Assembly: GCA_016178135.1 (NCBI GenBank)
Contig: JACOTW010000002.1
Location: 13,043-77,042 of the forward strand
DNA length: 64,000 nucleotides
Reading direction: 5' to 3'
From: Candidatus Saccharimonadota bacterium
Lineage (GTDB): Bacteria > Patescibacteriota > Saccharimonadia > Saccharimonadales > JACOTW01
The position numbers and the translations under genes are program-made. The notes under the pieces are model-generated. The model was given only the letters and a program-made list of their open reading frames with translations, did no database searches and had not been told where the DNA came from. Positions 1 through 64,000 of this stretch are shown here, piece by piece; within the stretch, counting starts at the first letter, position 1, and every line of letters begins with the position of its first letter.

Positions 1-137
1 GAACGAGTATTTTAGAACATCTTTTGTGGACAATCACATTGGGTGATTTTGTAAGCCTTTACCTGGCACTATTGAACGGTTTGAATCCAACACCAGTAGA
101 TTTGATAGAAAAACTAAAACTTGCCATGGATGAGTAA
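1..137 (+). CDS. C-terminal fragment of an upstream gene, possibly a SIS-type phosphoglucose/phosphomannose isomerase
   Basis: Frame 3 is open from the window edge to TAA at 135-137 (...LYLALLNGLNPTPVDLIEKLKLAMDE*). It overlaps the next start by 8 nt. The family call is from memory of the C-terminal consensus only. Confidence 0.35.
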   Translation, partial: TSILEHLLWTITLGDFVSLYLALLNGLNPTPVDLIEKLKLAMDE

Positions 138-876
138 GTCCAGCAAAGATATTACCAGGCTTGGAACGATATTATCTGTTTGGGCTCATCCAGACGACGA
201 GACTTTGAGTTGTGCCGGCATCATGATGGCCGCTATTGCTAATGATCAAAAAGTTATTTGCGTTACGGCAACAAGAGGTGAAGCTGGGGTTAGAGATGAA
301 TCGCGTTGGCCAGCAACAAACTTGGGCAAAATTCGTTCTAAAGAATTGGCGGCAGCACTCAAGATCATGGGCGTTACTGATCATCATTGGTTGGATTATC
401 CTGATGGAGGTTGCGACACGGCACAGGAGGAAAAAGCTGCTCAAAAAATCGCTCATTTAATCGAATACCATAATCCAGATACAATTTTAACGTTTGGACC
501 GGAGGGTTTGACCGGTCATTCAGATCACTGCACCGTTTCACGCTGGGTGGATCTGGCAGTACGATTAGTTGCTAATTCAAAAATTGGCGTATATCACGCT
601 ACAGAACTACGAGAAAGTTTTGAAGCAGGTCAGGAGATTTCTACAAAACATAACTTCTTCTTTAATATAGACAGGCCGCCAATTGTTGAAGCAGGAGAAT
701 GCGATATATTATTTAGACTACCAAAAGAGCTACTGGCAAAGAAGTACATGGCACTTCAGGCAATGCCATCACAGTATGAAGACATATTAAAGGAATCTGA
801 AAAAGATACCATGTACGGCATGATAGGAGCCGAAGCTTTTGTCAGGCACGTTAAATCGGTTGACTCTTTAATTTAA
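130..876 (+). CDS. PIG-L/LmbE family N-acetylglucosaminyl deacetylase
   Basis: The ORF is 121..876. It carries the AHPDDE motif near the N-terminus (ILSVWAHPDDETLSCAG) and a later HSDH motif. The ATG at 130 is preferred over the TTG at 121. Confidence 0.75.
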   Translation: MSKSSKDITRLGTILSVWAHPDDETLSCAGIMMAAIANDQKVICVTATRGEAGVRDESRWPATNLGKIRSKELAAALKIMGVTDHHWLDYPDGGCDTAQEEKAAQKIAHLIEYHNPDTILTFGPEGLTGHSDHCTVSRWVDLAVRLVANSKIGVYHATELRESFEAGQEISTKHNFFFNIDRPPIVEAGECDILFRLPKELLAKKYMALQAMPSQYEDILKESEKDTMYGMIGAEAFVRHVKSVDSLI

Positions 877-1390
877 GCCAATAGCCAATATAAGAAAAAA
901 ACAGATGTAGAGCAAAGTAGACGATAAAAACATAAATCACAAGCCCTATAGTTATATCAATCACAAATGCCACCGCTAATAATCCACCTATAATATAGTC
1001 TATTTGGTCAAACGGATACCAGCTTTTACCTGAATCAATTCCACGCCAACGCTTGAAAAAACTTTCCAGCGCGTCTCCGGCTAGAGCGCCAAAGCCCATA
1101 AGTGGCGCGATTAGCAACTCTGGCTGGCTAAGACCAAACTTCCAGGTAATGTGTTCAAACACCAAAGCCCTTAGAAGCCAACCAGTTATCAGTGCACTGA
1201 AAATCCCAAAAACTAGACCACGCCAGGTTTTGTTATCGCCAAGAATGCGTTTACCATGAAAACTAAAGCCAAAGTCCATTGGTGTACGCCACTTTTTTAG
1301 CAAGGGAATTTGAGTCGACAAAATAGGCATCATATTTGCCGCACCCGCTGGCAAGAAGAACCAGAAAGCTATCAACAAATTATCGATCAT
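851..1390 (-). CDS. CDP-archaeol synthase-like (CarS, DUF46 family) integral membrane cytidylyltransferase
   Basis: 179 aa and polytopic. The motifs GKRILGDNKTWRG, GALAGDALESFFKRW and DQIDY match the CarS signature blocks as I recall them from Archaeoglobus CarS. Confidence 0.65.
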   Translation of the reverse strand: MIDNLLIAFWFFLPAGAANMMPILSTQIPLLKKWRTPMDFGFSFHGKRILGDNKTWRGLVFGIFSALITGWLLRALVFEHITWKFGLSQPELLIAPLMGFGALAGDALESFFKRWRGIDSGKSWYPFDQIDYIIGGLLAVAFVIDITIGLVIYVFIVYFALHLFFSYIGYWLKLKSQPI

Positions 1391-2037
1391 GTTTTAAGCA
1401 ACCTTTTTCTAAGATGATGATATTTAGGGTAAAGAAGTGAGCGTAAATTGGGACGATTAGTAACGAGCGTACCAGACATAAACAGATCAAGTAAGGTATC
1501 ATGGGTTGGTATTTGCTTGACCACGGTATAGGTTTTACCAAGCCCCTGATAGCCATGAGCATCGCTACTGGCCGCACCAATAATATGATTTATGCGTGCC
1601 CAAGTAATTGCCTGCGTGCCACGATTTTGTAAAAATGCTCGTCCGTTACAGGTTTCAATAATGTCGACTTGATCAAGTATTTTTTCAATAGCTACCGGCA
1701 TCAAACCTTTTCGGATAGTTTCGAAAGGATGGGGTATGTAGACAATTCCGCCTTGTTTTTTGATTTGTTTGACTGTTTCTAGGGGTGATAAATTTGGCTC
1801 GACTAAATTATCCAGATAGAGCCCAATTATTTCACCGTCGGTGGTCATGATTTCTTCACCAATAATTATACGATTACCTAATTTTTTGTGCAGCTCAACG
1901 GCAAAATCTATGCGGTTATGATCTGTTACGGCTATCACGTCCAGTAATCCTGTGGCTAGGGCGTGGGCGTATTGCTCGACTTTTATGCCACCATCAGGCG
2001 AGGCGGATGAATGCGTGTGTAGATCAATCTTGTACAT
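1387..2037 (-). CDS. PHP-domain metal-dependent phosphoesterase
   Basis: N-terminal IDLHTHSSASPDG, VTDHN and a C-terminal SDAH are PHP histidine motifs. It overlaps both neighbouring genes (4 nt and 14 nt). Confidence 0.75.
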   Translation of the reverse strand: MYKIDLHTHSSASPDGGIKVEQYAHALATGLLDVIAVTDHNRIDFAVELHKKLGNRIIIGEEIMTTDGEIIGLYLDNLVEPNLSPLETVKQIKKQGGIVYIPHPFETIRKGLMPVAIEKILDQVDIIETCNGRAFLQNRGTQAITWARINHIIGAASSDAHGYQGLGKTYTVVKQIPTHDTLLDLFMSGTLVTNRPNLRSLLYPKYHHLRKRLLKT

Positions 2038-2701
2038 TTTTTAGCTTCTTGGTTATATGCATGAATCGCTGCAAGACTGTTATCGATCCAAACACAACTA
2101 TTATGTACAGAATTGTTGGTAATTTACCAGATACCAAGCCAATTATGATCAGTACTATTCTGGTATCAAAACCAAGCAGACCGCTTCTAAAAGTCTTATT
2201 AACTTTGTGATCTTTACTGGATTCACCCAAAGCGATTTTGCGTGAATCCAGTTTATGGTGGCTAAAGTTAGCTAATACAGCCTCTCCCCAGGCATTCAAA
2301 TAACTGGTGAGTATAGAAATACCCAGAGCCACGATCAAAATAACTATAGTTGTTTTGCTAGCTCCGGAATCTATCAGAAATATAGCCATACCACAGTACA
2401 GCATAATTTCTTTTATGCGATCAGTTGCCGAATCCAAAAACATACCAAGAGCCGAAGTTTTATTTTGCGACCTAGCAAGTTCGCCATCCAACGTGTCAAA
2501 TAACCCAAAAATTGCTAAAAATAGCGCCGCCCACAACGGATGCCGCATGGCAATCAACCAAGCAATCGGAATATGCATCAATAATCCAAAAATCGTAACA
2601 GCATTTGGTGAAAGCCTGTTTTTGGTAATTCTACTAAGCACGACAGCAACACGTTGCATATATTGACGAACAAGATTCCTGATAATATCTAATAGCTTCA
2701 C
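2024..2701 (-). CDS. CDP-alcohol phosphatidyltransferase family protein
   Basis: Carries the D-G-x2-A-R...G...D...D motif (FDTLDGELARSQNKTSALGMFLDSATDR) in a polytopic membrane protein. Confidence 0.8.
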   Translation of the reverse strand: MKLLDIIRNLVRQYMQRVAVVLSRITKNRLSPNAVTIFGLLMHIPIAWLIAMRHPLWAALFLAIFGLFDTLDGELARSQNKTSALGMFLDSATDRIKEIMLYCGMAIFLIDSGASKTTIVILIVALGISILTSYLNAWGEAVLANFSHHKLDSRKIALGESSKDHKVNKTFRSGLLGFDTRIVLIIIGLVSGKLPTILYIIVVFGSITVLQRFMHITKKLKNVQD

Positions 2702-2749
2702 TGGTTAACATTATACAAGATTAACTCGTCTCTGTTATTATAATCTAAG

Positions 2750-4435
2750 ATGAAACAAGAACTTGAATATGTGGTTTCTAAGGTTTGTATGGAATTGTTC
2801 AATGTTGATGTATCTGTGGAATTGACTCGACCAGATGAACAATTTGGTGATTATGCGACGAGCGTTGCTTTACAGCTCGGCCAGCAATTGAATAAAAATC
2901 CGCGCGAAATTGCTGAAAAAATAGCTAGCAAATTAAAACATAAAAAAATTGCTGGCACAGAAGTTGCAGGTCCGGGTTTTATCAATATTAAAATTCAAAG
3001 CAACTTGCTTGCAATGTGGTTATTTGAAGAGACAAAGTTAAGAGTATTCGGTAGAAGCGATTTAGGTCAGGGAAGGAAAGTTGTTTGCGAGTTCCCAAGT
3101 CCCAATATGGCTAAACCAGTTAGTGTTGGGCATCTCCGAGCTGCCGTTCAGGGGTGGACTATATATAAATTAATGACGCATCTTGGCTATGAAGTTGTTA
3201 CTGACAATCATATCGGTGATTATGGCACACCATTTGGGAAGTGGGTTGTTGGTTTTTTGTACTTTAGCTCTGATGAGAAACTCGCCAAAGATGGTATATA
3301 TGAACTCGCTCGTATTTATATAGAAATAACTGCCGCACTTAAGACAGAAAAAGAACAGGGTGATGATAAGCTTGCCGGAGAGGTTCAGGGGTGGCTTAAG
3401 AAGCTGGAAGCAAAGGACGTAGACGCGGTTGAGTATAGCAATCGTTTCAATAAAATATCGCTCGATCATTTACATAAAGTTATGGGGCGTCTGCGAATTT
3501 CTACTGACCATGAGCTTGGGGAAGCATTCTACGTACCGCGTGGTCAGGCATTAACTGATGAATTACTCAAAAAAGGTATAGCAAAAGAAAGCGATGGCGC
3601 CTTGGTTGTGCCACTTGATGATGCAGGAATTGATACTCCAATTATGCTAAGAAAAGCCAACGGGACAGCATTATATGCGACGACCGACCTAGCAACTATC
3701 GAATATCGGCAACAGCAATGGAACCCGGAAAAAGTTTTTATCCATACTGGTCAAGAGCAAACTTTTTACTTCCGTCAGCTAAAGGCACTTGCTAAAAAAG
3801 TTGGGTACAAAGATGTCATTGAGCACCTCTGGCATGGTCTGATTGACCAAAAGGACGAAGACGGTACACGTCAAAAAATGAGTTCTAGAAAAGGCGTGGT
3901 TTTGCTTGAAGAGCTACTTGACGTTGCCGAGAAAAAAGCTCGTAAACAGATGAAAGACGGTAACGAGGAAGATATCAAAGCCGTTGCGTTGGGTGCCATT
4001 AAGTTTGCTGATTTTACTGCTGATCGCAAGAAAGGCATGCTATTTGATTGGGAAAGTATGTTCAGTGTTCAGGGCTTTTCAGGACCGGCAGTGCAATATG
4101 CGGTAGTGCGTATAAAAAGTGTTCTCGCAAAAGCTACCGATTCAAAACCTAATGATATTTCAGATTACGATTGGCAGGCCGAACATGCACTTCTTTTGCT
4201 TGCGACTGATTTCCCCCAGCTCTTGGTAGAACTTGGTAAAAACTACGAAATGCATAAATTAGCCACCTACTTATATGGTCTAGCTCGGGAACTTAATCGA
4301 TATTACGAAGAGACTCAAATTCTGATCACCAAAGAACCAATCCGTGGGTATCGGCTCTGGTTCATAACGGTTATAAGAGACATATTAGTTGATGGCTTGG
4401 ATATATTAGGTATTCCAACTCCGGAGCGAATGTAA
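2750..4435 (+). CDS. argS: arginine--tRNA ligase
   Basis: 561 aa with the class I layout: the PSPNMAKPVSVGHLR HIGH-like region and a C-terminal DALR anticodon-binding end (...IPTPERM). Confidence 0.9.
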   Translation: MKQELEYVVSKVCMELFNVDVSVELTRPDEQFGDYATSVALQLGQQLNKNPREIAEKIASKLKHKKIAGTEVAGPGFINIKIQSNLLAMWLFEETKLRVFGRSDLGQGRKVVCEFPSPNMAKPVSVGHLRAAVQGWTIYKLMTHLGYEVVTDNHIGDYGTPFGKWVVGFLYFSSDEKLAKDGIYELARIYIEITAALKTEKEQGDDKLAGEVQGWLKKLEAKDVDAVEYSNRFNKISLDHLHKVMGRLRISTDHELGEAFYVPRGQALTDELLKKGIAKESDGALVVPLDDAGIDTPIMLRKANGTALYATTDLATIEYRQQQWNPEKVFIHTGQEQTFYFRQLKALAKKVGYKDVIEHLWHGLIDQKDEDGTRQKMSSRKGVVLLEELLDVAEKKARKQMKDGNEEDIKAVALGAIKFADFTADRKKGMLFDWESMFSVQGFSGPAVQYAVVRIKSVLAKATDSKPNDISDYDWQAEHALLLLATDFPQLLVELGKNYEMHKLATYLYGLARELNRYYEETQILITKEPIRGYRLWFITVIRDILVDGLDILGIPTPERM

Positions 4436-5064
4436 TGATTATTGTCTTTGATTTTGATGGCACCCTGGCTAATACTCGTGAATTAACTTTGTCTATTTAT
4501 AACGAAATAGCATCGGAACATGGCTTCAAGCGAATAACCACCAAGGATTATATTAGGCTCCGAAAACAAAGTTACTTATCGGTGTTAAGGTGGACGGGGA
4601 TACATCTATGGCAAATTCCCAAACTTATAAGTGAAGGTCATAAACTTTTTGCCAAACGTGGTTCGGAAATTAGGCTTTTCCCAGGTTGCCAAGAAGTTTT
4701 ATATGCTTTGAATGCGGCTGGACATGACTTGTACGTGCTTAGTTCGAACACACCAAGAACTATCAAAAAAGTTACCCGCGCACAGGGGCTGGAATTTATT
4801 CATGTTTTGCCGTCGGCTAATTTGTTTAGCAAGGCCGCCAAACTTAAAAATTTAAAGAAAAAATACCCCAACGAAAACATGGTGATGATAGGCGACGAGC
4901 TTCGCGATATCCAAGCTGCCAAACGTGCCGGAATAAAGGTTTTCGCTGTTACCTGGGGTTTTCAACCTAAAGAAATGTTAAAATCCGCTAATCCTGATAT
5001 TCTGATATCCAAGCCGTCCGAAATATTAGCGGCAGTTGAAAAACTATCTAATTCACTAACGTAA
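4435..5064 (+). CDS. HAD-superfamily hydrolase (phosphoglycolate phosphatase-like)
   Basis: Motif I is IVFDFDGTLANT, and a late GDELRDIQAAKRAG motif is present. The start overlaps the argS stop (ATGA). Confidence 0.8.
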   Translation: MIIVFDFDGTLANTRELTLSIYNEIASEHGFKRITTKDYIRLRKQSYLSVLRWTGIHLWQIPKLISEGHKLFAKRGSEIRLFPGCQEVLYALNAAGHDLYVLSSNTPRTIKKVTRAQGLEFIHVLPSANLFSKAAKLKNLKKKYPNENMVMIGDELRDIQAAKRAGIKVFAVTWGFQPKEMLKSANPDILISKPSEILAAVEKLSNSLT

Positions 5065-5086
5065 GGATGCGGAAAGAGAGAAATAC

Positions 5087-5494
5087 ATGCCAACCAATAA
5101 AACTAAATCCAAAGGTAAGATAATTACTAAAAGAGAGGTTGTAGTAAGCCTGCCGGTAGTTCATTCACCAAAATGGCTGGAAGGCTTTGTTGCTTTCATT
5201 CGTGAGCAGGGGGTGGTTGGACTGGCTGTTGGTTTAGTACTCGGCGTGGCCGCCAAAAGTGTTGTAGATTCACTCGTGAATAATATTTTTAATCCAATCG
5301 TCGGACTGATTGGTGGTGGCGGGGAGTTGGGTAATCGTTATGTGTGCCTAAAAGAGGTTGCTGGTCAGTGTACTAACAAACTGGGCTACGGATCGGTTGT
5401 TAATAGTATTGTTAGTTTTTTGGTGGTGGCCGCAATGGTTTACTTTTTGATTAAGGGACTTAAACTAGACAAGATCGACAAAAAGAAAACTTAA
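5087..5494 (+). CDS. mscL: large-conductance mechanosensitive channel
   Basis: FIREQGVVGLAVGLVLGVAAKSVVDSLVNNIFNPIVG matches the MscL TM1 consensus. A second TM segment and a basic tail are present. Confidence 0.85.
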   Translation: MPTNKTKSKGKIITKREVVVSLPVVHSPKWLEGFVAFIREQGVVGLAVGLVLGVAAKSVVDSLVNNIFNPIVGLIGGGGELGNRYVCLKEVAGQCTNKLGYGSVVNSIVSFLVVAAMVYFLIKGLKLDKIDKKKT

Positions 5495-5522
5495 ATAATT
5501 AATTTAAATTTGTCTAGAATAG

Positions 5523-6461
5523 CTATAGCCCCCGCAAAACAAATTCGTGGGTTTTTGAAGCAATGATCTTTGAGCCAAAAACTGACTTTTCCGAGAGAGA
5601 CATATCCTTAGATACGTTGAACGAGGAAAGGCGGTTTTGGGCCAAAGAGGGTGACTCGAAAAGTCGGGAATTTGTTTTGCGGGGACTATATAACTGTAAC
5701 CCAAAAAACTCCTCAAGTGTTTCAAGGTTGTTTCTATATATTTCGCGTGATAGCTCTGTTCCGACATAACGGAGATGCCATGGTTCATAAGAATAACCAG
5801 TAATTTGCTGCTTATTTTTGGTATAACGGATGATAAAACCGTATTCGTAGGCATTGGCTGTCAGCCATTTGCCTTCCGGTAGGTCCCCAAAACATGATTC
5901 TAATTGACATTTCCTATCCGAACGACCAAGGTCAACCGCTAGACCAGTTTGATGTTCGCTGTGTCCAGGTTGCGCACTATAAGTATCGGCCTTAATCTGA
6001 CCATCTTGCTTAACATAGCCATTATATACTGAAGATTGAGTCGTGTAGCTACGATATCCGCTGACCAACATGAGCGAATATCCTGATTGTTTGGCTCCTA
6101 CAACAAGCTTGGAAAGTGCGTCGTTCATAACGTTGCTGATATGCATGTTTTCGCTGTTGGTAACTTCGCTTAGTAGTATGTTTGGAGTAACAAGATTGGT
6201 TGGTATGTAGGTTCTAGGTAGTGGACGTTGTTTGTTGACGACTACCCAAGGGCTTGCCGGATCAGTCGTAGAATATTTTGCTTTATCAATAACAGGAACG
6301 GCTGATTGAACTTCTGGGTTATTGGCTTTTACTATGGTTTGGGTAGGTGACTTAGGGGCATTGTCGTGTAGCACTAACCAGTAAAAGCTGATTCCAAATA
6401 ATAAGATTGCCAGAACGATAATGACTAGTTTTTTATTCAGGAAAAAATTTCTTCTAAGCAT
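5523..6461 (-). CDS. VanY/M15B D-alanyl-D-alanine carboxypeptidase with an element-derived C-terminal extension
   Basis: SGYRSY...SEHQTGLAVDL...EPWHLRYVG are the zinc-peptidase motifs, and an N-terminal TM anchor is present. The last ~55 codons (5526-5690) are read out of a type A palindromic element. Confidence 0.8.
   Translation of the reverse strand: MLRRNFFLNKKLVIIVLAILLFGISFYWLVLHDNAPKSPTQTIVKANNPEVQSAVPVIDKAKYSTTDPASPWVVVNKQRPLPRTYIPTNLVTPNILLSEVTNSENMHISNVMNDALSKLVVGAKQSGYSLMLVSGYRSYTTQSSVYNGYVKQDGQIKADTYSAQPGHSEHQTGLAVDLGRSDRKCQLESCFGDLPEGKWLTANAYEYGFIIRYTKNKQQITGYSYEPWHLRYVGTELSREIYRNNLETLEEFFGLQLYSPRKTNSRLFESPSLAQNRLSSFNVSKDMSLSEKSVFGSKIIASKTHEFVLRGL
5524..5690. repeat. Type A palindromic element, copy 1 (termini TATAGCCCCCGCAAAACAAATTC / GAATTTGTTTTGCGGGGACTATA)
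   Basis: Terminal inverted repeats of about 23 bp. A second full copy lies at 44905-45071 and a solo right end at 63238-63262. Confidence 0.85.
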
Positions 6462-6495
6462 TTACAATAATCATACTACGGATTTTATCTCTGCA

Positions 6496-6668
6496 CGATT
6501 GATATATAGGACTTACGTACTTTCTCACCACACCAGACTTAACCTGTGTGGTTACAAACGGCCCATGTTCTCTCGGTGTAGCTATGGCTACCCCTCCAGA
6601 ACCTGAACCGTTTTCGCTCACCCAGCTACACTCTGGCATTGGTAAGAAAGTGCGTAAGTCCTATATAC
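6496..6668. repeat. Long hairpin element, variant with GGACTTACG termini
   Basis: TATATAGGACTTACGTACTTTCTCACC at 6496 pairs with GGTAAGAAAGTGCGTAAGTCCTATATA ending at 6667. It abuts the next type B copy. Confidence 0.6.
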
Positions 6669-6821
6669 TGAACCGATCGCAAAATCCCTCATCCCCATAA
6701 TGAATCAGCTCGAGCAAAAGCGGTTTTCTATGAAGAAGATGTATCCAGTAGAGAGGAAAAACTGTTTGTGGCCACGGTTAGTCGGTCTGGGGATGAGGGA
6801 TTTTGCGATCGGTCCAGTATA
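6666..6821 (+). repeat. Type B palindromic element, copy 1
   Basis: Runs TACTGAACCGATCGCAAAATCC...GGATTTTGCGATCGGTCCAGTAT. The internal sequence is shared with the copies at 52132, 53235 and 56671. It ends 10 nt before the orn ATG. Confidence 0.85.
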
Positions 6822-6831
6822 CTAACGGGTA

Positions 6832-7395
6832 ATGGACAAAAATCTAATTCCCAGTAAATTGCTCTGGGTTGACCTGGAAATGACCGGTCTTGATCCCACC
6901 AAGGATCTATTGCTGGAAGTAGCGGCTGAAATAACTGACTTTAATTTCAAAACTCTTGGCTCTTACGAGGCTCATATCAAGCAGCCTCGCGATAAGGTAG
7001 TGGCGCGCATGCAAGCTAATGTTTGGTGGCGTGATTATCCAGAAAACCGAGATACTTTTTTGGCTAAGTTAGACGAATCAAAATCGTTAGTAGAGGTTGA
7101 AAACGAATTAATAGGGTTAGTAAAAGAGCACTTTGGCGACGAGCCGGCAGTTTTGGCGGGTAATTCTATTCATAATGACCGAAACTTTTTAAAACATTGG
7201 ATGCCAAGTCTGGATTTGAAATTGCACTACCGAATGCTGGATGTTAGCGCCTGGAAAATATTGATGCAAGGTAAATACGGTGTGATCTTTGAAAAGAATT
7301 CTACTCATCGCGCTTTCGATGACATCCAGGCCTCCATAGCCGAGCTACAATATTATCTAGAATTCTTCGGACACGTACAGGGTATTGACAAATAG
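6832..7395 (+). CDS. orn: oligoribonuclease
   Basis: LLWVDLEMTGLDP is the DEDDh exo I motif, with the later HNDRNFL and HRAFDD motifs. 187 aa. Confidence 0.85.
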   Translation: MDKNLIPSKLLWVDLEMTGLDPTKDLLLEVAAEITDFNFKTLGSYEAHIKQPRDKVVARMQANVWWRDYPENRDTFLAKLDESKSLVEVENELIGLVKEHFGDEPAVLAGNSIHNDRNFLKHWMPSLDLKLHYRMLDVSAWKILMQGKYGVIFEKNSTHRAFDDIQASIAELQYYLEFFGHVQGIDK

Positions 7396-7420
7396 TATAT
7401 ATGTTGTAACATACTATATT

Positions 7421-7849
7421 ATGGAAGATATAGGTTCTCCTGAAAAATATAATAGAGTAGTGTTGACGCCGTATGAGACGTATATATTATGTGAAGCTTT
7501 AGAATATTCACCGAATTTTTATTTAGAATACCCAGACTACGAGTCTTATTTAGAGCAATTGCAAGAACTAGTCGAGTGCGGTAATAGTATAGATGTAAAT
7601 TTTAGTGGTGATGTGTCTGATGAGACAATAGGTTTTTTTGCATTAGCTCTAGAAAAATACCAATCAGCAGTGCAGGATTGTTACGATGAATCTATCGAAT
7701 ACCCTATTACTTTTCGAAAATGGTTACAGAGATTCGTTGAAAGGCGAACTATGACTAGAAGGTTGCCAGTTGTTAAAGGCTTGAAAGAATTGTTTATACG
7801 GGAACAAACAAAGCTTATGCTGGAAAGCATAGATCAACAAAATACCTAA
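7421..7849 (+). CDS. hypothetical protein (acidic)
   Basis: The ORF is 7385..7849. The ATG at 7421 is preferred because 7385-7390 reads TTGACA, like a -35 box. No family recognised. Confidence 0.45.
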   Translation: MEDIGSPEKYNRVVLTPYETYILCEALEYSPNFYLEYPDYESYLEQLQELVECGNSIDVNFSGDVSDETIGFFALALEKYQSAVQDCYDESIEYPITFRKWLQRFVERRTMTRRLPVVKGLKELFIREQTKLMLESIDQQNT

Positions 7850-8163
7850 TGAAGCATAAAATAGTTGAAAAATATGTGCTAAGTATGCCAAATGCTGGAC
7901 TGGATTATCCGTTTGGTGAAGGCGTAGCGGTTTATAAAGTCAAAGATAAAATGTTTGCCTTGATTGATGAAAATAAAATTCCTGTAAGAATTAGCTTAAA
8001 GTGCAATCCAGAGCTGGCAATAATCTTGCGCGATAAATACGAAACGGTACTGGCGGGCTATCATTTGAACAAAAAACACTGGAATACTATAATTTTAACA
8101 GGGCAACTGCCATGGGAAGAGGTTCAGGGGCTTATACGCCATAGTTACGACTTGGTATCATAG
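7849..8163 (+). CDS. MmcQ/YjbR family DNA-binding protein
   Basis: 104 aa. YPFGEGVAVYKVKDKMFAL...HLNKKHWNTI is typical of the YjbR fold family. Confidence 0.7.
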   Translation: MKHKIVEKYVLSMPNAGLDYPFGEGVAVYKVKDKMFALIDENKIPVRISLKCNPELAIILRDKYETVLAGYHLNKKHWNTIILTGQLPWEEVQGLIRHSYDLVS

Positions 8164-8185
8164 GATTTTCGCACTTTTGCGTTGA

Positions 8186-8788
8186 TTATAGCTGATCTGT
8201 TGCTGGCGGGAACAGAATCTTGGCTTGACTGTAGGCCTCGCTAATTGACTGTCTGGCTTTTTTGTTTGACGTTGTGTTAAGGGCTTTTTTGAGTGTCTTT
8301 TGATAATTAGCAATACCGGATTGAAGGGTTTTAAGGAATACGACATCAAATTGATTATTCTGATCAGCAGCCGTCAGTATTTTGTCGGTTTCGGCATTTT
8401 TACTAGCTGCTAGCTCTTTGGCATTAAGGCTATAGCCTTGATTTTTGATCATTTTCAGGAAAGGTTGCTGTTCGGCCATTAAGGTCATTTTGGTAGTTAT
8501 TGCCAGATTGAGTGCATCGCTACCACGAGCTTTTGTCAGGGCGATATCCGATATACGAATAAGCTCGGATTGTTGCTTGGCGGCTTTAACCAGATCATCA
8601 GTATTGCCACCACTCCCGCCAAAAATAAAAGAAAAAACAGTTATCAGTATGATGACAAGCAATATGCCACCGACGCCCACCATTAAAATACGTTGTTTTT
8701 TAGAGTTGCCAATACCTGGAAGCAGGCCTTTTTTTGGTAATTTCTGTGGGTTTGTAATGAAGTCGTATTGGTTTGGGGGCATAAGCAT
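8186..8788 (-). CDS. hypothetical single-pass membrane protein
   Basis: The start is taken at MLMPPNQYDF... (ATG complement at 8786-8788). A TM segment (ILMVGVGGILLVIILITVFSFIFGG) follows. The longer track ORF (to 9184) runs through a type B element and antisense into dnaG. Confidence 0.55.
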   Translation of the reverse strand: MLMPPNQYDFITNPQKLPKKGLLPGIGNSKKQRILMVGVGGILLVIILITVFSFIFGGSGGNTDDLVKAAKQQSELIRISDIALTKARGSDALNLAITTKMTLMAEQQPFLKMIKNQGYSLNAKELAASKNAETDKILTAADQNNQFDVVFLKTLQSGIANYQKTLKKALNTTSNKKARQSISEAYSQAKILFPPATDQL

Positions 8789-8802
8789 TATAATAAAGGT
8801 TC

Positions 8803-8915
8803 TACTGCACTTACGCAAAATCCCCTCATCCCCAGGCCGAATTCTATCGGCTACAAACTGTTTTCGCTCGAGCTGATTCGCTCTGAGAACGAGGGGTTTT
8901 GCGATAGGTCCAGTA
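8803..8915 (-). repeat. Type B palindromic element, copy 2 (short, centre deleted)
   Basis: Runs TACTGCACTTACGCAAAATCCCCTCATCCCCA...GGGGTTTTGCGATAGGTCCAGTA. Its right end supplies TATAAT 8 nt before the dnaG ATG. Confidence 0.8.
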
Positions 8916-8927
8916 TAATAGTCAAGT

Positions 8928-10694
8928 ATGGATGCTGTTGAGGAGATTAAGTCGCGTCTAAGTATTGAGGACGTTGTTGGTGAATATGTACAGTTAAAAC
9001 GGGCTGGGCGTAATTTTAAGGGCTTAAGTCCTTTTTCGAACGAAAAGACTGCTAGTTTTATGGTGAGTCCAGAAAAGCAAATCTGGCATGATTTTTCGTC
9101 TGCCAAAGGCGGAAATATGTTTAGTTTTGTGATGGAAATGGAAGGGCTAGACTTCAAGGAAACGCTGGAGTTGTTAGCCCGCAAAGCGGGTGTGGATCTA
9201 AGCCAGTATCAAAACAATCGGACGAGCAGTAATATAAAAGTAAAAGAACGTTTGTATGAAGCGTTGGAACTTGCCGCTAAATTTTATCAAATACACTTTA
9301 GTAAAAATAAAACAGCTCTTGACTATGTGCTTAAAAAACGAGCTTTTAGTAAAGACACGGCTTTATTATTCAGGCTTGGTTATGCTCCGGCGGACGGTAG
9401 TGCATTAACGGACTTTTTAAAGAAAAAAGGTTTTAGCGATAAAGAACTTCAGCAAGCTGGTCTTGCGGTTCGAGGTTATGATGCTATTCGTGATATGTTT
9501 CGAGGGCGATTGATGATTCCACTCCAAGATCCTCAAGGACGAATTATAGGTTTTACTGCTCGTATTTTGAATGATGAGCCAAACGCTCCTAAATATATCA
9601 ATACACCCCAAACGCTGCTGTATGATAAAGGACGCCACGTCTACGGTCTGCATTTGGCCAAAGAAGCTATCCGGACTCATAAATACAGTGTTGTGGTGGA
9701 GGGTAATTTGGATGTTATTGCCAGCCATCAAGCTAAAGTAACTCAAGTTGTAGCAACGGCTGGAACGGCCGTAACACAGATGCATTTAAAGGCACTTAGT
9801 CGTTTTTCTAGTGATATTAGGCTGGCATTTGACCAGGATTCGGCAGGTCAAGCCGCGGCCGAAAGGGCTATCCCTATTGCTAGTAAGGTTGGCGCGTCCT
9901 TAAGTATTATTGATATTCCATCTGGTAAGGATCCAGATGAGCTTATCAAAAAAGATCCGAAACTATGGGAGGCTGCCATTGACAAGCGACAATATGCCCT
10001 TGATTGGTTGATTGATCGTTATGTGGGTCAGCTTGATCTGAAAAGTGCCACCGGTAAACGGCAATTCAGCGACATTTTAATAGATGTCGTGAAACAACTG
10101 GATGATAGTGTCGAACAAGACCATTATTTACGGCGCATCGCAGGTACAATAGATGTTAGCATTGAGGTTATTCGTAGTAAATTCAAGCAGAACAAAACTG
10201 CTCCCAGAATGCTAAAAAGACATAAGGTAATCCCGAAAAGTGTCGATGAACGCCAGCTGGAGGCTATCAAGGCGCAGAACCAGATATTATCCATAGTATT
10301 GAAATATCCTAACCTTAGATCATATTTGGAGCGGCTTAATGCCGATATGCTGATAGAAGATGATGCCAAGAGTCTTTTTGTATTTCTACAGAAACATCCC
10401 GAATTTGCCGGAAACCCAATTACCGTCAAGCAGTTGGAGCCGATAGCTGATTATGTTAAAATGTTAATATTACAATATGAGGCATTCTATCAGGGCGTCG
10501 AGGCGGCGGAACTTTCTTACGAAACCGCTCACTTGCAGCAACGACTGATTGAATTGTATGTAAAGAGCAAAAAACTGATATTGAGCGAAGAATTACGCGA
10601 TACTAATGAAGTTCGCACCCAAACATTATTAAAAGAAGTAAAAGAACTAGATCAATTACTTAAACGCGCAGGAGACAGCCATGCCCAGCAATAA
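8928..10694 (+). CDS. dnaG: DNA primase
   Basis: The N-terminal zinc-ribbon region reads [39 protein letters not shown] core ([11 protein letters not shown]...DQDSAGQAA) is present. 588 aa. Confidence 0.9.
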
Positions 10695-11817
10695 GAAAGT
10701 AAAACCGACCCAAAACACAGTTGACCCAGCTTTAGAAATAGCTAAAAAAGAGTTGATAGAAAAGGCCAAGAAAGATGGTCGGATTGACCAGCATGATATT
10801 TTTGCTGTCATACCAGACCTACCTGCCAATAGCGATATCCTAGATGCTATTTATGTCGAACTGGCTGATGCCGATATAGAATTAGTAAGCACCAACGAAC
10901 CTCCTGCTAAAGAACTTGGCGACGCATGGGTAGCCGAAGAGAGCGAGGAAGAAATTGTCCTTAATGATCAAGTCTATTTAGACGATATTGCTGATGATTC
11001 GGTACGTTTGTATTTGCGTGAAATTGGTAAAATTCCGTTGTTGACCGCTGAAGAAGAACTGGCTTTGGCTAAGCGTGTCGTAGCCGGAGATAAAAAAGCT
11101 AAAGCCCAGATGGCCGAAGCCAATATGCGTTTGGTAGTTTCTATTGCCAAGCGGTATGTGGGTCGCGGGCTTGATTTGCTTGATCTTGTTCAGGAAGGTA
11201 ACACGGGTCTTTTACGTGCAGTTGAAAAGTTCGATCCAGATAAGGGCTTTAAATTTTCAACCTATGCGACTTGGTGGATTCGTCAGGCTATTACTCGTGC
11301 GATCGCTGACCAAGCTCGAACTATTCGTATTCCTGTACACATGGTAGAGACGATTAATAAATTGTTACGCACTCAACGTCGTTTGACCCAAGAGCTTAAT
11401 CGTGAGCCATCCAATGAAGAAATTGCTGAAGCTATGGAAATTGAAGTTGAAAAAGTCGAACACATAATGAAGATCAAGCAAGATATTTCCAGTCTGGATG
11501 CTAGCGTTCGTGATGATGAAGAAGATTCAGTACTCGGCGACTTTATAGAAGATGAGGATACTGTTTCACCAGAAGAATCAGCCACCGGACAATTATTAAA
11601 AGAACATGTTAATGACATGCTTGGGGCGTTAACTGAACGGGAACAAAAAATTCTTCGACTGCGTTTTGGGCTAGAAGATGGCAAAAGCCACACACTGGAA
11701 GAGGTAGGGCAGGAATTTAGTGTTACGCGTGAACGTATACGTCAAATAGAGGCTAAAGCTCTCACTAAACTTCGCAAACACAAAGATGCCAAAAAACTGC
11801 ACGAATATATAAAATAA
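10681..11817 (+). CDS. rpoD: RNA polymerase primary sigma factor (sigma-70 family)
   Basis: Region 2 reads [41 protein letters not shown]. Region 4 reads [24 protein letters not shown]. Confidence 0.92.
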
Positions 11818-11906
11818 TTTGCATAACAGATAGGAGTATGATAGTATTCCATGTAACGCTATCAATCTCTTCATATATTTTAAGTAATAAACCTAAAAGG
11901 AGCTAC

Positions 11907-12173
11907 ATGATTACAGCGGATAAGAAGCAGAAAATTATTGCTGACTTACAGAAAGACAAAAAAGACACTGGCTCAAGCGTGGTACAGGTTGGTATTTTGA
12001 CGGAAAGAATCAAAGAACTGACTGAACACCTCAAGGTCAACAAGAAGGATTTTATGACGCGTCGGGGGCTATTGCAGTCTGTTGGTAAACGCAAGCGTCA
12101 CTTAAAATATATTGCTGAAAAAGATAGCAAAACCTATTTAGAATTGATCAAGAAACTTGGCATCCGAAAGTAG
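11907..12173 (+). CDS. rpsO: 30S ribosomal protein S15
   Basis: 89 aa. GSSVVQVGILTERIKELTEHLKVNKKDFMTRRGLL is present, and an AAAAGGAG Shine-Dalgarno sits 6 nt upstream of the ATG at 11907. Confidence 0.9.
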   Translation: MITADKKQKIIADLQKDKKDTGSSVVQVGILTERIKELTEHLKVNKKDFMTRRGLLQSVGKRKRHLKYIAEKDSKTYLELIKKLGIRK

Positions 12174-12199
12174 AACCTTAATTTTAAGCATCAATTATC

Positions 12200-12259
12200 A
12201 TGTAGCAGAGATGTAACATGTGTCATGTAGCCAAAACAGCTACTTGTTACATGCTACAT
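12200..12259 (+). promoter_or_regulatory. Imperfect long hairpin in the rpsO-pnp intergenic region (candidate rpsO terminator or pnp leader processing hairpin)
   Basis: ATGTAGCA..TGTAACA...TGTTACA TGCTACAT arms with an inner GTAGC/GCTAC stem. The position matches the RNase III-processed pnp leader known from E. coli. Confidence 0.35.
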
Positions 12260-12380
12260 CTATGCAGCACTATACATGTGGCATTGGCGTAAGGATTATT
12301 AATAAACCGTGGGTGATGGAGCACAGCTTTCCCGAAAGTATTGGGATGGTTGAACCCTGTCACCTCAAGAAAGGACAGTA

Positions 12381-14525
12381 ATGTCAACAATAAACCCGTT
12401 CGGTAAAGAAATTATAAAAGTAGAAACAGATTTTTGCGGACGCAAATTATCGCTAGAAGTAGGCCGCGTGGGCTTTCGTTCAACCGCTTCGGTTATTGCT
12501 CGTTACGGTGAGACCGTCGTACTGGGAACAGCTATGGTTAATAATCAGCCGGCATCTGGTTTTGATTACTTTCCGTTATCTATTGACTATGAAGAGCGAT
12601 TTTATGCGGCTGGTAAGATTAGTGGTAGCCGTTTTGTTAAGCGTGAAGGTCGTCCTAGCGATGATGCGATCTTGATAGGTCGATTGATTGACCGACCCAT
12701 TCGTCCACTATGGCCAAAAGGCTACAAATATGAAGCCCAGGGAGTGGCAACCGTTTTGAGTATGGATCCAGAATTTCGTCCGGATATGATTGCTATGATT
12801 GCTATGAGTGCTGCTTTTATGCTGACGGGTGCGCCGTTTGATGGGCCGATTGCTGGTGTTCGTGTTGGTCTAGTGGATGGTAAGCCAAAGGCCTTTGCTA
12901 CTCCAGATGAACTTAATAATGGCGATCTAGATCTTGTTGTTGCCGGAACTAAAGAAGCTATTATGATGGTTGAGGCGGGAGCGAATGAAGTTACCGAGGA
13001 TCAAGTCGCCGAATCTCTAGAATTTGCCCACAAAGCTATTCAGCCGGCCATTGCCTTACAGCAAGAGCTTATTAAAAAAGTTGGTGTTACACCCCAGGAA
13101 TATGAGCTTTTAATGCCCGATGAGGATGTTCAAAAGCGCGTGGATACCTGGGTTGCTGGAAAATTAGGCACTGGTTTGAGGTCTCCATATCCAGAACGTA
13201 ATGATCTTGTCAAAAAAGTTCGCGAGGACATGTATGCACATTTTGAAAACGAGCTTGGTGAAAACTTCAAAGAATTAAAAACAGAATATGATGATGCCTT
13301 TACTATGGCGCTTCATAAAGATGTGCGCGAAGGAATCGTGCGGGAACAAGTTCGTCCAGATGGCAGGGCTTTGACTGAAATTCGTCCGCTTTCCAGTGAA
13401 GTTGGTATTTTGCCTCGAGCGCACGGGTCAAGTTTGTTCACCAGAGGCATGACCCAAGGTATGAATATTGTTACTCTAGCACCGCTTAGCTATGCTCAAA
13501 TGTTGGATACGATGGAGCACAATAGCAGCGAAAAGCGTTTCATGCATCACTACAATGCCCCTGGATATACGGTTGGAGAGATTAAACGTTTAGGATCGCC
13601 GGGTCGCCGTGAAATAGGCCACAGTGCTTTAGCGGAACGTGCCCTTCTGCCGGTTATTCCGGATGAAGTAACTTTTCCTTATGCTATTCGTTCAGTAACT
13701 GAAATCATGAGTCAGAACGGCAGTACTTCTATGGCTGCGACTTGTTCCAGCTGTTTGGCGCTCATGGATGCTGGCGTTCCACTCAAGAGTCCGGTTAGTG
13801 GAATCGCTATGGGTTTGATGTTGGATGGCGATAACGCTTATATTATGAGTGATATTGCCGATGCCGAGGATTTTGCCGGCGATATGGACTTCAAGGTTAC
13901 GGGTACTACTAAAGGCATAACGGCCCTACAAATGGATATGAAAGTCCACGGATTGGGGGCAGATATTCTTAAGCAAGCCTTGATGCAGAGTAAAGATGGG
14001 CGGGCTCAAATCTTGAAACACATGCTAACTATATTGCCTGAACCGCGCAAAGAAATGAGTCCTTATGCGCCACGAGTTGAATCTATCAAGATAAATCCGG
14101 ATAAAATTCGCGAAATTATTGGTAAGGGCGGTGAAACGATTCAGAAGATCACAGCCGAAACGGGTACAGAAATTGACATTAAAGATGACGGTATTGTCAT
14201 GATAGCCAGCCCCGATAAAGCCAAAATTGACGCGGCAATCCAGTGGATCAAAACTATTACTGAAGATCCAGAGATTGGTCAGATTTACACTGATCGGCCG
14301 GTAGTAAGTGTTATGGATTTTGGTGTGTTTGTGCAGATTATGCCAGGTAAAGATGGCTTGGTGCACGTTAGCGAAATGTCCGAGGAGCGTGTTGAGCGCC
14401 CTAGTGATGTAGTCAAAGAAGGTGATAGAGTTACCGTTAAACTTATAGCCATAGATGATCGCGGACGACTGCAATTGAGCATGAAAGCAGCAGCCCGGGA
14501 ATTAAAAGATTCAACCAAGGAGTAA
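12381..14525 (+). CDS. pnp: polyribonucleotide nucleotidyltransferase (PNPase)
   Basis: 714 aa with two RNase PH domains, a KH domain (IREIIGKGGETIQKI) and a C-terminal S1 domain (FGVFVQIMPGKDGLVHVSE). Confidence 0.93.
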   Translation: MSTINPFGKEIIKVETDFCGRKLSLEVGRVGFRSTASVIARYGETVVLGTAMVNNQPASGFDYFPLSIDYEERFYAAGKISGSRFVKREGRPSDDAILIGRLIDRPIRPLWPKGYKYEAQGVATVLSMDPEFRPDMIAMIAMSAAFMLTGAPFDGPIAGVRVGLVDGKPKAFATPDELNNGDLDLVVAGTKEAIMMVEAGANEVTEDQVAESLEFAHKAIQPAIALQQELIKKVGVTPQEYELLMPDEDVQKRVDTWVAGKLGTGLRSPYPERNDLVKKVREDMYAHFENELGENFKELKTEYDDAFTMALHKDVREGIVREQVRPDGRALTEIRPLSSEVGILPRAHGSSLFTRGMTQGMNIVTLAPLSYAQMLDTMEHNSSEKRFMHHYNAPGYTVGEIKRLGSPGRREIGHSALAERALLPVIPDEVTFPYAIRSVTEIMSQNGSTSMAATCSSCLALMDAGVPLKSPVSGIAMGLMLDGDNAYIMSDIADAEDFAGDMDFKVTGTTKGITALQMDMKVHGLGADILKQALMQSKDGRAQILKHMLTILPEPRKEMSPYAPRVESIKINPDKIREIIGKGGETIQKITAETGTEIDIKDDGIVMIASPDKAKIDAAIQWIKTITEDPEIGQIYTDRPVVSVMDFGVFVQIMPGKDGLVHVSEMSEERVERPSDVVKEGDRVTVKLIAIDDRGRLQLSMKAAARELKDSTKE

Positions 14526-14530
14526 AAACA

Positions 14531-14740
14531 TTGAAACAAGCCAAGGATTTTCTTAGCTGGAAGCTAACTCGAACGGGGTTGCTGATAAGTGGCACTATTG
14601 AGTTAATTTTAGCTTATATATTTGGGTCTCGGGCGCTTGATACTGGTAGCTACTGGCACTATCTTGGCGCGCTAGTGTTCTTTATAGGGACTATTAAATC
14701 ATACGTTCAAGCATTGAAAATAACTCATGGCAAAAACTAA
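14531..14740 (+). CDS. hypothetical small two-TM membrane protein
   Basis: 69 aa with a TTG start 5 nt after the pnp stop and an AAGGAG upstream. It overlaps the next gene by 14 nt. Confidence 0.4.
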   Translation: MKQAKDFLSWKLTRTGLLISGTIELILAYIFGSRALDTGSYWHYLGALVFFIGTIKSYVQALKITHGKN

Positions 14741-15293
14741 CCAACAACAATTAGACGAGATCGAGGCAAGAATCATTAAAGATGAGGTCTGCATAGACTT
14801 GGCCAGACAAGCTACGCAACTTGTTTTTGGTAACGGCAACCCAAACGCCAGTATTGTATTTGTAGGTGAAGCACCAGGTAAGAACGAGGATCTGAAAGGC
14901 GTACCATTTGTGGGGGCAGCCGGTAAGTTCCTAGACGAAATGCTAACCATGATAAATATGAAGAGAACAGATGTATATATTACCAATATAGTCAAATATC
15001 GCCCACCCAATAATCGCGATCCTTTACCAGAGGAGAAAACAGCCTTTTTGCCTTATTTACAGTCCCAGCTGGACGTAATTCAACCGAAGATTGTCGCCAC
15101 TCTAGGACGACACAGCATGAATTGCTTCCTGCCGGATCTACAAATATCTGCGGTACATGGCCAGCCCAAACGTTATCAGGGAAGGGTATTTTTACCGCTG
15201 TTTCACCCAGCCGCAGCCCTATATAATGGCAACATGAAACAGATAATTATAGATGATTTTGTTAAGATTCCAACAATATTAGAAAAAATTTAA
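14727..15293 (+). CDS. uracil-DNA glycosylase, family 4
   Basis: IVFVGEAPGKNEDLKGVPFVGAAGKFLD is the family 4 motif A, and HPAAALYN is motif B. Confidence 0.85.
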   Translation: MAKTNQQQLDEIEARIIKDEVCIDLARQATQLVFGNGNPNASIVFVGEAPGKNEDLKGVPFVGAAGKFLDEMLTMINMKRTDVYITNIVKYRPPNNRDPLPEEKTAFLPYLQSQLDVIQPKIVATLGRHSMNCFLPDLQISAVHGQPKRYQGRVFLPLFHPAAALYNGNMKQIIIDDFVKIPTILEKI

Positions 15294-15321
15294 TTCTTGA
15301 AATTTCAATAGAAAGGAAATT

Positions 15322-17340
15322 ATGAATCCAAAAAAGAACACACAAGACAAGTCCCACAATAATATTAAGCAAGTTTCTGGGCCGGTGCGTTCCACAAGTC
15401 GTGGCGCGGCCATTCGCGCTCAAAAACGCTCTCAAGATGATGCGCATCGTATTGCCAGCGAGCACAAAGATGCTGAAACCAATCAGCTAACCAAACGCGC
15501 CAATATAGTGGTAGAGGATTTTGATAAACTCCGAATCTCATTTTTGGGTGGTCTCTTTGACGTTGGCGAAAAAAATATGGCAGTTATCGAATATAAAAAT
15601 GATGCTATTATCCTGGATTGCGGTAATAATTTGGGTGTTGATTTGCCAGGGATAAATTATGCCATAGCTGATCCTTCGTACCTGGCATCGATCAAACATA
15701 AGATTAAAGGCTACATTATTACTCATGGTCATTTGGATCATATCGGTGGACTTAAACATATCGTTCCGCGCTACCCCGCGCCAATATATGGCTCGCGCTA
15801 CACTATTGGTATTGTAGGGCGTACGTTTGAGGAAGAGCTGCCTGGTAGTGACGGTTCGTTTGAGCTCAAAACCGTAATTATGAATATAGATAATCATGAA
15901 CGCTTGAAGATAGGTGATTTTATAGTGGAGCTTGTACGTGTTACTCATTCTATTCCTGATGCTAGTACGGCGGTAATTGAAACACCAGTTGGACGAATTG
16001 TGGCGACTGGCGATTTTAGACTTGACCCTGAACCACTTGATGATAAGCCTAGCGATACGGCGCGCCTGAAACAGCTTGGCGATCAAGGTGTTTTGGTTTT
16101 GTTAAGCGATAGTAGCTACGCGGACGTAGAAGGGCGTACTCCCACCGAACACACCTTGCAGCAGAGTTTTCACGACGTAATCGCTCAATCCCAAGGACGG
16201 ATTTTCGTGGCGTCTTTCTCCAGTAATATGAATCGTATTCAAATGGTCATCAATGCTGCGGTAAACGCCGGACGTAAAGTAGCTCTAGACGGTCGCAGTA
16301 TGATGGGTTACGCCGAAGTTGCCGTTCGGCAAGGTATTTTGAAAGTTCCCAAAGGGATGATTATGGCTATGCGGGATGCCACTGGTATTCCTGACGACAA
16401 GTTACTAGTTATGTGTACGGGTGGCCAAGGCGAGCCTAATGCCGCCTTGCAACGTATGAGCGAGGGTGATCATAAATATATAAAACTCAAGCCTGGCGAT
16501 ACCGTGGTGGTGAGTTCGTCGCCGATTCCTGGCAATGAAGTTCGCTATGATATGATTGGCAATAATTTGGCAAAATTAGGTGTGCATCTATTTCGTCATC
16601 CAACTCATGAGCTAGACGGTTGCGGGCCATTGCATGTATCTGGTCATGGACGCAGGGATGAACTGCGTGAAATGTTGCATTTGGTACGACCCAAGTTTTT
16701 CATTCCGGTTCATGCTGGCACCTTACGTCGCAGATATCACGGTGAGTTGGCTATTCAAGAAGGCTGGAAACGAGGTAATGTATTGTTGCCTGAAAATGGC
16801 GATAGCCTACTGTTTACGGATAATACTTGTGAAAATGCTGGGCAAATTCCGCACGGAAGTCTGTTGGTAGACCAAACTGGAGCTGTAGTAAATAACGTAG
16901 TCATCAAAGATCGAGTTATGCTATCCCAAGAAGGCTTAGTCGCCGTAGTGCTTACGGTTGATAAAAAGAACGGTAATTTGTTAACCAGCCCAGATATCAT
17001 TAGCCGAGGTTTCATATATATGCGTGATAATGAAGACATTATGAACGGCTTGCGTCAAGAATTGCGTCGTGCTTCTTCGCAACGGTTTAAGCGTATTGAT
17101 CTGGATCGTTTCAAGCAAGAGATCAAAGAACATGTAACTCACTATCTGTTCGATCAAACTGGTCGCAGTCCAATAGTTATTCCGGTGGTAAATATTATTG
17201 GCGGTAAGGGTGAGCCGAAATCGGCCACCAGTAATGGTACCGTCGTCAGTAAAACGTCCGAAGAAATAGCAACAGAACAGCAAAAGCGTTTCCAGGAATT
17301 ACGAGAACGTCTGTTGTCACAAGACGTCCGCACAGACTAG
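15322..17340 (+). CDS. rnj: ribonuclease J
   Basis: The metallo-beta-lactamase HGHLDHIGG motif, a beta-CASP region and a C-terminal domain are present. 672 aa with a basic N-terminal extension. Confidence 0.88.
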   Translation: MNPKKNTQDKSHNNIKQVSGPVRSTSRGAAIRAQKRSQDDAHRIASEHKDAETNQLTKRANIVVEDFDKLRISFLGGLFDVGEKNMAVIEYKNDAIILDCGNNLGVDLPGINYAIADPSYLASIKHKIKGYIITHGHLDHIGGLKHIVPRYPAPIYGSRYTIGIVGRTFEEELPGSDGSFELKTVIMNIDNHERLKIGDFIVELVRVTHSIPDASTAVIETPVGRIVATGDFRLDPEPLDDKPSDTARLKQLGDQGVLVLLSDSSYADVEGRTPTEHTLQQSFHDVIAQSQGRIFVASFSSNMNRIQMVINAAVNAGRKVALDGRSMMGYAEVAVRQGILKVPKGMIMAMRDATGIPDDKLLVMCTGGQGEPNAALQRMSEGDHKYIKLKPGDTVVVSSSPIPGNEVRYDMIGNNLAKLGVHLFRHPTHELDGCGPLHVSGHGRRDELREMLHLVRPKFFIPVHAGTLRRRYHGELAIQEGWKRGNVLLPENGDSLLFTDNTCENAGQIPHGSLLVDQTGAVVNNVVIKDRVMLSQEGLVAVVLTVDKKNGNLLTSPDIISRGFIYMRDNEDIMNGLRQELRRASSQRFKRIDLDRFKQEIKEHVTHYLFDQTGRSPIVIPVVNIIGGKGEPKSATSNGTVVSKTSEEIATEQQKRFQELRERLLSQDVRTD

Positions 17341-17506
17341 ACTTTTCCTGTAAGCTTGACTGCTCCCAAGTTGCATATGCCGATTTCGTAACACCGTCAT
17401 ATCCAGTTAACCCCACATACAAATCAAATGGCAGTGTAAAATTAGCGGATGGCAGTATGGTGTTGCTCCCGAACGACTTTAGACTCCTCTCCAGCCATGA
17501 ATTTGT

Positions 17507-17540
17507 TCTATAGAGGACAGTCCACTATAGTCCTCTAGAA
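17507..17540. terminator. Hairpin between convergent rnj and glycosyltransferase genes
   Basis: TAGAGGAC-11 nt-GTCCTCTA is an 8-bp stem. It shares the CTATAGAGGAC motif with 18247 and 18895. Confidence 0.3.
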
Positions 17541-18200
17541 TCCCATCTCTATTCGTGCGTATGTCAAGTAGGATGCGCTATAGGTTTTTGCATATTCCGA
17601 AAGTGCTTTGTGCAAGCTATCGCTTTTTTCACGCTTGCCCACGTGCGATACTCCTTCAAGTGCAACCCTGGCAATCGTGCGATGCAGGCCATGCTTGCGT
17701 ACTCGAGCGTTCAAAGCTGCTTCAATATTCCAACCATGCTTATCCTTTTCACTTAAAAAATCCCATACTTCTGTTCTGATAGCTCGTTGCCCACTCAAAG
17801 CACCCCATCTATCCAAAACCACCTTCTTAACAACTGTCTTACGCAGCCCGAGATAGCCAATGCTCATCCATGAACCGTACTCAAGTGGCTCAAGAAGCTG
17901 ATTTATATGACCTGGGTCAATGCCAAGTAAATCAGCGTCTAAAAAAACAGCACTGTTACAACCAACACCTCGCGCATATTGCATGCCAGTGTCCAGCGCT
18001 TCTCCCTTGCCACGGTTCGTAGTATGAGTAAGCACTTTTATGCCATCCTGAGAGGCCAACAAATCAGCAGTACCATCTGTCGAGCCGTCATCCACAACAA
18101 TCACCTCGCCAACGCCCACCGCCCCACAGGCGGCCTCAATAACTGGGAGGACACGCTCACCTTCGTTAAAGTCTGGGATAATTACCGCCACTTTCATCAC
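17535..18200 (-). CDS. family 2 glycosyltransferase
   Basis: VAVIIPDFNEGERV...VIVVDDGSTDGT...FLDADL is the GT-A DxD layout. Confidence 0.75.
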   Translation of the reverse strand: MMKVAVIIPDFNEGERVLPVIEAACGAVGVGEVIVVDDGSTDGTADLLASQDGIKVLTHTTNRGKGEALDTGMQYARGVGCNSAVFLDADLLGIDPGHINQLLEPLEYGSWMSIGYLGLRKTVVKKVVLDRWGALSGQRAIRTEVWDFLSEKDKHGWNIEAALNARVRKHGLHRTIARVALEGVSHVGKREKSDSLHKALSEYAKTYSASYLTYARIEMGF

Positions 18201-18326
18201 ACAATTCTATCAGTTATCACATACATATTCAGCTACCAGCCATCAGCCTATAGAGGACGGACTGCTAGGACCACAAGAAAACTGCGCTGAAACCCACACG
18301 CCAGTCACTATTTATGCCACCGTGTA

Positions 18327-18746
18327 CTAGTTATATTTTTCTTGCATTGCTGCGTGGGATTTTTTGATGATTTTTTCTAAAACAACCAGATTGACATCAG
18401 CCAGCTTATTAATATACAGACAGCTTACGCTTGTTTTATGTTTGCCTAAAGTCTTTAGTAAATCGCTATAATCCGCAAACCCAGGCATGATATAAATCGT
18501 CAAGTTTTGTTTGCGTGGAGAAAAGCCTGTCAGCGGCCAATCGCCTTCTTGTTTGCTTCTTTCGGATTTGTAATGGTACTGTCCGAACCCAATTATGCTG
18601 GTACCCCACATCTTGGGCTTTTCCCCTGTGATTTTTGAGAACATCGCCAGCAAAGTAAAACTGTCAGTTCTTTTTACTTCATCTGGCACTTTGTTTATAA
18701 AATCTTCTACGCTAGCGTCATTGGCAAGTGTTTTGAGCGTGCTCAT
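18327..18746 (-). CDS. DUF1801 (YdhG-like) domain protein
   Basis: VEDFINKVPDEVKRTDSFTLLAMFSKITGEKPKMWGTSIIGFGQYHYK resembles the DUF1801 family. The ATG at 18746 is preferred over the TTG at 18764. Confidence 0.6.
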   Translation of the reverse strand: MSTLKTLANDASVEDFINKVPDEVKRTDSFTLLAMFSKITGEKPKMWGTSIIGFGQYHYKSERSKQEGDWPLTGFSPRKQNLTIYIMPGFADYSDLLKTLGKHKTSVSCLYINKLADVNLVVLEKIIKKSHAAMQEKYN

Positions 18747-19015
18747 AATTATGTATTCTAGCAAACTCTATCTGGAATTAAACTTTTCCTGAGTGCATCC
18801 ACATCAAATTTACTTCTTTCAGAATAGTTCGAATCCCTTCTGCCCACAAATCGTTTCAAAATGCCCAAACCGCATTCTTAGCCATATAAAAACACCTATA
18901 GAGGACGGACTCCTAGAATATACTGGACTTATTGCTTCTGGGGTGGAAGATAGGCAGACTATTTCGATCAATTTTGATGGTAAAAATCACAGAACAGGGG
19001 TAGAATAGTCGTAAT

Positions 19016-19660
19016 ATGGTGAAGATTCACAAATTAGATAAGCAGGATCGCCCTAGAGAAAAATTAATTTCAAACGGTGAAAAAAATTTATCTGATATTG
19101 AGTTACTTCAAATAATCATCGGTAGTGGCGTGCAGGGTGCGGACGTTACTAAAATATCCAGGCAGATAAAAAAGTTATTGGATTTCACTAGTTATAAACC
19201 TACTCTTTCACAATTGTCTGAAATCAAGGGCGTTAGCGACGCCACTGCAACTAAGTTGGTTGCACTTTTTGAGCTTGCAGGCCGCAATAATATTACTGAT
19301 ATTACTGTCAGGACTCCCGAGGATATAGTCGCTCAGGTTCCAGAGCTAAGAACGGCTAAACAAGAACATTTGGTTGTACTCACTCTGGACGGCGCAAATA
19401 GACTTATTGAGAAGCGGATAATTAGTATTGGAACACTTAATTCAAGCTTAGTTCACCCGCGCGAAGTTTTTGCTGACGCGATAACAGACCGTGCGGCAAG
19501 CATTATAGTAATACACAATCATCCAAGCGGAACATTAGAACCCAGCGATGCCGACACTGAAATTACCAAAAGACTGCAACAATCAGGTAAATTACTAGGA
19601 ATAAACCTACTAGATCATATTGTTATAACTAAAAATGATTATACATCGATATTGCAATAA
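19016..19660 (+). CDS. radC: RadC-like JAB/MPN domain protein
   Basis: The C-terminal JAMM motif reads IIVIHNHPSGTLEPSDADTEITKRL, and an N-terminal helix-hairpin-helix-like region (LSDIELLQIIIGSG) is present. Confidence 0.85.
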   Translation: MVKIHKLDKQDRPREKLISNGEKNLSDIELLQIIIGSGVQGADVTKISRQIKKLLDFTSYKPTLSQLSEIKGVSDATATKLVALFELAGRNNITDITVRTPEDIVAQVPELRTAKQEHLVVLTLDGANRLIEKRIISIGTLNSSLVHPREVFADAITDRAASIIVIHNHPSGTLEPSDADTEITKRLQQSGKLLGINLLDHIVITKNDYTSILQ

Positions 19661-19686
19661 TTGTAGTACAAGTTTACAATTATTGT

Positions 19687-20433
19687 ATGGACAAAGGGAC
19701 AGGGCCAAAACCAAGAATAAATCTTTTCGGTTATCTGGATGAGACAGGTCTTCTTCATTCCCCAGCAACAGATAAAGTTTTTGGACTCGGCCTGACTATT
19801 TGTCATAATCCCAAAAAACTCCATCGTGATATTATAAACTTTCGTAACAGGCGAAAATACTATAAAGAATTCAAATCGACCGATATCCGCACACAGAACC
19901 TACCTATATACAAAGAGCTTCTTGATATTTTCTTTGATTCCCATAGTGTCAGCTTTTCGGGTCTTCTTTTCGATAAAAAACAGTTAGATCTAAACAAGTA
20001 TTTCAAAGGCGACTACGAGCGGGCATATGGTGTTTATGTAGCAAAACTTATATCGGATGCTTTGGAGGCTGAATCTAGCAAAGGCAGCAATTATATTGTT
20101 GTGCTTGCGGACGATGTTTCAACGAGCAAAGACGATCATTTCGAAAAGGTAGTTAAAGAAAAAGTAAAGATGCGACTTAGGCGTAACGCAGTGTTTGGGG
20201 TGGCAAGACTTGAGTCACATGCCATAACAGAGATTCAGATGACTGATGTGTTGCTTGGTATAGTCGCGTATTCTTTTAAAGTAAAGTTTGGCATGGTAAA
20301 GGGTAAAGGTGCAAAACTAGAGATGGTTAAATATATGCAAAAGAAGTTGGGAGTGTCCAAACTCTCACAAACGCAGAAAATAAAAAAGCGCGGTGGACTG
20401 CGCTTTTTCATCGAGGAATTTCATGCAAAATAA
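19687..20433 (+). CDS. DUF3800 domain protein
   Basis: N-terminal FGYLDETGLL followed by a ...VVLADDVS... layout is typical of DUF3800. The family call is from memory. Confidence 0.55.
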   Translation: MDKGTGPKPRINLFGYLDETGLLHSPATDKVFGLGLTICHNPKKLHRDIINFRNRRKYYKEFKSTDIRTQNLPIYKELLDIFFDSHSVSFSGLLFDKKQLDLNKYFKGDYERAYGVYVAKLISDALEAESSKGSNYIVVLADDVSTSKDDHFEKVVKEKVKMRLRRNAVFGVARLESHAITEIQMTDVLLGIVAYSFKVKFGMVKGKGAKLEMVKYMQKKLGVSKLSQTQKIKKRGGLRFFIEEFHAK

Positions 20434-20698
20434 TAAATACAAAATAAAAATAGATGGCGCTTTGGGTACAATGGTCATCGAAGACCAACCCACGCATTCC
20501 ATCTACAAGTCAAATTTTAACATATGTAAATACTTTCTGTCAATATTTTTTACAACACTTACTAAAGTTGCAAAAGCACTCGATAAAAAAATATAGCAAA
20601 AAAGAACAAAGAGGTTACGTTAAGTAATTAGTAGCAGTAGAAGCCCGTGTGCACACAAAACTATTGCAAAATCTAACAAACTCGTATATTATCGTAGT

Positions 20699-21268
20699 AT
20701 GAGCAAAACAATAAAGCTTGGTGAAGTGGCAGAAATCCAGAGTGGTTATAGCTTTCGTGGCGCTGTTGGCGATGACGGTGCTGGCACTATGGTTGTCCAA
20801 GCACGGGATATAAGTGCCCTTATAATCGGTGTTGATCACTTACCCCGGTTACAACAGGACTTCCCTAAGACAAAGTTGCTTCAAAAAGGTGACTTGCTTT
20901 TGACCTCACGTGGTTCTTTTCGAGCTGGCGTTGCTCGCTTTGACGCTCCTGCCGTGGCTTCATCGTCTTTATTTACGTTGCACCTACGAAACAAAACATA
21001 CCTGCCGGAGTTTGTAGCGCTATTCCTAAATTCTGGCCAAGCTCAGAGTTATATGACGCAGAATGCAAAAGGTGCAACGATTCAAAGCTTGAGCATTAGT
21101 GACCTAGCTGAACTGTCGCTACCGGTCGTTCCGATCGAACGGCAGAAGTTGCTAGTTGGCCTTCAGCAGAATGTCGAGACGCAGACAGCGCTACTGCGGT
21201 CAAAGCTAGATGTCGTGAATGAAATTTATATCGGTGCAATCAGTAAAAGTCTAAAAGGAGTCGCATAA
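20699..21268 (+). CDS. hsdS: type I restriction-modification specificity subunit, half-size (single target recognition domain)
   Basis: 189 aa. IKLGEVAEIQSGYSFRG opens the TRD, and a C-terminal coiled conserved region (IERQKLLVGLQQNVETQTALLRSKL) follows. The stop overlaps the hsdM start. Confidence 0.8.
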   Translation: MSKTIKLGEVAEIQSGYSFRGAVGDDGAGTMVVQARDISALIIGVDHLPRLQQDFPKTKLLQKGDLLLTSRGSFRAGVARFDAPAVASSSLFTLHLRNKTYLPEFVALFLNSGQAQSYMTQNAKGATIQSLSISDLAELSLPVVPIERQKLLVGLQQNVETQTALLRSKLDVVNEIYIGAISKSLKGVA

Positions 21269-22779
21269 TGGTAGCCAAGAAATACAGCCAAACAGAACTT
21301 AACAATATTTTATGGGATGCTGCCGACTCTAGCCGCACCAGCGTGGATGCGGGTATATATAAGGACTACGCACTTACGATGTTGTTCTTTAAGTACCTTA
21401 GTGATAAATCCCAAAAGCAACATGCCGAATACGCCGAGCGCTACGGTGCAGATGAAGACCGCATCGCGTCAAAGATGAAGCAAGATCGCTTCTATCTACC
21501 GCCTGACACCGATTTTGATTACATTTACGCTAAAAAGGAAGAAGACAACATCGGGGAAGAGCTCAATAAGGTCCTGCATCGCATAGAAGAAACCAATAAA
21601 GCCAAGCTAGAAGGCGTCTTCAGTGTAGACTTCAACTCCGAGTCTATTCTGGGCAAACAAGCACAGCGCAACAAGATGCTCCGTCACCTAATCGACGACT
21701 TTTATAAAATTGACCTCAGTGACGCCGACGAAGATATTATCGGTAATTCCTACATGTATCTTATTGAACGATTCGGTGCTGACGCCGGTAAAAAGGCTGG
21801 TGAGTTCTTTACCGTAAAGTCGGTTGCAAAGCTAGTTGCCATGCTTGCACAGCCAAAGCCCGGCGATCGTATAGCTGACCCAGCGATGGGCAGTGGTGGT
21901 CTTCTCTTGTTGGCTGGCGAAGAAGTTGAAAAACAAGGCTCCAACAACTACGCGCTGTATGGTCAGGAGTCAACCGGCAGTACTTTCCAGTTAGCCCGCA
22001 TGAATATGTTCCTTCATGGCAAAGACTCGGCCTATCTGGAATGGGGCGATACACTCAATAACCCTCAACTGGTAGAAAACGACAAACTGATGAAGTTTGA
22101 TGTTTGTGTCGCTAATCCACCATTTTCTCTCAAGAAATGGGGTGCCGAAAATGCCGATAGCGATAAATATAACCGCTTCTGGCGTGGTGTACCGCCAAAG
22201 GATAAGGGTGACTATGCCTTTATTACCCACATGGTTGAAACTGCCAAGCCAAAAAATGGCCGTGTGTCAGTTATTGTGCCGCACGGCGTACTGTTCCGCA
22301 GTGGTGCTGAGGGTAAAATCCGCGAAGCACTACTCAGAGAAAATATTGTAGACGCAGTCATTGGTTTACCGGCTGGCCTATTCCAAACTACCGGTATTCC
22401 TGTGGCAATTCTAATACTCGACCGTTCCCGCGAAGAGGGTGGCAAGAACGCCAACAAGCAAGACGTGTTATTTATCGAAGCGTCGAAAGAATTCAAACCT
22501 GGCAAAGCCCAGAATACGCTGACCCAGGAAAACATCGACAAAATCTATGACACCTACGTTCAGCGTAAAGACGTAGACAAATTTGCCCACGTTGCCAGCT
22601 TAGACGAAATTATTGAAAACGATTTCAACCTTAATATCACGCGGTACGTTGACACTTTCGTAGAAGAGGCAGAAATAGATATTGCGGCTAACCTAGCGGA
22701 ACTAGAAAAGCTTAACCCAGAACTTCAAAAACTTGAGGCCCAGATGAATGATTATCTAAGGCAGCTAGGGATCAATTAA
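21268..22779 (+). CDS. hsdM: type I restriction-modification DNA methyltransferase (N6-adenine)
   Basis: An HsdM N-terminal domain, the AdoMet motif DPAMGSGGLL and the catalytic VANPPFSLKKW are present. Confidence 0.92.
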   Translation: MVAKKYSQTELNNILWDAADSSRTSVDAGIYKDYALTMLFFKYLSDKSQKQHAEYAERYGADEDRIASKMKQDRFYLPPDTDFDYIYAKKEEDNIGEELNKVLHRIEETNKAKLEGVFSVDFNSESILGKQAQRNKMLRHLIDDFYKIDLSDADEDIIGNSYMYLIERFGADAGKKAGEFFTVKSVAKLVAMLAQPKPGDRIADPAMGSGGLLLLAGEEVEKQGSNNYALYGQESTGSTFQLARMNMFLHGKDSAYLEWGDTLNNPQLVENDKLMKFDVCVANPPFSLKKWGAENADSDKYNRFWRGVPPKDKGDYAFITHMVETAKPKNGRVSVIVPHGVLFRSGAEGKIREALLRENIVDAVIGLPAGLFQTTGIPVAILILDRSREEGGKNANKQDVLFIEASKEFKPGKAQNTLTQENIDKIYDTYVQRKDVDKFAHVASLDEIIENDFNLNITRYVDTFVEEAEIDIAANLAELEKLNPELQKLEAQMNDYLRQLGIN

Positions 22780-22780
22780 G

Positions 22781-23839
22781 ATGCCACAGCTAGCAACTCG
22801 ATCTACCTCAAGCGAGACGATGGACGTTGACCCTATTGTTTTAAGGGAAACTACGACTACCAGGTTGATATTTTGCCCTAGTTGGGTTAGCACTTCGGAT
22901 AACCCACTAAGGGGTGGTTTTGTCTTCCAGAGGAAAAGTCGAAGTACCACTTGGGAAAATTTTGAGTCTATTTCACTTGCAAATATGCACATGAACGAAG
23001 AGTACAAGTTGAATCTAGGCGGTGATGAAGTTAGCATGCTGTTAAATTCACTGGACGATATTAACAAACTGCTTATCGAGCACGGCCATTCATATGGTCA
23101 GCGAGTTTTTGAACTTAAAGAGAATAATGCTGGTGGAATCTTCGTACAAATAGGTCAGATAGAAAATCGACAATGGATTGTTGATGAGCTTAAAAAACTG
23201 GAAGCAAACAATTTCGAAAACTTGGGAACTGCTCTAGGCCGTGCGCGTATAGAATTAGCGATTGAAGAGATAGAAAGCAACATGTCTAACGACAGTGAGT
23301 CTTTTTGGCAGGCATTTTTCTCACGCAATACGTGGGTATTACAACAGGTATTTGCTTACCCAGTTTTTTACCTTAACGGAGAAACATATCTAGGTGGTAA
23401 AAATTCAAGCGGCAGAAATGGAGCTGGCGGTACGGCTACAGACTTTCTGTTGAAGCATGGATCAACCGGTAGCTTTGCCGTTATAGAAATTAAAACGCCT
23501 ATGAGTGATCTCATCGGCACCGAGTATAGAGGCACTGATGCAGGGCTTGAAAACCAAATATTTAGTATGCACAAAGAACTGTCGGGTGGAATTGTGCAAA
23601 TGGAGAATCAAATACGTATTGCAGTAGAGGAGTTTGGTGGGCCGCTTACGCGGGATTACCCTGGCTTGAATTACCTTAATCCCTGTGGTGTTTTAATTAT
23701 CGGTAAATATGATGGTCTATCCGATGAGCAAAAGCGCTCCTTCTTCTTATTCAGAAAATCTCTAGGCAAAAATCTTGTTTATACCTATGACGAACTACTT
23801 GAGAAAATCAAGTTACTAAGAGGTGTCTATGAATCATAG
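22781..23839 (+). CDS. Shedu-like DUF4263 PD-(D/E)xK nuclease domain protein embedded in the hsd operon
   Basis: The C-terminal half reads ESFWQAFFSRNTWVLQQVF...ATDFLLKHGSTGSFAVIEIKTP...GVLIIGKYDGLSDEQKRSFFLFRKSLGKNLVYTYDELL, which matches the DUF4263/SduA pattern as I recall it. It starts 2 nt after the hsdM stop and overlaps hsdS by 17 nt. Confidence 0.6.
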   Translation: MPQLATRSTSSETMDVDPIVLRETTTTRLIFCPSWVSTSDNPLRGGFVFQRKSRSTTWENFESISLANMHMNEEYKLNLGGDEVSMLLNSLDDINKLLIEHGHSYGQRVFELKENNAGGIFVQIGQIENRQWIVDELKKLEANNFENLGTALGRARIELAIEEIESNMSNDSESFWQAFFSRNTWVLQQVFAYPVFYLNGETYLGGKNSSGRNGAGGTATDFLLKHGSTGSFAVIEIKTPMSDLIGTEYRGTDAGLENQIFSMHKELSGGIVQMENQIRIAVEEFGGPLTRDYPGLNYLNPCGVLIIGKYDGLSDEQKRSFFLFRKSLGKNLVYTYDELLEKIKLLRGVYES

Positions 23840-25088
23840 TCAAATACCCGATGGTTGGCATGTCAAGAAACTTAAACAGACTGGTGAGGCAATAATCGGT
23901 CTAACGTATTCCCCGAAGGATGTGGTTGACTCTGGTGGAATCGAAGTCTTACGATCGTCTAATGTTCAACACGGTAGGATTGTACTGGATGATCTAGTAA
24001 GGGTTAATGCAAAAATTCCCGAAAAGATTATTCTTCAAGATGGAGATATTCTAGTATGCGCTAGAAACGGTAGCCGTAGACTAATTGGTAAAAATGCTCG
24101 AATTAATAGACACAATATAGGCAAAACATTTGGTGCTTTTATGTGTGTGTATCGATCAGACAATCCGAACTATATGTATTGGGTATTCCAAACTGAGTCT
24201 TTTAGAAAACAGATTGCACGCGACTTAGGCCCAACGATTAATCAAGTAACGACCGGCAATCTTAATTCGTTTAAGTTTGCATTTCCGAGTGAAGACGAAC
24301 AAGCGAGAATTGTCACGGTTTTAGAAGTTTGGGATGAGTATGTTGAAAAATTAGACAAAAAAATTGAACTCAAAAAGAATATTAAAAAAGGTTTAATGCA
24401 GGATTTACTAACTGGCGAGATTCAAATTCCTGGTTTTAATGGAGAGTGGCAAGAAGTCAAATTGGGCGAAAATGGTGAAACGTACGCAGGCCTGTCGGGT
24501 AAAACAAAAGAAGATTTTGGCCAAGGCAAGCCGTATATTACCTACATGAATATATACTCAAATCCAACAGTTGACCAAAACAACTACGAACTTGTTAAAT
24601 TAGACCATGAAGAATCTCAAAATAAAGTCAAATACGGCGACATTCTATTCACGACCTCTTCTGAAACGCCTGAAGAAGTAGGTATTGCTTCTGTTTATCT
24701 AGGAAATGACAGCGAGCTTTATCTAAACAGCTTCTGTTTTGGGTTTAGATTGAAACAACCGGCTAAGCTTTCTCCAAAATTTGCTCGCCATTATTTCAGA
24801 GGTCAGCAGTTTAGGAAAACAATGACACGCATAGCTCAAGGTGCAAGTCGCTATAATCTTTCGAAAAGATACTTCATGGAGACAAAGATCAGGATACCTG
24901 TAGACATTGCGGAGCAAGAGCGCATTGCCGAACTATTAGACAACATAAGTTTTGATATAAAGCTACTGCACGATAAAAGACAACTTGTCCTTAATCAGAA
25001 AAAGTATTTGGTTAATAATCTTATAAGGGGTGATCTACGAACACCGGAAGACTTACGGATATCTATAAAGGAGATGCAGCATGCTTGA
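23823..25088 (+). CDS. hsdS: type I restriction-modification specificity subunit, full-length (two target recognition domains)
   Basis: 421 aa with two TRDs separated by a central conserved helix (EDEQARIVTVLEVWDEYVEKLDKKIELKK). The C-terminal repeat reads IAEQERIAELLDNISFDIKLL. Confidence 0.88.
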   Translation: MSMNHSQIPDGWHVKKLKQTGEAIIGLTYSPKDVVDSGGIEVLRSSNVQHGRIVLDDLVRVNAKIPEKIILQDGDILVCARNGSRRLIGKNARINRHNIGKTFGAFMCVYRSDNPNYMYWVFQTESFRKQIARDLGPTINQVTTGNLNSFKFAFPSEDEQARIVTVLEVWDEYVEKLDKKIELKKNIKKGLMQDLLTGEIQIPGFNGEWQEVKLGENGETYAGLSGKTKEDFGQGKPYITYMNIYSNPTVDQNNYELVKLDHEESQNKVKYGDILFTTSSETPEEVGIASVYLGNDSELYLNSFCFGFRLKQPAKLSPKFARHYFRGQQFRKTMTRIAQGASRYNLSKRYFMETKIRIPVDIAEQERIAELLDNISFDIKLLHDKRQLVLNQKKYLVNNLIRGDLRTPEDLRISIKEMQHA

Positions 25089-28000
25089 GAATGTTAACTT
25101 TGATGAGGCCAGACAGTCGCAACTTACATTTGTTGAGATGCTTATAAATATGGGTTATGCGTATTTGCCGACAGCGGAGCTTATGCGTCAGCGTAGTGGT
25201 GACACTTCGTACTATCTACTAAAAGAAGTTGCTGCAGAATCTTTGATGCGAATCAATGATTACGAGCACCACGGCCAGACGTACAAGTTTACGGAGAAGG
25301 ACGTTGCCGAGACCATTGATGAGCTAGAAAGCCTCCAGCACGAAGGGTTGATAGATACATCCAAAGCCGTTTACAACACCATAATGCCGCTCAAAGGTGG
25401 TAAAACAATCCGTGTTTTCCATGATGGTAAATATGAGTCTAAAAGTTTCCGTTTTATCGACTTTGAACACCCAGAGAATAACCAATTTCATGTAGCTGTG
25501 GAAGTTGAAATCAGCGCCAAGAGCGGTACCCGCCGTCCTGATATCGTTTGTTACATTAACGGTATTCCGTTTGTCGTGATTGAAAATAAGAAATCGAGTA
25601 CCAATGTATCCGATGCCATAAACCAAATGATTCGCAACCAGGGTCCCGACTATAGCCCTAAGTTTTTTATCTATCCACAACTATTGATAGCTACTAACGG
25701 TAAAGACTTACGCTACGGAACTACCGGAACTCCAGCTGAGTTCTACGTTAACTGGCGGGAAAAAGACCACAGCGCCGAAGAAGTTGACGAAAAAGTACGT
25801 AATCTTATCTCCACCAAAATTGATGATGAACAATACACTCAGTTACTGCAAGATCTAAATGGAAATACTCATGGTCACACTCAGCGCCTTGACCGCAAGC
25901 CAACCGAGCAAGACCGTTCCATAATTGCTCTACTCGATAAAAAACGACTGCTAGATATTACTAAGAATTACATCCTATACGATGGCGTTCAAAAAAAAGT
26001 TATGCGCTACCAGCAATTTTTTGCAATCAACCGTGCATTGAAACGTATTGAAGAGAAAGAACCAACCAGCCACGGTGAACGTCGTAAGGGCGGTATCATC
26101 TGGCATACGCAGGGCTCCGGCAAGTCATTGACGATGGTAATGTTCGTTCGCGCTCTAATTGAAGACCCCCGCATAATAAACCCACGCATATTAATTGTTA
26201 CCGACCGTAAAGACTTGGATAGGCAAATTCTTGGGACTTTCCAAAACGCCGGACTCAAGAAAAAAGTGAAGCAAGCCCGCAGTGGTGAGCACTTGCTTGA
26301 ACTCATAAAGTCTAAAGACACAAGCGTTGTCACGACATTAATCCATAAGTTCCAGTCGGCGTCCCGCCGTCGGGCAGACTTTATAGACAACGACCAAAAC
26401 ATTTTTGTACTTATTGACGAGGCGCACCGCTCGCAGCAGGGTGATGCCAATATAGAGATGAATCGTACTATCCCGAACGCCTGCTACATTGCCTTCACTG
26501 GCACCCCACTTCTTAAACGTGAGCAATCACAAAACAAGTTCGGTAGCTTCATTGATAAATACACAATTGATGATGCTCTCGAAGACAATATAGTTCTGCC
26601 ACTCATTTACGAAGGTCGCTACGTAGACCTGCATCAGGATAAAAAAGAGATTGATCGCCAAGCAGACCGTGTCATGGAAGATATGCCTGAATATATTCGA
26701 AAGAAGTTACAAGAATCGGTACAAAAAAGTATCATACAAGATAGTCCAAAACGTATTAATGAAATTGCATATGATATAGAAAAACATTATATTAGTCGCT
26801 TCCAAGGGTATGGACTGAAGGCGCAGATAGTGGCACCGTCCAAATTCTCAGCCATGCTGTTCCAAAAATACTTTAATGATAGTGGCAAGATAAATACAGC
26901 CCTTGTTATATCTGACGAAAATGGCATCATTGACGACAAAGACGAGCACAAAAAAGAAGTCGAAGGCTACCTAAAAGATATTAAGGATAAATACCAAAGC
27001 CTACTTAGCTACGAAAAGGAAGTCATCGATAGCTTCAAGTACAACGACGAAGGTGTAGAAATCCTGATTGTTGTCGACAAACTCCTCACGGGCTTCGATG
27101 CACCGCGTAATACGGTACTTTACCTCGCCAAAGAGCTGAGAGACCATAACTTGCTCCAGGCAATCGCTCGTGTTAACCGCCTGTATGACAACCCAGCTTT
27201 ACCAAAAACAGCGGGTTTCATTATCGACTATTCTGAAAATGCCCAGAACATCCATACTGCTATGCAGCTGTTTGGTAATTACGACGAGACTGACGTTAAA
27301 GGTGCGCTGATTGATGTCAACGAAAAGATACAAGACCTTGAAACCAGCTACGGTGCCTTACACGACATATTCAACGGTATTCAAAGCGACGACGAAGCCT
27401 ACCTACAGCACCTTAACGATGATCCAACTCGCAAAGAATTCTATGCCGCACTTAATAAGTTCGTGCAGGAATTTAGCGAGTGTATGGTATTGCAAGACTT
27501 TGCTCATGAGTTTGAAGACCTTGATATTTATCGTCTAGAACTAAAGAAGTTCATGGAACTTCGAAAAACTGCCACTTTGATGCACGAAGAGCGGGTTGAT
27601 TTTTCGAAGTACAAGAATGCGCTAGTGAAAATAATGGACGACAACATAAAAGCAGACGAAGCTGAGTTATTGACCGAAGAAATTAACATTACTGACAAGG
27701 AATTGTTTGATAAGGCAATTGAAGAAATTGGCTCCGACAAATCCAAGGCCGAAGCTATTGCCGCACAAACCAAACGAACAATTACCGAGAAGTTTAACAC
27801 TGACCCCGAATTTTACGGCAAGTTTTCGAAGAAGATTAGCGAAATCCTTGACGCTATGCGAGCAAAGAAGCTTGCCGACATTGAAGCTCTAAAACAACTT
27901 AAGCTCATAACAGATGAGGTATTAAATAAAAAGGACGATACGTTGCCTTCGGTAGTCGCTGAAACGCCCGGGGTTGATATTCTATATCGCAACCTCCGCG

Positions 28001-28254
28001 CTCATCTTGATTTGGAAGAAATTACTTATATAAAAACCGTACTTGATATATACCAAGTACTAAGCAAAAATGCTCGAGTAGATTGGTGGAAGAATCACGA
28101 AATGAAACGAATCATGCGGAGCAGTATTGACGATTACCTATACGATGAAGTGAAAGTGAAGCTTGGCGTCAACCTTACTGTCGATCAAATTGATTCAATT
28201 GTAGATGACGTCATGAAACTGGCAGAAAATAACTACGAGATATTTGTTAAATGA
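25081..28254 (+). CDS. hsdR: type I restriction enzyme R subunit (helicase-nuclease)
   Basis: The nuclease motif reads RRPDIVCYINGIPFVVIENK. SF2 motifs HTQGSGKS and IDEAHRSQ are present. 1057 aa. Confidence 0.92.
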   Translation: MLENVNFDEARQSQLTFVEMLINMGYAYLPTAELMRQRSGDTSYYLLKEVAAESLMRINDYEHHGQTYKFTEKDVAETIDELESLQHEGLIDTSKAVYNTIMPLKGGKTIRVFHDGKYESKSFRFIDFEHPENNQFHVAVEVEISAKSGTRRPDIVCYINGIPFVVIENKKSSTNVSDAINQMIRNQGPDYSPKFFIYPQLLIATNGKDLRYGTTGTPAEFYVNWREKDHSAEEVDEKVRNLISTKIDDEQYTQLLQDLNGNTHGHTQRLDRKPTEQDRSIIALLDKKRLLDITKNYILYDGVQKKVMRYQQFFAINRALKRIEEKEPTSHGERRKGGIIWHTQGSGKSLTMVMFVRALIEDPRIINPRILIVTDRKDLDRQILGTFQNAGLKKKVKQARSGEHLLELIKSKDTSVVTTLIHKFQSASRRRADFIDNDQNIFVLIDEAHRSQQGDANIEMNRTIPNACYIAFTGTPLLKREQSQNKFGSFIDKYTIDDALEDNIVLPLIYEGRYVDLHQDKKEIDRQADRVMEDMPEYIRKKLQESVQKSIIQDSPKRINEIAYDIEKHYISRFQGYGLKAQIVAPSKFSAMLFQKYFNDSGKINTALVISDENGIIDDKDEHKKEVEGYLKDIKDKYQSLLSYEKEVIDSFKYNDEGVEILIVVDKLLTGFDAPRNTVLYLAKELRDHNLLQAIARVNRLYDNPALPKTAGFIIDYSENAQNIHTAMQLFGNYDETDVKGALIDVNEKIQDLETSYGALHDIFNGIQSDDEAYLQHLNDDPTRKEFYAALNKFVQEFSECMVLQDFAHEFEDLDIYRLELKKFMELRKTATLMHEERVDFSKYKNALVKIMDDNIKADEAELLTEEINITDKELFDKAIEEIGSDKSKAEAIAAQTKRTITEKFNTDPEFYGKFSKKISEILDAMRAKKLADIEALKQLKLITDEVLNKKDDTLPSVVAETPGVDILYRNLRAHLDLEEITYIKTVLDIYQVLSKNARVDWWKNHEMKRIMRSSIDDYLYDEVKVKLGVNLTVDQIDSIVDDVMKLAENNYEIFVK

Positions 28255-28955
28255 CCACCCGAACCTTTGAATATGGCACACATAGTTACATTTATGGGTT
28301 AGTTCGTCAGGACAGAAAAACTTTGAGCCTCACGGTTGAACCTTGTCTAGATATTATCCTGAAAGTTCCGGAAGATGTCGACAATGAGCGAATTGAAAAG
28401 TTTCTGCGTAAGAAATGGATGTGGCTCAATAAACAGCTGACCTTTTTCGAGAAATATCGCAAGAAGTATTACCAGAAAGAATATGTCTCGGGCGAGAGTT
28501 TTTATTACCTAGGCCGGCAATACAAATTGATCGTAGTTAATGGCGATAAAAACTCGGTTGCGCTGAGTAAGGGCAAGCTTACAATTACGACGGGTAAAAA
28601 TACTTCTGACGGTAAATATAACCGGACATTGCTCGAGCGATGGTATAAGCAACGTAGACACGCTGTATTTACTGAACGTTACGCTGAAGTCCTGACACAT
28701 TTTGATTACAAATTCACTCCGGAGTTAACCGTACGCGTAATGGCACGACGCTGGGGTAGCTATATCAAGGGCGAGCGCATCATATTGAATCCGCTACTAA
28801 TTCAGGCTCCCAAAGAAGCCATAGACTACGTAATTACCCACGAACTTTGCCACATGAAGTATAAAAACCACGACCCGCGGTTCTTTCAGCTTATGGATAC
28901 TAAATATACAGGTTGGCGCAAGACTAAGGAAAAGCTGGAGCTACTAGTCGCATGA
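28251..28955 (+). CDS. YgjP-like (DUF45/M48-related) zinc metallohydrolase
   Basis: Carries HELCHM(x)...H near the C-terminus. ATGA overlap with hsdR. This family is commonly linked to type I R-M loci. Confidence 0.75.
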   Translation: MTTRTFEYGTHSYIYGLVRQDRKTLSLTVEPCLDIILKVPEDVDNERIEKFLRKKWMWLNKQLTFFEKYRKKYYQKEYVSGESFYYLGRQYKLIVVNGDKNSVALSKGKLTITTGKNTSDGKYNRTLLERWYKQRRHAVFTERYAEVLTHFDYKFTPELTVRVMARRWGSYIKGERIILNPLLIQAPKEAIDYVITHELCHMKYKNHDPRFFQLMDTKYTGWRKTKEKLELLVA

Positions 28956-28982
28956 TTGAATGTAAAAACAGGGAGAAAACTA

Positions 28983-29216
28983 ATGAGTGAATGTATTTGT
29001 TCTGTCTGCGGGCACGACGAATCAAAATGTAGTCCCGACGAAACGTATCGTCGGGCAAAAGAACTGATCGGGTTTAAGAAAAAGGCATCTGCCGCACTAT
29101 TACAGCGCGACCTTAAAATAAGCTACGCTAAATCCGCAGATATATTGGATGAACTAGAGGCGGAAGGCCTGGTTGGTCCGGCCGATGACGCACAGCCTAG
29201 ACAAGTTTTACTATAG
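28983..29216 (+). CDS. stand-alone FtsK-gamma-like winged-helix protein with an N-terminal Cys cluster
   Basis: ASAALLQRDLKISYAKSADILDELEAEGLVGPADDAQPRQVLL parallels the gamma domain of the adjacent FtsK ([43 protein letters not shown]). The N-terminus is CICSVCGHDESKC. A GGGAG sequence lies upstream of the ATG at 28983. Confidence 0.65.
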   Translation: MSECICSVCGHDESKCSPDETYRRAKELIGFKKKASAALLQRDLKISYAKSADILDELEAEGLVGPADDAQPRQVLL

Positions 29217-29381
29217 TGCAAAGTTCTACAGAAAAATTAATGGAGACCTCGCACTCAAGAATATAATCGCTGATAAAATTTTTGAAGAAATGTACGCACA
29301 AAAACACCAATAAGAAAGGATGTAAATGAGCAGAAACCGTTTGTGATGGTTTTTGGCATACGTTATTCCTTCCGGGTTCCG

Positions 29382-29410
29382 TTGACAAGTGTTGTAAAAT
29401 TGGCTATAAT
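29382..29410 (+). promoter_or_regulatory. Consensus sigma-70-type promoter upstream of ftsK
   Basis: TTGACA at 29382-29387, a 17-nt spacer, then TATAAT at 29405-29410. Confidence 0.55.
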
Positions 29411-29490
29411 AGGGCTTACGTACTTTTTCGTGGCAATAGACTGGACCTGCCGCACCCGTTATCTACGAAAAAATGTGTAAATCCTATATA
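29409..29490 (+). repeat. Short hairpin element with GGCTTACG-type termini in the ftsK 5' leader
   Basis: AGGGCTTACGTACTTTTTCGT pairs with ACGAAAAAATGTGTAAATCCT, and most mismatches are G-U compatible on the + strand. The termini resemble the type B ends. Confidence 0.45.
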
Positions 29491-29502
29491 ATAAGATCAG
29501 CA

Positions 29503-31707
29503 ATGGCTAAAAAGAAAAAACAATCACGTAAAAAATCTCAACCCCAGGCAAGCGAACGTTCTGCCTTTTGGCCGTTAGCTGGTTCAATACTCATGTTCGT
29601 ATTTGCCATGTTTTTGTTATTGGGCGCGTTCGGTACGGGTGGTAAATTGCCAAAAGAACTTTACCACGGCGCTTATTGGACTTTAGGCTGGGCGGCCCTA
29701 TTTACTCCGGTTGCTTTGATATTTTTCGGTGTCCATAAATTTACCAGTGAAGATCGACAAATTCCACTCGACAAATTTATTAGTATGTTGGGTTTTTTGG
29801 CCTTAACTTCGGCATGGTTGCATGTTGGGTTTGTTCAAAAAGATAATTTTAATGGTGAGTTTGTGAATGGGCACGGTGGTGAGGTGGGGGGAGTTATTGG
29901 CAATGCCGCGCTTAATGCTCTTGATAAAATGCCGGCCAGTATTTTATTTTTTGTCTTGGCTTTACTGGCTTTTTTTCTGACCTTTAGTATTTCGCCCAAA
30001 ATAATTCTTAAATTGAATGGTGTGTTCAAGCGATCAGATGAAGATACTGATCTGGCAACTTTAAAAACTAATGTCAGAGAACACGAATTTGAGCTTAATG
30101 AAGGAGTACCAGTCGAGCATCATACGGATCGTGCAGATCGTGATTCCACTCGTCTCACTACTTTAAAAAATACTGCCCAAAAACTGGCGCCAGCCCAGAA
30201 CCATGAAGCCCTAACAACGGCCAGTGATCCAGATTGGCAATTCCCTAGTATTAATTTATTGAATCAGAAACAAGACAAGGCTAATGCCGGGGATGTTGAA
30301 GGCAATGCCGAAGCCATTAAAGAAACCTTCGATAATTTTAACATTGTAGTTGATATGGAGGGGGCAAACATTGGTCCACGAGTAACGCAGTACACTCTGA
30401 AGCCACCAACAGGCGTAAAATTAACAAAAATAACTGCACTTGAAAATAATCTGTCGCTTGATTTAGCCGCGCATTCTATTCGTATAGAAGCGCCCATCCC
30501 TGGTAAACGGCTCGTTGGAATAGAGGTTCCGAACATTAAGCCGGCTATGGTGCGGATTAGTAGCTTGTTATTATCACGAGAATGGCAAGAAATGAGCAGT
30601 CCACTTGGATTCGTGATAGGTAAAGATATTGCTGGCGTTCCGATAGTTGCCGATCTTGCCAAGATGCCACATTTATTGGTAGCTGGTCAGACTGGCTCTG
30701 GTAAGTCGGTTATGATCAACACTATTTTGACCAGTTTGCTGTATAGAAACAGCCCTAGCGATCTTAAGCTCATTTTAGTGGACCCAAAACAAGTAGAACT
30801 TAAACCCTACGATGACATACCACATCTTTTAACTCCTGTAATTACGGAGCCTGAAAAATGTATTAGTGCCCTTAAGTGGACTGTTGCCGAAATGGAGCGT
30901 CGCTATCGTGCTCTTAGCGAAGTACATCGTCGCAATATCGTGGAATATAATAATCTTAAAAAAGAAGAAGGGATGCCCTATATTGTTTTGGTGATTGATG
31001 AGTTGGCCGATCTAATGATGATGGCAGCCAGAGATGTTGAGGCACTGATTGTACGCATTGCCCAAAAAGCTCGTGCCGTAGGCATTCATTTGGTGTTGGC
31101 TACTCAACGTCCATCAGTCGATGTTATTACTGGCTTGATTAAGGCCAACGTACCGGCTCGGATTGCTTTTACTACCGTTAGTCAGGTTGATTCACGGACT
31201 ATTATTGATGGTATTGGAGCTGAAAAACTACTAGGACAGGGCGATATGCTTCTGACAACCGCCGATATGCCTAAGCCAAAACGCGTTCAAGGAGCATTTA
31301 TTGACGATCATGAAACTCTCAAAGTTACTGATTTTATTAGGATGCAGCGTCCAGCACAATATGATGACGAAGTTGTTAGTCAGCCAGTTCAACTAAATGG
31401 ACGAGGTGGGGTTGTTGCTGACTACGGAGCAAATGATGCGAATGATGATATGTGGCAGGATGCGGTACGAGTAGTTATTGAAGGCCACAAGGCAAGTACT
31501 AGTTTGCTGCAGCGTCGTTTGCGGGTTGGTTATGCCAGAGCTGCCCGACTTATTGAAACCATGGAAGAGCAGGGCATTGTTGGGCCAGCTGATGGCGCTC
31601 GATCAAGAGAAGTGTTGGTGAGCTCCATGGATGAAGTGTTTGGCGGCACATCAGCAGTCGAACCTGACATGTATGACGAGAATTTTCCAGACGACCAAGT
31701 CAAATAA
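29503..31707 (+). CDS. ftsK: DNA translocase FtsK/SpoIIIE
   Basis: N-terminal TM segments, Walker A GQTGSGKS, Walker B VLVIDELADL and a C-terminal gamma domain are present. The ATG at 29503 (MAKKKKQSRKK) is preferred. Confidence 0.92.
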   Translation: MAKKKKQSRKKSQPQASERSAFWPLAGSILMFVFAMFLLLGAFGTGGKLPKELYHGAYWTLGWAALFTPVALIFFGVHKFTSEDRQIPLDKFISMLGFLALTSAWLHVGFVQKDNFNGEFVNGHGGEVGGVIGNAALNALDKMPASILFFVLALLAFFLTFSISPKIILKLNGVFKRSDEDTDLATLKTNVREHEFELNEGVPVEHHTDRADRDSTRLTTLKNTAQKLAPAQNHEALTTASDPDWQFPSINLLNQKQDKANAGDVEGNAEAIKETFDNFNIVVDMEGANIGPRVTQYTLKPPTGVKLTKITALENNLSLDLAAHSIRIEAPIPGKRLVGIEVPNIKPAMVRISSLLLSREWQEMSSPLGFVIGKDIAGVPIVADLAKMPHLLVAGQTGSGKSVMINTILTSLLYRNSPSDLKLILVDPKQVELKPYDDIPHLLTPVITEPEKCISALKWTVAEMERRYRALSEVHRRNIVEYNNLKKEEGMPYIVLVIDELADLMMMAARDVEALIVRIAQKARAVGIHLVLATQRPSVDVITGLIKANVPARIAFTTVSQVDSRTIIDGIGAEKLLGQGDMLLTTADMPKPKRVQGAFIDDHETLKVTDFIRMQRPAQYDDEVVSQPVQLNGRGGVVADYGANDANDDMWQDAVRVVIEGHKASTSLLQRRLRVGYARAARLIETMEEQGIVGPADGARSREVLVSSMDEVFGGTSAVEPDMYDENFPDDQVK

Positions 31708-31877
31708 TCCACAGAAAATACAGGGGTAGGCTGAATAGATGCTTGCATATATCAACCATATTATTTAGTATTGGCTTAAAACAAACATGGGAACGAGGGC
31801 CCGTATGGTCTACAGACAAAGATGACCAGGGCTCTCTTCTATGGAAATACTCTTATGTGGAAATTGGACGTATTGGA

Positions 31878-31906
31878 TTGACTAACAGATATAGATAGGT
31901 TAGAAT
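31878..31906 (+). promoter_or_regulatory. Candidate promoter of the rpsF operon
   Basis: TTGACT, a 17-nt spacer, then TAGAAT. Confidence 0.45.
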
Positions 31907-31924
31907 AAGCAAGTTATTAACTCT

Positions 31925-31951
31925 GCCTACAACCATAATGTGTGTGTAGGC
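31925..31951 (+). promoter_or_regulatory. Hairpin in the rpsF 5' leader (candidate S6:S18 autoregulatory leader)
   Basis: GCCTACA-13 nt-TGTAGGC sits directly upstream of the AAGGAG Shine-Dalgarno and the TTG start. Structured rpsF leaders that bind S6:S18 are known in bacteria. Confidence 0.3.
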
Positions 31952-31971
31952 TTTAACCAAAGGAGACTCTA

Positions 31972-32361
31972 TTGAACCAGTATGAAATTGCTGTATTGTA
32001 TCATCCTGATCTAGAAATTGATCTGGATAAAGCAACACATAAAATAGAAAAAATCATCAAAGACAATGATGGCAAGATTACTCATGTAGATAATTGGGGC
32101 AAGCGTAAGCTAGCTTATAAAATTAAAAATCAAGAACACGCCGTCTATGTTTTTTATACGATAGAAATAGCTGGTGCGAACGTCAAAAAAGTTGAAACGA
32201 TTCTAAATATTACTGATGAAGTGATTCGTTTTTTGATAGTGCGTCCAGACCTGAAAGCAATTGCCAAGGCAGAAGCTGCCAAGGTTGAAAAAGCCAAAAA
32301 AGCAGCCGAGCGCGGTGATCGTGATGACAATGACGAAGACGACGAGAAGGACGAAGAATAA
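31972..32361 (+). CDS. rpsF: 30S ribosomal protein S6
   Basis: YEIAVLYHPDLE...NWGKRKLAYKI is present, along with an acidic C-terminal tail. TTG start with an AAGGAG Shine-Dalgarno. Confidence 0.88.
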   Translation: MNQYEIAVLYHPDLEIDLDKATHKIEKIIKDNDGKITHVDNWGKRKLAYKIKNQEHAVYVFYTIEIAGANVKKVETILNITDEVIRFLIVRPDLKAIAKAEAAKVEKAKKAAERGDRDDNDEDDEKDEE

Positions 32362-32364
32362 ATC

Positions 32365-32646
32365 ATGCCACCCAAACTAGATGCAGATTTTGCTAGAAGT
32401 GTTGAGCTTTCAATAAACCCGTTAACACGCCATCATCAGGTGGATAAATTACTGCATGATCCTGAAATTGTAGGCAACGATATAAATTTTTTATTCAATC
32501 CAGATAGTCTGGTAACCACTAATCCAGAGACTGTAGTCGCATTGGACAGGAGTGTACTATTGTACCCCTGGCTTGGGAGGAATGCCTTGAAGCAGGCTGC
32601 ACTATGGATTCAATATTTAACATCGGAAGGATTAATTCATGGCTAA
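32365..32646 (+). CDS. hypothetical protein between rpsF and rpsR
   Basis: 93 aa. It starts 3 nt after the rpsF stop and overlaps the rpsR start by 8 nt. No family recognised. Confidence 0.35.
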   Translation: MPPKLDADFARSVELSINPLTRHHQVDKLLHDPEIVGNDINFLFNPDSLVTTNPETVVALDRSVLLYPWLGRNALKQAALWIQYLTSEGLIHG

Positions 32647-32842
32647 AATTTTTAAGAACAGAACGGACGTAGCCTTTTTTGACTACAAAGATTTTAAGAC
32701 CCTGCAGCGTTACGTAAATGGGTTTGGGCAAATTGAGAGTCGCAAGAAAACTGGCCTCAAAGAGCACGAACAGCGTCGTTTGGCAATTGCTATCAAGCGT
32801 GCCCGTCACATCGCTTTGTTGCCGTTCGTAGTATCCAATTAG
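32639..32842 (+). CDS. rpsR: 30S ribosomal protein S18
   Basis: FFDYKDFKTLQRYVNGFGQIESRKKTGLKEHEQRRLAIAIKRARHIALLPF is present. Confidence 0.9.
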   Translation: MAKIFKNRTDVAFFDYKDFKTLQRYVNGFGQIESRKKTGLKEHEQRRLAIAIKRARHIALLPFVVSN

Positions 32843-32930
32843 AGTTGTAACTTGACAGTAGTCAGGTTGTGGGGGTACGGTAAGAGTACAATTTAATGGC
32901 ACATAGTCTGCCAACAAGGAGGAATGCCAT

Positions 32931-33404
32931 ATGGCACGTAGTTTTAATCAAGTAATCTTAATGGGTAACCTGACTAGAGATCCAGAGCTTAGACAAACGC
33001 CAGGCGGTCAGAATGTCTGTAGTTTTAGCTTGGCACTCAATCGTAGTTATAAAGGTGCTGATGGTAATTGGCAAGAAGTTACTGACTTTATTGATATTGT
33101 TGCCTGGGGGCCACTCGGAGAACGAGTTGCTCAATACCTAACCAAAGGTAGCCAAGCGCTTGTTAATGGACGGCTACAATATCGTAGTTGGGAACAAGAC
33201 GGTCAGAAGCGTAGCAAAGTTGAAGTTAATGCTCAAGATGTGACTTTTTTGGGTGGAGGCGGTAAGTCGCAGGACTCATTTCCGGATAGTTCTTCTGTCG
33301 GAACAGTTTCGGCAACCAAATCAAACAAAACTACCAAAAAAGATGATATTATCATCGAAGACATAGGTGACGAGCCTATCAACCTAGACGACATCCCTTT
33401 TTAA
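32931..33404 (+). CDS. ssb: single-stranded DNA-binding protein
   Basis: The OB fold begins FNQVILMGNLTRDPELRQTPGG. A Gly-rich linker and an acidic tip ending DDIPF follow. Confidence 0.92.
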   Translation: MARSFNQVILMGNLTRDPELRQTPGGQNVCSFSLALNRSYKGADGNWQEVTDFIDIVAWGPLGERVAQYLTKGSQALVNGRLQYRSWEQDGQKRSKVEVNAQDVTFLGGGGKSQDSFPDSSSVGTVSATKSNKTTKKDDIIIEDIGDEPINLDDIPF

Positions 33405-33433
33405 CAAATTATCGACTGCACTAATCAAAATCC

Positions 33434-33506
33434 GACACGAATTTCGGACTTAGCCATTGATGTCAGGTGTCATCTGGGGCGATGGAAAAGTCCGAAATTC
33501 GTGTCT
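33434..33506. repeat. Perfect 18-bp inverted repeat with a 36-nt spacer between ssb and efp
   Basis: GACACGAATTTCGGACTT at 33434-33451 is the exact reverse complement of AAGTCCGAAATTCGTGTC at 33488-33505. Each arm can also self-fold (TCCGA/TCGGA). Confidence 0.7.
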
Positions 33507-33544
33507 GTTAAAAACAAGCAAAGAATAAGGAGAAAGTAGATTAT

Positions 33545-34108
33545 ATGGCATTTGGACCAACTGATCTTAAAAAAGGGCAGGTGTTTCAGTTGGATAATAT
33601 TCCGTATCGAGTGGTTGAGTACGGTCAAAAGGTGATGGGTCGTGGGGGCTCAATTGTAAACGTCAAAATAAAGAGTCTACTGAATGGTAAAGTTCTGGAT
33701 AAAACTTTCAAGGGAAATGAATCCATTGAACCCGCTGATGTAACTAATAAAAATGTGCAATATCTCTACAGCGATGCCAATTCATTTTTCTTTATGGATG
33801 AACAAACTTACGAGCAATTTGAACTACCAGTTACTGATATGTTAGATCAAACAGGTTACCTGAAAGAAGGTGATCGTGTTTTGGTTCAGCTGTTTAATGA
33901 TAGGGTTATAAATATTGAATTACCCAAAAATGTTCCCCTCAAGGTAACTTATGCTGAAACCGCGGTCAAAGGCGACACAAGCTCAGCAATAACAAAAGAC
34001 GCGACCGTAGAGACGGGCATTATTGTCAAAGTACCTGCGTTTGTAAAAGTTGGCGATATTATTTCGGTTGATACCGCGACTGGGACGTACCGTGAGCGTG
34101 TCAAATAA
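33545..34108 (+). CDS. efp: elongation factor P
   Basis: 187 aa. DLKKGQVFQLDNIPYRVVEY...GRGGSIVNVKIKSLLNGK is present, with an AAGGAG Shine-Dalgarno upstream. Confidence 0.9.
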   Translation: MAFGPTDLKKGQVFQLDNIPYRVVEYGQKVMGRGGSIVNVKIKSLLNGKVLDKTFKGNESIEPADVTNKNVQYLYSDANSFFFMDEQTYEQFELPVTDMLDQTGYLKEGDRVLVQLFNDRVINIELPKNVPLKVTYAETAVKGDTSSAITKDATVETGIIVKVPAFVKVGDIISVDTATGTYRERVK

Positions 34109-34988
34109 GTATCGCCTAGACAAAGAATTACTGCGTCGAGGATTAGTTGTATCTAGGTCGCAAGCTGAGGATATTATTCGCAGGGGTTTTGTAAGCGTAG
34201 CTGGTATAAGCGTTACCAAACCCGGCTTGTTGGTATCAGAAAATGTACAAATCGTCATAAAATCACGTGTTAGTTTTGTATCACGAGCGGGCGAAAAACT
34301 TCATTCAGTCTTAGATATCCTTCAACTGGATTTGTCGGACAAAGTTGTGTTGGATGTCGGTTCGTCAACTGGCGGTTTTACCGAACTGGCTTTACGCATG
34401 GGGGCAAAAAAAGTTATTGCGGTAGATGTTGGAACCAATCAAATGCATCCCAGCTTGCGTAATGATCCCCGAATTGAACTTCACGAAAAAACCGACATCC
34501 GCAATTATGTGAAAGGATCGACCACTCACATAGACGTTGTTCTGATTGATGTTAGTTTTATATCATTGCGTCAAATATTACCGTACTGCGCTACACTGAT
34601 TGATCGCAATTCGGTGATCGTGGCTATGGCAAAACCGCAGTTTGAGGCTAGACTGGACTTACCCAAAGCTCCCCCATCCCCAGACCAACTAATCTCAAGC
34701 GGTAGCGGTCTGCCTTCTATCAATGTAGCTAAGGCTACCTCTCCTTCAGTCAAACCACTATCAACTCGAGCTGATTTGCCCTGGGAACGGGCGATTTTGC
34801 GTAAGTCCAGTAGAGACATAGTTAAACACAAGGGAGTAATAAAGAACGATAAAATGCGTAGGGAGATACTAAAACACCTTGAAGATAGCATACAAAATTT
34901 GTTCATTATTATCGACAAGGCTGATTCTGGAGTTGCCGGCGCTCGCGGCAATAGGGAGCGCTTTTATTTGTTACGAAAAGCCGGGTAG
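34098..34988 (+). CDS. tlyA: TlyA-like S4-domain rRNA 2'-O-methyltransferase carrying an in-frame type B element
   Basis: The S4 domain reads RLDKELLRRGLVVSRSQAEDIIRRGFVSV. The FtsJ-like AdoMet motif is VLDVGSSTGGFTE, followed by KPQFEA. The GTG start overlaps the efp stop. About 54 codons (34652-34812) are element-derived. Confidence 0.8.
   Translation: MSNKYRLDKELLRRGLVVSRSQAEDIIRRGFVSVAGISVTKPGLLVSENVQIVIKSRVSFVSRAGEKLHSVLDILQLDLSDKVVLDVGSSTGGFTELALRMGAKKVIAVDVGTNQMHPSLRNDPRIELHEKTDIRNYVKGSTTHIDVVLIDVSFISLRQILPYCATLIDRNSVIVAMAKPQFEARLDLPKAPPSPDQLISSGSGLPSINVAKATSPSVKPLSTRADLPWERAILRKSSRDIVKHKGVIKNDKMRREILKHLEDSIQNLFIIIDKADSGVAGARGNRERFYLLRKAG
34652..34812 (-). repeat. Type B palindromic element, copy 3 (inside tlyA, in frame)
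   Basis: Runs ACTGGACTTACCCAAAGCTCCCCCATCCCCAGACC...GGGCGATTTTGCGTAAGTCCAGTA. It translates as LDLPKAPPSPDQ...WERAILRKSS without a stop. Confidence 0.9.
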
Positions 34989-35029
34989 AGATTCGACGAC
35001 TAAGTGCGAAACTCGTGTAGAATACAACT

Positions 35030-35689
35030 ATGTATTTTAGAAACAGAGCCGAAGCCGGTCGTTTACTCGCTAAGAAGTTGATTAAATATAAAGGACAGCC
35101 AGTAACTATAATGGCCTTGAGCCCGGGGGCTGTTATCGTTGGCGCCCAAATCGCCATGCATCTTCACGCTTCTATGGCGATGCTTCTAACAGAAGGGGTT
35201 TATTTACCAGGTGAGTTTGATGCTCTTGCTGGTCTTTCATCAGAAGGAACCTATACATATAACAATATGCTCACAGCGGGTCAGATAGAGGAAATGGTCG
35301 GTGAGTATAATCAATATATTGAACAGCAGAGAATTGAAAAGAGGCATCGCTTAAACTTATTGCTCGGGAGAAATGGTGAAATTAATCGTGATACATTACG
35401 ACGACACGCTGTTGTTGTGGTATCCGATGGTTTGCCGAATGGCTTTTCTATTGATGTAGCATCGGACTTTTTAGACACTATTGCTATCGGCAAGCTTATT
35501 ATTGCCTGTCCAATTGCTAGTGTTCCCTCGGTTGATAGGATGCATTTATTGGCTGATGAAATATGTTGTTTATCGGTCATTGATAATTATATCGAAACGA
35601 ATCATTATTATGACGAAAACACTATTCCAGATATTTCTGGAGCGTTAAAAGTTATGAATAATATTGTACAGAATTGGCACAAGAGTTAG
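35030..35689 (+). CDS. phosphoribosyltransferase-family protein
   Basis: The N-terminal FRNRAEAGRLLAKKL and the VVVVSDGLPNG motif resemble the putative-PRTase family. Confidence 0.6.
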   Translation: MYFRNRAEAGRLLAKKLIKYKGQPVTIMALSPGAVIVGAQIAMHLHASMAMLLTEGVYLPGEFDALAGLSSEGTYTYNNMLTAGQIEEMVGEYNQYIEQQRIEKRHRLNLLLGRNGEINRDTLRRHAVVVVSDGLPNGFSIDVASDFLDTIAIGKLIIACPIASVPSVDRMHLLADEICCLSVIDNYIETNHYYDENTIPDISGALKVMNNIVQNWHKS

Positions 35690-35704
35690 CGCATCAATAA
35701 CCTG

Positions 35705-36370
35705 TTAGGCAAGGACTTTTTTAAGACCCTTTATATCTTGGAGTTTGATTAAATGTTGACTGTTACTGATAAGCCCTCTACGCTCTAAAATCGCTAATTC
35801 TCGGCCAGTTGTTTCCCGAGTAGCATTTATAGAACTGGCAATATCTTGATGGCGAAGCGGAACGTTTATGATTATGCCACTATCAGTTTTTTCACCAAAT
35901 CGTTGAGACATGGTGAGCAGAAAAGATACTAGTCGCTCTCGTACCGAACGATATGCTAGGTTAATAATGCGTTCGGAATGGATTCTATACATCTCCATGG
36001 TCATATCGAGTAATGGAGATAGGGGAGTGCCAGGTTTCTGGATATAGGACATGAATTCATCACGGCCAATACGCCACACTATACAGTCGCTTAGAGTTTG
36101 ATAGATTACATGTCGTTCTTGACCTGTAACGGCCCAGATCAGCGGAAAAATCTCATGCTCTTTGCGAATGATCAGAAGATTTTCTTCGCCATATTTAGAA
36201 ATATTATAAGCCTTTACCAGGCCTGTCTCTATATAGAAAACACTCTGCGGATGTTCTCCTGGCCGAATGATAAACTCGCCTTTTTTATAGGTTAGTTTTG
36301 TTCCTTTATGGAATAAATCCACCAAAACTTTAGTCTGTTCTTCAGTGGCCAACATAAACCAATTATGCAT
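35705..36370 (-). CDS. Crp/Fnr family transcriptional regulator
   Basis: A cNMP-binding beta-roll (KKGEFIIRPGEHPQSVFYIETGLVKAY) is present. The C-terminal HTH reads RHQDIASSINATRETTGRELAILERRGLI. Confidence 0.82.
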   Translation of the reverse strand: MHNWFMLATEEQTKVLVDLFHKGTKLTYKKGEFIIRPGEHPQSVFYIETGLVKAYNISKYGEENLLIIRKEHEIFPLIWAVTGQERHVIYQTLSDCIVWRIGRDEFMSYIQKPGTPLSPLLDMTMEMYRIHSERIINLAYRSVRERLVSFLLTMSQRFGEKTDSGIIINVPLRHQDIASSINATRETTGRELAILERRGLISNSQHLIKLQDIKGLKKVLA

Positions 36371-36487
36371 TGCTTACGGCAAAATACCAAACATGCGTGA
36401 TAAAAATCGCATTGGCGACGTGAGGCAATTAACATACATGAAACTGAAAAAGACGTAAGCTATAAGTACTAAAAGGAGGTGCATTTG

Positions 36488-37090
36488 ATGGTAACTCTAC
36501 AAGAAATTGAGGAGCAGCTAAAACAAATAGGGGCATCTTTTAGGTATTGGGGTAGAGCAGAGGTACTGGAGTTACGTCATGTGCTTGTTCCGGATGAACA
36601 GATTAAGGCTTGCATGAATGGCAGATGGGAAGGTGGATTTGCTATGCTCTGCGCGACTGATCGGCGAATTTTACTTATAGATAAAAAACCAATGTATCTA
36701 ACTATAGAAGATGTACGATATGATATGGTTTCAGAAGTGGACTACAGTTATCGTCTGCTGGTTTCTACCACTAGAATATGTACGCCCAATCAAGTCTTGG
36801 TATTTATGGGCTGGAATCATAGCAAATCACGCACGCTGACCAATTATGTGCAACAGCGGGTTATGGAGGTGCGTCAACAGCATCTGTTCCAGCAAAACTT
36901 ACAAACAATTCAGCCATTGCAATCTGTTCCGGCAATCCCATCACGACAAGTGGCTACTGACGGCGGTGTTAATTTTGCGACTTTTCCAACTCCCACAACA
37001 GTCCAGCTACCATATTTTCAGCCGATGAACCCATATACTCAGAGTACCCTTATGACACGTCGTCGTTTCGCCGGAAAATTTAAACGTTAA
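36488..37090 (+). CDS. hypothetical protein with a bacterial PH-like (YokE-type) N-terminal domain
   Basis: VPDEQIKACMNGRWEGGFAMLCATDRRILLIDKKP is present, followed by a Q/P-rich tail. An AAAGGAGG Shine-Dalgarno precedes the ATG at 36488. Confidence 0.5.
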   Translation: MVTLQEIEEQLKQIGASFRYWGRAEVLELRHVLVPDEQIKACMNGRWEGGFAMLCATDRRILLIDKKPMYLTIEDVRYDMVSEVDYSYRLLVSTTRICTPNQVLVFMGWNHSKSRTLTNYVQQRVMEVRQQHLFQQNLQTIQPLQSVPAIPSRQVATDGGVNFATFPTPTTVQLPYFQPMNPYTQSTLMTRRRFAGKFKR

Positions 37091-38159
37091 AGCGGAATTC
37101 TACTATATCACCCGGGCGCATAACATATGTTTTGCCTTCAGTGCGCATTTTGCCAGCCGCCTTGGCAGCCTGCTCTGAGCCAGCCGCCATTAGATCATCG
37201 TAATCAATCACTTGGGCAGCTATAAAGCCTTTTTCAAAATCCCCATGTATAACACCAGCCGCTTGGGGGGCGGTGTCACCCTTGTGAATTGTCCAGGCCC
37301 GGACTTCTTTTTCGCCAGCAGTTAGGTAGCTTTGTAGCCCAAGCATATCGTAAGCTGCATGAATAACCTGGTCTAGCCCCGATGTCGCTTGCCCATAGCT
37401 AGCTAACATTTCTGCCCGGTCTGGCTCGTCCAAACTCCTTAATTCGTCTTCTAACTTAGCGCAAACAAATAACGCTGTGGCAGGCTTGACCATTTGACTC
37501 AATTTTTCTTTAAATTCAGTATCGCCAAGCTTGTCGTCGTCGATATTAAATAGATATAGAATTGGTTTGGCTGTCATAAGCTGGAGGTCTGCCAACTGAG
37601 CATTTAGTGTCGAGTATTCAGCACTCTCAAAAATTGCTTTACCAGAATCTAATAAATCCTTAGCTATTATTAGTGCGTCTAATTGTGGCTTAAGTTTAGG
37701 GTCACTTTTGGCTAATTTTTCTGTCTTGGGTAGGCGGTTTGTAACCGTTTGCAAATCAGCTAGTATGAGTTCAGTTTTAATGACAGATATATCGTGTTCG
37801 GGGTCACGAGAACTATCGCTGCGCAAAACCCCACCTTGGTCAAAGGCTCGAACAACCTGAAGTATGGCGCTACAGGTGCGGATGTGTGCTAAAAACTGGT
37901 TGCCTAGGCCCTCTCCCTTGCTTGCGCCGGCTACAAGGCCAGCAATATCTATAAACTTAACATTTGCTGGCAACACCTTTTGGCTATTGTAAAGTTCGGC
38001 TAGGTTTTGCAGGCGTTCATCCGGTACGGCCACCGTACCTGTGTTGGGCTCAATAGTGGCAAAAGGGTAGTTAGCCGCCAAAATCTCATTATCGGTCAGT
38101 GCGTTAAACAGTGTTGACTTACCGACATTCGGCAACCCAACAATACCAATGCTTAGCAT
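37080..38159 (-). CDS. ychF: redox-regulated ATPase YchF
   Basis: GIVGLPNVGKSTLFNALT is the P-loop, and a C-terminal TGS-like domain (RAWTIHKGDTAPQAAGVIHGDFEKGFI) is present. Confidence 0.92.
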   Translation of the reverse strand: MLSIGIVGLPNVGKSTLFNALTDNEILAANYPFATIEPNTGTVAVPDERLQNLAELYNSQKVLPANVKFIDIAGLVAGASKGEGLGNQFLAHIRTCSAILQVVRAFDQGGVLRSDSSRDPEHDISVIKTELILADLQTVTNRLPKTEKLAKSDPKLKPQLDALIIAKDLLDSGKAIFESAEYSTLNAQLADLQLMTAKPILYLFNIDDDKLGDTEFKEKLSQMVKPATALFVCAKLEDELRSLDEPDRAEMLASYGQATSGLDQVIHAAYDMLGLQSYLTAGEKEVRAWTIHKGDTAPQAAGVIHGDFEKGFIAAQVIDYDDLMAAGSEQAAKAAGKMRTEGKTYVMRPGDIVEFRFNV

Positions 38160-38203
38160 TTAACCCCATCTTTCTTTTCCATATGTTAATTCTAACAGTA
38201 ATA

Positions 38204-38366
38204 TACTGGACTTACGCAAAACTCCCCCATCCCCAGACCAACTAATCCCAAGCGGTAGCGGTCTGTCTTCTCTCGATGTAGCTAAGGCTACCTCTCCTTC
38301 AGTCAAACCACTCCCAACTCGAGCTGATTTAGCCTGGGAACGGGCAATTTTGCGACAGGTCCAGTA
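38204..38366 (-). repeat. Type B palindromic element, copy 4
   Basis: Runs TACTGGACTTACGCAAAACTCCCCCATCCCCAGACC...GGGCAATTTTGCGACAGGTCCAGTA. Confidence 0.9.
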
Positions 38367-38385
38367 GCAGTTACTAGGGGCTGGG

Positions 38386-38414
38386 TTGCGGATATTAGGG
38401 AATTATGCTATAAT
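38386..38414 (+). promoter_or_regulatory. Candidate extended -10 promoter
   Basis: TTGCGG, a 17-nt spacer, then TGcTATAAT. The ATG at 38424 is 9 nt downstream, so the leader would be very short or absent. Confidence 0.4.
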
Positions 38415-38423
38415 TTGGCTATT

Positions 38424-39446
38424 ATGGATCATCCAGATTTATCCCCAGATTACATTACCGACAGACTTCATGAAACTGGAGTTGTAGATGTAGATGTTAC
38501 ACCGTTCATATCAGAGCAGCATGACGAGCCTAGTAACTTGCCAAACCCAGAGATTATTGATACCGAAACACCAGCAACGCCAAAGAATGACGGCATGTCC
38601 CGCCGTGGTTTTTTAAGGCTTGCTGGTATTGCCGCTACGACATTGTTGGCGGGTAGTTCGGGTAATAATATTTATAGCGGTACTAACGAACACCCCAGCC
38701 TGATCAGTGAACAACATCACAAACTACCTAACACCGAAGTCATAAAATCAGTCGCGGAAACAATGCCAAAACCCCCCGAATTTTCCGAACTTAGTCTTAG
38801 AATAAATAGTCCGGAAACTCCAGACGGGGCATTTATGGGAGCAATGACAGTCAGATATGCCGATAACCCAGATCGTAGCCTGCAATCTGAAGAAGGCTTA
38901 ATTGATAAATACTGGCAATCAAAAGGTTTACCACGACCAGCCGTCAATAACCCATCAGTGCACCGTTTAAGGGTAGGAGGATCTATCACCAGCGAAAATG
39001 TCAAGGCGTTTGACCCGCTATTGGATGAAGCCGCGGTTGTCCACAAAGGTACGGATAGCGGGTTGATTTTGATAGCCCAACACAATATCACACAAGTTAA
39101 AGGGCCTGTTGAGCTCGATGGTGCTATTTACGACCACTTGCAGATGGGTATTAATGAATACGTTATGCCTGGCGATACATTAGAAATAGTTTTGTCGAAT
39201 CAACAACAGCCAGGTTTTTTGGATGTGTTTAGGTTTGTTGCCACTGGCTCCAGGGTTGTAGCTTATCCTGAAGATTTAGAAACAGTGTATGAATACAATC
39301 CAGAAGAGGGCAAAGAACAAGCAGGGGATTTAGCTGTTCTGAAAACCTATATTTGTTGGCCGCCAGGGCAGAAAAGGTACAGATTGGTTGTTGAATGGGA
39401 GCCTCAAAATACCGCGATTGTGCACGGAACAGTTAATCCGGTATAA
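38424..39446 (+). CDS. secreted sortase-like protein (tentative) with a twin-arginine-like signal
   Basis: An internal MSRRGFLRLAGIAATTLLAGS gives an alternative start at 38595. LIAQHN...GDTLEIVL...LKTYICWPPGQKRYRLVVEW resembles the sortase H...GD...(L)xTC...R pattern. Confidence 0.4.
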   Translation: MDHPDLSPDYITDRLHETGVVDVDVTPFISEQHDEPSNLPNPEIIDTETPATPKNDGMSRRGFLRLAGIAATTLLAGSSGNNIYSGTNEHPSLISEQHHKLPNTEVIKSVAETMPKPPEFSELSLRINSPETPDGAFMGAMTVRYADNPDRSLQSEEGLIDKYWQSKGLPRPAVNNPSVHRLRVGGSITSENVKAFDPLLDEAAVVHKGTDSGLILIAQHNITQVKGPVELDGAIYDHLQMGINEYVMPGDTLEIVLSNQQQPGFLDVFRFVATGSRVVAYPEDLETVYEYNPEEGKEQAGDLAVLKTYICWPPGQKRYRLVVEWEPQNTAIVHGTVNPV

Positions 39447-39472
39447 TTTTTGAGCAGTTATGGGGTGGGTTA

Positions 39473-39501
39473 TTGACAATAATCCTAATATGATGTACAA
39501 T
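39473..39501 (+). promoter_or_regulatory. Near-consensus sigma-70 promoter with a leader of about 200 nt
   Basis: TTGACA at 39473-39478, a 17-nt spacer, then TACAAT at 39496-39501. The first plausible start codon downstream is at 39710. Confidence 0.5.
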
Positions 39502-39709
39502 ATATCATAGTCGACAGTTATTTGAGGAGGAGCTGGCAGTTTTTGCCGCGCCGGAACTTGTGCTGTTGACGTACATTGACATGTCAGACTGGAATATATA
39601 GCGATTTTGGGGTCGCCTAGTGTGTTTGAAACTTGTTTGAAGTATCGAACATAACAGGCGGCCCTAAATGGGGAAGCTGGCGGTAACGCCACAAGACAGA
39701 AAGGTAACA

Positions 39710-40291
39710 ATGAAAAAAATTATTGTTATCGCAATCTTGTTGATGGCATTACTTGCCATCAACTCAACTCTTCCCTCCGCTTCTGCGGAAGGAAGCCAAA
39801 GCAGCGTTACCCTTTCGGGGGCAACGCTTTGTGGTGAGGCCGTGACGATGTCCGTCATGGCTTCTGGATTGGAGCCCAGTGTGGGCTTCAGTTTGGAAGA
39901 CCTCGACGACCAATGGGCGTCTTGGGGTATAGGAGGAGTCGGTTTTGACACCGACTCAGAAGGGGGTTTCACCGGTTCGGTGAAGCTTGTAGACGTTGGC
40001 GGGATCGTCCCAACACCAACACGGTTGGTGTTGTCAGTTTTTACCGACGATCCAGATGCTAACGATCCGTGGGTGTCGGAAGACATTACAGTTAGCGTTG
40101 CTAACTGTAATGCGCCACCGACCACACAGCCACCAACAACGGAGCCACCGACCACACAGCCACCAACAACGGAGCCACCGACCACACAGCCACCAACAAC
40201 GGAGCCACCGACCACACAGCCACCAACAACGGAGCCACCGACCATCAAGAAATCATCGAAGCCAAAAACGGCCTTGATGACGACCTTGTGA
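39710..40291 (+). CDS. secreted repeat protein (signal peptide plus PTTQPPTTE repeats)
   Basis: The signal peptide is MKKIIVIAILLMALLAINSTLPSASAEG. C-terminal (PPTTQPPTTE)x4 repeats and a basic tail follow. The gene is visibly more GC-rich than its surroundings. Confidence 0.65.
   Translation: MKKIIVIAILLMALLAINSTLPSASAEGSQSSVTLSGATLCGEAVTMSVMASGLEPSVGFSLEDLDDQWASWGIGGVGFDTDSEGGFTGSVKLVDVGGIVPTPTRLVLSVFTDDPDANDPWVSEDITVSVANCNAPPTTQPPTTEPPTTQPPTTEPPTTQPPTTEPPTTQPPTTEPPTIKKSSKPKTALMTTL
40114..40244 (+). repeat. Perfect 30-bp tandem repeat, about 4.4 copies
   Basis: The unit GCCACCGACCACACAGCCACCAACAACGGA is repeated head-to-tail without a mismatch inside the CDS. Confidence 0.95.
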
Positions 40292-40487
40292 GGTTCGGGG
40301 GAGAGAGCACATACGCGCTCTTATCATGATGGCTTGCCATCGTGTATGTTCTCATTACGAGACACTCCCCCCGACTTCACCCCCCCCGCGACAATTGCCT
40401 ACCGGCAATACCCCCAGTCTGACATGTCGCAATCCCCCTTATTTTTTTTGCTTGTGTTTTAAAAGTGTCATATAATGAATAGTGATT

Positions 40488-41075
40488 ATGTTTAGCATGA
40501 ATAAGCTCAAATCAATATTCCGTGGCACTTTAACAGTTACTCATAGAGTCTTTAAAAAGCATTGGTTTAAAAACAAGCGCAATATAGTCATATTGGTGGC
40601 TATAGTTGGGCTGGTGGGTTTTTTGGGCTGGTGGTATTTTTCAAAACCCCAGACCGCGTATAGTCCAGTACCTAAATCACCGCTAGAAAAATACACTAGC
40701 GTTACACCGGTTCAAAAAGCCGACACGCTGGCATTTTATGGCGATTACCAGGGTAGCCAGAAGTTGCTGGATGATGAAATTGCCAAAACCAAGGACGATG
40801 CCAGTAAAAGCAAATTATATAACGCCAAATGCCTGATAGCCTTTAATCATAAACATTACGATGACTCTCTGACTTTTGCCCAGGCTGCAGAAAAACTGGC
40901 CCCAAGTCGCATTACGGCGTTGTATATAGCCAAGAGTAGCGAGGCTCTACATAACAAAAAACTGGCTCTGGAGTATTATAAAAAAGTGATTGAACGTACT
41001 CCGCAACAAATGAAAGACCTAGATGAAACCATCAACGTCGATAATGAAGCCAAGATAAAAGAGTTAAGCAAATGA
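40488..41075 (+). CDS. membrane-anchored TPR-like protein
   Basis: One TM segment (IVILVAIVGLVGFLGWWYF) is followed by helical repeats (AKCLIAFNHKHYDDSLTFAQAAEKLAP...ALEYYKKVIE). TATAAT at 40471-40476 lies just upstream. Confidence 0.5.
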   Translation: MFSMNKLKSIFRGTLTVTHRVFKKHWFKNKRNIVILVAIVGLVGFLGWWYFSKPQTAYSPVPKSPLEKYTSVTPVQKADTLAFYGDYQGSQKLLDDEIAKTKDDASKSKLYNAKCLIAFNHKHYDDSLTFAQAAEKLAPSRITALYIAKSSEALHNKKLALEYYKKVIERTPQQMKDLDETINVDNEAKIKELSK

Positions 41076-43660
41076 GCCAGGAGAAATCGTTACATGCCCT
41101 ATCATCTGGCTCAAAAGCGGGTAATTTTGCCATGAAGCGAAGATTCTGGATGAGTTCTAAAAAATTTGTATTGCTGGGTATAGCGGGGTTTATTAGTCTG
41201 GCGGTTGTCGGCTTGTTGATGCCAGTCAAGGTACAAGCTGATCCGTTTGGGATACCTTGGGGGACTGGTTATTTTACTGGCGCCGGACCAATGTCTGGTG
41301 GTTTGGGCTCGGTTATAGCCGGGGGCATCGCCAGTACTACGGACAAAGCTACCTTTATTCAAAATATTAAAGACGAACTGGGCAATCCTTCTTCTGCTCC
41401 GAAACGAACTGGCGCGGCCTTTATTATTCAGACAATGCGCGGCGCCCCTAGTGGTGTACCCAATCCGCCAAGCGCCGCAGAGATAGCCGATTGGGAAGCG
41501 CGAGTCAATAGTGCAGCCATAACACTAAGCGTTGAGGACTTCTATTTTGATTACAATTCCGGCTACATGAAAGGTGTTGCCGACGACGACGCTTTCTATC
41601 AATCATCAGATACGAGAGTATCCATAGTTTTTCGGCATAACGGCACGGTGGTGTATGCCATAAAGATAGATTGTGGCAATGTTGTCGGGGATCTTCCTGG
41701 TCTGCCACCAATTGATGTGGGTGGCGGCGGCGGCGGTGGCGGCGGTGGCGGTGGTGGCGGCACACAGCTACCCGTCGGCTTTTTAGATGTTGCCAATTGC
41801 AGCACCATAGAGGGCTGGGCTCAAGACCCGGATGATCTGACGGTCAGCATACAGGTACACATTTATATTGGTGGTCCGGCTGGCACGGCGGGTATTACGC
41901 CCTATGCCGCTAATGCTAATATATATCGTGCAGACGTTGGAAATCATGGCTTTGTCTTTACTACACCACCTGGTGTATCTGGGGACGTCTACGTTTACGG
42001 CATCGATATACAAGGCGTGGGTAACCCTGTGCTTACAAATTCCCCAATCAATATAGGTGTTTGCCCTGCACGGGGCCCTACGCCGATAGTTACGACAAAC
42101 TCAACATCGGCGTTTTGTAATGCTGCTACGGGTTTTGGGGTAGCGAATGTTAGCTGGCCGGCCGGTACTTTGACCGGAAGCCTAGGTATTTATATTGACG
42201 TTTCCACCGATCCTGGCTTCGGTAGTTTCTATAAACACGGTCCGCTTTCCGGTACAACTGATGTTATCCCCAACGGCTATGTAGATAGTGTTTCTGGCGC
42301 GCCTATGCCGTCTTTGCCAGGGGGGGTTACCTATTTTGTTCGGCTTTTCAGCGATGCTTATAGCCCGGTTCATTCTAATTTGACTTCATTTGTCGCTCCG
42401 GTTTGTCCGCCCTCCACCCCGACAGCTAGTGCTTCCTGTATCGGTAGCGCTTCCGGCGCTGCTATTACATGGTCCGGTAGCCCCGATGCTATTGGTCCTA
42501 GCGGAGCAGTCGGCTTTTATGTGGATCTGTCTACGGATTCAGCCTTCGGCAGTTTTTATACCAAGTGGGCCGGTAATGTTAACTCTACGCAAGGGCCAAG
42601 TGGATTTGTTTTGAATGGATCAGGGACGCCCATGCCTTCTATGGTGGCTGGTACTTGGTATACTCGTGTTAATAATGGTCAGTTTTCCAGCGTAACATCC
42701 TTTACGACATTGGATTGTCGTGCTCCTTATATAAGAGCTTATGGTGGTGATGTCAGAGCTGGCGATAGTTTTCCTGATAGTAGTGGCGTATGTAGCCCTG
42801 TGGCCAGTGCCGACATAAAAGCATTCAATGACTCGGCAAATAATTATGCCGGATCTGGTAGTCAGTCTGCCGTATTTGCTACTGGCAGTATCACGGAATT
42901 TGTATCATCCGCCATGAGTTTGAGTACATCTATAGCACAGGTACCCAAAGGGCTAACCTTTGCTAACAGTTCTGGGATATATGGTGGTAATTTTGGCAGC
43001 AATGAATGTTTGCCAGACTTTTTTGCCAATGCCCAAAAAGTTCCTTCTCCCACTAGTGGCCCTAGAACTATTGATATTGGTTTAATAGAGGGCGCTTCTC
43101 CTGCTGGTCCCAAAGAGGGTAAATTTTATGTAAAGGGACCAGGTTTAACAACCGTCATCGGTCAATCCGGCCCTATATTTAACAGAACCAGAATAACAGT
43201 TTACGCAGATGGTGACGTAGTTATAAGAGATAAGAACATTATATATTCCGGCGGGTATAATGCGCCAAGAGATATACCGGCTATATATGTTATCGCGAAA
43301 GGCAATATCTATATCGATAAATCAATAACCCAGCTGGATGGTGTGTATGTGTCACAAATGGGAACAATCTATACTTGCTCAAACGGACCTGCCATACCAG
43401 GAGATCCCTGGCTGGTGGCTAATTGTAATTCAAAACTTGTCGTAAACGGATCTTTGATGGCACCAAACATTAAATTTTTACGACTGGCGAACAACTTGAG
43501 TAATGCCAGCCATGGCGAGGACGCTTATTCCAATAATGCCGCCGAAACATTTAACTTTACTCCTGAATTTTGGATAACGCATTTTCCGGTATGGGGCAGT
43601 AATTCGGGTGGTTCTTCGGGGTCATACGACATGATCACTAATCTGCCACCAGTTTTATAG
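41072..43660 (+). CDS. large secreted/surface protein with a poly-glycine linker
   Basis: 862 aa with an N-terminal TM/signal (FVLLGIAGFISLAVVGLLMPV) and a G13 run encoded by a GGN repeat at about 41718-41760. Two similar domains repeat the pattern (G/S)xxIxWxG..xxG...G(I/F)Y(I/V)D(V/L)STD(P/S)(G/A)FGSFY. No family recognised. Confidence 0.6.
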   Translation: MSQEKSLHALSSGSKAGNFAMKRRFWMSSKKFVLLGIAGFISLAVVGLLMPVKVQADPFGIPWGTGYFTGAGPMSGGLGSVIAGGIASTTDKATFIQNIKDELGNPSSAPKRTGAAFIIQTMRGAPSGVPNPPSAAEIADWEARVNSAAITLSVEDFYFDYNSGYMKGVADDDAFYQSSDTRVSIVFRHNGTVVYAIKIDCGNVVGDLPGLPPIDVGGGGGGGGGGGGGGTQLPVGFLDVANCSTIEGWAQDPDDLTVSIQVHIYIGGPAGTAGITPYAANANIYRADVGNHGFVFTTPPGVSGDVYVYGIDIQGVGNPVLTNSPINIGVCPARGPTPIVTTNSTSAFCNAATGFGVANVSWPAGTLTGSLGIYIDVSTDPGFGSFYKHGPLSGTTDVIPNGYVDSVSGAPMPSLPGGVTYFVRLFSDAYSPVHSNLTSFVAPVCPPSTPTASASCIGSASGAAITWSGSPDAIGPSGAVGFYVDLSTDSAFGSFYTKWAGNVNSTQGPSGFVLNGSGTPMPSMVAGTWYTRVNNGQFSSVTSFTTLDCRAPYIRAYGGDVRAGDSFPDSSGVCSPVASADIKAFNDSANNYAGSGSQSAVFATGSITEFVSSAMSLSTSIAQVPKGLTFANSSGIYGGNFGSNECLPDFFANAQKVPSPTSGPRTIDIGLIEGASPAGPKEGKFYVKGPGLTTVIGQSGPIFNRTRITVYADGDVVIRDKNIIYSGGYNAPRDIPAIYVIAKGNIYIDKSITQLDGVYVSQMGTIYTCSNGPAIPGDPWLVANCNSKLVVNGSLMAPNIKFLRLANNLSNASHGEDAYSNNAAETFNFTPEFWITHFPVWGSNSGGSSGSYDMITNLPPVL

Positions 43661-43672
43661 ACAAAAAGGGTA

Positions 43673-43703
43673 TTGTCATAAATGGTAATGGTTATGCTAT
43701 AAT
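43673..43703 (+). promoter_or_regulatory. Candidate extended -10 promoter of the pil operon
   Basis: TTGTCA, a 19-nt spacer, then TGcTATAAT at 43695-43703. Confidence 0.35.
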
Positions 43704-43816
43704 TTGTCTAAGTAGTAGTCTGGCCAAATGGCAGATTTACTCATACGAAGAATGGATTACATAAACTATGAAAATTACCAAAAAGAACAAAAGAACAGCA
43801 AAGGTGTTTTAGCGGA

Positions 43817-44857
43817 ATGAGTATATTGAGTGGGGTATCTGAATTTTTCGGTCTAGATATGGGGACTACAGCTATTCGCTTGGTAGAACTTAGGGGTAGC
43901 GGGCCAGTTAAAGCTCTAGCTAAATACGCCTATGTGCCCGTTGACAGCAAGCTTGCTTTGAGCGATTCCAAGGCCGATCAATTACGCCTAGTGAAAATTA
44001 TTAATGATCTTATCACCGAAGCACGGGTATTGACCAAAAATGTGGCCGTTGGTATTCCGTCGCAACGAGTGTTTACTACGGTTGTAGATATTGAGCGCTT
44101 GTCGCCTGCCGAGCTGGCTAAAAGTCTGAAATACCAAGCCGACGCCTTGATTCCGACGCCATTGTCAGAATCTAAGCTTGACTGGTCACTACTAGGGGAT
44201 TCACCTAAGGATAAAACAAAGATGGAAGTCCTGCTCTCTAGTGTTACTAATGAATTTGTAGAAAATCGTCTGGATTTGCTGGAATCGATTGGTCTCAATG
44301 TTATTGCGTTCGAGCCGGATAATTTGGCACTTAGCCGCGCATTGATCGCTCCAGACGCAGTTATGCCACAAATGGTGCTTGATATTGGTAGCAAGAGCAC
44401 CGATCTGGTTATTGTTATGAATGGAGCGCCAAGATTGACTAGATCTATTCCGACAGGGTCAGAAGCTATCATTAAAGCCGCAGTACAGAACCTGAATATT
44501 GACGAAAAACAGGCCGGAGAATTTGTTTTTAAATTCGGTCTTTCTAAGGACAAATTAGAAGGGCAAATTGCCCAGGCTATCTTAAGTACGGTTGATTTGC
44601 TAGTGTTAGAAATCGATAAATCCATAAAGTTCTTCCAGGCGCGCTATCCGGAAACCAAGGTTGATCGCATTATCGTAACTGGTGGTGCTTCGGCTTTACC
44701 GGAGTTTCCATTGTATATTGCTAATAAGTTTGGCATAAGCGTTGAGATTGGTAATGCTTGGCGTAACATATCTTTTGCTGCTGATCGTCAGAACGAACTA
44801 CTGGCCGTTTCCAGCCATTTTGGTGTGGCGGCGGGGTTAGCGGAGAGGCAAGAATGA
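43817..44857 (+). CDS. pilM: type IV pilus assembly protein PilM (actin-like ATPase fold)
   Basis: The N-terminus is FGLDMGTTAIRLVEL. 346 aa, followed by pilN and pilO. Confidence 0.85.
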   Translation: MSILSGVSEFFGLDMGTTAIRLVELRGSGPVKALAKYAYVPVDSKLALSDSKADQLRLVKIINDLITEARVLTKNVAVGIPSQRVFTTVVDIERLSPAELAKSLKYQADALIPTPLSESKLDWSLLGDSPKDKTKMEVLLSSVTNEFVENRLDLLESIGLNVIAFEPDNLALSRALIAPDAVMPQMVLDIGSKSTDLVIVMNGAPRLTRSIPTGSEAIIKAAVQNLNIDEKQAGEFVFKFGLSKDKLEGQIAQAILSTVDLLVLEIDKSIKFFQARYPETKVDRIIVTGGASALPEFPLYIANKFGISVEIGNAWRNISFAADRQNELLAVSSHFGVAAGLAERQE

Positions 44858-44904
44858 AAAAACGCATAACGACAAAATCTAAATACGCCCAAATGACCGC
44901 TATG

Positions 44905-45071
44905 TATAGCCCCCGCAAAACAAATTCGGGGGTTTTGGAGCCGATGATCTTCGAGTCAAAAATTGGCTTTTCCGAGGGAAGCATATCATTAGATAAGGTG
45001 AGTGAGGAAAGACAGCTTTTGACCGGAGAGGGCGGTTCAAAAAGCCGTGAATTTGTTTTGCGGGGGCTATA
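44905..45071. repeat. Type A palindromic element, copy 2
   Basis: Runs TATAGCCCCCGCAAAACAAATTCGGG...CGTGAATTTGTTTTGCGGGGGCTATA and aligns along its full length with 5524-5690. Confidence 0.9.
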
Positions 45072-45085
45072 TTATGCTGGTACTG

Positions 45086-45247
45086 TACTGGACTTACGCA
45101 AAGCTCCCCCATCCCCAGACCAATTCATCTTGGCTGGTAGCGGTCTGTCTTCTCTCGATGTAGCTAAGGCTACCTCTCCTTCAGATAAAACAGTTTTCGC
45201 TCGAGATAATTCACTCTGGGAACGGACGATTTTGCATAAGTCCAGTG
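45086..45247 (-). repeat. Type B palindromic element, copy 5 (mosaic of subfamilies)
   Basis: Runs TACTGGACTTACGCAAAGCTCCCCCATCCCCAGACC...GGACGATTTTGCATAAGTCCAGTG. It lies 14 bp from the type A copy. Confidence 0.9.
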
Positions 45248-45272
45248 TACTACTGTCATCAGAGGTTATGTC

Positions 45273-45986
45273 ATGATTCAGTTTAACCTCTTACCTGACG
45301 TAAAGCTTGATTATATTAAAGCTAAGCGAATCAAACGCTTTGTAATATTGATTTCTATTACTATTGCCGGAGCACTTCTGGCAATTATGGTATTGCTGTT
45401 TTTGGCTGTCAACGTCTTTCAGAAAGGTCACCTGGATGACTTGAACGTTGATATCAAAAAGTATAGTACAGAACTAAAGAGTACGCAGGATCTAAGCAAA
45501 ATATTAACTATTCAAAATCAACTTAATAAATTGAATAAACACGATAATACGCCTGGACTACATGATAAAAAACCGGTTGCCTCCCGCTTATTTCCGTATT
45601 TGTCGCAGATGCTTCCTGATAAGCTTAGCATTGCAAACCTTGATGTTGACTTTGAAGTACAAACCATGTCTTTCACCGGTGGTGCTGACAGCTTGAGTAC
45701 TATTAATAAATTTGTTGATACCCTTAAGTTTACAACCTACAAAATTGACAAGGAGCCCAATGAGATAAAAGCTTTCTCAAGCGTAGTGTTAACTAATTTT
45801 GGGCGTGATGACGCTGCTGCCACCTATCAGATAGATCTTAAATTCGACCTTCTTATCTTTGATTCATCGAAAGAAATAAGTATCCTGGTACCTAAAATCA
45901 TCACTACTCGTTCTGAAACCGAAAAGCCAGTTGATCTATTTCAGTCGACAGGTAGCGAACAAATTAATAAACAGGTTAACGAGTAA
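45273..45986 (+). CDS. pilN: type IV pilus assembly protein PilN-like
   Basis: IQFNLLPDVK at the N-terminus and a single TM segment are present. Its position after pilM supports the call. Confidence 0.75.
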   Translation: MIQFNLLPDVKLDYIKAKRIKRFVILISITIAGALLAIMVLLFLAVNVFQKGHLDDLNVDIKKYSTELKSTQDLSKILTIQNQLNKLNKHDNTPGLHDKKPVASRLFPYLSQMLPDKLSIANLDVDFEVQTMSFTGGADSLSTINKFVDTLKFTTYKIDKEPNEIKAFSSVVLTNFGRDDAAATYQIDLKFDLLIFDSSKEISILVPKIITTRSETEKPVDLFQSTGSEQINKQVNE

Positions 45987-45989
45987 ATT

Positions 45990-46664
45990 ATGGTTAAACT
46001 TGCTTTTTCTACAAAAAGACTTCAGATCGATAAGGCAAACTCGGCGGTTGTTATAGCAACGGCTGTTGCCGTATTCATTGCTGTGTTTTCGTTGTTCGCA
46101 TCGAAGGCATTGCTTAGTAAACGTTCCTACCAGGGGCGCGTTATAGACGGTAAAGAAAAAGCAGTCAAGCAGTTAAAAGATAATTTAGTTGCTCGTGATG
46201 GCTTGGTGAGTGCCTATAAGCAGTTTGTTGAAGCGCCAACCAACATACTGGGAGGTAACCCTAACGGCACAGGCGAAAAAGATGGCGATAATGCCCGCCT
46301 GATTCTAGATGCCTTGCCAAGTAAGTATGACTATCCAGCTCTAGCCAGTAGTTTAGAAAAAATACTGACTGATAAAAGCTTTGTGTTTAAATCTATTACG
46401 GGTAGCGATGATGAAATTGTTCAACAAAAAAACCCCAGTAGTCCTGAACCTGAAGTAGTTGATATGCCGTTTGAGATAACTGTTGGCAGTACATATAATG
46501 CCGCACCTAGCTTGATATTACTTTTTGAGAACTCCATACGGCCATTTCAGATTCAAAAACTTTCTCTTAGTGGCACCAACGCTGATTTAGCAACCGTTAT
46601 TAAGGCCAAGACTTTCTATCTTCCTGAAAAAAATCTAAACATAGGGACAAAGGTAGTTAAATGA
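45990..46664 (+). CDS. pilO: type IV pilus assembly protein PilO-like
   Basis: A single N-terminal TM segment and a coiled region are present. Position in the pilMNO series supports the call, and there is an ATGA overlap with the next ORF. Confidence 0.6.
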   Translation: MVKLAFSTKRLQIDKANSAVVIATAVAVFIAVFSLFASKALLSKRSYQGRVIDGKEKAVKQLKDNLVARDGLVSAYKQFVEAPTNILGGNPNGTGEKDGDNARLILDALPSKYDYPALASSLEKILTDKSFVFKSITGSDDEIVQQKNPSSPEPEVVDMPFEITVGSTYNAAPSLILLFENSIRPFQIQKLSLSGTNADLATVIKAKTFYLPEKNLNIGTKVVK

Positions 46665-46918
46665 AACAAAAAGACATTATTGTAATCATTGTCGTTACTT
46701 TTATTAGTGTGGTTATTTCTCTGTTATTGTCCACTAAGCTGTTTGATCCGCCTAAAAATCGTACGACGGAAGTCGAGGTTGTTCAGTCAATAACTTCTGA
46801 CTTCTTAACTCCTGACAAAAAATACTTCAATGATAAATCTTTGAACCCAACCAAACTAATCCAAATCGGTGATAGCTCCAACTCACAACCATTTAATAAT
46901 AATCAGACACAGCAGTAG
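46661..46918 (+). CDS. small single-TM pilus-cluster protein
   Basis: 85 aa, with the TM segment IIVIIVVTFISVVISLLLS. It appears translationally coupled to pilO. Confidence 0.45.
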   Translation: MKQKDIIVIIVVTFISVVISLLLSTKLFDPPKNRTTEVEVVQSITSDFLTPDKKYFNDKSLNPTKLIQIGDSSNSQPFNNNQTQQ

Positions 46919-46932
46919 ATTGAAGCGGCGAT

Positions 46933-48741
46933 ATGAGCATCTTATCGGCTGCTATCCAGAAACAGGTTGAAGAAAAGCTTATTAATGACGGTTTGATTAC
47001 CAAGGCCAAATTTAATGACCTTAAAGCCAAAGCGGATGCTGATCATGTACCCGTACTGGGCCTCCTGATTAAGGATGGACAAGTATCTAACGAAGTGCTG
47101 ACTAAAACAGTATCACACATTACCAAAGTACCTTACGTGAATCTGTCTAATGCCAAGATTGACCAAAATATTCTGCAACTTTTGCCACAAGCTCTAGCCG
47201 AGCGTTATATGTCCGTGCCACTCGGGGAAATGCATAATCGTTTAGTGGTAGCCATGCTGGATGCCGGTAATGTTCAGGCTGTGGATTTTCTGTCCAATAA
47301 GATTGGTCGTCCGCTCAAGGTTTATGCTGCCAGCGAAGAAGGCATCAGAAATGTTATAAAACAATATAACTTTTCACTAGACAAGGGAATACCAGGCTCC
47401 TTGACTAAACAGGCAGATACCGAAGCGCAAGCTCTGGAATTAGAAAAATCTAATCTTAAGCCGACTGATAAAACCCAAAATATTAAAGATATTGTTCAGG
47501 ATTCTCCGATTAGTAAGGCTTTGACGACTATTCTTGAGTATTCTGCCAATAACCGAGCTAGTGATATTCATATTGAACCGCTGGAAAAAGAATTGAGAAT
47601 TCGTTGCCGTATCGATGGAGTGCTGCGTGAAATTATGAAGTTACCCAAAAGCACTGAACCGGCTTTGATATCTCGCATCAAGATTCTATCTAATTTAAAA
47701 ATTGACGAACACCGCATTCCTCAAGATGGTACTTTTACCGTTCAGGTGGGAGAAAAGAGCATTGATCTGCGTATAGCGATTTCTCCGGTAGTGTGGGGTG
47801 AGCAGGTAGTTATAAGATTGCTTGATAAGTCTGGGACCAGTCTCAAGCTCGAGGATATGGGATATGCTGGACGAGCATTACATACTATCCGTAAAGGGTT
47901 AAAAGAGTCTAATGGTTTGATTTTGACTTCTGGGCCGACTGGTTCCGGCAAATCTACCTCTATGTACGCGCTTATTCAGGAGATAAAAAACGACAGCATT
48001 AATATTGTTACGCTGGAAGATCCGGTTGAGTATAAGGTAGATGGGGTTAATCAGATACAGGTTAACAGCGATGTTGGTCTGACATTTGCCGCGGGTTTGC
48101 GCTCTATACTGCGTCAAGACCCTAATGTTGTCATGGTCGGGGAAATTCGTGATAAAGAAACTGCTACTCTGGCTGTCCAAGCGGCCCTTACTGGGCACTT
48201 GGTGTTTTCAACCCTGCATACCAATTCAGCTGCTGGTATTTTGCCACGTTTGCTGGATATGGGCATTGAGCCATTCTTGATTGCTAGCACAGTCCATACG
48301 GTTATTGGTCAGCGTTTAGTCCGGCGTATTGCCGGAGAAGACAAAGAAACTCGCCAATCTGACAAGCCGGAAACAGAAGCCATTCGCCAAACAGTCGATC
48401 ATATATTACCGGAAAAATCAGGAGACGTTAAGGCGGTGGCCATAGATCTTGGCTACGAGGACTTGCCGTTGAGGGGGCAAAACGCTTATACTTTATATCA
48501 GGGCAAAGATAGTCCCGATACGCCCGGCGGTTATAAGGGAAGAATGGGGCTGTATGAGGTCTTTGAGATAACGGACACGATTCAAGATCTGATTCTCAAA
48601 CGATCTACCAGTAGTGAGATCCAAAAAGCCGCCCAAGCCCAGGGTATGGTAACTATGCGGGAAGATGGATACCTCAAGGCTCTTGTCGGTCAAACGACAA
48701 TTGCCGAAGTTAATCGGGTGGCTTCTGTCGATAGCGCGTAA
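46933..48741 (+). CDS. pilB: type IV pilus assembly ATPase PilB (GspE family)
   Basis: An N-terminal T2SE_N-type domain is present. Walker A is GPTGSGKST, with an Asp box, Walker B (VVMVGEIRD) and a His box (TGHLVFSTLHTN). Confidence 0.9.
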   Translation: MSILSAAIQKQVEEKLINDGLITKAKFNDLKAKADADHVPVLGLLIKDGQVSNEVLTKTVSHITKVPYVNLSNAKIDQNILQLLPQALAERYMSVPLGEMHNRLVVAMLDAGNVQAVDFLSNKIGRPLKVYAASEEGIRNVIKQYNFSLDKGIPGSLTKQADTEAQALELEKSNLKPTDKTQNIKDIVQDSPISKALTTILEYSANNRASDIHIEPLEKELRIRCRIDGVLREIMKLPKSTEPALISRIKILSNLKIDEHRIPQDGTFTVQVGEKSIDLRIAISPVVWGEQVVIRLLDKSGTSLKLEDMGYAGRALHTIRKGLKESNGLILTSGPTGSGKSTSMYALIQEIKNDSINIVTLEDPVEYKVDGVNQIQVNSDVGLTFAAGLRSILRQDPNVVMVGEIRDKETATLAVQAALTGHLVFSTLHTNSAAGILPRLLDMGIEPFLIASTVHTVIGQRLVRRIAGEDKETRQSDKPETEAIRQTVDHILPEKSGDVKAVAIDLGYEDLPLRGQNAYTLYQGKDSPDTPGGYKGRMGLYEVFEITDTIQDLILKRSTSSEIQKAAQAQGMVTMREDGYLKALVGQTTIAEVNRVASVDSA

Positions 48742-48764
48742 AACTAATAAGGATGGGAAATTAT

Positions 48765-49832
48765 ATGCAGGGACAACCAAGAATCGAAGTACTACTGGAA
48801 GAAGTCATCAAGCGTAAGGCTTCTGATTTGCACTTGCAAGTTGGATTGCCGCCTATGTTGCGCGTTGATGGGGCTTTAATAGCGGTAACTGGATCAGATG
48901 TATTAGATGAAGAAGGGGTTGAATTATTAATTTTTGCCGTACTGGATGAAGACCAGAAACAGATTCTATTGAAAGATAAAGAGTTTGATTTTAGTTTTGC
49001 TTTTGGTGATCTTGGTCGTTTTCGAGTAAACGCCTTCCATGAACGCGGCAATCTTGCGGCCGCCTTGCGCCTTATTCCGAATGAAATTTTAACTATCGAA
49101 CAACTTGGGCTACCACCAGTTGTCAATAAGTTTGCTGATTATCCGCGTGGCTTGGTGCTGATTACTGGGCCGACCGGTTCCGGCAAATCTACCACACTGG
49201 CCGCCTTAATACACAAGATTAATACAGAGCGAGCCGCGCATATTATCACCATTGAAGACCCAATTGAGTTTACCCATAAATATAGTAAATCCGTGATCGT
49301 ACAAAGAGAAGTGCACTATGATACCTATTCTTTTTCTGCCGCTTTGAGGAGTAGTTTGCGCGAAGATCCGGATGTTGTGATGATTGGTGAAATGCGCGAT
49401 CTAGAAACTATAGCCGCGGCTATTACGATTGCCGAAACTGGACATCTGGTCTTTGCCACTTTGCACACCAACTCTGCCGCTCAAAGCATTGACCGTATGA
49501 TTGACGTTTTTCCACCACATCAACAGCCCCAGATTCGTGCCCAATTGTCTAATATTCTGATGGTTATCTGTTCACAGCGTCTAGTGCCAGCCATAGGTGG
49601 TGGTCGATTAGCGGCTGCCGAAATTCTTATTGCTACTCCGGCTGTGCGTAATATTATTCGAGAAGGCAAGAGCCATCAACTTGAGGCAGTGATCCAAACC
49701 GGCGCGGAACACGGCATGCAATCCATGGACAAGACGCTGGCCAACATGATTCATAATGGTAGCATTAGTTATGAAGAAGCTCGCATGGTTGCTGTAGACT
49801 TAAAAGAACTTGATCGTTTAATGAGGGGCTAA
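48765..49832 (+). CDS. pilT: twitching motility ATPase PilT
   Basis: ASDLHLQVGLPPMLRVDG, GPTGSGKSTT and ETGHLVFATLHTNSA are present. About 355 aa. Confidence 0.9.
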   Translation: MQGQPRIEVLLEEVIKRKASDLHLQVGLPPMLRVDGALIAVTGSDVLDEEGVELLIFAVLDEDQKQILLKDKEFDFSFAFGDLGRFRVNAFHERGNLAAALRLIPNEILTIEQLGLPPVVNKFADYPRGLVLITGPTGSGKSTTLAALIHKINTERAAHIITIEDPIEFTHKYSKSVIVQREVHYDTYSFSAALRSSLREDPDVVMIGEMRDLETIAAAITIAETGHLVFATLHTNSAAQSIDRMIDVFPPHQQPQIRAQLSNILMVICSQRLVPAIGGGRLAAAEILIATPAVRNIIREGKSHQLEAVIQTGAEHGMQSMDKTLANMIHNGSISYEEARMVAVDLKELDRLMRG

Positions 49833-49842
49833 AAAATGAGTA

Positions 49843-50040
49843 TACTGGACTTACGCAAAATCACCCGTTCCCAGGCTAAACTGGACTTACGCAAAATCGT
49901 CCGTTCCCAGAGTGAATTATTTCGAGCGAAAACTGTTTTATCTGAAGGAGAGGTAGCCTTAGCTACATCGAAAGAAGGCAGACCGCTACCAGCCGAGATG
50001 AATTGGTCTTGGGATGGGGGAGCTTTGCGTAAGTCCAGTA
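49843..50040 (+). repeat. Type B palindromic element, copy 6 (duplicated left terminus, mosaic)
   Basis: TACTGGACTTACGCAAAATCACCCGTTCCCAGGCTAAAC is followed at once by a second TGGACTTACGCAAAATCGTCCGTTCCCAG..., and the copy ends ...GAGCTTTGCGTAAGTCCAGTA. Confidence 0.9.
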
Positions 50041-50086
50041 TACAATTAGTACAATCCATGATTAGCCGGCATATTGGAGCTTCGGT

Positions 50087-51307
50087 ATGTTGACCTACAA
50101 ATATATCGCTAAAGATATGACTAGTGGCCAGAAGATCAAGGCCCAGGTTCAGGCTGATAGTGAGCAAGAAGCAGCTAAATTGATTCATGCTCAAGGCTTT
50201 ACTCCACTCAATATTACTTTGGAGGGTGCTGGTGTTGGGAGCATATTTAAGCGTTTTGGTAATCATGTAAAAACCAAAGACAAGGTTTTGTTTTCGCGTC
50301 AATTATCTACGCTTATCAATGCTGGATTGCCAATAATTCAAAGTTTGCGCAGTGTTTTAAGCCAAACACAGAGTAAGCCATTAAAAGCAGTAATTAATCA
50401 AGTAATAACTGATGTAGAAGGCGGTTCGGCGCTTTCCGTGTCTTTAGGGCGGCATCCGGCTGTTTTTAACGATGTTTTCACTAGTCTGATTGCTGCCGGC
50501 GAGGTTTCTGGTACGCTGGATGCCGCGTTGGATCGGCTTGCTATTCAGCAAGAAAAAGACGCTGAAGTAATCAGTAAAGTTCGTGGCGCCATGATTTATC
50601 CAATCATTGTCGTTATTGTTATGATGGGCGTTGTTGGTTTTATGGTTGTTACGGTCTTGCCGCAAGTGGAGATTTTATATGACGGCTTACCGGGCTCTAA
50701 ATTGCCGTTTGTTACGGTGGCTCTCTTGGCGCTGTCGCATTTTGTCATAAAATTTTGGTGGCTTGTTCTCGTGTCGTTGGTTGTATTCGTACTTTTCACG
50801 ACGCGCTGGGCCAGGACATTGGCGGGTAAGCGAGTATTTGATAAGCTCAAAATGAAAAGCTGGCCAATCGGCCCATTGTTCATGAAACTTTATATGGCGC
50901 GTTTTGCCCGAACCGGCACTACACTGGTATCCAGTGGCGTACCACTGATACAAATGCTGGAAATAACATCTGACGCTATAGACAACGTTCATATTGCAGA
51001 ATCAATCAAGGCGGCCATAGAAAAGGTCAAGGGCGGTAAAGCGCTATCGACTGCTCTTGAAAATGATCCTAACTTTTTAGAACTGGTACCGAATATGTTA
51101 AAAATTGGTGAACAATCAGGTTCTATAGAGCAAATGCTAGCCAAAACAGCCGACTATTACGAAAAAGAGGTAGACAACCAAATCAAAGCCATATCAACCA
51201 TTATCGAACCAGTCATGATGGTATTGATAGGTGGTATGGCGTTTATCATTGTAGCGGCCGTATTGTTGCCAATTTATGGCCTGGCTGGCCAAAATATCAT
51301 CAAATAG
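50087..51307 (+). CDS. pilC: type IV pilus platform protein PilC (GspF family)
   Basis: 406 aa with two GspF repeats (FSRQLSTLINAGLPIIQSL / FARTGTTLVSSGVPLIQML) and three TM regions. Confidence 0.9.
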   Translation: MLTYKYIAKDMTSGQKIKAQVQADSEQEAAKLIHAQGFTPLNITLEGAGVGSIFKRFGNHVKTKDKVLFSRQLSTLINAGLPIIQSLRSVLSQTQSKPLKAVINQVITDVEGGSALSVSLGRHPAVFNDVFTSLIAAGEVSGTLDAALDRLAIQQEKDAEVISKVRGAMIYPIIVVIVMMGVVGFMVVTVLPQVEILYDGLPGSKLPFVTVALLALSHFVIKFWWLVLVSLVVFVLFTTRWARTLAGKRVFDKLKMKSWPIGPLFMKLYMARFARTGTTLVSSGVPLIQMLEITSDAIDNVHIAESIKAAIEKVKGGKALSTALENDPNFLELVPNMLKIGEQSGSIEQMLAKTADYYEKEVDNQIKAISTIIEPVMMVLIGGMAFIIVAAVLLPIYGLAGQNIIK

Positions 51308-51490
51308 ACCTCTTTTGTAATCATCAGCTCACTTCTGAAACTCGCGATATTTTTTAACTACCCGGAGAGTTATTCACAGGTTCTTAGGTGTTTTAGCTAT
51401 AAAGTTAGAAAAATGCTTGTGCTTTTTGAAAAAAGTTCGTAAAATTAGGCTAGTAATATTAATAATCATATTCTAAGGGGGCATTTGTTT

Positions 51491-51955
51491 ATGTATACAA
51501 AACTAAAACAACGAGAAGAAGGCTTTTCTATCATAGAAGTCTTGATAGTACTGGCTATTGCTGGACTTATCATGTTGATTGTGTTCTTGGCCGTTCCGGC
51601 CCTGCAACGTAACAGTCGAAACACTCAAAGGCGTAGTCAGGTAGCCGGTTATCTGGGCGCGACTACCGAGTTCATGTCAAACAACAATGGCGCATTGCCA
51701 ACTACGGTTGCTCATGCAACAACCATTAATGGTCTTGCTGCTGACAGTATCATGACAGAGCCTACCGTCGCTCCAGCTGTTGGTGCTCAAGCTGGCGTTA
51801 TCTCTAACAATGGTCCATTTCAACTGGTTACTGCCGCAAAGTGCGATACAGCAACTATAGGTAACACTATAGCTGGTCCAGCCAGAGCTGTTGCTCTTCG
51901 CTTCGCAACCGAAAACTCCACTGGTGGTAACGTACCACAGTGCCAAGAAGGTTAA
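51491..51955 (+). CDS. pilA: type IV pilin (major pilin candidate)
   Basis: The prepilin leader and cleavage/methylation motif is KQREEG|FSIIEVLIVLAIAGLIMLIVF, with Glu at +5. A strong terminator follows. Confidence 0.85.
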   Translation: MYTKLKQREEGFSIIEVLIVLAIAGLIMLIVFLAVPALQRNSRNTQRRSQVAGYLGATTEFMSNNNGALPTTVAHATTINGLAADSIMTEPTVAPAVGAQAGVISNNGPFQLVTAAKCDTATIGNTIAGPARAVALRFATENSTGGNVPQCQEG

Positions 51956-51977
51956 ATCTTAGCCCGCGATAATATAA

Positions 51978-52010
51978 ATAGCGACTCCGAAAGGAGTCGC
52001 TATTTATTAT
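51978..52010 (+). terminator. Rho-independent terminator after pilA
   Basis: ATAGCGACTCC-GAAA-GGAGTCGCTAT is followed by TTATTATT. Confidence 0.8.
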
Positions 52011-52052
52011 TGCCTAAACCGTACATATAAATATATGTTAATATAACTTCTA

Positions 52053-53042
52053 ATGATTAACGGTATAATTATAGTTTTTGTTGGATTGGTTTTGGGTAGT
52101 TTTGTCAACGCGTTGGTTTGGCGGCTACATCTACTGGCCTTACGCAAAGCTCCCTCATCCCCAGACCGACTAACCTCGGCTACAAACAGTTTTTCCTCTC
52201 TCGATGTACCTTCAGGTACCTCTCCTTCGGATAAAACTGTTTTCGCTCGAGCTGATTCGCTCTGGGAACGAGGGATTTTGCGTAAATCCAGCCTACAATC
52301 CACCAAACATCCAAAAAAACCTGATAATAAAAAATATTCGATTGTTAGTGGGCGTAGCATGTGTCCAGATTGCCGACACCAGTTGGCCTGGTATGATTTG
52401 ATCCCAGTCATTAGTTGGCTAGGTCTTCGGGGGCGCTGTCGCTATTGCCATAGACCAATAAGTTGGCAGTATCCATTAGTGGAAATACTAACTGCTGTAA
52501 CTTTTATCACATCGTATGTTTATTGGCCTTACTCTTGGTCTGCTATTGGTATTACGTTATTTATTGTTTGGATCGTGTCGCTTATCAGTTTCATGGCGCT
52601 TGCCGTCTATGATTTGCGTTGGTTTATTTTGCCGGATAAAATTGTATTTCCTTTAGTCGGACTTGCGGCCATCCAGATCATCATGCGGACTGTATTATAT
52701 GGCGAAATAAGTCCTATACTAGGTGGTCTAATAGGTGTTGTTACGCTTGCTGGTTTATTTTATGCACTGTTCCAATTCTCAAAAGGACAGTGGATTGGTG
52801 GAGGAGATGTAAAGCTGGCAGTAGCTCTAGGTATGTTGGCAGGCGGAGCGGCCGAGAGCGTGTTACTGCTATTTTTAGCATCGTTAATTGGTACTTTGGT
52901 GAGTTTACCACTTCTGTTAAGTAAGAAACTAAAAAAGAATAGCCGGATTCCATTCGGCCCCTTACTTCTTATGGCTACCTTTATCGTCTATATTTTTGGG
53001 TCTGACATCATTAATTGGCTTAAGCTGTATTATTTTTATTAG
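52053..53042 (+). CDS. pilD: prepilin peptidase (A24 family) carrying an in-frame type B element
   Basis: LGSFVNALVWRL...CPDCRHQLAWYDLIPVISWL...CRYC forms a zinc-finger-like region. GGGDVKL is an active-site Asp motif. About 53 codons (52132-52291) are element-derived. Confidence 0.85.
   Translation: MINGIIIVFVGLVLGSFVNALVWRLHLLALRKAPSSPDRLTSATNSFSSLDVPSGTSPSDKTVFARADSLWERGILRKSSLQSTKHPKKPDNKKYSIVSGRSMCPDCRHQLAWYDLIPVISWLGLRGRCRYCHRPISWQYPLVEILTAVTFITSYVYWPYSWSAIGITLFIVWIVSLISFMALAVYDLRWFILPDKIVFPLVGLAAIQIIMRTVLYGEISPILGGLIGVVTLAGLFYALFQFSKGQWIGGGDVKLAVALGMLAGGAAESVLLLFLASLIGTLVSLPLLLSKKLKKNSRIPFGPLLLMATFIVYIFGSDIINWLKLYYFY
52132..52291 (-). repeat. Type B palindromic element, copy 7 (inside pilD, in frame)
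   Basis: Runs TACTGGCCTTACGCAAAGCTCCCTCATCCCCAGACC...GAGGGATTTTGCGTAAATCCAG. It translates as LLALRKAPSSPDRL...WERGILRKSS. Confidence 0.9.
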
Positions 53043-53047
53043 ATAGA

Positions 53048-53140
53048 ATTTTCGCACTTTTTCATCACCCCAGATCATACTTGAACGGCCATAAACATTA
53101 CTCAAAATTTGGTCATTTTGTTTTGGGATGGCTATACATA
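53048..53140 (+). repeat. Family C repeat, immediately 3' of the pilD stop
   Basis: Runs TTTTCGCACTTTTTCATCACCCCAGATCATACTTGAACGGCCATAAAC...TTTGGTCATTTTGTTTTGGGATGGCTATACA. Related copies lie at 8165, 60471 and 61651. Confidence 0.7.
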
Positions 53141-53179
53141 GTCCTTATGTTATAATTCGAGTGGACATGGATATCTATT

Positions 53180-54289
53180 ATGGACAGTCATAAACAGCCA
53201 CAAGCATCCCATAGATCTTATAGTCAGGGCAGTTTACTCGACTCACCCAAAATCGCCCGTTCCCGGAGTGAATTATCTCGAGCGAAAACTGTTTTATCTG
53301 AAAGAGGGGTACCTGAAGGTACATCGAGAGAGGAAAAACTGTTTGTAGCCGAGGTTAGTCGATCTGGCGATGGAGGAGTTTTGGGTAAGTCGAGTATAGG
53401 CTATACGATTGTTGAAGTTATGATTTTTCTGGCTATTTCCAGTGCCATACTTGTTAGTGCTTTATTGTTGGTAGGTGGGCAACAACAAAAAACGCAGTTC
53501 ACCCAATCTTTAAGAGATATTGATTCTCATATTCGTGACGTAATGAATGACGTGTCAGCTGGTATTTATAGTAATACTGGCAATTTTCAGTGCCTGGCAG
53601 ATAATGCCGGCAGTGCTCCAGTTATATCGGCTGGTGCCGATAAACAAGGAGCAAATGTCAGCTGTATTTACATCGGTAAGGTTTTACAGTTTGGACCGGC
53701 TTCCAGTCCAGAGGATTTCAATGTGTTTAGTGTTGCCGGCCGTCAATTTCGAGGCGCGCCAATTGCCTCAAAGTTAGTTTCAGATATAACAGAGTCTAAG
53801 CCAGTGCCAATAGCGCCGAATATCGCTCATCTTGCCATGATTGGTCCAGGATTAGATGCTACAGATTACAATAAACTCGATTACGGACTTACTATAAAAG
53901 ACAATAGTGATGGGGCTCATCCGGGCTTAAGTTATGATAATGGTAGTGGCCCGCAGGCCATAGGGGCATTTGGCTTTTTTTCTAACTTTGTTACTTATCC
54001 TGACGGTAGTGCAAGTCCTGAATCAGGTCGACAGTTTACCGATATTTGGGTGATCCCTGCCAGTGCTTATGGCGATGATGCGCGAAATGTTGCCGACGAC
54101 ATCATTGATATTGGTGGTTTAAGCAGTTCAGCTGCTACCTCGTTTAAAAATCCGGCTAAAGGTATTACTTTATGTTTTTTGAGTAGCGGAACAGATCAAT
54201 ATGGCAAAATAACTATCGGTGATAATAATCAAAGACTTGCTACTACGTTGTCAGTAGGTTACAGAGGAGATGGGAGTATTTGTACATGA
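53180..54289 (+). CDS. pilin-like protein (prepilin-type N-terminal domain) with an element-derived leader
   Basis: The mature N-terminus would be G|YTIVEVMIFLAISSAILV. The 72 codons before it are mostly type B element. An alternative TTG start at 53381 is preceded by GGAGGA and would give the leader MGKSSIG. Confidence 0.7.
   Translation: MDSHKQPQASHRSYSQGSLLDSPKIARSRSELSRAKTVLSERGVPEGTSREEKLFVAEVSRSGDGGVLGKSSIGYTIVEVMIFLAISSAILVSALLLVGGQQQKTQFTQSLRDIDSHIRDVMNDVSAGIYSNTGNFQCLADNAGSAPVISAGADKQGANVSCIYIGKVLQFGPASSPEDFNVFSVAGRQFRGAPIASKLVSDITESKPVPIAPNIAHLAMIGPGLDATDYNKLDYGLTIKDNSDGAHPGLSYDNGSGPQAIGAFGFFSNFVTYPDGSASPESGRQFTDIWVIPASAYGDDARNVADDIIDIGGLSSSAATSFKNPAKGITLCFLSSGTDQYGKITIGDNNQRLATTLSVGYRGDGSICT
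53235..53396 (+). repeat. Type B palindromic element, copy 8 (in the 5' part of the pilin-like gene)
   Basis: Runs TACTCGACTCACCCAAAATCGCCCGTTCCCGGAGTG...GATGGAGGAGTTTTGGGTAAGTCGAGTA. Confidence 0.9.
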
Positions 54290-54813
54290 AACTAGCGATG
54301 CGCGGAGATACGATTGTTGAGGTATTGATTGCAATCACTATTATAGGCATTGTTTTAAGTGGTGCTTATGTGGCGGTTAATAGCAGTCTAAATGCCTCAC
54401 AGGACTCTCTAGAAAGAAGTTCGGGTACAAAACTTGCCGAAAGCCAGTTAGAACGCCTAAAAAGCGTATCTGACGACGAGATAACCGCTGCGATCTTTGA
54501 TACTAGCAAGCACCGAGTATTTTGTATGGATACCTCAAACACAAGACAGGACTTTACTACCAAGGCTGTCGGTGATGCTATGCCACCTCCTGACTCTGAT
54601 ATTTTAAGCTCTCCTCCAGGAGGTGATTATCCAGCCAGTTGTATTATAGATAATGCTAACGATGAATATAATGCCGGAAGTCGAGGTATTCAATATTATG
54701 TATCCATTGAACGCGATGAAACTGATCACCACAAATGGATCGCTCGAGCACGTTGGCAGGGTACGGGTATTAAGGGTGTGCAAGAAGCTTCTGTAGCTTA
54801 TAGGGTGTATTGA
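54280..54813 (+). CDS. minor pilin-like protein
   Basis: Leader MYMKLAMRG|DTIVEVLIAITIIGIVLSG with Glu at +5. It overlaps the upstream gene by 10 nt. Confidence 0.7.
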   Translation: MYMKLAMRGDTIVEVLIAITIIGIVLSGAYVAVNSSLNASQDSLERSSGTKLAESQLERLKSVSDDEITAAIFDTSKHRVFCMDTSNTRQDFTTKAVGDAMPPPDSDILSSPPGGDYPASCIIDNANDEYNAGSRGIQYYVSIERDETDHHKWIARARWQGTGIKGVQEASVAYRVY

Positions 54814-54814
54814 T

Positions 54815-55444
54815 ATGAAAAACAAACAAACTGGATTCACGATTATTGAACTACTAATAGCAACACTTGTATTTTCTGTAATATTACTTTTGGCCACAAG
54901 CGGGCTTTTACAGATTGGTCGTTTGTATAATAAGGGAGTTATTAATAGTAGAACCCAAGAAGTGGCCAGAACAATTATGGAAGACATATCCCAGTCCATT
55001 CAGTTTAATGGCGGTAACGTAACTCCTGCTATTATGTCCAGTGGCGTAGCTCCGAATACCTCTACGGGTTTTTGCATTGGCCAACGCCGTTACAGTATGA
55101 TATTAGGCAAGGAGATGGCCGATACTTCTACGAGTCATGGTTTGGTCGCGGACACTATTACTAGTTCATGTACCACAAGTGTAGCCGCTCTGGATCTTTC
55201 ACAGACAAGTCCACCAGGAGCCAATAACCCAAGAGAGTTTCTGGCGCCATTTATGCGTATTGCTTACCTCGATGTTACCTCGTATGGTAATAATCTGTAT
55301 AGAATTAGTCTTAGGCTTGCATATGGTGACGACGATTTGTTAACTAGCTTAACTGGATACACTGCTCAATGTAAAGATGAGGATGGTACTCAATTCTGCT
55401 CAACGGCGGAATTGAGTACAATTATTCAGAAACGTGTAAAATAA
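54815..55444 (+). CDS. minor pilin-like protein
   Basis: MKNKQTG|FTIIELLIATLVFSVILLLA is a canonical prepilin cleavage/methylation motif. Confidence 0.8.
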   Translation: MKNKQTGFTIIELLIATLVFSVILLLATSGLLQIGRLYNKGVINSRTQEVARTIMEDISQSIQFNGGNVTPAIMSSGVAPNTSTGFCIGQRRYSMILGKEMADTSTSHGLVADTITSSCTTSVAALDLSQTSPPGANNPREFLAPFMRIAYLDVTSYGNNLYRISLRLAYGDDDLLTSLTGYTAQCKDEDGTQFCSTAELSTIIQKRVK

Positions 55445-55463
55445 AGGAAGTAGCACTAGCATT

Positions 55464-56666
55464 ATGAAAAAAATCATTACACTGGACTTACGCAAAATCG
55501 CCCGTTCCCAGGCTAAATCAGCTCGAGTTGGGAGTGGTTTAGCTGAAGGAGAGGTAGCCATAGCTACATCGAGAGAAGACAGACTGCTACCAGCCGAGAT
55601 GAATTGGTCTGGGAATGGGGGAGCTTTGCGTAAGTCCAGTACACTCAAAAAAAACCAGTCTGGTCTAGTTTCTATAATAGTAACCTTGATAATCATGTTG
55701 GTTATGAGCTTAATTGTTATTGGCTTTGCTAAGCTGGTACGGCGTGATCAACGCCAAACGCTTGATAAGCAACTTAATGCCCAGGCGTTTTATGCTGCCG
55801 AAGCAGGCATTAATGACGCTAGGCAAGATATTAGGGTCGCCCTTAATGCTGGAACACCAATTCCAGAGAAATCTACCTGTGCCCCAAACAGTAGTCCGCC
55901 TTTTGATAAGTCAAATATAGTTGATAGCGCACGTAACATTTCTTATACCTGTCTTCTTGTCGATCCGACGCCTGAAAGTCTGGAATACAGCAATATTGAC
56001 ACCAGCACCTCGACAGTTGTGCCGGTAACACTTAAAGATACGACCGACCACATTACGTCAATAACTGTAAGCTGGCAAGCTAAAGATGGAAATACGAATT
56101 TTGCTTGTCCGGGTAGCGGTGTTTATCCGGCTCTGCCCGCGTCTTCTCTATGGGGATGTGGTATAGGTATTATGCGACTAGATCTTGTCCCGACTGATGG
56201 ACATAAGACAAGGGCTGATTATACGAATACGACTTTCAGTAGATTCCTGTATCCTTTACCGGGGTCGCCAGGAGTTAATTCTGTTGGATATGTAGGTAGT
56301 CAAGGTGATTTTGTGCCAGTACAGTGCAGTGCTACGGCTGTACCAAAATACTGTACGTTAACCATAACGGGTTTAAGCACCACCAATTTATATATCCGTC
56401 TGAAGTCAATATATATTGCTTCAAACGCTACGATTACTTGTACGACTGCCTCGGGTGCGGCATGTGAAATGGGCGGGACGCAGATATTGGTTGATTCTAC
56501 AGGGAAAGCCAATGACGTTTTACGTCGTATACAGGTGAGGGTTCCTGATGTAATATCAGGTATATTGCCGGAAGGAGCGCTTGATACCAGTAGCAATATC
56601 TGTAAACGTTACGTTATTGTTAATAACTCTTCTTTGAGCGATCCTGATTCATGCGGTACCAATTAA
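55464..56666 (+). CDS. PilX-like pilus-associated protein with a type B element in frame after codon 6
   Basis: MKKIIT + [LDLRK...LRKSS] + TLKKNQSGLVSIIVTLIIMLVMSLIVIGF. A basic leader followed by QSG and a hydrophobic helix is the PilX-type pseudopilin pattern. Confidence 0.65.
   Translation: MKKIITLDLRKIARSQAKSARVGSGLAEGEVAIATSREDRLLPAEMNWSGNGGALRKSSTLKKNQSGLVSIIVTLIIMLVMSLIVIGFAKLVRRDQRQTLDKQLNAQAFYAAEAGINDARQDIRVALNAGTPIPEKSTCAPNSSPPFDKSNIVDSARNISYTCLLVDPTPESLEYSNIDTSTSTVVPVTLKDTTDHITSITVSWQAKDGNTNFACPGSGVYPALPASSLWGCGIGIMRLDLVPTDGHKTRADYTNTTFSRFLYPLPGSPGVNSVGYVGSQGDFVPVQCSATAVPKYCTLTITGLSTTNLYIRLKSIYIASNATITCTTASGAACEMGGTQILVDSTGKANDVLRRIQVRVPDVISGILPEGALDTSSNICKRYVIVNNSSLSDPDSCGTN
55481..55641 (+). 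repeat. Type B palindromic element, copy 9 (in the PilX-like gene, in frame)
   Basis: Runs ACTGGACTTACGCAAAATCGCCCGTTCCCAGGCTAAATCAGCTCGAG...GGGGGAGCTTTGCGTAAGTCCAGTA. Confidence 0.9.
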
Positions 56667-56670
56667 TCTT

Positions 56671-56831
56671 TACTGGACTTACGCAAAATCCCTTGTTCCC
56701 AGGGTGAATCAGCTCGAGCGAAAACAGTTTTGTCTGAAGGAGAGGTACCCAGGAGGTACATCGAGAGAAGAAAAACTGTTTGTAGCCGAGGTTAGTCGGT
56801 CTGGGAACGAGGGATTTTGCGTAAGTCCAGT
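56671..56831 (+). repeat. Type B palindromic element, copy 10
   Basis: Runs TACTGGACTTACGCAAAATCCCTTGTTCCCAGGGTGAATCAGCTCGAGCG...GAGGGATTTTGCGTAAGTCCAGT. Confidence 0.9.
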
Positions 56832-56854
56832 TTAGGAATTAGTTTATAAGACTT

Positions 56855-59038
56855 CTAGGACTTACGTGAATGAAATTTCTCATGTATAGCTTTTAAGTGT
56901 GGATCGGTAACATGAGTGTATATTTGGGTTGTAGATATATTACTATGACCAAGCATTGCCTGAACTGACCTCAAATCTGCACCGTTCATTAATAAATCTG
57001 TTGCAAATGAATTATGTGAGACGAAGCCATCTGCAATTAAATTTTCGGTTTCTTCTACTGTGAAGTCGTATACAGTTATATCTGTTTTGATTCTATCGGT
57101 CTTATGAACTTTGAGCCATTTTATCTGGTTATTACTACTCGCTAGTCTACGGAGTAGGTTCATTCTGGGGTCTAATATACCAGCACGTTTGAATCGCACA
57201 TAAAAACGCATTGCTGTTTCTTTGGTCGGGAGGACTTGGCCGCTTAAGTATCTAGAGTGGTCCTTTAGTGTTCTTTGATCTTTACGGCGAGTATACAGAC
57301 TTTTACCGGATTCTTTGACTAGTTTGTTTAGGTTAACTAGCATTTCAGTAATTGGTAGTTTTTCACCTACAAAATCCGGACTGATGTTTATCTTTTTGAG
57401 CGTAGGAATTTTGGTGACAAATTTTTGCTGATCTGGCTGGTATAGTATCTGAAGATTGTAGATTGTGAAGGGTTGTTTGACCGTATCTGCAGATTTATGG
57501 GGTAAACGAACCATACGGTTACGTGTATAGAAATGGGCATCAATTCCAAGTCTAAGTAATAACATCTGGATGTCTTTTATAAATTCTTTGTTGGCGCTGA
57601 AGAATTTGGCGTCGCCCTCGTTGCCGTCTGCGTCGTAGAGACCGGCCAAGAAATGGGCAACGGCACTTTCTGATGACCTGAATAATTTGTCTGGTACACG
57701 TAGGCCATGGGTTGTGGTTGCGAGCCCTAGTTTCTTTAGTAGTTTTACAAGAGGCATATGGTAGCAAGTGACATTAAAACTGTTGGAATTAGATGCTGGC
57801 TTGATTTCGACTTTTTTGTTGAATAATTTTTCTATTAAGTCAACGTAGAGGCTCAAGAAAACTTTGTTTTTGTCGTGTAGTATTACGCCGTGCCGACGTT
57901 CGCTGACAGTTCCGTCACCACATATGTAGCCAATAAGTCGCCACATGTCGTTCGACAAATACTGTTTGCTTTGTTGGGATATTTTCTTGACCCCCATAAC
58001 GTAATCACCAGATTTTAGGTCACTTGCTTGGATTTGAGCAAATCCGTCTTTGTCTAGAGTAAATAAACGGTGTTCTGGGGTACACACAAGCTCGTAACCA
58101 CCGGCAGTTAGCTGAATCATTTCTGTAGATTTGTGGGTGCTTGAATGACTAATGGCTTGCGATGTCTGTGTACCTTTATTGAGATGGAGCGACTTTACGC
58201 TGTGTTTGGTTGAATTATAAAGATATTCTGCACTTACTATTCTACGGGGAAGGCTGATTCTAGTATTTGGGTGTAGACAATGGCGGAGCGTGTGGGGGGA
58301 TACGTGTTTGGTGATGCCAGCAAGGACTGCGTAGCGGGCGACTAATCTTTGTACGCTGCGGGCGGTAAGGCGGTAATAATTGCCGCTGACAGTTGATTTT
58401 TTGCTGCCGCTGTATCTGATAAATAGGGGTAGGGAATTGTCTTGGCGTTTGTCCATATATTGTGTAATCCACCAAGCCGATGTATCGCTAATGAATATTG
58501 GGCGGTCTTTTTGGCCTTTGCCCCGAACCATAAACTCGCGTCGTTTGAGATTGATATGATCCTTGTCTAGCCCTACAAGCTCCGAGACGCGCAGTCCCGA
58601 AGAAAATAATAGTTCTAAAATAGCCCGATCTCTTAGTCCTGGTAAGTTATCAATATTTGGTTGAGAAAATAATCGTTCAAGTTCCTCGGGTGCTAAAAAG
58701 GTAACTTGTTTTCTGACAGTTCGAGCCAGTTCAATCTTGTCAGCAGAGATAGCTGGGATATTGCGTTTGGCGCAATACTTCAAGAAGCCTCTTAGCGCTA
58801 TGAGGTGATAATTCTGGGTATTTTTTTGTAATTCATCACTTGTATTTGTGCCCAGTCGATTCAGCCACAATCTCCATTTCCGTATCATTTCCGTATCAAT
58901 ACCAGATATTTTAATATCACCGGTGAAATCTATTAAGCGCGTTAGGTAGTGGTCATAGTTACGGATAGTTTTTTGTGATCTATTTTGTTCGATTTCTAGG
59001 TATTCCAGGAAATCAGTTTTGGCTTTAGAAAATAACAT
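56855..59038 (-). CDS. XerC/XerD-family tyrosine recombinase interrupted by an intein
   Basis: The exteins total 304 aa. The N-terminal SAM-like domain reads [33 protein letters not shown]-type box I ([19 protein letters not shown]) and HVSPHTLRH are present. After the 423-aa insert come [34 protein letters not shown], which include the catalytic Tyr. Confidence 0.88.
57011..58279 (-). mobile_element. Class 1 intein with a LAGLIDADG homing endonuclease (423 aa) inside the recombinase
   Basis: It begins with Cys (CLHPNTRI, block A). Block B is TPEH, and the LAGLIDADG motifs are [11 protein letters not shown] and [11 protein letters not shown]. Blocks F/G are [21 protein letters not shown], followed by the +1 Ser. 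Codon checks: TGT at 58279-58277, AAT at 57013-57011, TCA at 57010-57008. Confidence 0.88.
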
Positions 59039-59122
59039 AACCTTATTGTACGATATATTTCCACTTGACCAGTATGTATGACCCTCCGGACCGTTCCATG
59101 CAACAGAGATAATAATCGTGTA

Positions 59123-59235
59123 TACTGGACCTGTCGCAAAATCGTCCGTTCCCAGGACGAATCAGCCCGAACGGAAACTGTTTGTAGTCGAGATTATTTA
59201 GTCCGGGATACAGGAGAGCTTTGCGTGAGTCCAGC
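59123..59235 (+). repeat. Type B palindromic element, copy 11 (short)
   Basis: Runs TACTGGACCTGTCGCAAAATCGTCCGTTCCCAGG...GAGAGCTTTGCGTGAGTCCAGCA. It lies in the divergent xer/ndk intergenic region. Confidence 0.8.
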
Positions 59236-59272
59236 ATAGATACATCAAAATTAACAATAAATAAGGACATCA

Positions 59273-59785
59273 ATGGAACGAACATTAATTATTCTAAAGC
59301 CTGATGCGGTAAAGCGCGGTATTGTCGGCGAAGTTTTAACTAGATTTGAACGTGTTGGTCTAAAAGTTGTGGGCTGTAAAATGCTCCAGCCGGACTACAA
59401 TCATTACCACCATCATTACGAAAAAATTGGCCAGATGATTACCAGGCGTGGCGAAGAAATATTTGAAGTAACTCTGGAAATGATGAAAGAAGGTCCGGTA
59501 ATAGCACTTGTTTTGGAAGGTATAGAGGCGGTTTCTTTGGTGCGTAAAATGGTGGGTGAGACTGAACCAAAATCAGCAGCTCCGGGTACGATCAGGGGTG
59601 ATTATTCTCATATTAGCTTTAATTATGCCGACAAGGAAAAAATTGCTATCCCAAATATTATTCATGCCTCTGGCGACCCTAAAGAAGCTAAACAGGAAAT
59701 AGGCCATTGGTTTAGTGACAGCGAGTTGTTTGAGTATAATACCACCCATGAGACTTACACTCAGGCTCACCCCCGCAAGCAATAG
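59273..59785 (+). CDS. ndk: nucleoside-diphosphate kinase
   Basis: MERTLIILKPDAVKRGIVGEVLTRFERVGLKVVGCKM is present, with the active-site region NIIHASG. Confidence 0.88.
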   Translation: MERTLIILKPDAVKRGIVGEVLTRFERVGLKVVGCKMLQPDYNHYHHHYEKIGQMITRRGEEIFEVTLEMMKEGPVIALVLEGIEAVSLVRKMVGETEPKSAAPGTIRGDYSHISFNYADKEKIAIPNIIHASGDPKEAKQEIGHWFSDSELFEYNTTHETYTQAHPRKQ

Positions 59786-59814
59786 AATAGAGCCAATGCC
59801 GGCTGGCTCACTAG

Positions 59815-59889
59815 GTCCCCGTAGTTCAATGGATAGAATAACTCCGTCCTAAGGAGCAGATCTGCGTTCGAGTCGCGGCGGGGATACCA
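59815..59889 (+). tRNA. tRNA-Arg (anticodon CCT)
   Basis: A manual cloverleaf fits: acceptor GTCCCCG/CGGGGAT, anticodon loop GTCCTAA, T-loop TTCGAGT, and an encoded CCA. 75 nt. Confidence 0.8.
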
Positions 59890-59926
59890 AATATTAAGTG
59901 CAATTAGTGTAAAATAGTTAATCAGG

Positions 59927-60460
59927 ATGTCAGATAAATACTTTGAAGATCAGATGGATGATGAAGAGGTTATGTTTGTGTTCCGCAAACATCCTATTGT
60001 TATGCGTAAGGGGTTGGTATTTGGTATGCTTGGGATTTTGCTCGGCACGTTACCTGGCTACATAAAGCCAGAATATAGCTATTTTTTTGGAGGTCTCGCC
60101 GCAGGTTTTATTCTTGGAGTTGTGGTCTTCTTTCCATCTTGGATGGCTTGGTATTTCAGTGTCTTTATAGTTACAGATCAGCGTTTTATTCAGATCACCC
60201 AAAAAGGATTATTTCACAGAAGCGTTGTAGATATAGGACTGAATCAAATACAAATGGTTAATTATGAGATAGCCGGTATGCAGGAAACTATGCTGGGATT
60301 TGGTACAATAATGATGCAAACATATTTGGGGGATCTTGTTATTCACGATGTTCATCATCCGGCTAAAATCCAGAAAAAACTACTTGGTATTCTACGCCAA
60401 GAAGGCATAATTGCTACCGCTATACCAGCCCAACAAAATCAGGTATCCAATGAATCTTGA
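59927..60460 (+). CDS. membrane protein with a bacterial PH (bPH_2/YdbT-like) domain
   Basis: DEEVMFVFRKHPIVMRKG is followed by two TM helices and then FIVTDQRFIQIT. Confidence 0.6.
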   Translation: MSDKYFEDQMDDEEVMFVFRKHPIVMRKGLVFGMLGILLGTLPGYIKPEYSYFFGGLAAGFILGVVVFFPSWMAWYFSVFIVTDQRFIQITQKGLFHRSVVDIGLNQIQMVNYEIAGMQETMLGFGTIMMQTYLGDLVIHDVHHPAKIQKKLLGILRQEGIIATAIPAQQNQVSNES

Positions 60461-60470
60461 ACTAATCAGG

Positions 60471-60565
60471 AGTTTCGCACTTTGCCATTTCCCCAGCTCA
60501 TACCTGAATGGCTACAAACTCCCACTCCTCCATCAATATAACTACTTTGGGATGGATTTGACGAA
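60471..60565 (+). repeat. Family C repeat, 3' of the PH-domain gene stop
   Basis: Runs GTTTCGCACTTTGCCATTTCCCCAGCTCATACCTGAATGGCTACAAACT...TTTGGGATGG. Confidence 0.7.
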
Positions 60566-60580
60566 TATGGGCTTAAAAAC

Positions 60581-61645
60581 ATGAAGCATAAACTAAGCCA
60601 TATTGTTCGACGAAAAAAAGTACAGTCGGCAGTTAAGTCTGACGCGTCTCAGCAAGAGTTAGCACCACGTATTACTAATGAAACGATAGCTACTCATCGC
60701 GAAGAAGTTATAGGTAGCGCTAGAAAATATATATACAGAGGGCGTCATACAAAGCATCAAATTGTAGTTATATCTACAACATTATTCATCACTACTTTGG
60801 TTTTGTTATTTAGTTATTGTACTCTTGCGCTTTATAGATTTCAGTCGTCGTCTGCTTTTCTGTATCATGTTACTCAAGTTTTTCCATTTCCAATCGCTCG
60901 TGCTGGATCGAACTTCGTGGCCTATGAAAATTATTTATTTGAGCTTAGGCACTACACGCATTACTATGAGGTTCAGCAGAAACTAGACTTTAACAATGAA
61001 TCGGGCAAGCAACAGCTTGCCGAATTTAGGAAACGTGCCCTGGATAAGGTTATTAATGACGCTTATGTAAAACAACTTGCCTCAAAATATAAAGTAAGTG
61101 TTAGCAACAAAGAGATTAATTATCAGATTGATATTGTACGAGATCAGAATAGGTTAGGTAGTAGCGATAAGGTTTTTGAAGACGTTTTGAAAGATTATTG
61201 GGGGTGGTCTGTAGACGATTTCAAGAGGAGCCTACGCCAACAACTTCTAGCTCAAAAAGTTGTAGCCGTGCTGGATACTACTACTCGAACAAAAGCCGAA
61301 ACAGCTCTAAATGAATTAAAATCAGGGGTAGATTTTGTGGCAGTCGCCAAGAAGTATTCCGACGATGAAGCGACCAAAGCTAATGGTGGTGATTTGGGCT
61401 TTTTGATAGATAAGACTAACCACGATTTACCGGCACAGACCACCGGTGCGCTGTTTAAATTACAACCCGGACAGTATTCAGATATAGTCAATATTGGCTA
61501 TGCGCTTGTGATTGTTAAAAATAATGAGTTTAGTGGCGATAAGGTTCGAGGTTCGCATATTTTGTTCACTTTCAAGGATATTAACTCCTACATCAACGAT
61601 CTCAAAGACAAACAAAAAGCCCGTACCTACATATCGGTCAATTAA
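60581..61645 (+). CDS. membrane-anchored PpiC-type peptidyl-prolyl isomerase (PrsA/SurA-like)
   Basis: An N-terminal TM segment is present. The parvulin domain reads FVAVAKKYSDDEATKANGGDLGFL...GYALVIVKN. Confidence 0.75.
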   Translation: MKHKLSHIVRRKKVQSAVKSDASQQELAPRITNETIATHREEVIGSARKYIYRGRHTKHQIVVISTTLFITTLVLLFSYCTLALYRFQSSSAFLYHVTQVFPFPIARAGSNFVAYENYLFELRHYTHYYEVQQKLDFNNESGKQQLAEFRKRALDKVINDAYVKQLASKYKVSVSNKEINYQIDIVRDQNRLGSSDKVFEDVLKDYWGWSVDDFKRSLRQQLLAQKVVAVLDTTTRTKAETALNELKSGVDFVAVAKKYSDDEATKANGGDLGFLIDKTNHDLPAQTTGALFKLQPGQYSDIVNIGYALVIVKNNEFSGDKVRGSHILFTFKDINSYINDLKDKQKARTYISVN

Positions 61646-61650
61646 TCACG

Positions 61651-61705
61651 CATTTCGCCCTTTGTCGTTGCCCCAGCTCACACCTGAACGACTACAAACT
61701 TCTAC
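61651..61705 (+). repeat. Family C repeat (partial), 3' of the PPIase stop
   Basis: CATTTCGCCCTTTGTCGTTGCCCCAGCTCACACCTGAACGACTACAAACT is followed by the 13-nt palindrome TACTGGACCAGTA. Confidence 0.65.
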
Positions 61706-61724
61706 TGGACCAGTAGTTCAGTAT

Positions 61725-61886
61725 AAACTCGACTTACGCAAAATCGTCCATTCTCAGACCAACTAACCTCGGCTGATAGCGGTCTGCCTTCTTTCGATGC
61801 AGCTAAGGCTACCTCTCCTTCAGTCAAACCACTATAAACTCGAGCTGATTTGCCCTGGGAACGGGCGATTTTGCATAAGTCCAGTG
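61725..61886 (-). repeat. Type B palindromic element, copy 12
   Basis: Runs AAACTCGACTTACGCAAAATCGTCCATTCTCAGACC...GGGCGATTTTGCATAAGTCCAGTG. Confidence 0.9.
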
Positions 61887-61959
61887 TAGACCCGGCGATT
61901 AACATTTTTGCCTTTGGCAAATCTGCATCGCCTATTCAAATCGCTGGAACCAACCAATG

Positions 61960-61990
61960 AAAACACCCCAGACCAGCTGGGGCATTTTCA
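61960..61990. terminator. Bidirectional-looking terminator hairpin
   Basis: CCCCAG-ACCAG-CTGGGG is flanked by an A-run upstream and CATTTTC downstream. It lies just 3' of the minus-strand ORF that ends at 62027. Confidence 0.55.
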
Positions 61991-62026
61991 TTGGCGGGGC
62001 CATAACCTTTGGGGTGTGGAACTATT

Positions 62027-62440
62027 TTATTGAGTCGGAGGAAGTGTTTCAGGATTTTTAGCCTTTGCTGCCAGCTCTGCCGCTTCGTTGACCACAGCTC
62101 CCGCCAATCTTGTATATCCTGTTTCAAATCTCTGATCAAGAGGCAGTAAACCCGCGTTTCGTACAGCAGTTAGCCCAAGCTCATAGTGTTCTTTATATTT
62201 ATTAGGGTCGCCTGGTAAGAGGTTTCCATCTGCATCATATTCGTGAGGTAGGGTCTCGGTTACCTTAAATGCGGCGCGAACACCACGAAAGTCCATTGAA
62301 TCAGTGTCAAGCCCACTGGGAGCAATATGCCGGTTGTGGTGGGGCTTACGCCATCTACGCGCACCATCTTCAAAAAACCTTCGAGCATCGTTAGGGTTAA
62401 TCACGTCAGGCATTTTCTGTTCTGATTCTGGGGAACTCAT
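62027..62440 (-). CDS. hypothetical protein
   Basis: The start is taken at MSSPESEQKMPDV (ATG complement at 62438-62440). No family recognised. The ORF is visibly more GC-rich than its neighbours. Confidence 0.4.
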   Translation of the reverse strand: MSSPESEQKMPDVINPNDARRFFEDGARRWRKPHHNRHIAPSGLDTDSMDFRGVRAAFKVTETLPHEYDADGNLLPGDPNKYKEHYELGLTAVRNAGLLPLDQRFETGYTRLAGAVVNEAAELAAKAKNPETLPPTQ

Positions 62441-62610
62441 ACAATCATTTTGACATAGATAGCATAGTTTGTCAATGCTCAGGGGGGTGGGCTCGACCGG
62501 TTTCGCCTTGATCGTAGCACAAAGTGCGCTGCTTAGTCGACTCCAACTTCCTTTGGTCGTTCTAAGGCAAGCTGTGGGGTACGCCACTGGCATATCCATT
62601 CGATTATACC

Positions 62611-62643
62611 AATAGAAAAAGTCCCAGACTTTGGCCTGGGACT
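62611..62643 (-). terminator. Rho-independent terminator downstream of tRNA-Asp (minus strand)
   Basis: On the minus strand, AGTCCCAG-GCCAAAGT-CTGGGACT is followed by TTTTTCTATT. Confidence 0.6.
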
Positions 62644-62650
62644 CTTTCTA

Positions 62651-62686
62651 TGGCGGGCTCGATCGGATTAGCGGACTTCGTCCTTT
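62651..62686 (-). other. Degenerate duplicate of the 3' end of tRNA-Asp
   Basis: TGGCGGGCTCGATCGGATTA matches TGGCGGGCTCGACCGGATTT (the tRNA-Asp 3' end at 62829) at 18 of 20 positions, with weaker similarity for about 15 nt more. The two copies are 178 bp apart as direct repeats. Confidence 0.6.
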
Positions 62687-62828
62687 TCCGCTCAACCATG
62701 CTCTAAGCAAGCTTTTGTGCGTGGTTTCGCTCCACGACCCGGCGCCCTACGGGCTATGCCGGTTCAACTCGCAAGTCAAAGACTTGCCCAAAGTAAAAGC
62801 CCAGCCCCGAAGGACTGGACTCTTACTT

Positions 62829-62904
62829 TGGCGGGCTCGACCGGATTTGAACCGGCGATCTCCTCCGTGACAGGGAGGCGTGATAACCACTTCACTACGA
62901 GCCC
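62829..62904 (-). tRNA. tRNA-Asp (anticodon GTC)
   Basis: The reverse complement is GGGCTCGTAGTGAAGTGGTTATCACGCCTCCCTGTCACGGAGGAGATCGCCGGTTCAAATCCGGTCGAGCCCGCCA. A cloverleaf fits, with anticodon loop CTGTCAC and an encoded CCA. Confidence 0.88.
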
Positions 62905-63008
62905 ATAAGTAGCGTTAGTTATAACCAGATGATATTATCAAGAACAGAGGTAAAACGCAACATATATGTATGATTATCTGGTATAATTTGTCGGAATGAA
63001 CAGGTTTT

Positions 63009-63085
63009 GCCACCTTAGCTCAGTTGGCTAGAGCACCACTTTCGTAAAGTGGGGGTCCGGGGTTCGAATCCCCGAGGTGGCTCCA
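63009..63085 (+). tRNA. tRNA-Thr (anticodon CGT)
   Basis: GCCACCTTAGCTCAGTTGGCTAGAGCACCACTTTCGTAAAGTGGGGGTCCGGGGTTCGAATCCCCGAGGTGGCTCCA has anticodon loop TTCGTAA and acceptor GCCACCT/AGGTGGC. Confidence 0.88.
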
Positions 63086-63117
63086 TTTTTGGCGTGAAGC
63101 TATGCAGGGCAGGGCAG

Positions 63118-63192
63118 GCGGGTGTCGTATAACGGCTAATATGTAACCTTCCCAAGGTTGAGACGAGGGTTCGACTCCCTCCACCCGCACCA
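63118..63192 (+). tRNA. tRNA-Gly (anticodon CCC)
   Basis: GCGGGTGTCGTATAACGGCTAATATGTAACCTTCCCAAGGTTGAGACGAGGGTTCGACTCCCTCCACCCGCACCA has anticodon loop TTCCCAA and acceptor GCGGGTG/CACCCGC. Confidence 0.85.
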
Positions 63193-63237
63193 TTGTGATC
63201 CCAGGATCCCAGGGGGTGCCCCTGGAATGAAATTTTG

Positions 63238-63262
63238 GTCATTTTGTTTTGCGGGGACTATA
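63238..63262. repeat. Solo right terminus shared by the type A and family C elements
   Basis: GGTCATTTTGTTTTGCGGGGACTATATA matches the right ends at 5668-5690 and 53112-53139. Confidence 0.6.
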
Positions 63263-63342
63263 TATGGCCACCTCCCTTTCAGAGAAAACTGTTTTCATTC
63301 TGAAGTAACCAAAAGCCTCCGGCAAAGTGCTAAATTCATGTA

Positions 63343-63506
63343 TACTGGACCTGTCGCAAAATCGCCCGTTCCCAGGCTAAATCAGCTCGAGTTGGGAGTG
63401 GTTTGGCTGAAGGAGAGGTAGCCGTAGCTACATCGAGAGAAGACAGACCGCTACCAGCCGAGATGAATTGGTCTGGGGATGGGGGAGCTTTGCGACAGGT
63501 CCAGTA
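63343..63506 (+). repeat. Type B palindromic element, copy 13
   Basis: Runs TACTGGACCTGTCGCAAAATCGCCCGTTCCCAGGCTAAATCAGCTCGAG...GGGGGAGCTTTGCGACAGGTCCAGTA. Confidence 0.9.
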
Positions 63507-63522
63507 TAATTGGAGTGATCTT

Positions 63523-63879
63523 ATGCCTATTGCTAAAAACTATTTTCACGATCGTCTAGTATTACTATTGCTTAGTGTCAATATATTCCTAACGCTTCTA
63601 GGTGCACTTTTGATTGTTCTTAGATTTAGTGGTAATAATAGTGAAAGCCACATTGTACAATATCGCTCCCACCTTGGACTTGATGCATTTACAAAGGGTG
63701 GATCTGCTCCAATTTTTAGTTTTATATTGTTTTCTGTCTTGATCATGGTATTTCATACTGTGCTTGGCATGCGGATTTATCATCTAAGACGGCAGTTTTC
63801 TGTTACCGTGCTTGGAACTGGCACGCTTTTGTTGATTATCGCAATCATAGTTAGTAATGCTCTCTTGGTATATCGTTAA
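63523..63879 (+). CDS. hypothetical polytopic membrane protein
   Basis: The ATG at 63523 follows a GGAG sequence just after the element. Three predicted TM helices are present. The track ORF start at 63403 lies inside the element. Confidence 0.5.
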   Translation: MPIAKNYFHDRLVLLLLSVNIFLTLLGALLIVLRFSGNNSESHIVQYRSHLGLDAFTKGGSAPIFSFILFSVLIMVFHTVLGMRIYHLRRQFSVTVLGTGTLLLIIAIIVSNALLVYR

Positions 63880-63892
63880 TCATGCCTAATCG

Positions 63893-64000
63893 ATTGGACT
63901 TACGCAAAATCGTCCGTTCCCAGGCTAAATCAGCTCGAGTTGGGAGTGGTTTGGCTACATCGAGAGAAGACAGACCGCTACCAGCCGAGATTAGTTGGTC
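63893..64000 (+). repeat. Type B palindromic element, copy 14 (centre deleted, truncated by the window edge)
   Basis: Runs ATTGGACTTACGCAAAATCGTCCGTTCCCAGGCTAAATCAGCTCGAGTTGGGAGTGGTTTGGCTACATCGAGAGAAGACAGACCGC... Confidence 0.85.

Follow-up and report, generated by a model that had tools for sequence, protein, structure and literature searches.

Between pilM and pilN, two dispersed hairpin repeats and their short unique flanks form a 415-nt spacer (44858-45272), and a single open reading frame (ORF) of 140 codons runs through both repeats from the end of one gene to the start of the next. This ORF is probably a relay (bridging) cistron rather than the gene for a useful protein. The analysis covers a window of 64,000 nt, the whole stretch of Saccharibacteria DNA under study, together with the pil loci of relatives, in which spacers of unrelated sequence at the same junctions are spanned by sense-strand ORFs far more often than expected from shuffled sequence.

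Anatomy and ancestry of the two junctions

The bridging ORF opens with an ATG (44854-44856) that overlaps the pilM TGA (44855-44857), the two sharing ATGA, and it closes with a TGA (45274-45276) that shares a second ATGA with the ATG of pilN at 45273. The pilN N-terminus read from this ATG is conserved in all relatives. The extent of the ORF, both overlaps and the length of the spacer are as the initial annotation had given them, and so are the limits of the type A repeat (44905-45071); only the type B repeat, placed there at 45086-45247, is better described as covering about 45084-45250. The features are collected in Table 1.

Table 1. Features of the pilM-pilN and pilT-pilC junctions and selected repeat copies elsewhere in the window
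Feature	Position	Strand	Details
pilM	43817..44857	+	346 aa, PilM_2/FtsA-like, Pfam PF11104
Bridging ORF	44854..45276	+	140 codons, ATG start; through type A and type B repeats
Left flank of insert	44858..44904	+	Unique sequence, open in bridge frame
Type A hairpin repeat	44905..45071	+	39-nt terminal inverted repeats
Type B hairpin repeat, forward	about 45084..45250	+	Inverted repeats to 45080-45253
Right flank of insert	45251..45272	+	New Shine-Dalgarno-like AGAGG (45261-45265)
pilN	45273..45986	+	237 aa, N-terminus MIQFNLLPD
pilT	48753..49832	+	359 aa
Second bridging ORF	49836..50093	+	85 codons, 85 aa; spans reverse type B copy
Type B copy, reversed	49839..50042	-	Copy 49877-50042 plus duplicated 36-nt terminal repeat (49839-49877)
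pilC	50087..51307	+	406 aa
Second type A copy	5524..5691	+	Minus strand encodes C-terminal 56 residues of VanY-domain ORF 5523..6461
Type B in TlyA/FtsJ methyltransferase gene	34649..34812	+	In frame; KPQFEA-(55 aa)-RDIVKHKGVIKND
Type B in prepilin peptidase PilD	52132..52296	+	In frame, within A24_N_bact domain
Type B before pilin-like gene	53231..53398	-	Directly before, and in phase with, G/YTIVEV cleavage motif
Type B in PilX-like minor pilin	55477..55644	-	In frame, leader-peptide region; MKKIIT-(element)-LKKNQSG/LVSII

In relatives, the two genes meet without a spacer: pilN starts 4 nt before the end of pilM in loci L126, L127 and L128, in the P0020 locus and in most of 57 further loci. 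Most relatives have tight junctions at both places (-4 to +10 nt), and the sites orthologous to those filled here are empty in L126-L128. In alignment, the start codon of the bridge coincides with the ancestral pilN ATG, and the Shine-Dalgarno sequence of the bridge with that of the ancestral pilN, which is the GGAGAGG (44842-44848) in the last pilM codons. Since pilM and pilN of the relatives overlap by ATGA alone, the start of the bridging ORF is that of the ancestral pilN and follows the old ribosome-binding site, which lay within the 3' end of pilM. The 415-nt insert with its second ATGA sits exactly at this old overlap junction, and the duplicated ATGA flanks the insert as a whole.

The recurrence of the pattern between pilT and pilC, which the initial annotation had also pointed out, was confirmed. 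The ORF there begins 4 nt past the pilT stop and overlaps the pilC start by 7 nt, so that its TGA falls inside pilC codons 2-3, and the last pilT codons (MRG) contain the ancestral pilC Shine-Dalgarno sequence.

Within the pilM-pilN insert, the sequences outside the repeats are unique; a search for other copies of 44858-44904 and 45251-45272, as possible ends of a third element, found none. Two strains with an overall identity of about 98.9% differ in the left flank at four of its 47 positions. In the right flank, AGAGG lies 7 nt upstream of the pilN ATG. This flank is predicted to be mostly base-paired in untranslated RNA, and the pilN Shine-Dalgarno sequence is likewise predicted to be paired. 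A loose resemblance of the flanks to the insert of L129 (ATGAAAAAC, CATCAG(A)GGTTAT) is insufficient for a claim of homology. An Rfam search over 43500-51500 returned no RNA family match, and a scan for promoters and terminators showed nothing remarkable.

In strain GCA_040960765.1, the spacer shows about 30 differences, an exchanged internal module among them, and retains the 140-codon ORF, which a gene finder calls there at 140 aa. The GenBank call, for GCA_016196105.1, is 110 aa: part of 44854-45276 is annotated as hypothetical protein HY003_00740.

The A and B repeats and their open frames

Families A and B consist of small, dispersed elements of about 165 nt that lack a transposase, have terminal inverted repeats of 39 nt (A) or about 23-34 nt (B) and contain no ORFs other than stop-free frames; in these respects they are MITEs. 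Each element folds over its full length as a long RNA hairpin (z = -7.4 and -4.9). About 15 type B and two type A copies lie within the 64 kb, inserted at many sites that are not gene junctions, and Tandem Repeats Finder detected no array. The B copies are flanked by AG, GT or AT dinucleotides that can equally be assigned to the terminal inverted repeat. A third element (type C) was found in strain GCA_040960765.1 only. Scanning contigs with the 14-mer TGGACTTACGCAAA gave at least 119 matches, mostly by chance, the pattern being unspecific; among the matches listed, a real B-like copy occurs only in L104 (Candidatus Saccharimonas sp.).

In its present orientation, the type A copy of the pilM-pilN spacer has one stop-free frame, with the peptide YSPRKTNS...EFVLRGL, and its other strand also has stop-free frames; the frame of the adjoining type B copy reads LDLRKAPPSPDQ...ERTILHKSS. 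One stop-free frame per strand is found in nearly all A and B copies, whatever their context. A divergent intergenic copy (38199-38365) still has open frames, and so does a B copy lodged in a second B copy; both strands are open even in divergent or convergent intergenic settings that are untranslated. Part of the openness is thus inherited with the element rather than selected at pilM-pilN. The ends of A and B carry neither a start codon nor a Shine-Dalgarno sequence; at pilM-pilN, both are supplied by the unique flanks.

Several copies reside in frame inside conserved proteins. They lie in mid-domain in TlyA, PilD, DHFR, NUDIX and TsaE, and N-terminally in RNase HII, CyoD and the PilX-like pilin, and orthologues of these proteins lack the insert. 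These cases show that translated sequence tolerates the element frames. A search of solved structures with PilD gave no match.

Spacer survey and competing explanations

The initial annotation had proposed that insertions persist inside operons only when an open frame keeps ribosomes travelling, and had suggested a genome-wide comparison of spacers with shuffled controls. The comparison was run on 57 metagenomic pil loci. Nine independent lineages have a pilM-pilN spacer of at least 51 nt (range 51-415 nt); the sequences are unrelated, yet sense ORFs span all nine. In eight of them, a single ORF begins at the pilM stop (-4 to +2) and runs on to the pilN start, against 0.9 expected from shuffles (P ~7e-11); in the ninth, L186, the spacer is a relay of two ORFs joined by ATGA. 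A single ORF also spans seven of the nine pilT-pilC spacers, with 0.7 expected (P 5e-8; both P values are Poisson-binomial tail probabilities). Among spacers of at least 95 nt, a stop-free frame is present on the sense strand in 15/16 and on the antisense strand in 1/16, and in 2/22 control spacers from the same contigs (upstream gene to pilM, pilC to pilin); the enrichment of the sense frame over the controls is significant (Fisher p = 1.3e-7).

The survey thus largely supports the proposal, but the words 'only when' are too strong. At the pil junctions covered, 25 in-operon spacers reach 95 nt or more, and about seven of these lack a single sense frame free of stops: six lie outside pilM-pilN and pilT-pilC, and the other is the two-ORF relay of L186. 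In the present genome, A/B copies in the xseA-xseB, bipA-NYN, HIT-HAD and tsaD-leuS spacers are not cleanly spanned. The idea that all spacers are strong hairpins was rejected: z is below -2.5 in only about half of them, which makes the open frame the more widespread feature of the two. Just ahead of the downstream start, every spacer carries a Shine-Dalgarno sequence of its own, from which the downstream gene might initiate independently.

When the flanks were kept and the spacer was shuffled 1000 times with dinucleotides preserved, a spanning ORF arose in 0/1000 cases for pilM-pilN and in 2/1000 for pilT-pilC. This null is too easy because each element inherits a stop-free frame. With random phase as a fairer null, a factor of ~1/27 for A, B and the end being in phase, combined with 27 open flank codons, would give roughly 1%. 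At the two ends, the conserved PilM C-terminus (GAA TGA) dictates the ATG on the left and the conserved PilN N-terminus (ATG ATT) the TGA on the right, and the occurrence of ATGA at both ends was accordingly rejected as independent evidence. What is creditable to the pilM-pilN site is the phasing and the open flanks only.

The best surviving alternative, which overlaps with the relay reading and does not exclude it, places the design in the element: selfish, MIRU-like inserts would target start codons or junctions, bring their own start, frame, Shine-Dalgarno sequence and stop, and be harmless from the outset. A related heptamer-repeat hairpin element at the pilT-pilC junction of L169 and the orf4-pilB junctions of L170 and L168 fits this picture, always opening with ATGAC..GTCAT at the upstream stop and closing with ..GGAGG..NNN before the downstream start. 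In L186, the start of pilN is duplicated over at least 13 nt, and MIRUs, as outlined in the summary in PMC12548453, offer a precedent. Nevertheless, we regard this explanation as rather unlikely, given that A and B depend on unique flanks for start and Shine-Dalgarno sequence and insert at many sites away from junctions.

It is less likely again that the bridge is a passive by-product, in which the RPE-like stop-free frames of A and B merely fell into phase by accident and selection at pilM-pilN played no part. The openness of nearly all copies in any context, the intergenic and nested copies included, is consistent with this explanation, as is the fact that the terminal ATG and TGA are dictated by the neighbouring genes. 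However, it requires three phase coincidences together with the open flank codons, at the low probability estimated above, and then again at pilT-pilC. It also leaves unexplained why unrelated spacers lacking A and B are spanned, in the sense direction only, in eight other lineages while controls are unspanned.

That the ORF encodes a real small protein, such as a novel accessory factor of pilus assembly, is very improbable. The ORF has a good Shine-Dalgarno sequence and ATG and is called by gene finders, but the bridge peptide has no Pfam match, and its 18 relatives among 5.8 billion proteins are all repeat copies, found in unrelated contexts in a few Saccharibacteria MAGs. No gene occupies the junction in relatives with 78-86% PilM identity, the same-junction spacers of other lineages encode unrelated peptides (in L129, a 40-aa ORF), and of the four differences between strains in the left flank, three alter an amino acid. 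The view of the initial annotation that these are not real protein genes is borne out. Pure chance, in whose favour it can be said only that short ORFs are common, is refuted by the shuffles and by the replication across lineages.

According to the relay reading, ribosomes leaving pilM, or loading at the old GGAGAGG, would initiate at the old pilN ATG, translate across both hairpins and thereby melt them, terminate at the TGA and reinitiate on the overlapping pilN ATG, helped by the upstream AGAGG. The insert between pilT and pilC would act in the same manner, and the stop-free frame on each strand of A and B would also permit RPE-like residence in frame inside proteins. At tightly coupled junctions, selection would retain only those spacers whose sense frame has no interruption between the stop of one gene and the start of the next. 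The anatomy of the junctions, their ancestral state and the enrichment are directly shown; the bridge ORFs are probably translated, and the benefit would lie in coupling and in protection from Rho or RNases.

A broader rule can be put forward tentatively, with slightly more doubt than confidence. In Saccharibacteria, and perhaps more widely among CPR with small, gene-dense genomes, DNA gained at a translationally coupled junction may survive only as a translated relay cistron, and several unrelated mobile families may have converged on a 'translation-transparent' form with a stop-free sense frame, often with its own start and Shine-Dalgarno sequence (in A and B, with both strands open). If so, one element type could live within proteins, in cleaved pilin leader peptides or between coupled genes, and the natural inserts would be replicates of an evolutionary experiment that probes the reach of termination-reinitiation coupling, with distances up to 140 codons or two serial ORFs. 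The comparative evidence is replicated and points to selection on translational continuity itself across an operon junction. For annotation, dozens of 'hypothetical proteins' in Saccharibacteria MAGs can be explained as repeat-derived relay ORFs or in-frame inserts, and the repeats explain short-read assembly breaks directly after pilM. Natural spacers of 51-415 nt, with or without strong hairpins, can be used in studies of termination-reinitiation, Rho polarity and RNase protection.

Comparison with known systems

In the literature searched, the pattern was not found reported for Saccharibacteria; the closest precedents are MIRUs and RPEs. In Mycobacterium, MIRUs are reportedly units of 40-100 bp, direct and often in tandem. 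As summarised in PMC12548453, they are intra-operon repeats with a co-oriented ORF that overlaps the flanking stop and start by 4 nt (-4 nt), and this bridging has been interpreted as preserving translational coupling and making the insertion harmless (Supply et al. 1997). The inserts described here resemble them in also lying between co-oriented operon genes, with ORF ends that overlap or abut the flanking stop and start. They differ in being non-tandem hairpins of about 165 nt with terminal inverted repeats, open on both strands and hosted by Saccharibacteria, in occurring also within coding sequences, and in having the start codon and Shine-Dalgarno sequence in the flanks, outside A and B. 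The comparison with MIRUs is one of descriptions rather than of aligned sequences.

Correia and ERIC elements are hairpin MITEs that are co-transcribed in operons and can alter mRNA stability or processing. They act as untranslated RNA structures that are targets of RNase III or RNase E, whereas the hairpins here lie within an ORF. A mechanism like the one proposed has been engineered: in the synthetic bicistronic designs mentioned in PMC12548453 (its ref. 78), a short upstream ORF whose stop overlaps the target start melts structure and delivers ribosomes. Here, the arrangement is natural and mobile DNA makes up the leader cistron. Intragenic ERIC elements, Coxiella QMITE1 and the Anabaena MITEs with ORFs are further small mobile repeats capable of in-frame fusions (PMC10969869), but their sequences are unrelated, and systematic bridging from stop to start is not described for them in that review.

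RPEs are palindromic repeats of about 150 nt that encode a conserved peptide and, according to the account in PMC10969869, lie in frame in unrelated housekeeping genes without destroying them (Ogata et al. 2000). A and B are likewise palindromic and multi-copy, with a conserved peptide, and reside in frame in unrelated genes for conserved proteins. The host phylum is different: in a search of limited sensitivity, the 18 peptide relatives all came from Saccharibacteria MAGs, with none from Rickettsia, and gave no indication that the elements belong to Rickettsia RPE families 1-10. For RPEs, the MITE review PMC10969869 makes no mention of a bridge linking genes whose translation is coupled. With the present inserts, the MIRU idea reaches a distant phylum and takes in hairpin MITEs, and RPE-type in-frame insertion and MIRU-type bridging appear in them as two outcomes of one property, the stop-free frame.

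Bridging ORFs at the pilM-pilN and pilT-pilC junctions

As the initial annotation described, a single ORF of 140 codons runs through the 415-nt pilM-pilN spacer, which consists of one copy each of the hairpin-forming, MITE-like type A and type B repeats, and shares bases with the genes on both sides. The window lies on contig JACPYE010000003.1 of the Candidatus Saccharibacteria MAG GCA_016196105.1. The recurrence that the initial annotation noted between pilT and pilC is also present; there, the ORF passes through a reversed B copy and a duplicated terminal segment. When the spacers were shuffled with their flanks retained, a spanning ORF was obtained in 0/1000 (pilM-pilN) and 2/1000 (pilT-pilC) trials.

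Coordinates of the bridging ORFs, their neighbors and the spacer repeats
Feature	Position	Strand	Remarks
pilM	43817..44857		TGA (44855-44857) shares bases with bridge ORF ATG
Bridge ORF	44854..45276	+	ATG start, 140 aa
Type A repeat	44905-45071		pilM-pilN spacer; inverted termini of 39 nt
Type B repeat	about 45084-45250		pilM-pilN spacer
pilN	45273..45986		ATG shares bases with bridge ORF TGA
Second bridge ORF	49836..50093		pilT ends at 49832, pilC begins at 50087

Relatives whose PilM is 78-86% identical have a pilN start 4 nt ahead of the pilM end (..GAATGATYCAGTT..), and this overlap or similarly tight spacing is found in ~45 of 57 metagenomic loci. Because the relatives carry the ATGA overlap, the window insert must have split and duplicated it; the bridge ORF starts at the codon where pilN began ancestrally, with the old GGAGAGG still ahead of it within pilM. 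A new AGAGG lies 7 nt ahead of the present pilN ATG. The pilT-pilC insert likewise occupies a formerly tight junction, with 1-10 nt between the genes ancestrally and the old Shine-Dalgarno sequence within the pilT MRG codons. Conservation of the termini (..E-stop, MI..) dictates the left ATG and right TGA, which thus add no evidence for selection.

Spanning frames in other lineages

A survey of spanning ORFs against shuffles, which the initial annotation had suggested genome-wide, was run on pil loci and bears out the pattern. In nine independent lineages, pilM and pilN are separated by spacers of 51 nt or more (range 51-415 nt) with unrelated sequences. In eight, a single ORF with its start at -4 to +2 nt relative to the pilM stop either terminates 2 nt short of the pilN start or overlaps it; with per-spacer null values of 0.001-0.43, 0.9 would be expected in total (P for at least 8/9 ~7e-11). 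In the ninth lineage (L186), two ORFs form a relay (149-436) with ATGA at each junction; they meet at a second, internal copy of the pilN start, ATGATTCAATTCA, implying duplication of 13 nt or more of the target. Seven of nine pilT-pilC spacer lineages are bridged by a strict criterion (P ~5e-8), and the other two have ORFs over the distal part of the spacer, ending on pilC. In L128 (15624-15767), a relative without A or B, pilT and pilC are separated by 138 nt of unrelated sequence, bridged by a 47-codon ORF whose stop is the same TGA in pilC codons 2-3.

Among pilM-pilN and pilT-pilC spacers of at least 95 nt, a stop-free frame is present in 15/16 in the sense direction and 1/16 in the antisense direction (Fisher p = 8.6e-7), compared with 2/22 among control spacers of that length on these contigs, which precede pilM or separate pilC from the pilin gene (p = 1.3e-7). 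Unusual RNA structure is found in only about half of the spacers; an open sense frame is thus the more widespread of the two traits. We conclude that bridging is a real, non-random feature.

The further proposal that insertions persist inside operons only when an open frame keeps ribosomes travelling is largely right in this pil comparison, but overstated: over all pil junctions, 18/25 in-operon spacers measuring 95 nt or more have a stop-free sense frame, the other junctions being mixed, and in the same genome the xseA-xseB, bipA-NYN, HIT-HAD and tsaD-leuS spacers are not cleanly spanned. Each spacer supplies a Shine-Dalgarno sequence of its own. Elsewhere in this genome, one B-containing leader ORF overlaps the start of a GH1 gene by ATGA, and another stops 10 nt short of a HIT gene. 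A different hairpin family, CCCGTTAGACC...GGTCTAACGGG, is found in the L129 pilO-orf4, L167 orf4-pilB and L169 pilN-pilO spacers; these have no open sense frame and are exceptions to bridging.

Other Saccharibacteria (L138, L141, L168, L169, L170, L174, L185 and L186) have pil operon spacers with tandem heptamers in one arm and their complements in the other (e.g. CAGTATT x4, CTTACCG x4, AATTTCC x4), often with a start-codon palindrome ATGAC..GTCAT first and CCGGAGGT last. All three sense phases are stop-free, on the sense strand only. Since related copies occur at differing junctions in differing genomes, these sequences are probably a mobile family.

The A and B repeats as mobile elements

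The 64-kb window contains ~15 B copies (~165 nt) and two A copies, each folding into a single long hairpin; RNA z-scores of the two bridged spacers are -7.4 and -4.9. Type B has exactly one stop-free frame per orientation (forward, LDLRKAPPSPDQ...WERAILRKSS; reverse, LDLRKIARSQ...WSGDGGALRKSS), with 1-6 stops in the remaining frames, and type A behaves similarly. Both strands are open in 15/17 full-length B copies versus 5.3 expected from random substitutions on the consensus, a contrast inflated by subfamily structure.

Elements also lie in frame within proteins: in TlyA (KPQFEA[55 aa]RDIVKHKGVIKND; orthologue KPQFEAGADAVHKGVIKND), in the prepilin peptidase PilD (an 84-position domain stretched across residues 10-156), mid-domain in DHFR, NUDIX and TsaE, at the N-terminus of RNase HII and CyoD, and in the leader peptide of a PilX-like minor pilin (MKKIIT[element]LKKNQSG↓LVSII versus MKRQEDIKLLKNQKG↓LVSIV in a relative). 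One type A copy forms the C-terminal tail of a VanY-domain ORF. Among 5.8 billion proteins, just 18 are related to the bridge peptide, all of them in a few Saccharibacteria MAGs. Given these inserts and this distribution, A and B are MITE-like and lineage-restricted, and they resemble the Rickettsia palindromic elements (RPEs) in behavior.

Pilin-like genes carry in-frame B copies in the part for the leader peptide (window 53180-53410 and 55464-55660), directly ahead of the G↓(Y/L)-hydrophobic cleavage motif. Prepilin peptidase would cut off any element peptide that is translated, and insertions here could thus be harmless. In the gene at 53180.., a TTG in the element end would yield a normal 7-residue leader, LGKSSIG.

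Strain GCA_040960765.1 (L002), 98.9% identical to the window strain, has a third MITE-like element nested in a B copy. This type C element (~171 nt; termini GAACTAATTAACATCTATC / GATAGATGTTAATTAG; L002 4278-4449) sits in the apical loop of the copy orthologous to window 38199-38365 and is absent from the window strain, so its transposition was recent; by this strain comparison, A/B-type elements have been active recently. The pilM-pilN B copy differs from L002 by a clustered block, GGCTGGTAGCGGTCTG versus GGCTACAAACAGTTTT (window 45119-45150; alignment columns 320-350), which matches the alternative internal module of other B copies and leaves the bridge ORF open. The swap looks like gene conversion among copies.

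Several other repeats were observed. P0125 (GCA_040960765.1) combines two B copies, a reversed one and, nested in its apex, a forward one; the composite is an uninterrupted 108-aa ORF. A further family, ATAGGACTTACGTACTTTCTCACC..CCAGAC, with a terminus related to B, occurs at window 6506-6546, 29409-29449, 53043-53083 and 60466-60506; the copy at 6505-6668 is a divergent full-length element adjoining the B copy at 6666-6822. Within ORF 39668..40291, a 15-nt tandem repeat (GCCACCGACCACACA / GCCACCAACAACGGA; 40114-40263) codes for a Pro/Thr-rich, extensin-like stretch whose length differs between the two strains (gene calls of 193 and 216 aa). Four of four Logan short-read contigs with identical pilM (L003-L006) end ~76 nt beyond the pilM stop, inside the A repeat; repeats break short-read assemblies, and such inserts will therefore tend to be under-represented in metagenomic surveys.

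Proposed mechanism and related systems

Ribosomes ending on pilM, or drawn by the old Shine-Dalgarno sequence, would begin at 44854, melt both hairpins, stop at the TGA (45274-45276) and reinitiate on the pilN ATG that shares bases with it. Folding prediction for the RNA when not translated places most of the pilN Shine-Dalgarno sequence in base pairs (unpaired probability 0.24), with GUUAUGU (45265-45271) paired to GCAUAAC (44864-44870), close to the bridge ORF start; bridge translation would be expected to open this pairing. A plausible benefit would be escape from Rho polarity, or from cutting of these long hairpins by RNase III.

No paper pairing Saccharibacteria with MITEs was found in the literature searched. 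The bridging idea matches that proposed for mycobacterial interspersed repetitive units (MIRUs; Supply et al. 1997, as summarised in PMC12548453), and the in-frame behavior is like that of RPEs as described in PMC10969869. A and B fall outside both families by structure, sequence and host, yet work like both.

Follow-up and report, generated by a model that had tools for sequence, protein, structure and literature searches.

The prepilin peptidase gene pilD carries within its coding sequence a 158-nt copy of a palindromic repeat family, and we consider it likely (probability about 0.8) that this copy is a non-autonomous MITE which inserted into the gene, is translated along with it and has been kept as a tolerated passenger. 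Relative to the homologous peptidases the insert is extra sequence; the open reading frame and the peptidase motifs are intact, and the family resides in frame in other genes recurrently. All coordinates refer to the 64-kb stretch of DNA that was analyzed, hereafter the window.

The pilD gene and its insert

The gene occupies positions 52053..53042 of the plus strand as an intact ORF of 329 aa, insert included, and both the ORF list and the translation showed it to be stop-free from end to end; the peptide as written in the first-pass annotation is its exact translation. The product is 100% identical to an NCBI entry described as 'prepilin peptidase' of Candidatus Saccharibacteria bacterium, and Pfam assigned it to the A24 family by the domains A24_N_bact (PF06750, residues 10-156, 9.2e-30) and Peptidase_A24 (PF01478, residues 175-284, 3.3e-12). 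Since the A24_N_bact profile has only 84 positions, its span over residues 10-156 points to extra sequence within the domain. The CxxC...CxxC motif of the A24 N-terminal domain (C104, C107, C129 and C132; 52362..52448) is intact 3' of the insert, as are D187 in its YDLRW context (52611..52613), which we take to be the first catalytic Asp from what is established for A24 peptidases, and the second catalytic Asp, D252, in the GxGD-type motif GGGDVK (52806..52808), all on the plus strand. In an alignment of 120 PilD sequences the four Cys, D187, G249, G251 and D252 are invariant and G250 nearly so; PilD thus has the four conserved Cys in its N-terminal domain and the two catalytic Asp expected of the A24 family, and the claim that the downstream motifs had survived the insertion was borne out column by column. 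The gene belongs to a complete pilus cluster (pilM-pilB-pilT-pilC-pilin-pilD-minor pilin, with a PilX_N domain among the neighbors). AlphaFold2 modeled PilD as a helical bundle (pTM 0.81), which fits a polytopic membrane protein; a Foldseek comparison of the model with the PDB gave no significant match.

The insert has the anatomy of a transposed element. Its core, an imperfect palindrome of 158 nt running from CTGG to CCAG, lies in sense orientation at 52134..52291 (plus strand) and is bounded by a left terminal inverted repeat at 52134..52164 (CTGGCCTTACGCAAAGCTCCCTCATCCCCAG) and a right one at 52261..52291 (...CTGGGAACGAGGGATTTTGCGTAAATCCAG). These are flanked by the target-site duplication, TCTA on the left (52130..52133) and CCTA on the right (52292..52295), the latter being a perfect TCTA in assembly GCA_040960765.1. 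The member of the repeat family that the first-pass annotation had located at 52132-52291 is therefore right to within 2 nt. In the mechanism that we propose, a MITE with ~30-nt IS701-type terminal repeats would have entered pilD at codon 26/27, duplicating 4 bp. The core (158 nt) plus one duplication (4 nt) add up to 162 nt, or 54 codons (LLALRK...ILRKSS), so the downstream frame of pilD is kept; and since the element is read in the sole stop-free frame of its sense strand, the ORF stays open.

The insert peptide is Ser-rich, with eight K+R against five D+E and a GRAVY of -0.40, and no hydrophobic 19-mer was found in it. Candidate insert and junction peptides are APSSPDR, LTSATNSFSSLDVPSGTSPSDK, ADSLWER and the one across ...VWR/LHLLALR. 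The 54 hydrophilic, net-positive residues would sit on the cytoplasmic side, in the linker that joins TM1 to the first CxxC and is naturally variable in length: from R24 to G100 it measures 75 aa in PilD and 9-62 aa in 119 homologues (mode 20-22), and without the insert it would come to 21 aa (75 - 54). Insertion in frame between TM1 and the first CxxC was correctly described from the start; more exactly, the insert occupies the variable linker ahead of the Cys motif, rather than the motif itself. Excision in silico yields a PilD of 275 aa with a slightly better A24_N_bact score. The alignment with orthologues proposed in the first-pass annotation showed the insert peptide to be absent from the closest homologue (P0002, 76% identity, 275 aa) and from the other 118, so the insert is not native conserved sequence. 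In the AlphaFold2 model, likewise proposed there, the body of PilD has pLDDT values of 84-98, residues 41-90 of 53-56 and both flanks of ~70, that is, a low-confidence insert on a confident core. Most probably PilD still works as a prepilin peptidase, with the insert as a floppy additional loop.

The repeat family within and beyond the window

The members of the family share ~30-nt imperfect terminal inverted repeats (CTGGACTTACGCAAA...), conserved in all copies, and 4-bp target duplications; they contain no transposase gene and have no coding capacity of their own. The window holds 10 full-length copies in addition to partial ones, and, genome-wide, at least 20 further copies have entered the annotation as tiny ORFs. 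Identity of the pilD copy to those starting at 34653, 38206, 45088, 49881, 53237, 55482, 56673, 61728 and 63345 ranges from 73 to 91%. At least six copies in the window have perfect 4-bp duplications (TAGA, TGTA, TACA, TTTA and TATA were seen). A search with the pattern of paired terminal repeats returned 8 matches (both strands; five elements) versus 0.00 expected in shuffled sequences, which excludes chance. All copies fold as strong hairpins (-46 to -78 kcal/mol), and nearly all have one open frame per strand.

Several copies lie inside genes. The one at 34653..34810 (plus strand, TAGA on both sides) interrupts, in frame, the FtsJ domain of a TlyA-like rRNA methyltransferase (ORF 34050..34988), and its excision in silico makes the FtsJ match contiguous over 1-179 of the 181 profile positions. 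Downstream of pilD, a copy at 55482..55639 (minus strand, TACA on both sides) is read antisense and in frame in the leader of a PilX-like prepilin (MKKII, 54 aa, TLKKNQSG/LVSIIV), and another at 53237..53394 (minus strand), also antisense-read, makes up most of the 73-aa leader of a pilin-like gene (53180..54289) and stops two codons before G/YTIVEV; the related locus L001 (SRR33639316) has an element end at the matching place. A mini-element of 35 nt at 2217..2251 (plus strand, duplication TTTA) consists of the two terminal repeats only and lengthens a CDP-alcohol phosphatidyltransferase gene encoded on the minus strand (2024..2701) by 39 nt, or 13 codons (LDSRKIALGESSK), without shifting the frame. 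Further copies are found at the 3' end of a small ORF (45088..45245, plus strand, in ORF 44854..45276), at the 5' end of ORF 63403..63879 (63345..63504, 160 nt, minus strand, TATA on both sides) and upstream of ORF 38415..39446 (38206..38363, plus strand). The intergenic ones are located between pilT and pilC (49881..50038, minus strand, adjoining a 39-nt terminal fragment at 49842-49880), at 56673..56830 (minus strand, TTTA on both sides; the closest to the pilD copy, with 90.6% identity), at 61728..61884 (plus strand, 157 nt, its sense frame broken by stops) and at 6669..6818 (minus strand, 150 nt, TATA on both sides).

In public data the element peptide is embedded in NUDIX, TatC, FemAB, AAA_18, HAD and PIG-L proteins; these long host proteins were found by exhaustive HMMER search, whereas a word-indexed search returned only short spurious ORFs. 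Among the elements of Saccharibacteria and CPR2 retrieved as matches to the terminal-repeat pattern, 17 of 20 have a length that preserves the frame. Two other candidates were dismissed: the 62-aa linker of the PilD homologue P0041 resembles an old copy by eye and has no similarity to the element by BLASTP or nhmmer, and the insert of P0013 is a tandem duplication of unrelated sequence.

The 12-nt core of the terminal repeats, GGACTTACGCAA, is identical to that of the published repeat of ISPlag1, of the IS701 group (CAGGACTTACGCAAGC in ISPlag1 versus CTGGACTTACGCAAAG in the pilD family; PMC2464740), and the 4-bp duplications have the length given for the IS701-family entry in a table of Thermus insertion sequences (PMC6352166). 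From the 12-nt match and the duplication length we infer that the element was probably mobilized by an IS701-family transposase. A search of the window and of ~110 further loci detected no autonomous insertion sequence bounded by such terminal repeats; in these loci pairs of terminal repeats 0.7-3 kb apart enclose ordinary genes and no transposases, the long ORFs that follow solo terminal repeats likewise included no transposase, and the terminal-repeat pair had 0 matches in viral contigs.

Strain comparisons and alternative readings

The window is identical to GCA_016196105.1. A second strain, independently assembled (GCA_040960765.1), encodes the same 329-aa PilD with the same insert, and the pilD genes of the two strains differ at only five sites, all of them third-position synonymous transitions and all inside the insert. 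By chance five of five differences would fall at third positions with a probability of (1/3)^5, ~0.004, a value to be read with the caution that the five lie within 64 nt of a conversion-prone element and may represent one conversion event; the copy at 45088..45245 shows a patch of 20 differences between the strains that is consistent with gene conversion. Insertion polymorphism between strains, by which recent mobility of a MITE is recognized, was seen for no copy over 40.1-61.3 kb (21 kb), the region compared in the two strains. The pilD of L001 is without the element, and a 14/15-nt match to the right end of the element is present there (TTGCGTAATTCCAGC), which makes that site a remnant or a second hit rather than a clean empty site.

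The first-pass annotation had left open whether the insert is neutrally accommodated or put to use. Our evidence favors accommodation of a translated passenger, with one hint of constraint in the five synonymous differences, and we think it probable that the insert is translated, that PilD is active and that the peptide itself is neutral. Recruitment of the peptide for pilus function, for example as a docking or regulatory loop by which PilD would recognize substrate leaders derived from the same element, appears improbable to us. Apart from those five differences it would account for the sense reading in PilD alongside the antisense reading in the leaders of two adjoining pilin-like genes, and for the ~nine copies or remnants within the ~20-kb pilus cluster (45 kb to the end of the window). 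By the established topology of A24 peptidases and prepilins, the PilD linker and the prepilin leaders are all cytoplasmic, and the PilD insert and the two leader segments would thus face the same side of the membrane. However, the element peptide also turns up in unrelated enzymes, as well as in intergenic DNA that has been annotated as tiny hypothetical proteins, the closest PilD and the 118 others do without it, and it is modeled at low confidence; the leader copy at 55482 varies between strains at codon positions 1 and 2, and leaders and variable linkers are the sites where insertions harm least. Somewhat less improbable, though still unlikely, is a main effect exerted at the RNA level besides translation, the 5' hairpin serving as a target for a double-strand-specific RNase or as a ribosome brake that tunes PilD. 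Transcribed MITEs can alter mRNA stability, and Correia and ERIC elements tune expression in other bacteria. The RNA of the pilD repeat folds at -69.5 kcal/mol (z = -9.9; -68.4 kcal/mol for the core alone), all family members keep strong hairpins, and a hairpin of -68 kcal/mol inside the pilD mRNA could reduce expression. Yet perfect helices in the pilD copy extend to no more than 10 bp, a scan found no promoter or terminator signal within or adjoining the element, and the element belongs to no Rfam family: at gathering thresholds only tRNAs matched over the window, and with permissive settings the interval 52000-53500 yielded a single hit, of 25 bits, to a plant hairpin miRNA model, which we take as chance.

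The two readings that deny a working, insert-bearing PilD fare worse. That pilD is inactivated or dispensable and decaying, its ORF open by luck while another peptidase does the work, we regard as very improbable. The insertion does lie inside a Pfam domain, and the search for a second pilD covered the 64-kb window of the genome; within that window neither a second A24 peptidase nor the second intact pilD considered in the first-pass annotation was found. Both strains retain an unbroken ORF that differs between them by synonymous changes alone, none of the invariant Cys, Asp and Gly residues has been lost, and the gene stands within a complete pilus cluster. Moreover, PilD and its counterpart in L001 share 76% of their amino acids but only 53% of third codon positions, a sign of long-term purifying selection. 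An assembly artefact, or the removal of the insert after transcription or translation as an intron or intein, is hardly credible. Repeats do trouble assemblers here, as short-read contigs break inside the elements; nevertheless, the two independent assemblies share the insert junctions despite 257 differences over 21 kb, and short-read contigs from two further runs, coming from pilD, read 35 nt into the element before they end. No Rfam intron family matches the element and Pfam recognized only A24 domains in PilD, with no intein, although it does detect the intein of the neighboring recombinase.

Relation to known repeats and significance

The family would best be read as the occurrence, in the Candidate Phyla Radiation (CPR), of a phenomenon like that of the Rickettsia palindromic elements, and a limited literature search found neither MITEs nor palindromic elements reported from Saccharibacteria or CPR. 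The Rickettsia elements are described as palindromic repeats of ~100-150 bp carrying an open frame, with many in-frame copies in housekeeping genes that are unrelated to one another, in a genome that is small and reduced, and with inserted peptides that appear compatible with the host protein fold (Ogata et al. 2000, 2002; PMC10969869, PMC3184786). We treat the pilD family as an analogue and not a member: the host phylum is another, and the pilD family, unlike the Rickettsia elements, has ~30-nt terminal repeats and 4-bp duplications, is stop-free on both strands and reaches its 3n footprint with the duplication included.

Other small repeats are more distant. MITEs of Cyanobacteria and other phyla, among which the Nostoc matches may be elements of the Nezha type, share the terminal motif GGACTTACGCAA(A) and a similar size (140-170 nt), whereas their internal sequence is unrelated and the nhmmer profile of the pilD family matches only CPR loci; these same-ended elements are not biased in length modulo 3 and do not favor an open frame, and their same-offset duplications are not identical. 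The ISPlag1 remnants in Planktothrix measure 197 bp (PMC2464740). ERIC, BOX and Anabaena MITEs occasionally fuse in frame with genomic ORFs, internally or at their 5' or 3' ends (Delihas 2007; Croucher 2011; Wolk 2010; cited after PMC3184786 and PMC10969869). As described there, such fusions are sporadic, while the length and both-strand frames of the pilD family make in-frame survival regular, and several essential genes in a single 64-kb window carry copies. The Correia elements, which are MITEs of Neisseria, are alike in size (~100-160 bp), terminal repeats, short target duplications, strong transcript hairpins and density around pilus genes. They duplicate TA and act mainly from intergenic positions through promoters, IHF sites and RNase III processing; in contrast, our promoter and terminator scan of the pilD element found no such signals.

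It is conceivable, if doubtful on present evidence, that the MITEs of these CPR lineages (Saccharibacteria and CPR2) evolved to be coding-neutral, with a 3n footprint, stop-free frames and a hydrophilic, disordered peptide, co-option by the pilus being a possible addition. If so, elements of this kind would colonize the coding sequence of gene-dense, reduced genomes and would regularly supply essential proteins with new loops, tails and leader extensions, in convergence with the Rickettsia palindromic elements; PilD, read in sense, and two of its substrate leaders, read in antisense on the same membrane side, could then be co-opted. In-frame palindromic elements have so far been viewed as a peculiarity of Rickettsia, a view that shifts once two CPR lineages are seen to harbor an unrelated, genuine MITE family whose footprint is 3n and whose strands both have an open frame. 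These properties of the CPR family, absent from the same-ended MITEs elsewhere, suggest that gene-dense reduced genomes repeatedly select for gene-dwelling elements.

Type IV pili play a central part in the episymbiotic life of Saccharibacteria, and here selfish DNA, in all likelihood translated, is lodged in the one peptidase that the pilus system depends on and in two of the putative substrates of that enzyme. The element also bears on annotation and assembly: it gives rise to dozens of spurious 'hypothetical proteins' and to inflated gene models, and by breaking short-read assemblies it affects the quality of CPR genome bins.

pilD encodes 54 extra residues in a predicted cytoplasmic linker

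The prepilin peptidase gene pilD is an ORF of 329 aa (52053..53042, +) whose translation agrees exactly with that of the first-pass annotation, which had described a "type B" element inserted in frame between the first transmembrane segment and the Cys-rich motif; both the observation and its interpretation hold. The type IV pilus cluster around pilD is complete (in the order pilM, pilB, pilT, pilC, pilin, pilD and several pilin-like genes, one with a PilX_N domain), and the window sequence is identical to contig JACPYE010000003.1 of Candidatus Saccharibacteria bacterium (GCA_016196105.1). Pfam recognized A24_N_bact and Peptidase_A24 domains, the 84 positions of the former profile being spread across residues 10-156.

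Between R24 and G100, the linker is most often 20-22 aa long in the 119 homologues of a 120-sequence PilD set (range 9-62), compared with 75 aa (21 + 54) in the window PilD. The closest homologue, P0002 (76% identity, 275 aa; locus L001, run SRR33639316), is without the insert, and in silico removal of the element core plus one flanking duplication brings PilD to 275 aa with a slightly better domain score. Two other homologues have unrelated expansions in the same linker, thus the site is generally permissive.

The four Cys and two catalytic Asp are invariant alignment columns, all present in the window PilD, as is the GGGD motif, where G249 and G251 are invariant and G250 nearly so. AlphaFold2 (120 sequences) gave a mean pLDDT of 86.8 and a pTM of 0.81, with pLDDT values of 84-98 in the body, 53-56 at residues 41-90 and ~70 on either side. 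The insert peptide is Ser-rich (K+R 8 vs D+E 5; GRAVY -0.40) and contains no hydrophobic 19-mer; a cytoplasmic position and an unchanged topology are expected from the positive-inside rule together with what is established for A24 peptidases.

A second strain (GCA_040960765.1) shows 257 differences over 21 kb, yet encodes an identical 329-aa PilD. The five pilD differences (52229, 52232, 52271, 52286 and 52292) all lie inside the insert and are all third-position synonymous transitions, a hint of coding-type constraint. The insert is real sequence; in two further sequencing runs the contigs enter the element from pilD for 35 nt and then end. Inter-strain differences are about threefold enriched in elements, and the copy at 45088 bears a gene-conversion-like patch of 20 of them, therefore the five pilD changes may be non-independent events. 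No copy differed in presence or absence between the two strains over these 21 kb. The most variable kilobase between them (50 differences per kb) holds a 15-nt tandem repeat at 40114-40263 in ORF 39668..40291, whose product is Pro/Thr-rich (PPTTQPPTTE...).

Anatomy and frame of the repeat family

Repeat finding, BLASTN and an nhmmer profile identified in the 64-kb window 10 full-length copies, 1 copy truncated at the window end, 2 internally deleted copies, 1 terminal fragment and one 35-nt mini-copy. Terminal inverted repeats of ~30 nt (CTGGACTTACGCAAA...TTTGCGTAAGTCCAG) are common to the aligned copies around a 158-nt core, and 4-bp direct repeats flank the cores, without mismatch in six or more copies (TAGA, TGTA, TACA, TTTA and TATA twice). 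The pilD copy (core 52134-52291) has TCTA/CCTA; in the second strain both sides read TCTA, and the right terminal repeat is nearer the consensus. The terminal repeats and target duplications make the family a classical MITE. Its hairpin is strong in every copy (-46 to -78 kcal/mol; -69.5 kcal/mol, z = -9.9, for the pilD copy with short flanks); no Rfam family matched the element, and neither a promoter nor a terminator consensus was found inside it. Over 12 nt, the terminal-repeat core matches exactly the repeat published for ISPlag1, of the IS701 group in Planktothrix (PMC2464740), and a table of Thermus insertion sequences includes an IS701-family entry with 4-bp direct repeats (PMC6352166). 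An IS701 origin is a supported lead; no full-length IS partner was found in the window or the fetched loci.

The core plus one duplication measures 162 nt, or 54 codons, and nearly all full-length copies have exactly one stop-free frame per strand, (I/V)LDLRKAPPSPDQ...WERAILRKSS in sense and LLDLRKIARSQ...GDGGALRKSS in antisense, the remaining frames having 1-6 stops. A related family in a CPR2 bacterium, with a different interior and 3 nt longer, keeps both the 3n length and the open frames. We searched 185,579 species genomes for this pair of terminal repeats (13-nt GGACTTACSCAAA/TTTGCRTAAGTCC, spacing 115-145 nt) and obtained at least 105 stretches in many phyla; 2.9 million viral contigs gave no match. 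Among the matches listed, pair-bearing elements of MITE size occur in Nostocales, Hymenobacter, Undibacterium, Comamonadaceae, Chloroflexota, Halothiobacillaceae, Desantisbacteria, Acidobacteriota and others (loci L002-L106), with interiors unrelated among the many phyla. Non-CPR elements among these matches showed no length-class bias (22/21/8 and 11/11/14 over three classes) and their LDLRK frames are not preferentially open. The CPR elements listed have a frame-preserving length in 17/20 and mostly open LDLRK frames, although copies within a family are non-independent and these data are worth about two independent observations at family level rather than twenty.

A 134-aa antisense ORF (52007-52411, -), which overlaps pilD in its 5' part and owes its existence solely to the open antisense frame of the element, almost certainly does not represent a gene; artefacts of this type account for many 50-93-aa "hypothetical proteins" (HY003_*) annotated by NCBI in this genome. 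A second, weakly related repeat family with ends ATAGGACTTACGTACTTT..., probably the "type A" of the first-pass annotation, has copies at 6505-6661, 29409-29449, 53043-53083 and 60466-60506. One degenerate copy begins directly behind the pilD stop codon, at the next base, so that three element copies bracket pilD. A 168-nt repeat (5524-5691 and 44905-45072, 82% identity) matches the element profile weakly in nhmmer; its second copy lies directly against the type B copy at 45088, and the small annotated ORF 44854..45276, composed mostly of these two, is unlikely to be a real gene.

Copies in other genes

An in-frame copy lies in the middle of the FtsJ domain of tlyA, and its removal in silico makes the FtsJ match contiguous over 1-179/181 positions, vs ending at 127. 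The mini-element (2217-2251), consisting of the two terminal repeats only with a TTTA duplication, gives a CDP-alcohol phosphatidyltransferase (ORF 2024..2701, -) 13 extra in-frame residues (LDSRKIALGESSK); the Pfam domain match of this protein is longer once the element is removed. Antisense-read copies sit shortly ahead of the cleavage sites (G↓Y and G↓L) of two prepilin leaders, those of the pilin-like gene next after pilD (53180-54289, +; [..]G↓YTIVEV, orthologue MKGGSQAKITPTAG↓FTIVEV) and of the PilX-like gene (55464-56666, +; MKKII[54 aa]TLKKNQSG↓LVSIIV, orthologue MRKILPLNQLNKNQDG↓F). They lengthen the leaders to about 73 and 67 aa, from 14-32 and 16 aa in the orthologues, respectively, and in both the element peptide would be cut away as the pilin matures.

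An exhaustive HMMER search of the peptide against 1.84 billion representative proteins returned 80 matches, many being spurious ORFs of 50-110 aa. The full 54-aa peptide is embedded mid-domain in a NUDIX protein, in the C-terminal tail of a TatC, and in AAA_18 kinase-like, FemAB, HAD/methyltransferase and PIG-L proteins. The element is also present in at least 20 tiny HY003_-tagged "hypothetical proteins" and is thus dispersed across this genome.

A XerC/D-like tyrosine recombinase (727 aa, 56855-59038, -) is split by an intein that carries a LAGLIDADG homing endonuclease; its Pfam matches comprise Phage_integrase (two stretches), Intein_splicing and LAGLIDADG_3. At two other Saccharibacteria loci the orthologues have 303 and 373 aa and no intein domain match.

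Probable passive carriage and possible histories of the pilD site

The most likely reading is passive carriage: a frame-neutral, stop-free MITE would have inserted into a length-tolerant cytoplasmic linker, leaving a working PilD with 54 additional residues that are probably disordered. A functional role of the peptide is possible but unsupported, and the same can be said of an RNA-level effect of the hairpin. Palindromic repeats in frame in housekeeping genes are the hallmark of the Rickettsia palindromic elements, and ERIC, BOX and Anabaena MITEs are known to fuse sporadically with ORFs (PMC10969869, PMC3184786). The Saccharibacteria family resembles the Rickettsia elements in its way of working but is not one of them, being a classical MITE in a different phylum. 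Our literature search found no description of MITE or palindromic elements of this kind in Saccharibacteria or CPR; MITE families compatible with coding sequence appear to be present in CPR genomes, a wider point worth following up.

The L001 pilD has no insert, but its orthologous spot, TTGCGTAATTCCAGC, agrees at 14/15 positions with the right end of the window pilD copy; the non-element part of the window holds no comparable match, and in L001 an element end likewise lies at the corresponding position upstream of the next pilin gene. Possibly the linker was hit independently in both lineages; another possible reading is one old insertion, mostly deleted in L001 and kept young-looking in the window by gene conversion. 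Third codon positions of the two pilD genes are only 53% identical, and the pilD copy shares 86-91% identity with the sister copies nearest to it in sequence.

The PilD of another Saccharibacteria genome (GCA_038253735.1; L108, 10080-10200) has a linker of 59 aa formed by tandem duplication (TTCGACAAGCTCAGGGCAGGCAGTCCA twice, encoding SGQAVHPFDKLRAGS-type sequence), an independent expansion of the same permissive loop.

Follow-up and report, generated by a model that had tools for sequence, protein, structure and literature searches.

Palindromic repeats that are translated as part of proteins ('protein-coding palindromes') have so far been regarded as a speciality of Rickettsia (PMC10969869). 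The Rickettsia palindromic elements (Ogata et al. 2000, 2002; summarised in PMC10969869) are ~150-nt palindromes that form long hairpins and occur in many copies in a small, gene-dense genome. They lie in frame in unrelated housekeeping genes, which remain unbroken and gain ~50 residues. Other MITEs fuse their open frame to a host ORF: intragenic ERIC, the Anabaena MITEs and QMITE1 of Coxiella (review PMC10969869). Among insertion sequences, ISPlag1 of Planktothrix has a terminal repeat that begins CAGGACTTACGCAAGC... (PMC2464740). For class III signal peptides the known leaders have 6-51 residues, and PilD cleaves them on the cytoplasmic side, after a conserved Gly (PMC6916266).

We analysed a 64-kb stretch of DNA from an uncultured Saccharibacteria genome, referred to here as the window, in which a pilin-like gene next to the gene for the prepilin peptidase PilD carries a palindromic element in its leader. 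The account that we favour, and hold to be reasonably probable, is that this is a MITE copy within a prepilin leader, with translation starting at ATG 53180, PilD removing the resulting 74-aa leader and a GGAGGA-N3-TTG string in the right arm resembling a start site fortuitously. The locus has the following features:

52053..53042, + strand: prepilin peptidase PilD, the adjacent gene (Pfam A24_N_bact and Peptidase_A24)
53148..53156, + strand: TGtTATAAT, extended -10 promoter-like box upstream of the pilin-like gene (direct reading)
53180..53182, + strand: ATG, probable ancestral and current start of the prepilin-like gene (first start codon of the ORF)
53180..53401, + strand: leader-coding region, 74 codons, the last being Gly74 (GGC, 53399-53401)
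53233..53236, no strand: TTTA, left target-site duplication, 4 bp (flank census)
53237-53394, + strand: element copy, 158 nt
53372..53383, + strand: GGAGGA-GTT-TTG, Shine-Dalgarno-like motif and in-frame TTG (codon 68), the proposed internal start
53395..53398, no strand: TATA, right target-site duplication, 4 bp (flank census)
53402..54289, + strand: mature pilin-like protein (YTIVEVMIFLAISS..., 295 aa) and stop codon

Translation confirmed the original prediction that the ORF 53180-54289 continues through the element into ...GKSSIG|YTIVEVMIF. The product shows the class III pattern of Gly at -1, a hydrophobic N-terminal helix and Glu at +5 (G74|YTIVEVMIFLAISSAILVSALLLVGG), and this pattern is conserved in the homologues that we read. 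The 48 homologues are mostly 263-311 aa long and their short leaders end in G|(Y/F)T(I/V)(I/V/F)E; four of them match PF07963 (N_methyl), and for some the source gives the name PulG-like pseudopilin.

The element had first been placed at 53235-53396. The repeated sequence is found there, but its limits had to be moved: the element proper spans 53237-53394, reads LDSPKIARSRSELSRAKTVLSERGVPEGTSREEKLFVAEVSRSGDGGVLGKS in the + orientation and has the 4-bp duplications outside it. The two duplications differ by one mismatch, and the terminal inverted repeats pair perfectly over ~17 nt and imperfectly over ~45 nt. A BLAST census gave at least 14 copies within the window; for the 24-nt arm we expected 0 occurrences from shuffled sequences, so the element is far above chance. 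An Rfam scan of the window returned four tRNAs only, with no match at the element locus. The element is a non-autonomous transposable element (MITE): it has terminal inverted repeats, a duplication of fixed length, a size of 158 nt, many copies and no internal transposase gene, and its mobility is seen in clean pairs of filled and empty sites at two loci in the comparison with the related genome L002. The remaining copies in the window are:

6664-6821: further copy
8801-8917: further copy, short form
34653..34810, - strand: in-frame copy within the FtsJ domain of a TlyA-like S4+FtsJ methyltransferase gene (34050-34988)
38206-38364: further copy
45088..45245, - strand: in-frame copy toward the 3' end of a small ORF after pilM (44854-45276), 140 aa as called in L004
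49881..50038, + strand: intergenic copy in the pilT/pilC interval, adjoined by a partial copy at 49840-49876
52134-52291, opposite orientation to the copy in the pilin leader: in-frame copy in PilD, codons 28-80
55482..55639, + strand: in-frame copy in a second prepilin-type leader, that of a PilX_N-like gene at 55464-56666 (open frame)
55478-55481 and 55640-55643: TACA duplications of the copy in the PilX_N-like gene
56673..56830, + strand: intergenic copy flanked by convergent genes, frame A broken
59121-59239: further copy, short form
61728..61884, - strand: intergenic copy, 157 nt, not present in sister strain L004 (99% identical)
63345..63504, + strand: 160-nt copy with the arm variant CCTGT/ACAGG, ending 18 nt before ATG 63523
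63895 to >64000: further copy

All five window copies that lie in frame within ORFs have the exact length of 158 nt, and most of the intergenic ones carry indels or are truncated. The L004 site that corresponds to the copy at 61728-61884 was considered as a further clean empty site and rejected because 35 nt of unrelated filler are present there.

The element ends in CT(G/C)GACTTACGCAAA...TTTGCGTAAGTC(C/G)AG and is flanked by a 4-bp target duplication. As GGACTTACGCAA is common to these ends and to the published terminal repeat of ISPlag1, the ends match IS701-family insertion sequences at the level of the terminal letters. A 4-bp duplication is typical of the IS701 family, with 5 bp in one subgroup. 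For the type of element found in Saccharibacteria and other genomes of the candidate phyla radiation (CPR type) exact 4-bp duplications of the form TNNA flank 13 of 25 copies, most of the remainder being one mismatch off; a 5-bp duplication was also tried for this type and rejected, as 4 bp fits the flank census. With the IS701-family and cyanobacterial MITEs the element shares its small size, its target duplications and its stable hairpin. Relatives outside the CPR end in (T/C)AGGACTTACGCAAA, differ from the CPR type in making 5-bp duplications (61 of 109 copies), vary in length and show no enrichment of open frames. Many of the matches resemble Nezha/ISNpu3, which measures 130-170 bp in Anabaena/Nostoc (PMC3184786), in host and size. 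Our literature search for the terminal sequence found it only in the Planktothrix ISPlag1 paper, and no paper joining Saccharibacteria and MITEs was found.

The RNA of the element folds at -73.6 kcal/mol (z = -6.15), and the consensus structure of the family has 51 pairs with compensatory changes in 9 of them. A hairpin that is so stable and shows covariation might be retained for its own effect: the ~160-nt stem, located in the 5' coding region, could tune how well the mRNA of the minor-pilin operon is translated or how stable it is, e.g. as a brake on ribosomes, as a target of RNase III or as a temperature sensor. MITEs such as Correia elements influence transcript processing, and two of the five prepilin-type genes of the cluster hold a copy at the equivalent place. 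However, all copies fold alike, including the intergenic ones and those deep within enzymes; a structure common to all copies is a property of the transposon and not of the pilin locus. Arm-to-arm correction can also yield compensatory changes in palindromic DNA, and the element is absent from the orthologues. We consider a regulatory role of this kind improbable.

The comparison with L002 allowed us to reconstruct the gene before the insertion. The closest orthologue of the pilin-like protein, P0002, is 77% identical, syntenic and element-free, and its leader has 20 aa (MNDHKHAKSGYRDWAATMPG|YTIFE). Without the 162 nt the window gene reads MDSHKQPQASHRSYSQGSLG|YTIVE and has a leader of the same length from ATG 53180. 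The two genes have the start ATG..CATAAACA in common (in P0002 it reads ATG-x-x-CAT-AAA-CA), and the upstream block CCTTATGyTATAATTC with the same extended -10 box is present in L002 too. L002 has empty sites for the copies in both leaders: the BLAST alignment picks up again exactly at 53399 and 55656, and the PilX-like orthologue reads MKKQQINTDNSQSG|LVS at its empty site. The MAFFT pairwise alignment of the window with L002 misplaced the insertion, and BLAST coordinates and direct reading were used. The comparison rests on one close element-free orthologue, for which the start is the choice of the gene caller and which also has an in-frame ATG giving MPG|. Closer orthologues with the insertion were sought in a metagenome scan, which found none. 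The copy in the pilin leader is 100% identical in L004 and L005, both sister assemblies, so that the three insertion-bearing strains are uninformative on selection.

On the account that we favour, the copy would have entered a minor-pilin or pseudopilin gene whose ancestral leader had 20 codons, using TTTA as its target and separating codon 19 from codon 20. Transcription would still start at the conserved TGnTATAAT box and translation at the ancestral ATG 53180, with the ribosome traversing the hairpin. The 74-aa leader, with its GRAVY of -0.78 and net charge of +3, is hydrophilic and positive and would remain cytoplasmic until PilD cleaves after Gly74; the mature pilin would then be unchanged and the insertion nearly cost-free. 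Initiation at ATG 53180 followed by removal of the leader by PilD is the most likely course. The original prediction had offered removal by PilD as one of two scenarios, and it fits the comparative evidence, i.e. the shared ATG, promoter and 20-aa leader and the copy in a second prepilin leader. The long leader from ATG 53180 stands as well; its size had been given as ~72 element-encoded residues, whereas it comprises 74 aa, of which codons 1-19 and 74 are ancestral and 54 are insertion-derived. The PilX_N-like protein has a leader of 67 aa with the copy compared to 13 without it, and its PilX_N match begins at residue 67. Like the long class III signal peptides, the predicted leader is hydrophilic and positive, ends in Gly and precedes a hydrophobic helix with Glu5, with a prepilin peptidase gene adjacent. 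Geobacter PilA is known to have two prepilin isoforms from alternative start codons.

The length of the leader speaks against a start at ATG 53180: 74 residues, 54 of them transposon-derived, lie outside the known range of 6-51 quoted in PMC6916266, and a start at TTG 53381 would give 7.

A 54-aa insert in a signal peptide could also prevent membrane targeting or recognition by PilD, and redundancy is frequent among minor pilins, so one might suspect that the insertion crippled the gene and that it is now becoming a pseudogene. Against this, the mature part of 296 codons (stop included) is intact, it retains 77% identity to the orthologue with one residue differing between strains, the frame through the element is unbroken, and further downstream the genes remain undamaged and in syntenic order. 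Decay of the gene is thus very improbable, the least probable of the readings that we weighed.

The right arm of the copy in the pilin leader was then compared with the family alignment. It reads GATGGAGGAGTTTTGGGTAAGTCGAGTA compared to a window-wide consensus of GATGGGGGAGCTTTGCGTAAGTCCAGTA, and the sequence difference reported originally was correct. It had been taken as a change specific to this locus by which the arm was exapted as ribosome-binding site plus start codon, and this is where the prediction failed. The in-frame TTG at 53381-53383 was not created by the substitutions, since the consensus and all aligned full-length copies have it; a G to A change alone produces the GGAGGA at 53372-53377. 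One subfamily has GGAGGAG, GTTTTG and GTCGAG as its consensus. We looked for the same substitutions elsewhere and found GGAGGAG and GTTTTG in three other copies: L117:12364-12521, an intergenic copy in the same genome with the next gene 258 nt away, L004:20163-20320 in the sister strain and L084:8-165 in another Saccharibacteria species. The L117 and L084 copies also have GTCGAG, the L004 copy has GTCCAG, and ends of the form CTCGAC/GTCGAG are frequent in other CPR genomes. Such shared substitutions are the outcome that the original prediction had itself named as speaking against an adaptation of this copy. The sole private change near the right end, TTGCG to TTGGG, is mirrored in the left arm (ACGC to ACCC), which indicates that the stem sequestering the motif has been kept.

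A start at the TTG may nevertheless have been captured without any adaptation. On this reading the inherited GGAGGA-N3-TTG would now be the main initiation site, a pre-adaptation yielding the 7-aa leader MGKSSIG|Y (the leader computed originally is correct), and a 5' region made up of the upstream ATG and the initial three quarters of the element would be untranslated or incidentally translated. GGAGGA is a perfect SD core in front of an in-frame TTG and the strongest SD-like string among the candidate starts in the cluster, and ATG 53180 is preceded by a weak SD-like GGA, 8 nt upstream. The 7-aa leader would be basic like those of homologues (MKQKNTG, MSGGPKPQG and others), and in the PilX-like gene a leader of 13 aa, likewise plausible, would result from a G-rich stretch with an in-frame TTG. 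The genome, however, makes little use of SD sequences, TTG is weak as a start codon, and the motif is shared with other copies. Its spacer, originally given as 4 nt, has that length when counted from GGAGG and is 3 nt after GGAGGA, compared to 4-12 nt at the other SD-led starts in the window. The whole GGAGGA-GTT-TTG is paired in the -73.6 kcal/mol hairpin, in the centroid as well as in the minimum-free-energy structure, its partner in the latter being the left arm, and the stem was retained through the compensatory double change. A promoter and terminator scan of 52950-53500 found none, so a transcript starting inside the element, which would free the right arm, has no support; the -35/-10 scan missed the TGtTATAAT box because it has no -35 box. 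Furthermore, the copy has kept its exact length of 158 nt, and neither the ancestral ATG nor the leader codons have been disrupted. We regard capture of the start site as unlikely, and the GGAGGA-N3-TTG is an inherited subfamily sequence with a chance resemblance to a start site, at most a fortuitous minor start.

The in-frame phase of the two leader insertions was considered as a discriminator between the two starts and rejected, as an insertion of 3n nucleotides gives the same phase under both hypotheses. Elongating ribosomes could open the hairpin transiently and in this way permit internal initiation, a point against a start at the ATG only.

CPR-type copies have one stop-free frame per strand (LDLRK...LRKS): the LDLRK frame is stop-free in 15 of 17 copies on the + strand and in 11 of 17 on the - strand, compared to ~10% per frame for the non-CPR copies (n = 93). 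In 14 of the 17 the element and its duplication together add up to a multiple of 3. With a stop-free frame on each strand and 162 or 165 nt added at insertion, the CPR-type element is able to survive inside genes. Retention of the open frame was rejected as a test of translation, since with 17 random substitutions the frame stays open in 41% of cases. The in-frame copies in PilD and in the TlyA-like methyltransferase have no alternative start, and judging by their placement translation through element copies must occur in the source organism. The copy in PilD lies between TM1 and the Cys-rich motif; the 84-position A24_N_bact profile is spread across residues 10-156, and the element-free PilD of L003 shows a 64-aa gap at the exact place of the copy. 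A word-index protein search with the element peptide found 12 short ORFs and the full HMM search gave a wider protein set. In other genomes copies lie inside glycosyltransferase (GT1), epimerase, DnaX, FtsJ, DHFR and PAP2 proteins.

For a more general reading we see about even chances: a CPR lineage (Saccharibacteria and others) of IS701-type MITEs would have become translatable in both orientations and 3n-adding, convergent on the Rickettsia palindromic elements. Copies would persist where 54 residues are harmless, with prepilin leaders as safe harbours, and here a 74-residue signal peptide, three quarters of it encoded by a transposon, would be removed by a PilD that itself bears the element. 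Both groups insert in frame and leave the ORF intact, and stop-free frames and the 3n bias place the CPR type in the same functional class. The Rickettsia elements belong to another phylum; the likeness is one of behaviour, and a relationship in sequence is not expected. In contrast to them, the family described here is a classical MITE with clear terminal inverted repeats and an IS701-type 4-bp duplication, each of its strands has one open frame, and its copies also lie in cleavable prepilin leaders. The ORF-fusing MITEs join a frame of their own to a host ORF in the same way, though these fusions are occasional compared to the lineage-wide bias towards 3n length and stop-free frames in the CPR. 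If this reading is correct, the CPR-type element would be a second, independent case of a protein-coding palindrome, and the class III signal peptide would exceed any described, while the copy in PilD would lie in a cytoplasmic loop. It would be predicted that prepilin peptidases accept leaders of 74 or more residues and that PilD remains functional although its first cytoplasmic loop is enlarged by 54 residues. Pili play a central part in the life of Saccharibacteria as episymbionts. As the IS family is recognisable and its ends are common to cyanobacteria, Proteobacteria, Bacteroidota, Chloroflexota and CPR, the element offers a tractable system for how a transposon turns translation-neutral.

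The repeat also affects annotation. The pilin-like locus appears as a 369-aa 'hypothetical protein', called from ATG 53180 in three NCBI assemblies, and once the element is recognised, gene starts and the limits of domains can be corrected in CPR genomes, where the repeat yields dozens of spurious ORFs of 45-120 aa.

The pilin-like gene belongs to a type IV pilus cluster (G+C content of the window: 42.8%) with the following members:

43817 (start): pilM
46933 (start): pilB
48753 (start): pilT
50087 (start): pilC
51485 (start): pilin
52053-53042: prepilin peptidase pilD
53180-54289: pilin-like gene bearing the focal copy
54280 and 54815 (starts): two more prepilin-type genes
55464-56666: PilX_N-like gene

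A direct reading of the sequence confirmed what the original prediction had described, namely a repeat in frame within the leader. The ORF 53180-54289 is open across the repeat into ...GKSSIG, followed by YTIVEVMIFLAISS, with GGAGGA at 53372-53377 and an in-frame TTG at 53381-53383 (codon 68). The repeat is genuine: BLAST and repeat searches gave at least 14 copies in 64 kb, and zero occurrences of the 24-nt arm are expected from shuffled sequences. The focal region is predicted to fold into a hairpin of −73.6 kcal/mol (z = −6.15). Its proper extent, however, is 53237-53394 (158 nt, flanked by the 4-bp duplications TTTA and TATA) and not 53235-53396, and the leader from ATG 53180 has 74 aa instead of ∼72. 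The focal copy is also present, with 0 differences over 281 nt, in two sister assemblies that are 99% identical.

We compared the leader with that of its homologues. Homologues of the mature part mostly have 263-311 aa and leaders of mostly 7-20 residues, ending in G before (Y/F)T(I/V)(I/V/F)E. P0002 is the closest of them (77% identity) and is encoded in the syntenic locus L002 (pilin-like gene, two small genes, PilX_N-like gene, integrase). The BLAST alignment of the window with L002 starts exactly at 53399 and breaks a second time at 55471-55656; both leader insertions therefore have an empty counterpart in L002. In P0002 the leader, MNDHKHAKSGYRDWAATMPG, has 20 aa, and so does the window leader once 162 nt are removed (MDSHKQPQASHRSYSQGSLG). 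Both genes begin with ATG-x-x-CAT-AAA-CA, and a CCTTATGyTATAATTC block (extended −10 box) lies upstream of each. The PilX-like gene has the leader MKKQQINTDNSQSG before LVS at the empty site and MKKIIT-(54 aa)-LKKNQSG before LVS in the window. Only one close element-free orthologue was available; no intermediate relatives turned up in a metagenome scan. In L002 itself (291-332) there are 41 extra nt between the conserved GGATATCCATT and the ATG; their first bases, GTCCAG, equal the terminal hexamer of the element, and they could be what is left of a further copy.

Copies of the type found in the candidate phyla radiation (CPR) are 158 or 161 nt long and add 162 or 165 nt with the 4-bp duplication, a multiple of three in 14 of 17 copies. 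The frame starting CTG GAC TTA CGC AAA (LDLRK...LRKS) contains no stop codon in 15/17 copies on one strand and in 11/17 on the other. The lengths of the 93 non-CPR copies among the matches listed are evenly distributed over the three residue classes, with ∼10% open per frame. In-frame copies in the window were observed as follows:

PilD, within the A24_N_bact domain (64-aa gap relative to the element-free PilD of locus L003)
34050-34988: FtsJ domain of a TlyA-like methyltransferase
small ORF after pilM, near its end
two prepilin leaders (pilin-like gene, PilX_N-like gene)

Searching 1.84 billion representative proteins with a profile of the encoded peptide returned 77 clusters, the majority of them short spurious ORFs. 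The peptide is embedded in several real proteins: group-1 glycosyltransferase, NAD-epimerase, DnaX, S4+FtsJ methyltransferase, lysozyme, DUF1361, DHFR and PAP2 phosphatase. Such in-frame embedding has been described for Rickettsia palindromic elements (RPEs; PMC10969869). P0088 and the product of 34050-34988 are TlyA-like S4+FtsJ methyltransferases of different genomes; as the element differs in position and is opposite in orientation, they point to two independent in-frame insertions into one gene family.

We consider it fairly probable that the gene is translated from the ancestral ATG 53180 and the leader cleaved off. Transcription would begin at the conserved −10 box and translation at this ATG, and the ribosome would pass through the hairpin, as it must also do in PilD and the methyltransferase, where there is no alternative start. 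The 74-aa leader would remain cytoplasmic because it is hydrophilic (GRAVY −0.78) with a net charge of +3, and PilD would cleave after Gly74. Known class III leaders have 6-51 residues and are cut after a conserved Gly (PMC6916266), so 74 residues slightly exceed precedent. Of the five prepilin-type genes in the cluster, two have a copy in the leader, a pattern in keeping with survivorship: where genes are densely packed, few coding stretches can take 54 extra residues at no cost, and a cleaved leader is one of them. Tolerance through removal by PilD is the better supported of the two readings first proposed. An open frame is expected in 41% of cases by chance and is weak evidence of translation. 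We give a small weight to a decaying gene and to a regulatory hairpin.

The other reading held that four right-arm substitutions had turned the arm into a ribosome-binding site plus start codon. They create GGAGGA only; the TTG belongs to the family consensus and occurs in every aligned copy. After orienting every collected copy we found the right-arm string GATCTGGGGATGGAGGAGTTTTGC(G/A)TAAGTC(G/C)AG in three others:

L117:12364-12521, same genome, ∼2.2 kb past the window end; intergenic, 258 nt to the next gene
L004:20163-20320, sister strain; end reads GTCCAG
L084:8-165, another Saccharibacteria species

The subfamily consensus includes GGAGGAG, GTTTTG and GTCGAG. Of its 158 positions, the focal copy deviates from this consensus at 17, and just two of these are right-arm differences (GGGG to GGCG, TTGCG to TTGGG). 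The latter is mirrored by ACGC to ACCC in the left arm, and the ends CTCGAC and GTCGAG, frequent in other CPR genomes, also match each other; the changes therefore preserve the stem and do not free the motif. The exaptation reading thus fails the test set with the original prediction, under which the same substitutions in other copies would speak against it. Further points count against this reading. The predicted mRNA structure pairs the GGAGGA/TTG motif completely, its spacer is 3-4 nt compared to 4-12 nt at Shine-Dalgarno (SD)-led starts of the window, and we found no promoter-like sites within the element. The genome uses SD sparingly (about 10 of 41 starts), and many starts are preceded at 5-10 nt by a TATAAT-like box, suggesting that their mRNAs are leaderless. 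A fortuitous capture of the TTG as main start is unlikely in our view. ATG 53180 itself has only a weak SD-like GGA, and GGAGGA-TTG could serve as a secondary start after elongating ribosomes have opened the stem.

All copies share the ends CT(G/C)GACTTACGCAAA...TTTGCGTAAGTC(C/G)AG and can be aligned end to end. The consensus hairpin has 51 pairs, nine with compensatory changes. Exact 4-bp duplications (TNNA) flank 13 of 25 CPR-type copies, and most others are one mismatch off. A scan for GACTTACGCAAA-N105-135-TTTGCGTAAGTC across 185,579 species genomes gave at least 110 stretches. Hosts among the matches listed are Nostoc, Calothrix and other cyanobacteria, Legionellales, Undibacterium (Burkholderiales), Moraxella, Hymenobacter, Chloroflexota and, within the CPR, Saccharibacteria, CPR2 and Nomurabacteria. 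Non-CPR ends read (T/C)AGGACTTACGCAAA; of the 109 such copies among the matches listed, 61 have 5-bp duplications. The paired ends (L006-L115) bound 130-160-nt elements of unrelated interior. Within the literature searched, the terminal sequence is in print only in the paper on ISPlag1, an IS701-family insertion sequence of Planktothrix whose inverted repeat begins CAGGACTTACGCAAGC (PMC2464740). From this terminal match the family is best read as MITEs (non-autonomous small transposons) with IS701-type ends, a cross-phylum superfamily. In size and hosts the cyanobacterial members fit what is published on the Nezha MITE, a likeness by description only (PMC3184786). The element is an in-frame, RPE-like MITE; such elements appear undescribed in this phylum, and no paper pairing Saccharibacteria with MITEs was found in the literature searched.

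Several further observations concern the element and its surroundings. Short forms at 8801-8917 and 59121-59239 (about 117-119 nt, CCTGT/ACAGG-type arm variant) look like internal-deletion derivatives. In three cases the right end and a TATA-type target duplication form a TATAAT/TATACT box 8-12 nt upstream of a start, and the element may target −10-like TATA sites, regenerating them upon insertion:

8914-8919: ATG 8928, dnaG
6818-6823: ATG 6832, RNase T-like
63505-63510: ATG 63523

Another repeat, about 55 nt long (ATAGGAnTTTCGCACTTTnTCATnnCCCCAGATCAnACCTGAAnGGCTACAAAC; 53043-53096, 60466-60519, 61648-61699, 6506-6559, 29409-29449), several times directly follows stop codons, that of pilD included; it starts with bases similar to the TAGGACTTACG end of the MITE superfamily. 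At 40114-40263, ORF 39668-40291 contains a tandem 15/30-nt repeat (GCCACCGACCACACAGCCACCAACAACGGA) that encodes a Pro/Thr-rich repeat. The reverse-strand gene 56855-59038 encodes a XerC/D-type tyrosine recombinase of 727 aa with an intein carrying a LAGLIDADG domain (Pfam list); its L002 orthologue has 304 aa and no intein match in the same precomputed list. The sister strain L004 (99% identical; 18520-18664 against window 61708-62486) has 35 nt of unrelated sequence instead of copy 61728-61884 and also lacks ∼490 nt at 61998-62486, overlapping ORF 62027-62599. The last copy (63895 onward) likewise differs between the two strains.
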